A stretch of DNA of 33,034 nucleotides from Thiomargarita sp. (lineage in GTDB: Bacteria > Pseudomonadota > Gammaproteobacteria > Beggiatoales > Beggiatoaceae): contig DZAL01000018.1 of assembly GCA_022729575.1 (NCBI GenBank), positions 1,290 to 34,323 on the forward strand. Direction: 5' to 3'. The notes under the pieces are model-generated. The model did not search any database. It was not told where the DNA came from and saw only the letters and a program-made list of their open reading frames with translations. Below are positions 1 to 33,034 of this stretch, piece after piece; within the stretch, counting starts at the first letter, position 1; each line of letters begins with the position of its first letter. The position numbers and the translations under genes were made by a program.

Positions 1-133
1 ACTTTCAAAAAGTTGTCAAATCTAAACCGATTTTGAACTCAGATTTGACAACTTTCAAAAAGTTGTCAAATCTAAACCGATTTTGAACTCAGATTTGACA
101 ACTTTTAAAAAGTTGTCAAATCTAAACTGATGA
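1..133. repeat. Tandem array (period ~60 bp) of the 33-bp palindromic repeat AGATTTGACAACTTT(C/T)AAAAAGTTGTCAAATCT with 27-bp spacer AAACCGATTTTGAACTC; truncated by window edge
   Basis: Direct reading: copies at 41-73 and 101-133 plus a partial copy at 1-23; same palindrome recurs >25 times in window. Confidence 0.9.
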
Positions 134-167
134 GGATGGTCTGCCAGTGTGTAGGTCCTACCGGTGT

Positions 168-1058
168 TTAATATAATGCAATTACTCGATACCCACGCTG
201 TACTAATAAATTAAGTAATCCGTCTGCTCCAGGTAAGTGTAACGCACCGACGGCGATAAACGCATTACCTTCTTGTAAACGTGGTAGCATTCGAGTAAGC
301 ATTTTATAATTTCGGTCGCTAAGTAGCCGTTTTAAAAAGGTTTGAGTAAGTGTGGGATGACTGCTATGCGCCAGGAGATAATTCTGACTGTAAGTTAGGA
401 GAGTTGTCAAGTTTTTTTGTAAATAAAGTTGGTGCAATTGTTCAAATATAGCGGGTAATTCATTGATATAATTGACAGTATCCGTGAGTAATATTAATTG
501 CTCGGCCGGCGAAAAGGCGTCGAATAGTTGTAATTGCTCTGGCACTTGCTCTAAGCCGTAAGGCAGAATTTTCAAAGCCATTGCTTGTTGATAAAGGAGA
601 AAATCTAAATAGTTGCCGTTTTTAGGCGGAGGTGTTTGAAGTAGGGTTAGCACGGCCACGGGTTTCATTTTCTTGATGAGGGTAGCCGATAGCTGATATG
701 GTTGCAAGGCCGCGACGATTTTGTTATACAGAGCCGGGTCTAAAAGTGCGTCTAAGGTTTGAGAGTCATCGAAAAATTTGGCATTGGAGGCTTGTTGAAT
801 GGTCGGTATATCCATCAATAATTCTAATACCACGCTGTTAGCTTGCTCCAACCGTTGTTGAATCAATGGCGGTAATTTGCTCACTCGTGGGTCGTCAGAA
901 TGAATGGTGCCAAATAAGTAACTGGGTGTTATGTCAGGGCGAGGACCAACAATTTGCCAAAATAAGCCGGTTTGTGAGTCTAGTGCGACGGCATAAGTGG
1001 TGGTGGTGGTGGTCATCATGAGCAAAAGTAGTAATAGGTAATCAATTAAGCGAGTCAT
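168..1058 (-). CDS. GumN/TraB family protein (PF01963-like), N-terminal signal/hydrophobic segment followed by poly-Thr run
   Basis: Translation contains LFWQI...YLFGTIHSDD motif typical of GumN/TraB; ATG at 1058; stop upstream in frame at 1125-1127 excludes longer start. Confidence 0.6.
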   Translation of the reverse strand: MTRLIDYLLLLLLMMTTTTTTYAVALDSQTGLFWQIVGPRPDITPSYLFGTIHSDDPRVSKLPPLIQQRLEQANSVVLELLMDIPTIQQASNAKFFDDSQTLDALLDPALYNKIVAALQPYQLSATLIKKMKPVAVLTLLQTPPPKNGNYLDFLLYQQAMALKILPYGLEQVPEQLQLFDAFSPAEQLILLTDTVNYINELPAIFEQLHQLYLQKNLTTLLTYSQNYLLAHSSHPTLTQTFLKRLLSDRNYKMLTRMLPRLQEGNAFIAVGALHLPGADGLLNLLVQRGYRVIALY

Positions 1059-1062
1059 AGCT

Positions 1063-1104
1063 ATCGTTGTCGTTGCCGTTGTCGTTGTCGTTGCCGTTGC
1101 CGTT
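1063..1104. repeat. Hexanucleotide simple-sequence repeat (GTCGTT/GCCGTT)x7 immediately 5' of the GumN/TraB start codon (minus strand)
   Basis: Direct reading of gtcgttgccgttgtcgttgtcgttgccgttgccgtt; lies in the 5'UTR/RBS region of ORF 168..1058. Confidence 0.85.
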
Positions 1105-1173
1105 GGAGTCCGGAATTTATTCCGTTAGAATCCGAAATTGTTCTCGCGGCCAACGGAATAAATTCCGGACTCC
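1105..1173. repeat. Perfect 22-bp inverted repeat hairpin GGAGTCCGGAATTTATTCCGTT...AACGGAATAAATTCCGGACTCC (loop ~25 nt)
   Basis: Direct reading; shares GGAGTCC/GGACTCC termini with hairpins at 12963-12988 and 25270-25323. Confidence 0.85.
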
Positions 1174-1288
1174 AAAATCAAAATCATAACACAAATGCCA
1201 TACGGGACTCAAGAGTCCCGTGCGATTTGAATACTATAGCAAATCTCACTTGATTGAATATCATTGACTTGATACTTCTTTACTCATC

Positions 1289-1405
1289 TTACGCACAGTT
1301 AATTCAACCACCCCCAACCCCTCCTTGGTAAGGAGGGGAGTAAACACCACCTAAATCGCATGGAATATTCCCCGCCTTAGCAAGGAGGGGCTAGGGGTGG
1401 TGCGT
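1289..1405. repeat. Family-B nested-hairpin element (CTCATCTTACGCAC...CCACCCCCAACCCCTCCTTGGTAAGGAGGGG ... CCTTAGCAAGGAGGGGCTAGGGGTGGTGCGTAAAGCGAG)
   Basis: Long imperfect inverted repeat; homologous copies at 3221-3356, 6066-6240, 8537-8570 (partial), 24481-24615. Confidence 0.85.
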
Positions 1406-1413
1406 AAAGCGAG

Positions 1414-1701
1414 TTAGCTAATAATTTTTACCCAAGTGGCTTTCAATTTCCCCTTTTCTTTGATGGCTTCGTAAAGCACCCTCTGCCCTTTATTCAGTCG
1501 TTTGACCGAGCCTTCGATCACGCTGAAATGAACAAATACTTCATCATCACCCTTATCAGGGTCGATGTAACCAAAACCAGCGGCAGTATTGAACCATTTA
1601 ACCGTGCCACTTTGAGCCGCCGCCAGGTGAGTGAACGGTAAAAAGGGTAAAAATAGGAAAATGGAGAGAAATATTAATTTGCGGAAAGTGTAATTTTTCA
1701 T
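1414..1701 (-). CDS. Cold-shock domain (CspA-like) protein with ~30-aa N-terminal hydrophobic signal-peptide-like extension
   Basis: GTVKWFN...GFGYI...DVFVHFS motifs = CSD RNP1/RNP2; N-terminus [31 protein letters not shown] is signal-like; no alternative internal start before the CSD. Confidence 0.7.
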
Positions 1702-1836
1702 TCAATTTACTCGCTCAATGTAATGACCCAATAAAGTGTATCTAAATCTAAAATTTTTAAATTTAGACAAGATAATGACTATGCTAAACTAGAAAAATGT
1801 GGCAAAATTAGCGCCATTTTATAACTAATTTTAGTA

Positions 1837-2361
1837 GTGAATATGAGCGAATCTCCGCAAGGCATTGGTAAAGGTATGATTTACGTTGCTTGGATTATAG
1901 CGTTAATTTTATTAACAATATTTTTTAATTCTTTCCTGGAAAAAGAATATAATCCCAATCAACAATTAACCACACATTTTAGTGGTGATGGCCCTCGTGA
2001 AGTGGTGTTACAACGTAATTCTATGGGACATTATGTGGCCAGTGGTAGTTTAAATGGTGCACCTGTAGTCTTTTTGCTAGATACCGGGGCGACCATGTTG
2101 GCGATTCCTGAGTCACTAGCCAATCGATTAGAATTAAAGCGTGGTGCTCAGATGCAAATGACCACGGCAAATGGTACTATTACCGCTTATAGTACGACGA
2201 TAGATAGGGTAACGCTAGGGGCCATTGAATTACGTCAAGTGCGAGCTAGTATTACTCCTTCGATGCGAGAAGAGGAGGTTTTATTAGGGATGAGTTTTCT
2301 CAAGCAGTTAGAATTTACCCAACGCGGTGATACCTTAATTATACGTCAAAATTCTCAATAA
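1837..2361 (+). CDS. Retropepsin-like clan AA aspartic protease (TIGR02281-like) with N-terminal TM anchor
   Basis: LLDTGAT catalytic motif, ~170 aa, N-terminal hydrophobic helix; ORF starts with GTG at 1837 (ATG at 1843 also possible). Confidence 0.65.
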   Translation: MNMSESPQGIGKGMIYVAWIIALILLTIFFNSFLEKEYNPNQQLTTHFSGDGPREVVLQRNSMGHYVASGSLNGAPVVFLLDTGATMLAIPESLANRLELKRGAQMQMTTANGTITAYSTTIDRVTLGAIELRQVRASITPSMREEEVLLGMSFLKQLEFTQRGDTLIIRQNSQ

Positions 2362-2374
2362 CCATGGTTTGCTG

Positions 2375-3211
2375 ATGACAATATTACAAATACCTAATGA
2401 TTTAGTTTCCACGGTGCAACGGGCGTTAATGGAAGATGTGGGAAGTGGTGATATTACTTCCCAATTGATTCCGCTATCTCGGGTCATGCAGGGGCAGGTA
2501 AGGAGTCGAGAAACTGCCGTTTTATGCGGAAGTCCATGGTTTAATGAAGTGTTTCGGCAATTAGATGCCAATGTCGAAATAATCTGGTACTGTCAAGAAA
2601 GTGACATGCTAATCGCTAATCAAGTATTATGTGCTCTTCGTGGACCTGCTAGAGTTTTGCTGACCGGTGAACGTACTGCCTTGAATTTTTTACAATTACT
2701 TTCTGGTACCGCAACTATAGTGCAACGTTATGTAAACGCTATTCGTGGCACGTCGGCACAAATTTTGGACACGCGCAAAACTTTACCAGGATTACGTAGT
2801 GCCCAAAAATATGCGGTCCTTGGTGGGGGAGGGAGAAATCATCGTCAGGGACTCTATGATGCTTTTTTAATCAAGGAGAATCATATTTTGGCGGCTGGCT
2901 CTATTAGCGCGGCAGTCATTACGGCTCGCCGTTTGTACCCTCACTTACCGATAGAAGTGGAAGTAGAAACCTTATCTCAAATTGAGGAGGCACTACAAGT
3001 TACCGCCGATAGTTTACTGTTAGATAATTTTTCGGTGGCTCAGTTGAAAGAGGCGGTGGCTTTAGTACAAGGAAGAGCCAAATTGGAGGCATCTGGCGGA
3101 ATTACTTTAGAGAATATTCGAGCCATTGCCGAAACTGGTGTAGATTTCATTTCCGTGGGTACCCTGACTAAACATGTGCAGGCCATAGATTTATCTATGA
3201 GATTTATTTAG
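2375..3211 (+). CDS. nadC: Nicotinate-nucleotide pyrophosphorylase (quinolinate phosphoribosyltransferase)
   Basis: LLTGERTALNFLQ..SG and C-terminal TIM-barrel motifs typical of NadC; ORF track start 2369 is TTG, ATG at 2375 preferred. Confidence 0.8.
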   Translation: MTILQIPNDLVSTVQRALMEDVGSGDITSQLIPLSRVMQGQVRSRETAVLCGSPWFNEVFRQLDANVEIIWYCQESDMLIANQVLCALRGPARVLLTGERTALNFLQLLSGTATIVQRYVNAIRGTSAQILDTRKTLPGLRSAQKYAVLGGGGRNHRQGLYDAFLIKENHILAAGSISAAVITARRLYPHLPIEVEVETLSQIEEALQVTADSLLLDNFSVAQLKEAVALVQGRAKLEASGGITLENIRAIAETGVDFISVGTLTKHVQAIDLSMRFI

Positions 3212-3220
3212 ATTTATTTA

Positions 3221-3402
3221 CTCACCTTACGTACTTTTAATTCAACCACCCCCAACCCCTCCTTGGTAAGGAGGGGAGTACGCACTACCGGCACCGCCAG
3301 GATACCCCCCTCCTTACCAAGGAGGGGTTGGGGGTGGTGGTGCGTAAGGTGAGTTATTTAGATTTATTTAGATTTGACAACTTTCGAAAAGTTGTCAAAT
3401 CT
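3221..3402. repeat. Family-B nested-hairpin element (3221-3356) followed by one 33-bp palindrome (3370-3402)
   Basis: Direct reading; CACCTTACGTAC...CCACCCCCAACCCCTCCTTGGTAAGGAGGGG...CCTCCTTACCAAGGAGGGGTTGGGGGTGGTGGTGCGTAAGGTGAG. Confidence 0.85.
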
Positions 3403-3424
3403 GGTGGTATAGAGGAGTATAAAA

Positions 3425-4513
3425 ATGTTAAATAATTTCAAGAATAATCGGTTTTTCTATTTAGATAAATCACTCTTAATCGCATTATTAATTCTTTCCA
3501 GCATCGGACTAATTACGCTCTACAGCGCAGGAGGAGAAAATTTAGACCTCATTGGACGACAAATGATAAGATTTGCCATGGGATTTGGACTCATGCTCAT
3601 ACTCGCCCAAGTCCGTTTACAAGAAGTGACTCGCTGGGTACCTTGGCTTTACCTGAGCGGACTATTTTTGTTGATTGCCGTTATGTTATTTGGGGAAATC
3701 AGTAATGGCTCACAACGCTGGTTAGACTTAGGCTTATTTCGTTTTCAACCGTCAGAAATGATGAAATTGGTGGTGCCGATGATGGTCGCTTGGTACCTGG
3801 CGGACAAATCCTTTCCACCAAGTTTTGGGCGAGTGATGATCGCATTAGTTATGATTATGGTGCCCGTGTTATTAGTCGCCGAGCAACCGGACTTGGGCAC
3901 GTCACTATTAATAGCCGCGGCCGGGATATTCGTACTATGGTTAGCGGGAATCAGTTGGAGCATGATAATCGGTTTTATGGCCATGTTGATGGCCGTGTTA
4001 CCTATTCTGTGGTATTATGTGTTACATAAATATCAGAAAGAACGAATATACACCCTCTTAGATCCAGAAAGAGAGCCACTAGGTACCGGCTATCATATCA
4101 TTCAATCAAAAATCGCGATCGGCTCCGGAGGTATCTATGGTAAAGGCTGGCTCAACGGTACCCAATCGCATTTAGAATTTTTACCAGAACGTTCTACTGA
4201 CTTTATTTTCGCCGTCTTTAGTGAAGAATTTGGCTTAGTAGGCATCTTATTATTGTTATCGGTATATATTTTCATCTTAACACGAGGCGCCTACATTGCG
4301 GCTCAGGCTCAAGGTACTTTTGCCCGTTTATTGGCCGGCAGTTTAGTACTCAGTTTCTTTGTTTATATCTTTGTCAATATCGGAATGGTCACCGGCTTGC
4401 TACCTGTCGTCGGAATCCCATTACCTTTAATCAGCTATGGTGGCACCTCTTTGGTCACTTTAATGGCAGGGTTTGGCTTACTCATGGCAGTATACACACA
4501 TCGACGAATTTAA
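3425..4513 (+). CDS. rodA: Rod shape-determining protein RodA (SEDS family peptidoglycan glycosyltransferase)
   Basis: 10-TM FtsW/RodA/SpoVE architecture, conserved C-terminal GGTS motif; GAGGAG RBS; synteny with mltB-rlpA-dacA. Confidence 0.85.
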   Translation: MLNNFKNNRFFYLDKSLLIALLILSSIGLITLYSAGGENLDLIGRQMIRFAMGFGLMLILAQVRLQEVTRWVPWLYLSGLFLLIAVMLFGEISNGSQRWLDLGLFRFQPSEMMKLVVPMMVAWYLADKSFPPSFGRVMIALVMIMVPVLLVAEQPDLGTSLLIAAAGIFVLWLAGISWSMIIGFMAMLMAVLPILWYYVLHKYQKERIYTLLDPEREPLGTGYHIIQSKIAIGSGGIYGKGWLNGTQSHLEFLPERSTDFIFAVFSEEFGLVGILLLLSVYIFILTRGAYIAAQAQGTFARLLAGSLVLSFFVYIFVNIGMVTGLLPVVGIPLPLISYGGTSLVTLMAGFGLLMAVYTHRRI

Positions 4514-5536
4514 ATGAGGACACCTAAAAAAATGATTGCTACAACCATATTATCACGCACTGGAATTATTTACTGCTTTCTCCTGCTACTCCTCAGTAGT
4601 TGGAATGCGGCGGCTCAAATAGTCCCTCTGGAAACCTTTATCGAAGACATGGTGAGTCGACATGGATTCAATAAACTCGAACTCACCCAATTATTTGCCA
4701 AAACTAAAGTATATAATAGCATTCTCAAAATAATGAATCGCACTACCAGTGGCAAAGGTCGTCCCTGGTACCGTTACCGTTCTAATTTCATCACTGACCA
4801 CCGCATTAGTGAAGGCACCGAATTTTGGCGACAACATGCCGCCGCTTTGAGCCGAGCCGAGGCCACTTACGGGGTGCCGGCCGAAATAATTATCGCTATT
4901 ATCGGGGTCGAAACTATTTATGGCAAAAATACCGGAGACCTCCCGGTATTAGATGCCCTCACCACTATAGCTTTCCACTACCCGCGTCGGGCCGAGTTTT
5001 TCCGCAGTGAATTGGAAGAATTTTTGTTGCTCACCCGAGAAGAGAAGTTAAACCCGCGACTTCCCACTGGCTCTTATGCCGGGGCCATGGGTCTTGGTCA
5101 ATTCATGCCAAGTAGTTTTCGTAAATACGCCGTTGACTTTGATGGTGATGGCAAACGAGATATTTGGGATAATTTCACCGATGCTATCGGTAGTGTTGCC
5201 AACTATTTCCATGGATACGGTTGGCAAACTGGACAACCTGTCATTTTAGCCACGCAAGTGCGTCCAGAGGCCATAAATTCATTACTTTCTGCCGAATTTA
5301 AACCGCTCTTTTCTCTGAAACAACTTAAGCAACAAGGATTACTATTTCAAGATGAACGACTAGATAACCAATTGGGGATGCTGATTGATTTGGAAACTGA
5401 ATTGGGCACTGCCTATTGGGTAGGGTTTGAGAATTTTTATGTCATTACCCGCTATAATCGTAGCGAAAATTACGCCATGGCGGTCTATCAACTTGCACAA
5501 GAAATTGCTAATATTTACTATGCCCAATCTCATTAA
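4514..5536 (+). CDS. mltB: Lytic murein transglycosylase B
   Basis: GAMGLGQFMPSS and DGKRDIW motifs characteristic of MltB; N-terminal signal peptide. Confidence 0.8.
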   Translation: MRTPKKMIATTILSRTGIIYCFLLLLLSSWNAAAQIVPLETFIEDMVSRHGFNKLELTQLFAKTKVYNSILKIMNRTTSGKGRPWYRYRSNFITDHRISEGTEFWRQHAAALSRAEATYGVPAEIIIAIIGVETIYGKNTGDLPVLDALTTIAFHYPRRAEFFRSELEEFLLLTREEKLNPRLPTGSYAGAMGLGQFMPSSFRKYAVDFDGDGKRDIWDNFTDAIGSVANYFHGYGWQTGQPVILATQVRPEAINSLLSAEFKPLFSLKQLKQQGLLFQDERLDNQLGMLIDLETELGTAYWVGFENFYVITRYNRSENYAMAVYQLAQEIANIYYAQSH

Positions 5537-6065
5537 ATTCACTTTCATTGTTAGTCTGTTGGCGGTAATGGCTAATCTATTGGCGTGTACCGCCGTAACC
5601 ACCACGCCTACTGCTATCAAAGTGCCGCCTAAAGTTCAATCTCCTCCGTTGGCTCCTTCAGCACCAACGATGCCACGAGAGGTGTTACGACCATCTCCAG
5701 CAGTTCAAAATAATATTCAAGGTGTGACCTTACCTAAAACCAAACGGCCGAATGCCAGCGGCTATCTAGCAACAGGAAACGCGAGTTGGTCTGGTCTGGC
5801 AAACCATGGTATGAAAACTGCTAGTGGTGAAATATATGATGTATACGGCATGACTGCTGCTCATGCCTCTTTACCATTGTTAGCACGGGTAAGAGTCAAA
5901 AATCTACGCACCGGTAAAAGCGTGATTGTCACCATCAATGACCGTGTTGATAAGTTGTCTTCGAGTAATTTACTTATTAAGTTATCTTATCACGCGGCCC
6001 GACAATTAGGATTACTCAAATCGGTTTCAGCAGTAGAAGTACGTGGATTGGCTGGTGATAGATAA
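5520..6065 (+). CDS. rlpA: Septal ring lytic transglycosylase RlpA (DPBB domain lipoprotein)
   Basis: Lipoprotein signal MPNLIKFTFIVSLLAVMANLLAC then DPBB motifs (GEIYD...LTAAH..LPL...V.V.NL.TGKSV.V.INDR); start moved from 5427 to internal ATG 5520 at lipobox; 17-nt overlap with mltB. Confidence 0.75.
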   Translation: MPNLIKFTFIVSLLAVMANLLACTAVTTTPTAIKVPPKVQSPPLAPSAPTMPREVLRPSPAVQNNIQGVTLPKTKRPNASGYLATGNASWSGLANHGMKTASGEIYDVYGMTAAHASLPLLARVRVKNLRTGKSVIVTINDRVDKLSSSNLLIKLSYHAARQLGLLKSVSAVEVRGLAGDR

Positions 6066-6277
6066 TTACACCTTACGCACAACCACCCCCAACCCCTCCT
6101 TGGTAAGGAGGGGAGTACGTACCACTTGAATTATAGGGTTGACTCCCCTCCTTACCAAGGAGGGGAGTACGTACCACTTGAATTATAGGGTTGACTCCCC
6201 TCCTTACCAAGGAGGGGTTGGGGGTGGTTGTACGATTTGACTCAGATTTGACAACTTTCAAAAAGTTGTCAAATCTA
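6066..6277. repeat. Family-B element with internal tandem duplication of a ~52-bp unit (ACTTGAATTATAGGGTTGACTCCCCTCCTTACCAAGGAGGGGAGTACGTACC) followed by 33-bp palindrome (6245-6277)
   Basis: Direct reading. Confidence 0.85.
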
Positions 6278-6314
6278 AACCCGATTTAGCCACTTAAAAA
6301 ATAGACCTAAAGCC

Positions 6315-7481
6315 ATGAGTAACTACATAAATAATAAGCTAACTCTATACTTGCTAATAAGTAGCCTCTGGATACCTCCACCGTGGCTACTTGCCAATAC
6401 TACTTTAGTACCTCCCCCGCCTCCCATTGAAGCGACTGCTTATCTCCTCCAAGATTTTGATAGTGGTCAAATTTTGATGGAGAAACAAATTCATGAACGG
6501 TTTGAACCCGCCAGTTTAACCAAATTAATGACGGCTTATATTGTCTTTACTAAACTGCGGGCGGGTCATATTCATTTAACCGATATGGTGAAAGTCAGCG
6601 AACAAGCCTGGAGGATGTCAGGCTCTCGTATGTATATTGAGCTTGGTAAGTCAATACCGTTGGAATTATTGTTAAAAGGGATGATTATTCAATCTGGTAA
6701 TGATGCCACCGTGGCCTTAGCTGAACATGTGGCTGGTAGTGAAGACCTGTTTGTCAGCATGATGAATCAACAAGCACAACGATTTGGCTTCAAAAATACC
6801 TTCTATACGAATAGTACAGGCTGGCCTGACGTTAAACAATATAGCAGCCCTTATGACTTGACACAAATAGCGCGAGCGATTATCCAAGATTTTCCAGAAT
6901 ATTACCACTGGTATTCGGAGAAAGAATTTGCTTACAATAATATCACTCAACCTAATCGCAATTTATTATTATGGCGTGACCAAACCGTGGACGGCATGAA
7001 AACTGGATTTACCGAAATCGCGGGATATTGTTTAGTGGCTTCGGCGAAACGAGGTAACATGCGTCTAATGGCTATATTATTGGGAGCAACTAGCAATAAA
7101 ACACGAGCCAGCGAAAGTCAAAAAATATTGGACTACGGATTTCGCTTCTTTGAAACACATCAACTGTATGCCGCTAACCAAGCCATCAAGCAAGAGCGGG
7201 TCCGGCAAGGAAATATGGATTACTTACCTGTAGGATTAAATTCACCTTTGTATGTGACCGTACCTAAAGGTCAATATGAACAATTAATAGTGACCATTCA
7301 AACGGAGCGGCGAATGATGGCACCAGTAGCCAAAGATAAAATCGTCGGGACTTTAAAAATTAGTCTGGGTGAAGAAGTCATATCGGAACGTCCTGTAATC
7401 AGTTTGATGGCAGTAGAAAAAGGTAATTTTTTGAAAATCTGGACCGACCAATTATTATGGTTTTTTAAGAAAGAAAAATAA
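6315..7481 (+). CDS. dacA: D-alanyl-D-alanine carboxypeptidase (PBP5/6 class)
   Basis: SLTKLMT (SxxK), SGN and KTG motifs; signal peptide; synteny rodA-rlpA-dacA as in enterics. Confidence 0.85.
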   Translation: MSNYINNKLTLYLLISSLWIPPPWLLANTTLVPPPPPIEATAYLLQDFDSGQILMEKQIHERFEPASLTKLMTAYIVFTKLRAGHIHLTDMVKVSEQAWRMSGSRMYIELGKSIPLELLLKGMIIQSGNDATVALAEHVAGSEDLFVSMMNQQAQRFGFKNTFYTNSTGWPDVKQYSSPYDLTQIARAIIQDFPEYYHWYSEKEFAYNNITQPNRNLLLWRDQTVDGMKTGFTEIAGYCLVASAKRGNMRLMAILLGATSNKTRASESQKILDYGFRFFETHQLYAANQAIKQERVRQGNMDYLPVGLNSPLYVTVPKGQYEQLIVTIQTERRMMAPVAKDKIVGTLKISLGEEVISERPVISLMAVEKGNFLKIWTDQLLWFFKKEK

Positions 7482-7487
7482 TCACTT

Positions 7488-7610
7488 AGATTTGACAACT
7501 TTTTTAAAACCAGATTTGACAATCTTCAGATTTGACAACTTTTTGAAAGTTGTCAAATCTTTCTTTTCGAAAGTTATCAAATCTTTCTTTTTGAAAGTTA
7601 TCAAATCTTT
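7488..7610. repeat. Cluster of full and half-site copies of the 33-bp palindrome (AGATTTGACAACTT...; degenerate GAAAGTTATCAAATCT x2)
   Basis: Direct reading. Confidence 0.85.
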
Positions 7611-7641
7611 CCTTTAACACCAATTATTATCAATAACACAA

Positions 7642-8484
7642 ATGATTGTTTATCTCAACGGTGAATTTCTACCTCTCACAGAGGCTAAAATCTCGGTTTT
7701 AGACCGCGGTTTCATTTTTGGTGACGGCGTATACGAAGTCGTTCCCGCTTATGGGAGAAAATTATTTCGTCTCCAAGAACATCTGCAACGATTAGATAAC
7801 AGCCTACAAGGTATTAAATTACCTAATCCGTTAAGGCATTCGCAATGGACCGAAGCACTGGAAACTTTGGTCACACATAATTCGAGTGAAGACCAATCGA
7901 TATATCTACAAGTCACTCGTGGTCCCGCGAAACGTGAGCATAATTTTCCAGCCCAAATCTATCCGACGGTCTTTGCCATGAGCGAGCCGTTGATTCCTCC
8001 TCCACGTTCTAATGGGGTCAAAGCCATTACTTGTCCGGATAATCGTTGGCAACGCTGTGATATTAAAGCTGTCACCTTGTTAGCTAACGTCTTGTTGCGT
8101 CAACAAGCAGTGGACACGGGCGCGGTGGAAGCCATTTTAATTCGCGACGGTTATATCATGGAAGGGGCCGCCAGTAATGTCTTTGTCGTTTATAATGGCA
8201 TTGCGATTACTCCCCCCAAGAGTCAATTTATTTTACCCGGCATCACCCGCGATTTAGTCTTAGAAGTAATGCAAGCCGCCCACTTACCGTGCCGTGAAGG
8301 AAATATTTCCGTGACACAACTTCACACCGCCACCGAAATTTGGTTAACCAGTTCTACTCGTGAAATTTTACCCGTAACTACACTCGACTCTCAAATCGTC
8401 GGTAAAGGGGAACCAGGACCACTTTGGTCTCAAGTTTGGCAACTTTATCAAGACTATAAGCAACAATTGCGTAATCATCAGTAA
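7642..8484 (+). CDS. Class IV aminotransferase, D-amino-acid aminotransferase-like
   Basis: DRGF.FGDGVYEV and C-terminal class-IV motifs; could alternatively be PabC/BCAT-family; adjacent to D-Ala carboxypeptidase. Confidence 0.65.
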   Translation: MIVYLNGEFLPLTEAKISVLDRGFIFGDGVYEVVPAYGRKLFRLQEHLQRLDNSLQGIKLPNPLRHSQWTEALETLVTHNSSEDQSIYLQVTRGPAKREHNFPAQIYPTVFAMSEPLIPPPRSNGVKAITCPDNRWQRCDIKAVTLLANVLLRQQAVDTGAVEAILIRDGYIMEGAASNVFVVYNGIAITPPKSQFILPGITRDLVLEVMQAAHLPCREGNISVTQLHTATEIWLTSSTREILPVTTLDSQIVGKGEPGPLWSQVWQLYQDYKQQLRNHQ

Positions 8485-8503
8485 TTCCATCAGTAATTCC
8501 ATC

Positions 8504-8891
8504 AGATTTGACAACTTTGCGAAAGTTGTCAAATCTCTCTAACTCACCTTACGCACCACCACCCCTAGCCCCAATGCCATTAAGTTAAGCCTGCGAAAGA
8601 AACCTTGAAGGTCTAAAACCAGACCTTCAAGGTTAAAACCAGACCGGAGGATTCCCCGCCTTCTTCTCGTTTCCACGCGCCAGCGTGGGAACGAGAAGAA
8701 CTCTCTAACATCTCTTTAAGACTCAGATTTGACAACTTTTCGAAAGTTGTCAAATCTCCTAACATCTCTTTAAGACCCAGATTTGACAATCTGGTCAAAA
8801 GTTGTCAAATCTCTAACACCTCTTTAAGACCCAGATTTGACAACTTTTCGAAAGTTGTCAAATCTAACATCTTTTTAAAAATATCAAATCT
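8504..8891. repeat. Composite repeat block: 33-bp palindrome (8504-8536), partial family-B, family-E hairpins (GCCATTAAGTTAAG...ACCTTGAAGGTCTAAAACCAGACCTTCAAGGT; TTCCACGCGCCAGCGTGGGAA), then 3 tandem palindrome copies with ~21-bp near-identical spacers (8725-8865)
   Basis: Direct reading; the same family-E sequences occur inverted at 24050-24330. Confidence 0.8.
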
Positions 8892-9200
8892 TAATTCTTA
8901 AATCTCTTGTGTTTTTTTTTAAATTATAATATATTTTTTAGTAAGCAAAAGACTAATTAATAAATTTTTACTATTTCCACTATCTGAAAAAACTTTTTTA
9001 TGCTAAACAAGAAGATAATAATATTTGGAGATTGGCATATTTTGGAATGTTATTGATAATAGCCATGGCTATTCCGCTTTTTACGTATAAAAATCTTTCT
9101 AAAAAATTTCTAAAAAATACTGCTTATCAATTTTTATCACAATAGACCCAGATTTGACAACTTTTCGAAAGATTGTAAAATCTAAACCACCGGCCCGATT
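8892..9200 (+). promoter_or_regulatory. ~300-bp AT-rich, A-tract-rich region upstream of giant HK gene; likely promoter/curved-DNA regulatory region; contains one degenerate palindrome copy (9150-9183)
   Basis: Markedly lower GC than flanks; T9 run, short direct repeats TCTAAAAAAT x2. Confidence 0.4.
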
Positions 9201-12200
9201 ATGTTTAAACAGCTCAAAATACGTTCGAAACTGCTACTGGTAATGTTATCTATCAGTTTAATCCCAATTATCCTGATGGGTACTACCATGCTCATCAAAA
9301 GTCGCCAAGCACTGATGCAACAATCCTTTAGTCAATTAGAAAGTGTCCGCGAAATAAAAAAATCCCAACTGGAACGTTTTTTTAACCGACTTCGCAATGA
9401 CATGGCGATCCTCTTAGAAATGGTCTCCATTTCACGACAAAATGCCGCGCAAAAATTGCAAACCGTACAAGAAAATAAAAAAGCACAATTAGAACGCTAC
9501 TTTCAAGAACGTTTAACGGATATTAAGGTACTCTCCGAAAATGACTCCATCGCTCAATCGTTGGAACAATTTAACGGTGCCATCGCCATGGAAGAGCATA
9601 AAATTAAAGGAAATGCTTGGCACTTAGTCGTGGAAAGGTTTGGCCAAGAGTTGACACAGTATAAAGAGAAACAGAATTATTACGATTTATTACTATTAAC
9701 CACCGACGGCACCATAGCCTATACCGTCGAACAACGAGGAGATTTAGGAGAAAATGTAAACACCAGTAAAATTCAACATAATAGCTTGAGTGAAGCATTC
9801 CATCAGGCGATGAAGACCAAAACCGCCGTCATTCGAGATTTTGCGATTTATCCACCGGCGGAAAATCACTACCTGGCCTTTCTCGCCACCCCAGTTTTTC
9901 GCTCTGGTGAAGTAGTCGGATGCCTAGCCTTGGCCCTGTCGGCTGAGGCGGTAAATGCGATTGTGCAGCGCCAAGAAGGGATGAGTAATACCGAAGAAAC
10001 TTTTGTCGTGGGCGAAGACGAGGGACGTATCAGCTATCGCAGTGACCGAGTATTTAAATGGAGTAATCGCAACGTCATCGATCAAGAAGTGACTGGCTCT
10101 GATATTAATGAAGCCTTGGCTGGTCGTAGCAATATTGCCATTAAAAACGACCAAAGTGGCAAACTAGAATTAGGTGCCTACGCACCTTTACAAATTCCCG
10201 GCTTACATTGGGGCATTATCACTTCCATTGCGTTGGAAGAAATTATTACGCCCAAATTGGCAGGACAACAAAGCGATTTTTTTACCAACTATATCACTCA
10301 AAATAACTATTATGACCTCCTACTCATTCATCCTCAAGGCGAAATTTTTTACTCAGTCAAACACGAAGCAGACTATGGCACGAACATTCTGGCTGGTAAA
10401 TTTGCTAACTCTAATCTCAGTCAATTAGTACAAACGGTATTACAAAATAACGAATTTGCGATCAGCGATTACGCGCCCTATCCTCCTGCTAACCAAGCTC
10501 CAGCAGCGTTTACTGCGCAATCTGTATTACGCACTGACCACACCGTTGAACTTATTGTGGTACTTCGCTTAAGCGAAAATAATATCAATCGTATTATGCA
10601 GCAACGTGCTGGGATGGGCAAGACCGGTGAAACTTATCTGGTCGGTAGTGACAAGTTAATGCGCTCGACCACTTTTTTATCACCCAACACCCACTCCATG
10701 ACCGTCTCCTTTGCTCACCCCGATAAAGGCATAGTTGATACTGAAAGTAGTCGCGCTGCGTTACGTGGTGAAACCGGCGAAAAAATTATTCAAGATTACC
10801 AAGGCCATTGGGTATTATCAGCTTACACTCCCATTCAAATGGGTAGCCACACTTGGGCACTGTTAGCGGAAGTTAATCTGACGGAAGCCTTTGCCTCCGT
10901 TTACACCTTACAGTGGATGCTAGGTGGTTTAATCATCCTCGTGGTCTTAACTGTACTTTGGCTAGTAAGACGTTTTATCAAAAATTTCATGTCCCCGCTC
11001 TTAGAAGTCAACGAACATTTGAAAACTCTGGCCCAGGGTCAACTAAGTGACACCGACATTATTTATTACCAACACGACGAGGTGGGCGAAATTGTGACCT
11101 CTTGTAAACGATTAAAAGAAGCCATTCGTAGCACCATCCAACAAGCCAATGAAATTGCCGCCGGCAACTATGAAACTCAAGTCTCTTTACTGTCTTATGA
11201 AGACCAATTAGGCAATGCGTTAACCGAAATGGTTCGCACTTTACGTGCGGTGATAAAACAAGCCAATGCCATCGCCGCTGGCAATTATACGGAAACCATT
11301 CAACCTCTCTCCGACCGTGACCAGTTAGGTAACGCCCTGTCACAAATGACTAAAACTTTGTGCGAATTGACCGCGAAGAATGCCTTGGAAGACTGGTTGA
11401 AAACCGGGCAAATGCAACTCGCTAAAGAGCTTAGTGGCAACCCCAATATCACGACTCTAGCTAATAACATCATCAATTTTCTCTGTCATTACCTAGAAGC
11501 TAAAGTAGGGCTATTTTATTTAGTGGAAGAAGTTCGCTCCAAACCAAACCATACCGACCATAATAGCGACCACCATAACACCGGAGTACCAAGCGAAGCT
11601 TTATCCCAACAATTAAAATTGTTAGCCAGTTATGCCTACACCTGGCGCAAACATCTAGCCAATCGTTTCGACTTTGGAGAAGGAATCGTTGGCCAAGCAG
11701 CTTTAGAGCAACAACCCATTATCCTCACCCAGGTCCCTCTTGAGGCCATTCATATTCAATCGGGACTGATTGACAATGTGCCACGCCAAGTGGCGGTTAT
11801 ACCATTTTTATACGAAGGCAAGGTAAAAGGAGTCGTTGAATTAGGTTTCTTCAATGAAATCGTGGAACGACAATTAGAATTTTTGGCTACCGCCATGCCC
11901 AGTATTGGAATTGCCGTGAATACCGCCGAATCCAGAACCCAATTACAAGAATTATTGCAACAAAGTCAAGTTCAAACCGAAGAATTACAATCTCAAACCG
12001 AAGAATTACAATCTCAAACCGAGGAATTACAGAGTCAACAAGAGGAGTTACGAGAAGCTAATGAAGAATTAGAAGAGCGGACCCGTGAATCAGAGCGGCA
12101 ACAACGAGAGGTGCAAGAACAAAATCGAGTGTTGGAACAAAGTCAGCTAATTTTGCAAGCTAAAACTAACGAGTTAGAATTGGCTAATAAATACAAATCC

Positions 12201-14303
12201 GAATTTCTGGCCAATATGTCCCATGAATTGCGGACCCCATTGAATAGCTTATTGATTTTAGCGCAAATTTTAACGGAGAATAAAGCCGGTAATTTGACCA
12301 GCAAGCAAATTGAATACGCCCAAACTATTCACAATGCCGGGAATGACCTACTCACACTGATTAACGACATCCTAGATTTATCCAAAGTAGAATCTGGTAA
12401 ATTAGAAGTCCATTGGGAAGAGGTGCCGCTACTAGATTTCATGGACGGTACGCGACAAAAATTTCAGCATGTGGCGGAACAAAAAAAGCTTCTCTTCCAA
12501 GTGGATATTAGCGAGGACCTGGCCGAAGTGGTTTTGCACACCGATGGACAAAGGCTCAAGCAGATTATTAATAATCTATTGTCGAATGCGTTTAAATTCA
12601 CCCCCAAAGGTCAAGTTAAGCTAGAAGTAAAGCGAGTTAACCGCGATTCCTGGGCCGGCACCAAAGATGGCTTCTTTGAACAACATACCAACCTGTTAGC
12701 CATCACCGTGGCCGACACTGGTATTGGCATTCCCAAAGATAAACAAAACCTAATTTTTGAAGCCTTCCAACAAGCCGATGGCACCACCAGTCGCCGTTAT
12801 GGCGGCACCGGCTTAGGATTAACCATTTCTCGCCAATTAGCGCAACTCCTGGGTGGCAAGATTCTTTTAGACAGCGGCGAAACTCAAGGCAGCCGCTTTA
12901 CCTTGTATTTACCGGTGAGCCCGGTAAAGAAAACTACTCTGGTCCCGTCAGATCACCAGACGGGAGTCCAAGACATGTCTTGGACTCCAACCCACGCTCC
13001 GCGTGGGAGCGCCCAGACCGAACTTCAAAGCGTCGCGTCGCCAGTAGCAGAGGAGCTAGAAACCGAGAAAAATTTATCACTCACACCGCCGACCATACCC
13101 AGCGATGATAGAAATAACCTCAGCCCTAACGACAAAGTTATCCTCATCATCGAAGATGACCAGAAATTTTCAGCGATTCTCCTGGAATTGACGCATGAAA
13201 AAAATTTCAAATGCTTGATTTCTGAAGACGGTAAAACTGGCCTACAACTGGCGGAAAAGTATCAACCCAGTGCGATTATTCTGGATATTAGTCTGCCACA
13301 AATGGATGGCTGGACGGTGATGGAAAAACTTAAGGATAATCCTAAAACTCGTCATATCCCAGTACATTTTATGTCGGCTTCACACCAAGATATGTCAGCC
13401 AAACGCATGGGAGCCATTGGTTATCTACTAAAACCGGTGAATATCGCCGAAATTACTGAAGCATTTAAGAAAATTGAACAATTTATCACTCGGACCGTCA
13501 AGCACTTATTATTAATAGTAGATAACTCGGTGCGACAACAACAAATTCTGGAACTTATTGGCGCAACTGAGGTACAATTCGATACCAGTGCTACGGTCCA
13601 CACTGCATTGCAACAATTGCATCATCAATCGTATGATTGTATTATCCTAGATGCCGAAGTAGAAAATAACACCGGGTTTAAATTTTTAGAACAATTACAT
13701 CAATCGGACCAATTGGCTCAAATTCCAGTTATCATCTATACCGAAAGAGAGCTCACTGCTCAAGAAGAGTTATTATTGCAACGTTACGCGGACAATTTAA
13801 CCGTCAAAACTGTGAAAACGCCAGAATGTTTACTAGATGAGGCCATGTTGTTTTTACACCAATTGGAAGCCAATTTGTCTAAAGAAAAACGCACGATGTT
13901 ACGGCGCCTCCATGACAAAGAAGCGATTTTAGCCCATAAAAAAGTGCTACTGGTGGATGATGATATGCGTAATACCTTTGCGCTGACCACCATTTTAGAA
14001 GAAAAAGAGATGGAAGTATTGATTGCGGAAACCGGCACCGAGGCCTTGGCGTTACTCAATGAATTACCGGACGTTAACCTGGTGTTGATGGACATTATGA
14101 TGCCAGAAATGGATGGATATGAAACGATTCGACAAATCCGTGCCCAAGCGCGATTTCGTAAATTACCTATCATTGCGTTGACGGCGAAAGCGATGAAAGG
14201 AGACAAAACTAAATGTTTAGAAGCCGGCGCTAATGACTATTTGGCTAAACCAGTAGATATTGATAAGTTGATGTCGTTAATGCGAGTGTGGCTGTATCGG
14301 TGA
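9201..14303 (+). CDS. Giant hybrid sensor histidine kinase: TM1 - two tandem periplasmic Cache-like modules - TM2 - tandem HAMP - GAF - coiled coil - HisKA - HATPase_c - three receiver (REC) domains
   Basis: TM at aa ~10-30 and ~575-595; duplicated NYYDLLL..DG.I.Y periplasmic modules; IAAGNY..DQLGNAL HAMP x2; [11 protein letters not shown]-box; GGTGLGL G2-box; REC signatures ILIIEDD/ILDISLPQMDGW, LLIVDNS, VLLVDDD/LMDIMMPEMDGYE...KP. Confidence 0.85.
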   Translation: MFKQLKIRSKLLLVMLSISLIPIILMGTTMLIKSRQALMQQSFSQLESVREIKKSQLERFFNRLRNDMAILLEMVSISRQNAAQKLQTVQENKKAQLERYFQERLTDIKVLSENDSIAQSLEQFNGAIAMEEHKIKGNAWHLVVERFGQELTQYKEKQNYYDLLLLTTDGTIAYTVEQRGDLGENVNTSKIQHNSLSEAFHQAMKTKTAVIRDFAIYPPAENHYLAFLATPVFRSGEVVGCLALALSAEAVNAIVQRQEGMSNTEETFVVGEDEGRISYRSDRVFKWSNRNVIDQEVTGSDINEALAGRSNIAIKNDQSGKLELGAYAPLQIPGLHWGIITSIALEEIITPKLAGQQSDFFTNYITQNNYYDLLLIHPQGEIFYSVKHEADYGTNILAGKFANSNLSQLVQTVLQNNEFAISDYAPYPPANQAPAAFTAQSVLRTDHTVELIVVLRLSENNINRIMQQRAGMGKTGETYLVGSDKLMRSTTFLSPNTHSMTVSFAHPDKGIVDTESSRAALRGETGEKIIQDYQGHWVLSAYTPIQMGSHTWALLAEVNLTEAFASVYTLQWMLGGLIILVVLTVLWLVRRFIKNFMSPLLEVNEHLKTLAQGQLSDTDIIYYQHDEVGEIVTSCKRLKEAIRSTIQQANEIAAGNYETQVSLLSYEDQLGNALTEMVRTLRAVIKQANAIAAGNYTETIQPLSDRDQLGNALSQMTKTLCELTAKNALEDWLKTGQMQLAKELSGNPNITTLANNIINFLCHYLEAKVGLFYLVEEVRSKPNHTDHNSDHHNTGVPSEALSQQLKLLASYAYTWRKHLANRFDFGEGIVGQAALEQQPIILTQVPLEAIHIQSGLIDNVPRQVAVIPFLYEGKVKGVVELGFFNEIVERQLEFLATAMPSIGIAVNTAESRTQLQELLQQSQVQTEELQSQTEELQSQTEELQSQQEELREANEELEERTRESERQQREVQEQNRVLEQSQLILQAKTNELELANKYKSEFLANMSHELRTPLNSLLILAQILTENKAGNLTSKQIEYAQTIHNAGNDLLTLINDILDLSKVESGKLEVHWEEVPLLDFMDGTRQKFQHVAEQKKLLFQVDISEDLAEVVLHTDGQRLKQIINNLLSNAFKFTPKGQVKLEVKRVNRDSWAGTKDGFFEQHTNLLAITVADTGIGIPKDKQNLIFEAFQQADGTTSRRYGGTGLGLTISRQLAQLLGGKILLDSGETQGSRFTLYLPVSPVKKTTLVPSDHQTGVQDMSWTPTHAPRGSAQTELQSVASPVAEELETEKNLSLTPPTIPSDDRNNLSPNDKVILIIEDDQKFSAILLELTHEKNFKCLISEDGKTGLQLAEKYQPSAIILDISLPQMDGWTVMEKLKDNPKTRHIPVHFMSASHQDMSAKRMGAIGYLLKPVNIAEITEAFKKIEQFITRTVKHLLLIVDNSVRQQQILELIGATEVQFDTSATVHTALQQLHHQSYDCIILDAEVENNTGFKFLEQLHQSDQLAQIPVIIYTERELTAQEELLLQRYADNLTVKTVKTPECLLDEAMLFLHQLEANLSKEKRTMLRRLHDKEAILAHKKVLLVDDDMRNTFALTTILEEKEMEVLIAETGTEALALLNELPDVNLVLMDIMMPEMDGYETIRQIRAQARFRKLPIIALTAKAMKGDKTKCLEAGANDYLAKPVDIDKLMSLMRVWLYR
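11973..12035 (+). repeat. In-frame 21-bp tandem repeat x3 (CAAACCGAAGAATTACAATCT) encoding heptad QTEELQS x3 in the coiled-coil linker preceding HisKA
   Basis: Direct reading; 21 bp = 7 aa = one coiled-coil heptad. Confidence 0.9.
12944..13007 (+). repeat. Three consecutive hairpin palindromes embedded in-frame in the HATPase-REC linker of the giant HK (CCCGTC..GACGGG; GGAGTCCAAGACATGTCTTGGACTCC; CCCACGCTCCGCGTGGG)
   Basis: Direct reading; motifs match intergenic hairpin families (GGAGTCC..GGACTCC; CCCACGCG..CGTGGG at 8676-8697 and 24060-24320). Confidence 0.75.
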
Positions 14304-14326
14304 AACCATTCGGTTTCGATTTGGTT

Positions 14327-14359
14327 TAGATTTGACAACTTTCAAAAAGTTGTCAAATC
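14327..14359. repeat. Single 33-bp palindrome between HK genes, followed by direct repeats GTATTCAAA(A)CGG x3
   Basis: Direct reading. Confidence 0.85.
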
Positions 14360-14459
14360 TGTATTCAAAACGGTATTCAAATCGGTGTTCAAACTAATCG
14401 TAACTGGGGGAAAACCATAACCATAAACTACCCTCTATTTCTTCCAAAGGAGGCAACCA

Positions 14460-16547
14460 ATGTTCGCGACCGATTCTTTTAATCTCTTGATTGTTGACGA
14501 TAACAAAAACAATTTATTCAGTCTGCAAAGTTTAATTAATCAACATATTACCGAAGCCAATATTTTTGAAGCAGACTCCGGTAGTATGGCCTTAAAAATT
14601 TTGCTGAAAGAACAAATTGATTTGATTATACTAGATGTGCAAATGCCAGAAATGGACGGTTTTGAAACCGCTAAAGTCATTCGTTCACGCAAAAAAACCC
14701 AACATATTCCCATCGTGTTTTTAACCGCCGCTTATAAGACTGAAGAGTTTAAGCAAAAAGGATTTGAAGTAGGGGCCGCCGATTATTTGACCAAACCGAT
14801 TGATACTGCTCAATTAATCAGTAGAATTCGAACTTATTTACGCTTTCTTCAACAAGAGCGTCTTCATAAACAAGAATTAGAACGCAAAGTTCAAGAGCGT
14901 ACCGTTGAATTATTAGAAACTAACCAATTGCTCAAGCAGGAAATTTTACAACGATTAAAGATCGAAGAAGAACTTAAGCATGCCAAGGAAAAAGCCGAAA
15001 CTGCGAATTTGTCCAAAAGTCAATTTTTGGCCAATATAAGTCATGAATTACGGACCCCGCTTAACGCCATTATTGGCTACAGTGAAATGTTGATGGAAGA
15101 AATCGAAGACTGGGGCGAAACGGCTTTAACCACTGATTTACAAAAGATTCATTCTTCTGGAAAACATTTACTGGGATTGATTAACGATGTGTTGGACCTC
15201 TCCAAGATTGAAGCGGGTAAGATGGAACTATCGATAGAAACTTTTGACCTAAAAATAGTGATCAATGAAGTCATTAACACGATTCAACCTTTGGTCGAAA
15301 AGAAAGCTAATACACTTATTGTTAATGAACTAAATACCTTGAGTACGATGCACTCTGATATAACTAAATTGCGCCAAATGCTATTGAATTTATTGAGCAA
15401 CGCCGCCAAATTTACGGAGCAAGGACAGATTCAGTTGACCATTCAGTCAGAATGGCGTGAGGAGCAGAGTTGGTATACCTTTATCGTCTCGGACAATGGG
15501 ATTGGCATGACCAAGGAACAACAGAAAAAATTATTCCAACCGTTTACCCAAGCTGACGCTTCCACTACTCGCCGTTATGGCGGCACCGGTTTAGGATTAG
15601 CGATTACCAAAGAATTTGCAGGAATGATGGGAGGACATATCACCGTCTCCAGTGAATTTGGCCAAGGCACCACGTTAAGCATTACGTTACCTGCCACCAC
15701 CATCACACCCAGCAATAAAGCGCAACTTAACACGATGTCGTCTCCCGCCAATCACCCTAACTCTTTGCTCCCGTTGGTAGGCGAAGGAATCGTGTTAGTG
15801 ATAGATGATGACCACATCATACGCGAAGTGCTCAAAGATGATTTAAGCAAATTAGGATATGCGGTAGCAGTAGCAGTTGATGGCGAGGAAGGTATTAAGT
15901 TGGCGAAAAAGCTACGACCCGATGCCATTTTACTAGATATTAAAATGCCAGGGATGGATGGTTGGGTGGTCTTATCCGCTTTAAAAAATGACTCCTTACT
16001 CTGTGATATTCCAGTCATCATAATTTCCATGGAAGAGAATAAACACGATGGCTATGCGATGGGCGCGGCCGATTGCATGACCAAACCAGTGAAGCGTGAG
16101 CAATTAGCCAGTATCCTCAAAAAATACCATGTAGGTGACGACTCCCAAAGTCTAGTCATGTTGGTAGAAGATGATGTGATAATTCGAGAAATTATGGCCA
16201 ATATGTTAACCAGTGAAGGTTGGCGAGTCTTTAAAGCCGAAAATGGTAAAGTCGCCTTGGAACATTTAGCGGATAAGAAACCGTCCTTGATTTTATTAGA
16301 CTTAGTCATGCCGGAAATGGACGGTTTTGAATTTTTGGCACACCTCCAAAACCATGAACAATGGAATTCTATTCCCATCGTAGTCCTAACCGCTAAAAAT
16401 CTAACGGTGGAAGAATATGGACGCTTAAATAACCATGTCCAAACTATTTTTCACAAAGAATCTTATGCGCAAGACGACTTGATTTTGCATATTCACAAAT
16501 TGATTAGTGGCTCTACGCTACCGGCCACCACGCGCCCCAAAAGTTGA
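14460..16547 (+). CDS. Cytoplasmic hybrid histidine kinase, REC - coiled coil - HisKA - HATPase_c - REC - REC
   Basis: N-terminal REC ([30 protein letters not shown]), [12 protein letters not shown]-box, GGTGLGL, two C-terminal REC; AAGGAGG RBS; no TM segments. Confidence 0.85.
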
Positions 16548-16568
16548 CAACTTTCGAAAGTTGTCAAC
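16541..16568. repeat. Variant palindrome AGTTGACAACTTTCGAAAGTTGTCAACT overlapping the stop codon of the second HK
   Basis: Direct reading; TGA stop at 16545-16547 is inside the repeat. Confidence 0.8.
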
Positions 16569-16598
16569 TCTGGTAAACCAGACCAGGAGAAACTAACT

Positions 16599-18740
16599 AT
16601 GTCTAATCATTGGGTAGAAGAATCCTTTAATCCTCTCAATCCGTTTAATCTATTGGTTGTGGATGATAATAAAAATAATCGCTTTACGTTGCAATCACTG
16701 ATTCAACAGTATATTCAAGCCAATATTTTTGAAGCCGACTCCGGTGCCGCCGCTTTAAAAATTTTGCTGAAGGAAAAAATCGATTTGATTTTGTTAGATG
16801 TCCAAATGCCAGAAATGGATGGCTTTGAAACCGCCCAAGCCATTCGAACCCGAAAAAAGACTCAACATATTCCAATTGTTTTTCTCACCGCAGCCTACAA
16901 AACGGAAGAATTTAAACAAAGAGGATTTGAGGTGGGAGCCGTCGATTATCTCACCAAACCGCTGGATACTTCACAATTAATTAGTCGAATTAAAACCTAT
17001 CTCCGTTTTATTGAACAAGACCGCAAACATCATTCAGAACTGGAACGAAAAGTGCGTGAGCGGACCGCGGAATTAATAGAAACCCGTAATCAACTAGAGC
17101 GGCGGGTAGCCGAGCGGACCACCGAATTACATCTGGCTAAACAAAAAGCGGAACAAGCACAAAAGTTAGCCGAAACCGCTAATTTTGCGAAAAGTCAATT
17201 TTTAGCGAATATGAGCCATGAATTGCGGACCCCGTTAAACGCTATCATTGGCTATAGTGAAATTGTCTTCGAAGAAGCCACCGACAATGAAGACGAAATT
17301 TATCTACCAGACCTCAACAAAATTTTAGCGGCGGCTAAACATTTACTAGGATTAATCAATGACATTTTAGACATCTCGAAAATTGAAGCCGGTAAAATGG
17401 AAGTGGTAGCAGAAACCTTTGAATTAAATACTTTAGTTCAAGAAGTCTTGGAGACCATTCAACCCTTAATTGACAAAAAAGCTAACCAATTAACCGTCAC
17501 CCTACCTGAAGTCATCGGCACTATGCACACCGATGCCGTTAAATTGCGTCAGATGTTACTCAATTTATTAAGTAACGCCGCCAAGTTTACCGAGCAAGGA
17601 CACATTCAATTAGAGATCACACGACAGCGGCAAGCCGCGCACGAATGGGTAAGTTTTCGCGTCATCGATAATGGGATTGGCATGACCGAAGAACAACAAG
17701 TGAAGTTATTTCAGCCATTCACCCAAGCCGATGCCTCCACCACCCGACGCTATGGTGGTACCGGCTTAGGATTAGCCATTACCAAAAAATTCACTGAAAT
17801 GATGGGCGGTAAGGTTTTGGTACACAGTGAATTTGGTAAGGGGAGCACTTTAACCATTGAATTACCAGCTTACTTGCCAATTAAACCATCGGTGTCTGCG
17901 GCCACTTCAATCGTATCGAAACCGCTACTCTCAGTTCAAGATAAAATCTTGCCCGGACAGGGTGTTATTTTGATTATTGAAGATGACCTTAATTGGTGTG
18001 AAACTCTCAAAACTGAACTCACCCAATTAGGTTATGCGGTGGCTATAGCAACCAATGAAGAAGAAGGTTTAGAGCGTGCGCACAAATTGCGACCAGATGC
18101 CATTTTATTGGATATACAAATCTCTAACGGCGACGGTTGGCGAATTTTATCTAACCTCAAAGCTAACCCAGTGTTAGGACATATTCCGATTATTATGTTG
18201 TCTTGGCATGAGCAAGAGCCGCGCGGATATGCGTTAAATATGACTGATTACCTAGAAAAGCCTCTGAAACGTGAGCAATTGGCAACGATTCTGAAAAAAT
18301 ATCATTTGGGAGATGCTTCTCAAAAACTGGTGATGGTAGTGGAAGACGAGGACTTTTTGCGTGAAATCATGACGACTATGCTTGAAGTAGAAGGATGGCG
18401 CGTGTTTCCAGCGGAAAATGGTCAAATCGCGTTAGAACTTCTGGAAACTAAAAAGCCGGTATTGATTCTCCTAGATTTAAATATGCCGGTGATGGATGGT
18501 TTTGAATTTCTTAATTGTTTGCAAAGTCATGACCAGTGGCGAAATATTCCAGTGGTGATACTGACCGCCAGACAGTTAACCACCGACGAGCAAACTCGCT
18601 TAAATAAAGCGGTACAAGTACAAACTATTTTTCACAAAGAAACCTATGAAAAGGATATTTTACTGAATCGTATTCATAAACTGATTGCCGACTCGGTCCA
18701 AACTCGTGAACCTGTGATCGCAAAAAATGATTGGGAATGA
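16599..18740 (+). CDS. Cytoplasmic hybrid histidine kinase, tandem paralog of 14460..16547 (REC-HisKA-HATPase_c-REC-REC)
   Basis: Collinear domain order and high sequence similarity to upstream gene (e.g. identical [43 protein letters not shown] blocks). Confidence 0.85.
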
Positions 18741-18780
18741 ATGGTAAAATGAATGGTAAAATGCTAGAATGATAAGTGTC

Positions 18781-18936
18781 CTACGCGGTCAGGACTGGCA
18801 GTCCTTTGAGGACTGCCAATCCTAGGTTCTAACTACGCGGTCAGGACTGGTAGTCCTTTGAGGACTGCCAGTCCTAGGTTCTAACTACGCGGTCAGGACT
18901 GGCAGTCCTTTGAGGACTGCCAGTCCTAGATTCTAA
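18781..18936. repeat. Three tandem 52-bp units, each a 15/15-bp inverted repeat AGGACTGGCAGTCCT TTG AGGACTGCCAGTCCT (hairpin), preceded by TGAATGGTAAAA x2 at HK stop
   Basis: Direct reading. Confidence 0.9.
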
Positions 18937-19004
18937 CCCAAATATCAAGACTACCCGGGATGGAATAAGTAGTCAACTGTTAATTTCAGAAAGAGGAGCA
19001 ATTT

Positions 19005-27489: not shown

Positions 27490-27760
27490 AGATTTGACAA
27501 CTTTCGAAAAGTTGTCAAATCTTTCTTCGTAAAGTTTCCGATTTGACAACTTTCGAAAAGTTGTCAAATCTTTCTTCGTAAAGTTTCCGATTTGACAACT
27601 TTCGAAAAGTTGTCAAATCTTTCCTCGTAAAGTTTCAGATTTGACAACTTTCGAAAAGTTGTCAAATCTTTAGTTCGAAAGTTCCAGATTTGACAACTTT
27701 CGAAAAGTTGTCAAATCTAGCTCACCGATTTGACAACTTTCGAAAAGTTGTCAAATCTTA
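27490..27760. repeat. Six tandem copies of the 33-bp palindrome between convergent genes; spacers are duplicates of the yyaL stop-codon flank (TTCTTCGTAAAGTTTCC)
   Basis: Direct reading; likely bidirectional terminator array. Confidence 0.9.
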
Positions 27761-27764
27761 GGCT

Positions 27765-28262
27765 TTACAGATGTAACGTCTTGTTCCCACGTCCAATACC
27801 GGAAACGCCAGAGCGTACCACTTCTAGTATCAAAGAGGCTTCAATGGCCTTGACGAAAGCATCAATTTTATCACCGCTACCGGTCATTTCAATGGTATAG
27901 GTGGCATCTCCCACATCGATAACTTGACCGCGGAAAATATCCACCAGTCGTTTCACCTCTTCTCGTTGATTGGTCGTGGCCACTTTCACTTTGAGCAGAA
28001 GTAATTCTCGTTCAATGTAAGGACCTTCGCTCAAGTCAATCAATTTAATCACGTCCACTAACTTATTCAGTTGTTTAGTGATTTGTTCCACGATGTCATC
28101 AGACCCACGAGTGACTACCGTCATCCGCGACATCGAAGGGTCGTCCGTAGGCGCGACCGTAAGTGATTCAATATTGTAACCGCGGGCGGAAAAGAGACCT
28201 GCCACTCGTGAGAGGGCCCCGGGTTCATTTTCTAACAAAATGGACAGTATATGACGACGCAT
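27765..28262 (-). CDS. ilvH: Acetolactate synthase small (regulatory) subunit
   Basis: ACT-domain N-terminus ILSILLENEPGALSRVAGLFSARGYNIESL typical of IlvH/IlvN. Confidence 0.85.
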   Translation of the reverse strand: MRRHILSILLENEPGALSRVAGLFSARGYNIESLTVAPTDDPSMSRMTVVTRGSDDIVEQITKQLNKLVDVIKLIDLSEGPYIERELLLLKVKVATTNQREEVKRLVDIFRGQVIDVGDATYTIEMTGSGDKIDAFVKAIEASLILEVVRSGVSGIGRGNKTLHL

Positions 28263-28265
28263 GAT

Positions 28266-30008
28266 TTAAGCTAACTCCCGTTCTTCTTGATATGGCGATA
28301 ACATCATTTCATGGTGCCCCTTACCGGCGGCCATCATCGGATAGACGTTTTCGGCAGGGTCAATTTTGCAATCAATAAAAACTAACCGATCGGTCAGCGC
28401 AAAGGCTTCTTTCAACACCGACTCCAATTCCGCAGGTTTCTCCACGCGTAAACCGACATGACCGTAACTTTCCGCCAATTTGACAAAATCCGGTAAGGCT
28501 TCAAAATAAGAGTGCGAATAGCGTTTATCATAAAACATCTCTTGCCATTGTCGCACCATACCCATGTAGCCGTTATTGAGATTGAGAATTTTTAACGGTA
28601 AATCGAATTGCTTACAAGTGGATAATTCTTGAATGCACATTTGAATACTAGACTCACCGGTCACACACACCACCGTTTCTTGAGGAAACGCCAGTTTCAC
28701 ACCCATCGCCGCCGGCATTCCAAAACCCATTGTGCCCAAGCCGCCAGAATTAATCCAACGACGAGGTTTCGTGAATTTGTAAAATTGCGCCACAAACATC
28801 TGATGTTGACCCACATCAGAGGTCACATAGGCATCACCCTTGGTGATTTCATAAAGTTTTTCAATCGCAAATTGCGGCTTGATTAACTGACTCTTACGAT
28901 CATAGCGTAAACAATTGGTGGCTCGCCAGGTATCAATCTGCTGCCACCAATTAGCTAACATATCGGCATCGGTTTGTTTACCGCTCTCTTTAATCGCCTT
29001 AATCAGGTCACGTAGCACTCGATCCACAGTGCCCACAATAGGAATATCGACTTTGACATTTTTGGAAATCGACGAGGGGTCGATGTCAATATGGATAATT
29101 TTGGCTTGCGGACAAAATTGTTTCACGTCTCCAGTCACGCGGTCATCAAAACGTGCGCCCACGGCTAACAGCACATCACATTCGTGCATTGCCATATTCG
29201 CCTCGTAAGTACCGTGCATTCCCAACATGCCAATAAATTGCGGATCCGTAGCGGGATAGGAGCCCAGTCCCATCAGCGTTTGAGTAATGGGATAACCCAA
29301 CATTCTGGTAAGCTCCACCAATTCCGCAGACCCATTTCCTAACACCACACCACCACCCGTATAAATCACCGGACGTTTAGCCAACAACAGTAACTCTGCG
29401 GCTTTCCGGATTTGGCCCGGGTGACCATTAAACACGGGTTTGTAAGAACGCATTTCAATGCTTTCTGGATATTCAAACCAAGTTTTTTGTGCCGTCACAT
29501 CTTTAGGAATATCCACCAGCACCGGGCCTGGTCGGCCAGACACGGCTAAATAAAAAGCCTTCTTAATAGTTTCAGCTAATTTACTGACATCTTTAACCAA
29601 AAAGTTATGTTTCACACAGGGGCGCGAAATGCCCACCGAATCGACTTCTTGAAAGGCATCGTTGCCAATCAAACTGGTAGGCACCTGGCCGGTGATAATC
29701 ACCATGGGTATAGAATCCATATAAGCTGTGGCGATGCCAGTAATCGTATTGGTCACGCCAGGGCCAGAAGTCACCAGCACCACGCCAGGTTTGCCGGTGG
29801 CACGAGAATAGCCATCGGCGGCATGGGTCGCCGCTTGCTCATGACGGACTAAAATATGCCGAATGGAATTTTGTTTAAATAACGCATCATAAATATACAG
29901 CACCGAGCCGCCAGGATAGCCGAAGACAATTTCGACTCCCTCTTGCACCAGGCAATTGACGAGAATATCAGCACCAGTCATTTCAGTGAGTTGATTGACT
30001 GCACTCAT
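28266..30008 (-). CDS. ilvI: Acetolactate synthase large subunit (biosynthetic AHAS)
   Basis: ThDP-binding motifs (GYPGG, GDG..MM..NNG..GMVRQWQ), ~580 aa; GGAGAGG RBS; 3-nt gap to ilvH. Confidence 0.85.
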   Translation of the reverse strand: MSAVNQLTEMTGADILVNCLVQEGVEIVFGYPGGSVLYIYDALFKQNSIRHILVRHEQAATHAADGYSRATGKPGVVLVTSGPGVTNTITGIATAYMDSIPMVIITGQVPTSLIGNDAFQEVDSVGISRPCVKHNFLVKDVSKLAETIKKAFYLAVSGRPGPVLVDIPKDVTAQKTWFEYPESIEMRSYKPVFNGHPGQIRKAAELLLLAKRPVIYTGGGVVLGNGSAELVELTRMLGYPITQTLMGLGSYPATDPQFIGMLGMHGTYEANMAMHECDVLLAVGARFDDRVTGDVKQFCPQAKIIHIDIDPSSISKNVKVDIPIVGTVDRVLRDLIKAIKESGKQTDADMLANWWQQIDTWRATNCLRYDRKSQLIKPQFAIEKLYEITKGDAYVTSDVGQHQMFVAQFYKFTKPRRWINSGGLGTMGFGMPAAMGVKLAFPQETVVCVTGESSIQMCIQELSTCKQFDLPLKILNLNNGYMGMVRQWQEMFYDKRYSHSYFEALPDFVKLAESYGHVGLRVEKPAELESVLKEAFALTDRLVFIDCKIDPAENVYPMMAAGKGHHEMMLSPYQEERELA

Positions 30009-30394
30009 TTAAGCCTCTCCTAAATACCAAAAATTGGATAAAAAGTAAGTGATAAAAATTATTGGGAATAATATTAACCCGTAACTACCTAAAAAATCAA
30101 GCAGTTTTCGAATAATCACCCTAACTTATTGAAAAATAATAATTTATTTACTCCAGAGGGATAAATGGGAGTAAGTTGCTGACCAGATGGGCGGGAATAC
30201 AAGGGGTATTTTGTACTTTCGTTGAGTCAGACTTTCAAGTATCATCTTAGGATAGACTAAGTTTTGGAAAAATGCAAAATTTATTTTTATGGGGTTGATA
30301 ATTATGGACATTTTGTGTTTTTGAGTATTTTGATATAAATTAGCCTGACTGATGAGATGGGTAGCTAACAAGTATCCATTTGAAAATTTCTTGT

Positions 30395-30500
30395 TAAGTA
30401 CTGAAGCATAAATTCTATGGTATTTCCCCTCACCCCCGGCCCCCTGCCAGAGGGAAATGGGCGAAAGCACATACGAGAAAATTTCTGCTTCAGTACTTAT
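30395..30500. repeat. Family-C MITE-like element with ~13-bp TIRs (AAGTACTGAAGCA ... TGCTTCAGTACTT) and internal hairpin CCCTCACCCCCGGCCCCCTGCCAGAGGGAAATGGG
   Basis: Direct reading; copies at 31830-31930 and (rearranged) 24345-24445. Confidence 0.8.
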
Positions 30501-30565
30501 CCCCATTGGCTGGTAGGGACTACCCATTTTAGATATTTACCACTCACTGCTACAATAAATAATCT

Positions 30566-31828
30566 ATGTTTAACCTCAAAGAAGTTTCGATTAACTTATT
30601 CCTGATTAGTCTAGTCACGAGTGTAGTTTATGTCAACTTATATTTAACAGGAAGTAGTTTGAGCGGTCCAGAAGCCTTGGCTTATGAGTTAGTTGGAGAA
30701 GCCAAAAATTGGCCCGTGAGAGAGTGGATCGAACAATGGATGTGGCAACAGGAGTCACCCTATAAATTTAGAATTTTAGGCAAATGGTTGGTGTGGATAA
30801 CGTTTCAGGCGTTAGAAACTCCGGTGATGGGAGAAACGGCGGTTAAGAATTTATTCTACCAAATATTTATTGTTTGGGGATGGCTATGGTTGATGGCTAC
30901 GGTCATCAGTTTATATGTTTACCTGAAGTGGCTATGGCAGGATTTGGCCAGATCGTCGGCTTGGCAGACCGCTATTTTAGGGAGTGTGCTATTCCTAACG
31001 GCACCTCCGATTTTGATGGCATTTAAGTTTCCGGTGCATACCAGTCCCAACGATTTATTAGGTTATTTTTTCATGGTAATCGGGATGATGGCGATAGTTA
31101 CTCGTCATTCCTTCGTATTATGTATTATCTCTAGCATTGCTGTATTTTGTAGAGAAACTTTGCTTTTATTACCGTTTATTTACTTGATAACCAGTGATGA
31201 TAAATGGTTAAAACGACTTTTATTAAGTAGTTTTCCAGTCATCACCTGGGTAACTTATAGAATAGTATGGTGGGAGGCTTATGTTCCAAGCACGGGAGCT
31301 TATCATAATTTACTCTATCCTTATGAAACTTTGGGCTTTCTTTTTCTGATATTTGGCGGATTGTGGTTACCTAGTTTGGTCGGTTTTTTTCAATTCAACA
31401 CGGCTCCAACATTGACCCGTTGGCAACCTTTGATAAAGAGTTTTCCCATGGCCTGTTTGTTAGTGTTGGGATTCAATTTGATGTTTGCTAGAATTCGGGA
31501 AATTCGAATCTTGTTTGTCTTGTTTGTCTTTATTCTTCCTCTAGCTTTATGGTGGGTCAACCAAAATATTAATTCGATGTATTATATTTTAAGAAAGTGG
31601 TGGTATTGGACCTATTTATTACTGTTAACCATTTTGAGCGGGTGGGGAGGAATGATATTAACACATCCATTATCCATTCAAGAATATGGATTTTATATGC
31701 AACGATTTGGACATTTATACGGTGGCTTTGGTGGAGGCTGGGTAGAGATTATGATGACCTATTTTTGGATTACCATGGCAGGACTGCCGTTACTCTTTGG
31801 AAAATATCTATATTCCTCCAAAAATTAA
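30566..31828 (+). CDS. Hypothetical polytopic integral membrane protein (~10-12 TM helices)
   Basis: Long hydrophobic ORF, W/Y-rich; no confident family assignment. Confidence 0.5.
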   Translation: MFNLKEVSINLFLISLVTSVVYVNLYLTGSSLSGPEALAYELVGEAKNWPVREWIEQWMWQQESPYKFRILGKWLVWITFQALETPVMGETAVKNLFYQIFIVWGWLWLMATVISLYVYLKWLWQDLARSSAWQTAILGSVLFLTAPPILMAFKFPVHTSPNDLLGYFFMVIGMMAIVTRHSFVLCIISSIAVFCRETLLLLPFIYLITSDDKWLKRLLLSSFPVITWVTYRIVWWEAYVPSTGAYHNLLYPYETLGFLFLIFGGLWLPSLVGFFQFNTAPTLTRWQPLIKSFPMACLLVLGFNLMFARIREIRILFVLFVFILPLALWWVNQNINSMYYILRKWWYWTYLLLLTILSGWGGMILTHPLSIQEYGFYMQRFGHLYGGFGGGWVEIMMTYFWITMAGLPLLFGKYLYSSKN

Positions 31829-31829
31829 G

Positions 31830-32015
31830 TTCTGAAGCATGAATTCGGCGGTATTTTCCCTCACCCCCGACCCCTCTCCCAGAGGGAGAGGGGTGAAAGA
31901 AAATAGGAGAAAATTTCTGCTTCAGTACTTAGTAGTCATGCACCAGGTAGTGGTTTAAACCTGACAGGTCTCGAAGACCTGTCAGGTTTGAGAGCTCGAC
32001 CACTACCTATTGCAT
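31830..32015. repeat. Family-C element (31830-31930) immediately followed by family-D hairpin (31936-32015; AAACCTGACAGGTCTCGAAGACCTGTCAGGTTT core)
   Basis: Direct reading; same two families adjacent to each other at 23958-24445. Confidence 0.8.
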
Positions 32016-32092
32016 CACTACCCAGTCCCAGGCTCTCACCCAGATTTCAGGACTACCTCGAATTTTAGTCAAATGGGCCGAGTTTCGCTCCG

Positions 32093-32905
32093 TTAATCCC
32101 ATTCAAAACTCTGTACCACCACTATCCCCCGGGCCTGTGCCAGGTCAAGGACCGCAGGATGAACTACATGTGTGATGAGTAAAGGGACGATAGGTTGAGA
32201 GAATACCTGTTGGACCCCGTTAACATGATTTGCCAATTTTCGCAATTTGGAACGGTCATCCAACTTCAACACGGTCTCTCCCACTATCAATACTTCTTGT
32301 CCATGACGGGTCGCTTTGGCAAATAAATTGATTTCCTCCCCACCAATAAACCGACGTACAAAACGTTCAGTTATCTCTAATTGATGATGAGTTTTCAGAT
32401 ACGCTGGCAGTTTTCGGAAGGCCTCATTTTCCAACGCATAAGACACACTCTTGGATAAGCCGCCCACTTGACTTCTGGTTGTATTCAAACCATGAGATAA
32501 CTTAGCAATTTCTTGTTCGGTGCGGGCTTGCGCCTGGGCTAACGCGGTTTGTGCCAGGGTTAACTCTTCCAAGCGTTGTTCGGTGCGGGCTTGCGCCTGG
32601 GCTAACGCGGTTTGTGCCAGGGTTAACTCTTCCAAGCGTTGTTCGGTGCGGGTTTGCGCCTGGGCTAACGCGGTTTGTACCAGGGTTAACTCTTCCAAGC
32701 GTTGTTCGGTGCGGGCCTGGGCCAGCGTCAAGTCTTTCACCGCGTGACTGAGGTCTCTCACAATCTCCTTGAGTTCATTAAACTCCGTTTTGGTGACCGA
32801 ATCTTCCCGGTGTCGTTCGATTTCCTCCAAAATCATCCACAGTAAATTCTTAAGGCCAGGTTCAAGTATCTCTAACTGTCGTAGCAAATTGACACTAAAC
32901 ATCAT
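32093..32905 (-). CDS. Hypothetical protein: N-terminal coiled coil with 21-aa tandem repeats (TEQRLEELTLAQTALAQAQAR x3) and a conserved-looking globular C-terminal domain
   Basis: ORF with good length; repeats are perfect at DNA level; C-terminal ~110 aa non-repetitive (GQEVLIVGETVLKLDDRSKL...). Confidence 0.6.
   Translation of the reverse strand: MMFSVNLLRQLEILEPGLKNLLWMILEEIERHREDSVTKTEFNELKEIVRDLSHAVKDLTLAQARTEQRLEELTLVQTALAQAQTRTEQRLEELTLAQTALAQAQARTEQRLEELTLAQTALAQAQARTEQEIAKLSHGLNTTRSQVGGLSKSVSYALENEAFRKLPAYLKTHHQLEITERFVRRFIGGEEINLFAKATRHGQEVLIVGETVLKLDDRSKLRKLANHVNGVQQVFSQPIVPLLITHVVHPAVLDLAQARGIVVVQSFEWD
32520..32715. repeat. 63-bp tandem repeat x3.3 inside the coiled-coil CDS
   Basis: Direct reading (CTTGTTCGGTGCGGGCTTGCGCCTGGGCTAACGCGGTTTGTGCCAGGGTTAACTCTTCCAAGCGTTG...). 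Confidence 0.9.
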
Positions 32906-32936
32906 AATGGTTCCTCTTTAACTTAAAATCGGTAGC

Positions 32937-33034
32937 AGATTTGACAACTTTTTGAAAGTTGTCAAATCTAAGTAGCCAAAGCAGATTTGACAACTTTTTG
33001 AAAGTTGTCAAATCTAAGTAGCCAAAGCAGATTT
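32937..33034. repeat. Tandem copies of the 33-bp palindrome (period 47, spacer AAGTAGCCAAAGC), truncated by window end
   Basis: Direct reading. Confidence 0.9.

Follow-up and report, generated by a model that had tools for sequence, protein, structure and literature searches.

Hairpins within a sensor kinase gene

Can a short, hairpin-forming repeat of the kind found between genes be carried inside a protein-coding gene and translated? The window analyzed here (the whole stretch under study, 33,034 nt of a contig from Thiomargarita sp., a member of the Beggiatoaceae) raises this question. A reading of its sequence made without database searches (the sequence-only reading) had described three back-to-back palindromes at 12944-13007 as a small structured repeat element of about 64 nt lying in frame between the HATPase and receiver (REC) domains of a histidine kinase. 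The sequence at 12944-13007 is as that reading gave it, and the in-frame hairpins are real, being translated in the open reading frame 9201..14303, which reads ...LVPSDHQTGVQDMSWTPTHAPRGSAQ... at this point. The gene and the linker concerned are as follows.

9201..14303, + strand: hybrid sensor histidine kinase gene, 1700 aa (open reading frame and translation, Pfam domains)
12915..13103, + strand: HATPase-to-REC1 linker, residues 1239-1301, 63 aa, predicted to be disordered (alignment of 43 homologs, AlphaFold2)

Pfam places the kinase domains in the order dCache, HAMP, GAF, coiled coil, HisKA, HATPase_c and three REC domains; HATPase_c covers residues 1115-1240, and the repeat falls between it and REC1. 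This linker varies from 27 to 111 aa in length (median 54) among 43 kinase homologs, and its sequences cannot be aligned with one another. In the AlphaFold2 model residues 1245-1296 have pLDDT values below 50 and no secondary structure, with values of 30-39 over the stretch in question. Four hairpins lie at or in the linker.

12908..12928, + strand: hairpin TTTACCGG-tgagc-CCGGTAAA, 8-bp stem, at the HATPase/linker boundary (sequence)
12943..12965, + strand: hairpin 1, TCCCGTC-agatcacca-GACGGGA, 7-bp stem, 9-nt loop (sequence)
12963..12988, no strand assigned: hairpin 2, the palindrome GGAGTCCAAGACATGTCTTGGACTCC of a REP-type (repetitive extragenic palindrome) family, perfect over 26 nt (13+13) (family matches)
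12991..13007, + strand: hairpin 3, CCCACGC-TCC-GCGTGGG, 7 bp, the right half of a composite with the palindrome (CCCACGC..GCGTGGG family)

Hairpin 3 is as it was first described. Hairpin 2 is indeed a perfect palindrome, its length being 26 nt instead of the 11 bp first given; when folded it has an 11-bp stem and a loop of 4 nt (-17.7 kcal/mol as RNA). The stem of hairpin 1 has 7 bp, not 6, and the 3 nt at the end of its right arm are shared with the start of hairpin 2. The hairpin at 12908-12928, whose left arm lies within the conserved LYLP codons, had been missed.

RNA structure prediction, a check that the sequence-only reading had suggested, gives a strong fold: the 81-nt stretch folds at -37.3 kcal/mol compared to -23.5 +/- 3.3 kcal/mol for shuffled sequences (z = -4.17; 0 of 200 as stable). 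The 13-bp palindrome is the sole perfect hairpin longer than 8 bp in the 28.2 kb of coding sequence in the window; in the non-coding 4.8 kb there are 48 hairpins of 8 bp or more. The hairpin motifs were not reproduced in any shuffle of the window, and Rfam has no family match anywhere in the window. The kinase gene has 17 distinct centers of 6-bp stems compared to 9 +/- 3 in codon shuffles, and hairpin 1 alone is near chance level. We looked for a CCCGTC..GACGGG family and for copies of the junction or loop of hairpin 1 in 1.2 Mb of related loci and found none, and BLAST coverage to the left of 12963 is essentially zero. Hairpin 1 is thus without relatives and nothing ties it to the repeat, so it was left out of the element and is taken as either a piece of the host linker or a secondary quasi-palindrome. 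At 12908 the 8-bp hairpin is unique in sequence, and it too was rejected as a repeat family member. Nor do we claim 12920-12942 (CCCGGTAAAGAAAACTACTCTGG) as a degenerate member of the CCGGCTAAAGCCTCTACTCC family, which it matches at about 15 of 22 bases with two indels and in an orientation that misfits the composite.

Extent of the repeat unit

The element is consequently smaller than the 64 nt originally proposed, and its likeliest limits are the following.

12963..13007, + strand: likeliest inserted unit, 45 nt, 15 codons (GVQDMSWTPTHAPRG) (identity to at least 15 loci, composite consensus)

Judged by its sequence relatives, the pair formed by hairpins 2 and 3 is a single unit. Positions 12963-13008/9 are identical (100% over 46-47 nt, E ~7e-20) to at least 15 intergenic loci, where they form part of a composite repeat in a related organism from a Baltic metagenome. 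The homology begins sharply at 12963 and is over by 13010, and the oriented consensus of 37 composite copies agrees with the window only from the palindrome rightwards. The unit consists of the palindrome, AA and the CCCACGC-TCC-GCGTGGG hairpin; both of its ends fall on codon boundaries, it contains no stop codon in any of the six frames, and it folds at -31.2 kcal/mol. Since the homologous block of 46-47 nt is not divisible by three, we infer the exact size of 45 nt from the reading frame, with the right edge at 13007 or 13008. A fixed 42-nt unit (the palindrome plus AACCCACGCTCCGCGT) following GCGT was considered and not adopted; it suits the frame in the window but not in two other intragenic copies, L154 and MurB (below). 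At the kinase site the composite lacks its usual left half (CCCACGCGGAGCGT), and the block there may be a fragment, or the product of recombination rather than of clean transposition. No target-site duplication was seen at 12963/13007.

Several hairpins elsewhere in the window are related to this unit.

1103..1175, + strand: intergenic hairpin with the GGAGTCC head (TTGGAGTCCGGAATTTATTCCGTT ... AACGGAATAAATTCCGGACTCCAA), of a sister subfamily (also in related genomes)
8661..8700, + strand: variant intergenic copy, TTCTTCTCGTTTCCACGC-gcca-GCGTGGGAACGAGAAGAA (sequence)
24068..24085, + strand: intact intergenic CCCACGC..GCGTGGG hairpin (CCCACGCGCTGGCGTGGG) (sequence)
24115..24246, + strand: second CCCACGC..GCGTGGG copy, interrupted by a MITE-like element of some 106 nt (sequence)
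25270..25323, + strand: intergenic 23-bp hairpin with GGAGTCC/GGACTCC ends and an interior that is unique in the sample (sequence)

Hairpins 2 and 3 had been said to match intergenic families of the window, and they do. GGAGTCC occurs three times, and each time it forms the outer ends of a hairpin together with GGACTCC (1105-1173, 12963-12988 and 25270-25323), and hairpin 3 has its counterparts in the intact, interrupted and variant copies listed above. The 26-mer itself is present once in the window (12963-12988), accompanied by the sister hairpins; the subfamily of 1103-1175 has 12 + 5 copies of GGAGTCCGGAATTTATTCCG in related loci. The MITE-like element (24128-24233) ends in inverted repeats of 15 nt (TGCCATTAAGTTAAG / CTTAACTTAATGGCA), and an 8-bp direct duplication, GCGCTGGC, lies on either side of it.

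A REP-type repeat family in Beggiatoaceae

More than 190 copies of the 26-nt palindrome were sampled, almost all from Beggiatoaceae genomes or metagenomes (at least 101 copies in at least 97 GTDB genome stretches, and at least 92 in at least 83 metagenome stretches). MAG115, two Thiomargarita nelsonii assemblies, S06.Bin195 and the Baltic organism each contributed from several to dozens of sampled copies, and there were no cyanobacterial genomes among the matches listed (97 stretches) for the 26-mer pattern. The loops are genome-specific variants, and GGAGTCC is the head common to several subfamilies of the palindrome.

Of the 120 intergenic copies that were classified, convergent genes enclose 32% (background 16%) and divergent genes 7% (background 13%), and the median distance to the 3' end of the facing gene is 43 nt. 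Four of 193 sampled copies (~2%) were verified as lying in mid-gene, and a few more are in terminal tails. In more than 170 distinct copies no direct duplication borders the repeat; the flanks tend instead to be complementary to each other, with a mean extension of 1.2-1.4 bp compared to ~0.33 expected and at least 4 bp in 13 of 98 GTDB copies. Such flanks fit either growth of the palindrome or insertion into existing hairpins.

A candidate mobilizing enzyme was found in a related genome. In a Thiotrichaceae MAG (134-614; locus L033) the open reading frame 394-927 is a REP-associated tyrosine transposase (RAYT) by its match to NCBIfam NF047646 (83.6 bits, cut-off 80), and it also matches Pfam Y1_Tnp (2.4e-9) and the TnpA-REP structure PDB 4er8 (3e-13). 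Full palindromes flank it at 80-105 and at 986-1011, and there are partial copies upstream and between; these belong to a different genome and carry a loop variant (CCTAGG) that differs from that of the window. No RAYT gene was found in the 33-kb window. Thus, palindromes that are dispersed mostly between genes and just downstream of them, together with a RAYT that they flank in a relative, identify a REP-type element; a REP-type family is thereby named and delimited for the giant sulfur bacteria, with a link to a RAYT. A multi-copy gene ending in ...CFEIF*, found 7-15 nt upstream of the palindrome, was considered as the mobilizing enzyme and rejected, as it has no transposase match and only a weak Ig-like one (Pfam Big_13, below cut-off). 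A literature search with the palindrome string returned unrelated primer sequences only, and no paper citing the repeat sequence was found.

Copies within genes and the kinase orthologs

The kinase is not the only gene that carries the palindrome. In the Baltic organism MurB has a clean 12-aa insertion that holds it and is missing from 41 orthologs, and further mid-gene copies occur there in TPR-GT41, GT2 and GH94 proteins, with Pfam domains in the same frame on both sides. How much of the flanking composite accompanies the palindrome varies among the intragenic copies (36 nt net in MurB, ~55 nt in L154). In the GTDB set, one copy (L076) lies within the C-terminal tail of YidC, and three intragenic candidates (L075, L004 and L006) are without Pfam support and were taken as spurious open reading frames. 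A protein search for translated copies with a 50-aa query gave no candidate. Nominally "extragenic" palindromes can evidently be carried in frame, in a sensor-kinase linker, in MurB and in three glycosyl-transferase/hydrolase proteins, and in annotating these genomes unusual short peptides of the kind of GVQDMSWTP, ESKTCLGL and PAEASSP are to be read as repeat-derived.

Kinase orthologs in Beggiatoaceae are full-length and their synteny is conserved. The nearest, P0002 and P0001, are 66% and 61% identical to the kinase, and their linkers do not align with it, so that the indel comparison suggested by the sequence-only reading cannot be a clean one; the collections hold no ortholog closer than 61-66% identity, and an empty site was therefore not seen. 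Subtraction of 15 aa from the 63-aa linker leaves 48 aa, which is the linker length of P0002, and in the alignment with P0002 the length difference is spread across several gaps, not one. The P0002 linker itself holds three copies of a different repeat family and a long hairpin with a 23-bp stem, which lends support to the earlier suggestion of repeat-driven linker change: this orthologous linker would have been colonized independently by two different repeat families. In the S06.Bin195 ortholog the linker contains neither a repeat nor any comparable hairpin.

How the repeat may have reached the linker

We consider it likely that 12963-13007 is a copy of a REP-type element that landed within a gene. 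A two-hairpin unit of 45 nt, which is now translated as GVQDMSWTPTHAPRG, would have entered the disordered HATPase-REC1 linker, presumably moved there by a RAYT of the source genome, and would probably be a neutral passenger not under selection. The gene stayed intact because the length of the unit is a multiple of three, because it has no stop codon in any frame, and because the linker tolerates changes in length. The reading frame is unbroken through the insert. The proposal of a small structured repeat in an interdomain linker has therefore held up, given more than 190 family copies, the identity to the composite and a disordered, variable linker, and such insertions give changes in linker length a source that is concrete and can be dated.

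The most serious competitor, in our judgment unlikely, keeps the repeat origin and changes the route: recombination, gene conversion or template switching between palindromic repeats would have placed a copy of the block in the linker, instead of single-strand transposition through a RAYT. The unique hairpins at 12908-12928 and 12943-12965 would then be by-products of quasi-palindrome correction, and the presence of these two extra hairpins next to the insert speaks for this, as do the sharp left edge at the palindrome, with no more than the right-hand portion of the composite, the differing extents of composite around intragenic copies in MurB and L154, and the complementarity of flanks beyond chance. 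Against it, copies flank a cognate RAYT in a related genome, which is the established route of REP spread, and neither a donor sequence nor a recombination junction is identifiable. It is quite improbable that the hairpins have been retained for a role in the mRNA, such as ribosome pausing between kinase and receiver, or internal processing or termination that yields a kinase-only product. REPs affect mRNA stability at the 3' ends of genes, intergenic members of the present family lie at such ends, the local structure is strong (that of the unit as well as the region), and the P0002 linker also has its long hairpin; however, the two structured linkers are unrelated in sequence, the S06.Bin195 linker lacks anything comparable, there is no Rfam match, and chance insertion into a tolerant linker accounts for everything seen.

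Two more trivial explanations fare worse. Repeats often cause misassembly, the source is a metagenome, and the repeat might have been wrongly joined into the kinase gene; this is very unlikely, however, as frame, domain order and synteny match the orthologs on both sides of the insert, and the insert is not an artefact, since it is also present in an independent assembly, which has 3 differences in 17,326 nt and encodes an identical kinase protein. The protein is recorded on three contigs, and its 90% cluster contains itself and one fragment. That the linker is hypervariable, and that hairpin 1 and the 12908 hairpin have no family, might suggest coincidental palindromic or low-complexity sequence without any repeat family. 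For 12963-13007, coincidence is scarcely conceivable and is already refuted: at least 15 loci share 46-47 nt with it without a mismatch, and the window shuffles, none of which gives the motifs, agree.

On a wider and much more tentative view, which we think doubtful as a generalization, Beggiatoaceae intergenic repeats (the REP and CCGGCT(A/G)AAGCCTC(T/C)A(G/C)TCC families) might be a regular source of new linker and loop sequence instead of an occasional accident, with different families repeatedly colonizing the same linkers between domains of signalling proteins and the loops of core enzymes (MurB, for example), and with mRNA hairpins that could affect interdomain translation.

Relation to known repeat systems

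In-frame repeat insertion is a known kind of event, and the present element is of the REP/RAYT type. REP/REPIN elements are mobilized by RAYT (TnpA-REP) proteins (PMC3116915). The family resembles those of E. coli and Pseudomonas in its short palindrome (26 nt), its many copies dispersed in related genomes, mostly intergenic near 3' ends, its head conserved across subfamilies, and the RAYT gene that the same palindrome flanks in one relative. It differs in its GGAGTCC head, in place of the GT(A/G)G of enterobacterial and pseudomonad REPs, which may be a feature of the clades that have been studied and perhaps not universal. It differs also in its palindrome, which is perfect rather than imperfect and in many cases sits within, or is joined to, a second hairpin family. 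REPs, moreover, are extragenic by definition, and yet about 2% of the sampled copies, as well as the kinase copy, are found in frame in the middle of a gene.

Rickettsia palindromic elements lie in frame in unrelated protein genes and are translated at fold-compatible positions (reviewed in PMC10969869), and the behavior of the present repeat in the kinase linker, MurB, GT41, GT2 and GH94 proteins is like theirs. Those elements, in contrast, are ~100-150 bp long, encode a conserved peptide, are specific to Rickettsia and are often intragenic, whereas the present repeat, of 26-45 nt and from Beggiatoaceae, seldom lies within genes and is associated with a RAYT.

The cyanobacterial SDR1-8 repeats, attributed to Elhai et al. 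in 2008, are reportedly nested hairpin repeats of 21-27 nt that occasionally lie inside genes. We know of no report that associates SDRs with a transposase. The likeness drawn here to these very small repeats is one of size, nesting and occasional position in genes. Beggiatoaceae and cyanobacteria are known to have mobile elements in common (PMC4679880, PMC5108060).

MITEs are structured repeats, too, non-autonomous ones that may lie within genes and give rise to in-frame fusions (PMC10969869), and both MITEs and palindromic repeats have been reported in the Ca. Thiomargarita nelsonii genome (PMC4853749). Unlike MITEs such as ERIC, BOX and Correia, the 45-nt unit is much smaller and has neither separate terminal inverted repeats nor a target-site duplication. 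The true MITE elsewhere in the window (24128-24233), with its 8-bp duplication, looks different from the 45-nt unit.

Hairpins in the linker of a histidine kinase gene

The sequence-only reading had placed back-to-back hairpins at 12944-13007, and re-reading bore that sequence out. The hairpins lie within a plus-strand open reading frame (9201..14303, 1700 aa) for a hybrid sensor histidine kinase with the Pfam domains dCache_1, HAMP, GAF, HisKA (residues 999-1066), HATPase_c (1115-1240) and three Response_reg stretches; they occupy residues ~1249-1269, with HATPase_c on one side and the first receiver domain (REC) on the other.

Hairpins at the end of HATPase_c and in the linker
12908-12928: 8-bp hairpin overlooked in the earlier reading, TTTACCGG-tgagc-CCGGTAAA
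12943-12965: hairpin 1, 7-bp stem
12963-12988: hairpin 2, a perfect 26-nt palindrome
12991-13007: hairpin 3, 7-bp stem

The 12908-12928 hairpin is unique; its left arm consists of the conserved LYLP codons that end HATPase_c, and its origin is unexplained. An 81-nt stretch of the mRNA is predicted to fold at -37.3 kcal/mol (z = -4.17 against shuffled sequences). The window has 48 perfect hairpins of 8 bp or more in its 4.8 kb of non-coding DNA and 6 in its 28.2 kb of coding DNA, and the kinase palindrome is the sole coding hairpin longer than 8 bp.

Homologs of the kinase are found in Beggiatoaceae (Parabeggiatoa, Halobeggiatoa, Thiomargarita, Marithrix and Venteria) and are not cyanobacterial; its 90% identity cluster holds only itself and one fragment. 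Contig L001 of JGI metagenome 3300000236 also encodes the exact protein and, over 17,326 nt, shows 3 differences from the window; thus the insert is present in a second assembly. The nearest orthologs are P0001 (61% identity, from the Thiotrichaceae MAG S06.Bin195, with conserved synteny) and P0002 (66% identity, a partial sequence with a highly similar first REC). Among 43 homologs the HATPase-REC linker ranges from 27 to 111 aa (median 54) and is not alignable, so comparison of orthologs for an indel gives no site. Without the 15 residues encoded by 12963-13007 the kinase linker would be 48 aa long, the length of the P0002 linker, which may be coincidence given this variability. In an AlphaFold2 model of residues 1064-1483 the HATPase and REC folds are confident, while residues 1245-1296 have pLDDT below 50 (30-39 across the insert) and no secondary structure. 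The indirect evidence that 12963-13007 is an insertion in the linker is good.

Extent of the probable inserted unit

In a relative known from a Baltic Sea metagenome, the palindrome is repeatedly nested in a CCCACGC..GCGTGGG hairpin family, giving the composite ...CTCGTTCCCACGCGGAGCGT / palindrome / AACCCACGCTCCGCGTGGGAACGAG..., which also occurs as its reverse complement. Positions 12963-13008 match this composite at 100% identity at no fewer than 15 loci (E ~7e-20); match coverage jumps from near zero to ~390 exactly at 12963 and falls off past 13008, and the left half of the composite is missing from the window. Of the three-hairpin element proposed earlier, hairpins 2 and 3 therefore stand as one unit and hairpin 1 does not belong to it, since neither its stem pair, its loop nor its junction was found in 1.2 Mb of related sequence and stems of its size occur in the kinase gene near chance level. 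The 45-nt block 12963-13007 consists of the palindrome (26 nt), AA and hairpin 3 (17 nt). It runs GGA...GGG with both ends on codon boundaries, encodes GVQDMSWTPTHAPRG in 15 codons, and is free of stops in all six frames.

A dispersed, REP-like repeat family

A GTDB scan with one genome per species for GGAGTCCAAGNNNNNNCTTGGACTCC gave at least 97 stretches. Nearly all matches listed are from Beggiatoaceae (two Thiomargarita nelsonii assemblies, MAG115, S06.Bin195, Parabeggiatoa and other Thiotrichaceae MAGs); those listed from outside the family are one each in Crenothrix, a Methylococcales MAG and an Anaerolineae MAG. At least 101 GTDB copies of the palindrome family have flanks unrelated to one another, and the loop sequence is specific to the genome, with ATAAAT/ATTTAT in the marine ones, ACNNGT in S06.Bin195 and CCTAGG in MAG 134-614. 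Among the metagenome matches listed, the ACNNGT subfamily accounts for 92 copies on 83 stretches; 79 have exactly the 26-mer of the window, and almost all copies come from one Baltic Sea sample. All repeat families of the window also occur in the Baltic organism, which is therefore a fairly close relative. Rfam gave no match to the element, and a literature search for the palindrome sequence found no paper citing it.

Of 120 classified intergenic copies, 38 lie between convergent and 8 between divergent genes, against a background of 104 and 85 of 655, and the median distance to the 3' end of the facing gene is 43 nt. GGAGTCC is a common head of several palindrome subfamilies and recurs in a hairpin at 1103-1175, in agreement with the earlier claim of relatives elsewhere in the window. 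In Thiotrichaceae MAG 134-614 (L033), a 178-aa ORF lies between two full palindrome copies and several partial ones. It passes the NCBIfam equivalog model for REP-associated tyrosine transposases (RAYTs; 83.6 bits, cut-off 80); further matches are to Pfam Y1_Tnp (2.4e-9) and to 4er8, the solved structure of TnpA-REP from E. coli (3e-13). The usual hallmark of REP (repetitive extragenic palindrome) families is a RAYT gene with its own palindrome on both sides (PMC3116915). The bias towards 3' ends and convergent genes, the common head and the RAYT flanked by copies together place the element among REPs; it differs from characterised REPs in that its head is GGAGTCC rather than GT(A/G)G, and the RAYT link comes from one relative only.

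The flanks of the REP copies (L002-L181) are complementary to each other well above the chance rate (mean extension 1.2-1.4 bp, up to 10 bp, versus ~0.33 expected), so many copies are centred in larger, copy-specific palindromes; this reflects either insertion into existing hairpins or growth of the palindrome. A multi-copy gene of ~500-600 aa (L016, L051, L080, L143, L178, L150, L164; L016 was grouped by similar sequence upstream of its palindrome) has a weak, below-cut-off match to the Ig-like Pfam Big_13. Its six translated copies (L051, L080, L143, L150, L164, L178) end ...LPTGQYCLFGILSPE...GLWV..(K/Q)C(F/L)E(I/V)F*, with the palindrome 7-15 nt past the stop in S06.Bin195 and the Baltic organism alike. 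It seems that these paralogs either multiplied along with the REP at their 3' end or attract it.

Copies translated within other genes

The Baltic organism has four intragenic copies that keep the reading frame and stand mid-gene, flanked by a Pfam domain on either side.

Mid-gene copies in the Baltic organism
L109 5143: MurB, between FAD_binding_4 and MurB_C
L154 1684: TPR-GT41 protein, between TPR repeats and transferase domain; composite, opposite orientation
L120 4458: GT2 multi-domain protein, mid-gene, in frame
L110 8030: GH94 cyclic-glucan-synthase-like protein, translated GVQDMSWTP, in the frame used in the window

Aligned with 41 Beggiatoaceae orthologs, this MurB has 12 extra residues in one clean insertion that none of them shares (QV-HLTPESKTCLGLLEN-ENEWF versus QVxGPxNEWF), and MurBs in the PDB have the same gap. 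Verified mid-gene copies make up ~2% of 193 sampled; a few more lie in terminal tails, for example that of YidC.

The DNA for the P0002 linker (L182 2722-2865, JGI 3300036981) contains three in-frame copies of CCGGCTAAAG(T/C)CTC(T/C)AGTCC, also written CCGGCTAAAGCCTC(T/C)AGTCC. Two are direct and the third is inverted; their translations are PAKVSSP, PAKASSP and GLEALAG, and the inverted pair makes up a 23-bp stem. The core of this family, CCGGCTAAAGCC, has 129 matches in 40 related loci. Because the P0002 linker holds this other family, two repeat families with no relation to each other have colonised the same orthologous linker, each independently and in its own lineage; the linker of the S06.Bin195 kinase gave no repeat match. 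The MurB ortholog P0125, from an NCBI genome, has an in-frame insertion with three PAEASSP units, the peptide encoded by tandem CCGGCTGAAGCCTCTAGTCC repeats resembling those of locus L029, and is a case of a second small repeat family translated within a core enzyme.

Probable route into the linker

Most likely, a RAYT-type transposase moved a single-stranded, two-hairpin REP unit into a length-tolerant linker, transposition being the step that we infer. The unit would have survived because the reading frame stayed open, and would now be a neutral passenger. A less likely alternative is that recombination or template switching brought it in, in keeping with the absence of the composite's left half, with intragenic blocks that differ in extent and with the surplus of copies whose flanks are complementary. 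It is improbable that the mRNA hairpins are under selection for a role of their own, and nothing requires such a role.

The element is a genuine and neat example of an already known sort of event. It resembles the small dispersed repeats of cyanobacteria. It works like a REP, and its coding copies behave like the palindromic elements of Rickettsia (PMC10969869). MITEs and palindromic repeats are on record for Thiomargarita (PMC4853749), and TAACTGA repeats for marine Beggiatoaceae (PMC4679880).

Other repeats in the window

At 24115-24246 a CCCACGCGCTGGCGTGGG hairpin is interrupted by an element of ~106 nt (24128-24233). The element ends in 15-nt terminal inverted repeats (TGCCATTAAGTTAAG / CTTAACTTAATGGCA), and an 8-bp direct duplication, GCGCTGGC, lies on either side of it (24120 and 24234), a textbook case of a MITE that has inserted into a hairpin of REP-like type. 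The motif GCCATTAAGTTAAG has 115 matches in 54 related loci.

Further hairpin families
1-123, 7488-7584, 8507-8860, 9150-9183, 19585-19746, 27490-27758, 32937-33034: 33-nt hairpin AGATTTGACAACTTTCGAAAAGTTGTCAAATCT
3245-3338, 6093-6217, 24510-24600; 18843-18927: intergenic hairpin families CCCCTCCTTGGTAAGGAGGGG (long nested inverted repeats) and AGGACTGGTAGTCCTTTGAGGACTGCCAGTCCT

The AGATTTGACAACTTTCGAAAAGTTGTCAAATCT hairpin is very abundant (~21-23 arm copies in the window), often in intergenic tandem arrays with a period of ~43-49 nt and gaps of only ~9-19 nt between one hairpin and the next, less than a CRISPR spacer needs; Baltic contigs (L115) and S06.Bin195 (L047) have the hairpin as well.

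Follow-up and report, generated by a model that had tools for sequence, protein, structure and literature searches.

The DNA stretch analyzed here, hereafter called the window (33,034 nt of a Thiomargarita sp. genome), contains a short palindrome that recurs between its genes, in several places as tandem arrays, and this raises the question of what kind of element it is and how it multiplies. The first-pass annotation had described it as a REP/BIME-like family whose arrays grow by duplication of the palindrome plus its flank, and at its core this description turned out to be right. According to the reading favored here, to which we assign a probability of about 0.88, the palindrome is a REP with a cognate REP-associated tyrosine transposase (RAYT), its copies are seeded by the RAYT and multiplied by local duplication, and the system probably derives from a transfer out of the Bacteroidota.

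The repeated unit, AGATTTGACAACTTT-NNN-AAAGTTGTCAAATCT, consists of 15-nt arms flanking a 3-nt centre (33 bp in total) and not of 12-bp/12-bp arms as initially annotated. Searching with up to two substitutions per arm yielded 22 full copies in 33 kb, where none are expected; half copies and decayed copies are present in addition to these. The 33-mer AGATTTGACAACTTTCGAAAAGTTGTCAAATCT, with up to three mismatches allowed, produced 36 strand-matches, distributed over 21 places of the window, but none in 100 dinucleotide-preserving shuffles of it, and the 12-nt arm core was matched 53 times versus 0.39 times expected. The hairpin has a folding energy of -13.5 kcal/mol as DNA (z = -7.6) and of -16.8 kcal/mol as RNA, with four G-C pairs among the 15 of its stem, and since the unit is a near-perfect palindrome with a free centre base, both strands yield the same hairpin. 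Across 123 distinct REP variants, 67 compensated double changes retain pairing, mainly at stem positions 2-4 and 8 (a count that ignores kinship between variants), and such compensation on the opposite arm indicates that the hairpin is what is conserved.

A short hairpin-forming palindrome of 20-40 bp present in many copies per genome is what defines a REP, and the 33-bp unit corresponds to this definition. Its ends are AGAT/ATCT, without the terminal GTAG/CGTC tag. As the REP superfamilies described so far bear a conserved GTAG or CGTC tag (PMC3733652), the palindrome lies outside these two superfamilies, but still within REPs as a class; atypical REPs are also known for subclass 2.6 (PMC6006769; PMC5581495). 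The window matches no Rfam family, a full-text literature search with the arm sequence matched unrelated primers only, and the element is not described in the literature on Beggiatoa with RAYT or palindromic repeats. The sequence is therefore new to the searchable literature, while the kind of system to which it belongs is already known.

All 22 full copies are located outside coding regions, with intergenic DNA accounting for 14% of the window; the copy at 20104 overlaps the vault gene only by way of its called TTG start, which is doubtful. REPs are found in 11 of the 22 intergenic gaps, i.e., in about half and not in "nearly every" gap as annotated, and six gaps contain tandem arrays, whose periods range from 43 to 54 bp. 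The density in the window is 0.67 REPs per kb, and most copies start 4-50 nt 3′ of a stop codon. Each of the 12 positions or ranges listed by the annotation does hold a copy or a remnant. As for the gene contexts it had named, the co-directional and convergent ones were confirmed and are the only ones in the window, whereas both divergent gaps (1702-1836 and 30528-30565) are devoid of REPs.

The first tandem array (1-131), situated downstream of TraB, is cut by the window start and contains two full copies (41-73 and 91-123) and a partial one at a period of 50; in its complete form, on contig L098, it has four units. Single REPs are found between nadC and rodA (3370-3402, CGA centre, adjoining an unrelated palindromic element) and upstream of dacA (6244-6276). 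The composite cluster at 7488-7610 is made up of two left half-REPs, a full REP (7528-7560) and two right half-REPs, with a half-REP repeat period of 24 (Tandem Repeats Finder, 7539-7615). A single REP (8504-8536) lies 19 nt after the stop codon of an aminotransferase gene and is followed by an array with a period of 54 (8702-8878, Tandem Repeats Finder), in which two full copies (8725-8757 and 8833-8865) enclose a middle copy with a disrupted centre (8779-8811), and by a decayed REP at 9149-9183 with the right arm AAAGATTGTAAAATCT. Another single REP (14328-14360) starts 24 nt after the stop codon of a 1700-aa kinase. At 16541-16570, the left arm of a short-armed variant, GTTGACAACTTT-CG-AAAGTTGTCAAC, includes the TGA with which the kinase gene 14460-16547 ends, in agreement with the stop-codon overlap annotated near 16545; an akin variant, CAGTTGACAACTTT..AAAGTTGTCAACTG, flanks the RAYT of locus L169.

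In the downstream half of the window, an array of four units with 10-nt spacers and a period of 43 (19585-19746; Tandem Repeats Finder span 19583-19765) begins 4 nt after the stop of a YfiR-like gene, and a decayed fifth half copy comes after it. A single variant with compensated ends (AAATTT...AAATT) is located at 20104-20136, upstream of a vault-protein homologue. The array of six REPs at 27490-27758 (Tandem Repeats Finder span 27478-27759) fills the gap between the convergent DUF255 and ilvH genes, starting 6 nt past one stop codon and stopping 6 nt short of the other, and is identical in contigs L096 and L100. Two Logan contigs carrying the gene at 25375-27483 (L097 and L105) stop exactly at the start of this array. 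The last array (32937-33034, period 46; Tandem Repeats Finder from 32934) contains two full copies and is cut by the window end, its complete form comprising six units and one decayed copy (L100, L101).

The same intergenic gaps are also occupied by at least four further small palindromic repeat families, namely CCCCTCCTT..AAGGAGGGG units (3243-3360, 6093-6217, 24505-24600), three copies of GGACTGGCAGTCC-TTTGA-GGACTGCCAGTCC (18781-18937), GTTCCCACGCGCTGGCGTGGGAA (8655-8700, 24060-24130, 24235-24330) and AACCTTGAAGGTCT..AGACCTTCAAGGTT (8600-8645, 24158-24201). Indels between the window genome and a relative from the Baltic Sea also involve these other families. Regarding the genes of the window, the vault homologue (20126-22762, plus strand) is homologous over the full length to the Major Vault Protein of eukaryotes and is encoded here by a member of the Beggiatoaceae; Pfam recognizes in it four Vault repeats, Vault_2/3/4 and the MVP shoulder domain, and its true start is likely the ATG at 20180. 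At 9201-18740 (plus strand), three hybrid histidine kinase genes follow one another; their products have 1700, 695 and 713 aa and three receiver-domain matches apiece. The gene at 1837-2361 (plus strand), which adjoins nadC and is kept in the Baltic relative, has a 174-aa product in which an aspartyl protease domain of the retroviral type was recognized (gag-asp_proteas, E=2e-27). The ORF at 32093-32905 (minus strand), whose product has no Pfam match, contains a 63-bp in-frame tandem repeat (32513-32723; 3.3 copies, 96% identical).

A scan of one genome per species identified at least 95 loci with GATTTGACAACTTT-NNN-AAAGTTGTCAAATC. Among the loci listed, the conserved unit is the palindrome only (A-GATTTGACAACTTT-[T/C]N[A/G]-AAAGTTGTCAAATC-T), the flanks being unrelated. 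Clustering of the ORFs near the palindrome revealed one recurrent family, encoding a protein of ~210 aa, at 6 of the 95 loci listed; in all six, REPs lie within 83 bp on both sides of the gene, and in four a REP lies inside it. We then considered 80 independent metagenome loci encoding this family at 53-95% identity to the query. Here, the same REP was present anywhere at the locus in 63 cases, at most 200 bp from the gene in 61, on both sides of it in 46 and in frame inside it, encoding DLTTFxKLSNL, in 46. Taken together, gene and REP are associated at 67 of 86 loci. In relatives that lack this REP, the gene has variant palindromes built to the same design on its flanks, and a clade at ~55% identity retains the identical REP.

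The associated protein has a length of about 208-210 aa, and its NHFH (HUH) and YYIHxNPQ (Tyr) motifs are invariant in 17 sequences. It matches the NCBIfam family NF047646 (REP_Tyr_transpos) over the full length (E=1e-14), with 54 bits against a cut-off of 80, and has no match in Pfam, including Y1_Tnp (PF01797). The sole sequence match in the PDB is 4ER8, the E. coli RAYT (TnpA-REP) in complex with a REP hairpin. The same entry is the best fold match of a predicted model of the protein (mean pLDDT 65; E=3.6e-5, prob 1.0, TM 0.56), and the ISDra2 and IS608 transposases come next. The HUH motif and a catalytic Tyr (Y-x3-NP) on a Y1 transposase fold are the features of a RAYT, and judged by its motifs and its modeled fold, the associated protein is such a transposase. 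The family comprises at least 902 clusters at 90% identity and 844 representatives at 50% identity (E<=1e-30), and some of its members already bear the name RayT in the source databases.

The RAYT gene itself was found by tblastn and HMM search neither in the window nor in the Frasassi contigs L096-L105 nor in the Desulfobacterales loci. The proteins of the window have exact copies in the MAG GCA_973680025.1 (contig CCYTUG010000116.1), in the JGI metagenomes 3300000228 (TB_PC08_66) and 3300000236 (TB_FS08_3) and in run SRR1559230; these sample names and the run belong to a study of sulfidic cave biofilms from Frasassi/Acquasanta (PMC4288042). A RAYT with flanking palindromes, a gene which the first-pass annotation had proposed to look for elsewhere in the genome, is indeed encoded on another contig of this MAG (CCYTUG010000241.1). 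This protein, P0419, was found via the 90%-identity cluster of a Baltic RAYT and recurs in the Frasassi metagenome 3300000236 on a contig of 19 kb. Its gene is preceded by four REPs, the last of which ends 28 nt before the ATG, and followed by six, the first of which starts 11 nt past the stop, with one more REP in frame. The 13.6-kb locus contains 30 REPs, all but one with the TCG/CGA centre seen in the window, and its G+C content is 0.437 versus 0.430 for the window. The genome thus holds a cognate, REP-flanked RAYT, with the contig and the window being linked by MAG binning and by common REP type, G+C and sample, and not by one contiguous sequence. Since a RAYT flanked by the palindrome sits elsewhere in the same genome, the palindrome is to be regarded as a REP and not as CRISPR-like.

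Two further candidates for the Frasassi RAYT were rejected: P0050 sits on a Bacteroidota contig, and P0009 comes from another sample. The Baltic RAYT (contig L109, metagenome 3300000792) is located amid REP arrays with the window-type CGA/TCG centre and is followed by hsdR; the same metagenome also contains L191 and L192, shorter contigs of the Baltic relative. In the Frasassi genome, the RAYT and its REP arrays are embedded in a type I restriction-modification locus, with hsdM/Uma2 on one side and hsdR on the other (L196, 6537-13267), and there as well as in the Baltic relative hsdR comes directly after the RAYT. The presence on one MAG contig together with the orthologous hsdR-adjacent locus in the relative suggests that the RAYT behaves as a resident gene and not as a multi-copy insertion sequence.

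Compared with known REP/RAYT systems ("REPtrons", such as E. coli REP/TnpA-REP, and the Pseudomonas REPINs), the present one likewise combines a short hairpin-forming extragenic palindrome of high copy number with a single HUH/Tyr transposase gene that has REPs on its flanks; the REP sequence co-varies with the RAYT, tandem clusters include flanking DNA, and REPs at times overlap stop codons (PMC3733652). Unlike in those systems, the 33-bp REP of the window is palindromic almost throughout, is free to vary at its central base, has no 5′ GTAG/CGTC tag, and forms arrays of direct singlet repeats, neither inverted doublets (REPINs) nor alternating BIME motifs. According to Bertels and Rainey, the replicating unit of a REPIN is reportedly a doublet of two inversely oriented REPs; the copies found here are singlets or direct tandem units. 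The BIMEs of E. coli are similar in being intergenic mosaic clusters of REPs with a variable number of tandem units, but they alternate Y and Z orientations with defined linkers, whereas the arrays of the window consist of direct units with linkers from the local flank and show neither alternating orientations nor defined linker motifs. With the TnpA of the IS200/IS605 family, the RAYT shares the enzyme fold and, by analogy, the recognition of a hairpin in single-stranded DNA; in contrast to that family, however, the window REP does not form the terminus of an insertion sequence that carries genes.

In its motifs, as distinct from placement in a tree, the RAYT resembles TnpA-REP subclass 2.4 (Quentin et al., 2018), which equals RAYT group 4 (Bertels et al., 2017) and has a patchy distribution in Bacteroidetes, Cyanobacteria and other phyla (PMC6006769; PMC5581495). 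Its hallmark are in-frame REPs between HuH and Tyr (PMC6006769), and such a REP is present here as well, including in the RAYT of this genome. Common to both are furthermore the NH[IFV]H motif and the patchy range over Bacteroidetes and other phyla, which suggests horizontal transfer. Differences concern the published 2.4 REPs, which have three basal G-C pairs or GTRG/CYAC "double feet" in place of the AGAT/ATCT found here, the Tyr motif (YIH[ASY]NP here, YIxNNP there), and the abundance, with ~14 repeats per replicon reported for group 4 and about 0.7-2 per kb observed here.

Information on how the arrays arise comes from their spacers, which consist of the initial bases of the right flank and then the final bases of the left flank. 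In the array at 27490, five units with a period of 49 are composed of TCGTAAAGTTCC (12 nt of the gene end, including the stop codon), the REP and TTCT, while the sixth REP is preceded by a different spacer. The spacers of this array measure 16 nt, not 17 bp as annotated, but do repeat the end of the upstream gene (TCGTAAAGTT, including the TAA stop), as the annotation had noticed. The unit of the array downstream of TraB is ATCAGTTT (8 nt left), the REP and GAGTTCAAA (9 nt right), and the unit of the array at the window end is AGC, the REP and AAGTAGCCAA. From this composition it follows that the duplicated segment is a REP with 3-12 nt of left and 4-10 nt of right flank. Array periods of 39, 43, 45, 46, 49, 50, 54 and 56 bp are found in this genome and of 87 and 128 bp in Bacteroidota loci, and the spacers (6-21 nt) are near-identical within each array. 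The centre triplet is also constant within each array and, therefore, so is the REP orientation. Tandem reiteration of REPs plus flanking DNA has been reported before, with no mechanism given (PMC3733652).

Evidence for turnover of the arrays was obtained from the Baltic Sea metagenome contig L190, which is syntenic with positions 1-9460 of the window (~92% nucleotide identity) and contains 13 REPs. Five REP sites are common to both, among them the one upstream of dacA and the decayed copy at 9149-9183, which has the same substitutions in L190 and is thus an old copy; each genome also has one private site, and the REP at 3370-3402 is missing at the corresponding site of L190. The private sites are an indirect hint that the RAYT mobilises the REP. 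The L190 array downstream of TraB has 12 extra nt per spacer relative to the window, and in the array after the aminotransferase gene both unit numbers and spacings differ, from which we conclude that arrays were remodelled after the two lineages split. No clean pair of filled and empty REP sites was found between window and L190, so that insertion is not directly seen; the two indels are composite, involve other palindromic elements and have no readable insertion boundary or target duplication. Within one strain, the same array has eight REP units in one assembly (L196, 701-1092) and three in another (L197, 967-1092), with 0 mismatches over 9.6 kb apart from this difference, which could be a real polymorphism or a repeat collapse in assembly.

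Among the loci listed, the identical REP is found in many Bacteroidota, including isolates of Mucilaginibacter, Taibaiella, Arcicella, Aquirufa and Polaribacter, and in several independent Desulfobacterales MAGs. In a Desulfamplus contig it sits between fliC and fliD, a placement implying that this contig does not stem from Bacteroidota. The identical REP is present in MAGs of two other phyla, a Desulfatirhabdium MAG (SulCav_PC08_64, L023) and a Draconibacterium MAG (SulCav_GS10_10, L010 and L018), the contigs being assigned by MAG binning; both labels match Frasassi sample IDs of the cave biofilm study (PMC4288042). Viral contigs gave 0 palindrome matches, and hence no sign of a phage vector. 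By IlvB, the closest named relatives (76-78% identity) comprise Thioploca ingrica, Beggiatoa alba, Candidatus Albibeggiatoa, Parabeggiatoa and Thiomargarita, which places the organism in the Beggiatoaceae (Gammaproteobacteria). Two other Beggiatoaceae loci, 40 kb from a MAG with 84% IlvB identity and from Thioploca ingrica, contain no REP. Loci of other phyla that were picked for holding a REP have 0.14-0.20 REPs per kb. Identity of the Frasassi RAYT amounts to 87% with its Baltic counterpart at the same locus and to 74% with a RAYT from Bacteroidales; a simple distance tree places it within the diversity of Bacteroidota sequences. This nesting of the Beggiatoaceae RAYT among those of Bacteroidota suggests cross-phylum transfer, and an acquisition across phyla followed by vertical inheritance and expansion appears likely.

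Several other explanations for the palindrome have to be weighed against this. An even spacing of palindromic 33-bp repeats is reminiscent of CRISPR arrays, but the probability that the arrays are CRISPR or CRISPR-like is close to nil: most copies are singletons scattered between genes, the repeat occurs on no viral contig, and whereas CRISPR requires unique spacers of ~26-72 nt, those found here are near-identical per array, measure only 6-21 nt and stem from the local flanks. As, in addition, a Pfam scan of the 20 largest window ORFs revealed no cas domains, CRISPR is excluded by the very features, cas genes and variable spacers, that the annotation had named as decisive. A derivation from MITEs or from insertion sequence ends mobilised by a DDE transposase might be considered given that Beggiatoaceae genomes are MITE-rich (PMC4853749). 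It is nonetheless highly improbable, since the entire conserved unit is 33 bp long with no internal sequence, target-site duplications and a conserved flank are absent, and the recurrent neighbor is an HUH/Tyr enzyme and not a DDE transposase. We also consider it improbable, though less so, that the palindrome serves the host mainly in regulation, by terminating transcription, stabilising mRNA 3′ ends or binding a protein, and is kept abundant by selection and not by a transposase; an operator-site reading was rejected together with it. The REPs of E. coli stabilise upstream mRNA, and the position of the copies 4-50 nt after stop codons and also between convergent genes, as well as the stable RNA hairpin, would fit such a role. 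The bidirectional terminator of the first-pass annotation, however, is not supported: in place of the G+C-rich stem and U-tract of an intrinsic terminator, the palindrome has an A+T-rich stem (4 of 15 pairs G-C) and an inconsistent U-tract, with the T-rich tail supplied by the flanks, a simple terminator scan accepts only three of the copies, and the window has no excess of terminator-like sites (21 vs. 19.8 +/- 5.2 expected from shuffles). The same is true for TTGACA in the arms as a -35 hexamer, as its pairing with -10 boxes is not above chance (46 promoter-like sites vs. 38.6 +/- 6.6 expected). Furthermore, close Beggiatoaceae relatives manage without the palindrome, tandem arrays of up to eight copies together with half and decayed copies are features of selfish DNA, and the tight association with the RAYT would be unexpected for a host signal.

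A different question is whether the RAYT makes the arrays itself, which we regard as possible but unlikely. A single-stranded circle consisting of the REP and short flanks, with the right flank joined to the left, would be excised and re-inserted beside the resident copy in the peel-and-paste style of IS200/IS605 elements, so that neither slippage nor recombination would be necessary. The spacers, exactly right flank and then left flank without obvious microhomology at the junction, look as a circle junction would, and the densest arrays adjoin the RAYT gene. On the other hand, the widely varying periods imply that there is no fixed cleavage distance, the flanks of arrays are absent from dispersed copies, and REP-plus-flank reiteration with an unspecified mechanism had already been reported elsewhere (PMC3733652). 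Moreover, higher-order 49+56 units at the RAYT locus and the period-24 half-REP repeats of the window are better explained by recombination or slippage; together with the varied periods, they fit a rare hairpin-centred duplication followed by slipped-strand or unequal recombination.

Under the favored reading of a REP mobilised by its cognate RAYT and multiplied by local duplication, the single-stranded REP would fold into a 15-bp hairpin that, by analogy, serves as recognition substrate of the RAYT (TnpA-REP, an HUH/Y1 enzyme). As suggested by the RAYT of E. coli and by IS200/IS605 enzymes, the transposase most likely nicks and rejoins single-stranded DNA at this hairpin during replication and thereby seeds REP copies into non-essential DNA just 3′ of genes. 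Array anatomy and strain differences point to a local duplication of the REP with a few flanking bases on each side, after which arrays would grow and shrink via slipped-strand or unequal recombination between units. The system probably entered the lineage horizontally from Bacteroidota and would since then have been passed on vertically, with its locus unchanged. Any effect of the REPs on mRNA 3′ ends would be secondary, although the RNA hairpin could protect these ends as E. coli REPs do.

The palindrome and its transposase represent a well-defined REP/RAYT pair with an unusually simple substrate, a perfect palindrome without a GTAG tag, and the same REP is documented in at least three phyla. 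Its dense expansion, to about 0.7-2 copies per kb, would make this lineage useful for studying the spread of REPs and the formation of arrays. On the practical side, short-read assemblies of the organism break at REP arrays, and the arrays could be mistaken for CRISPRs. The most interesting aspect is the spread of the unchanged REP across phyla, which is partly established. A more far-reaching proposal, which we put forward tentatively and at somewhat below even odds, is that one REP/RAYT lineage moved among Bacteroidota, Desulfobacterales and Beggiatoaceae, some of whose members live in the same sulfidic cave biofilms, with the 30 stem bases remaining identical while the transposase diverged to ~53% identity, and that it grew to ~1 copy per kb and is still active. 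The REPIN-RAYT systems of Pseudomonas and E. coli are vertically inherited. If the proposal is true, the system described here would be a natural example of a horizontally mobile and currently proliferating REP system.
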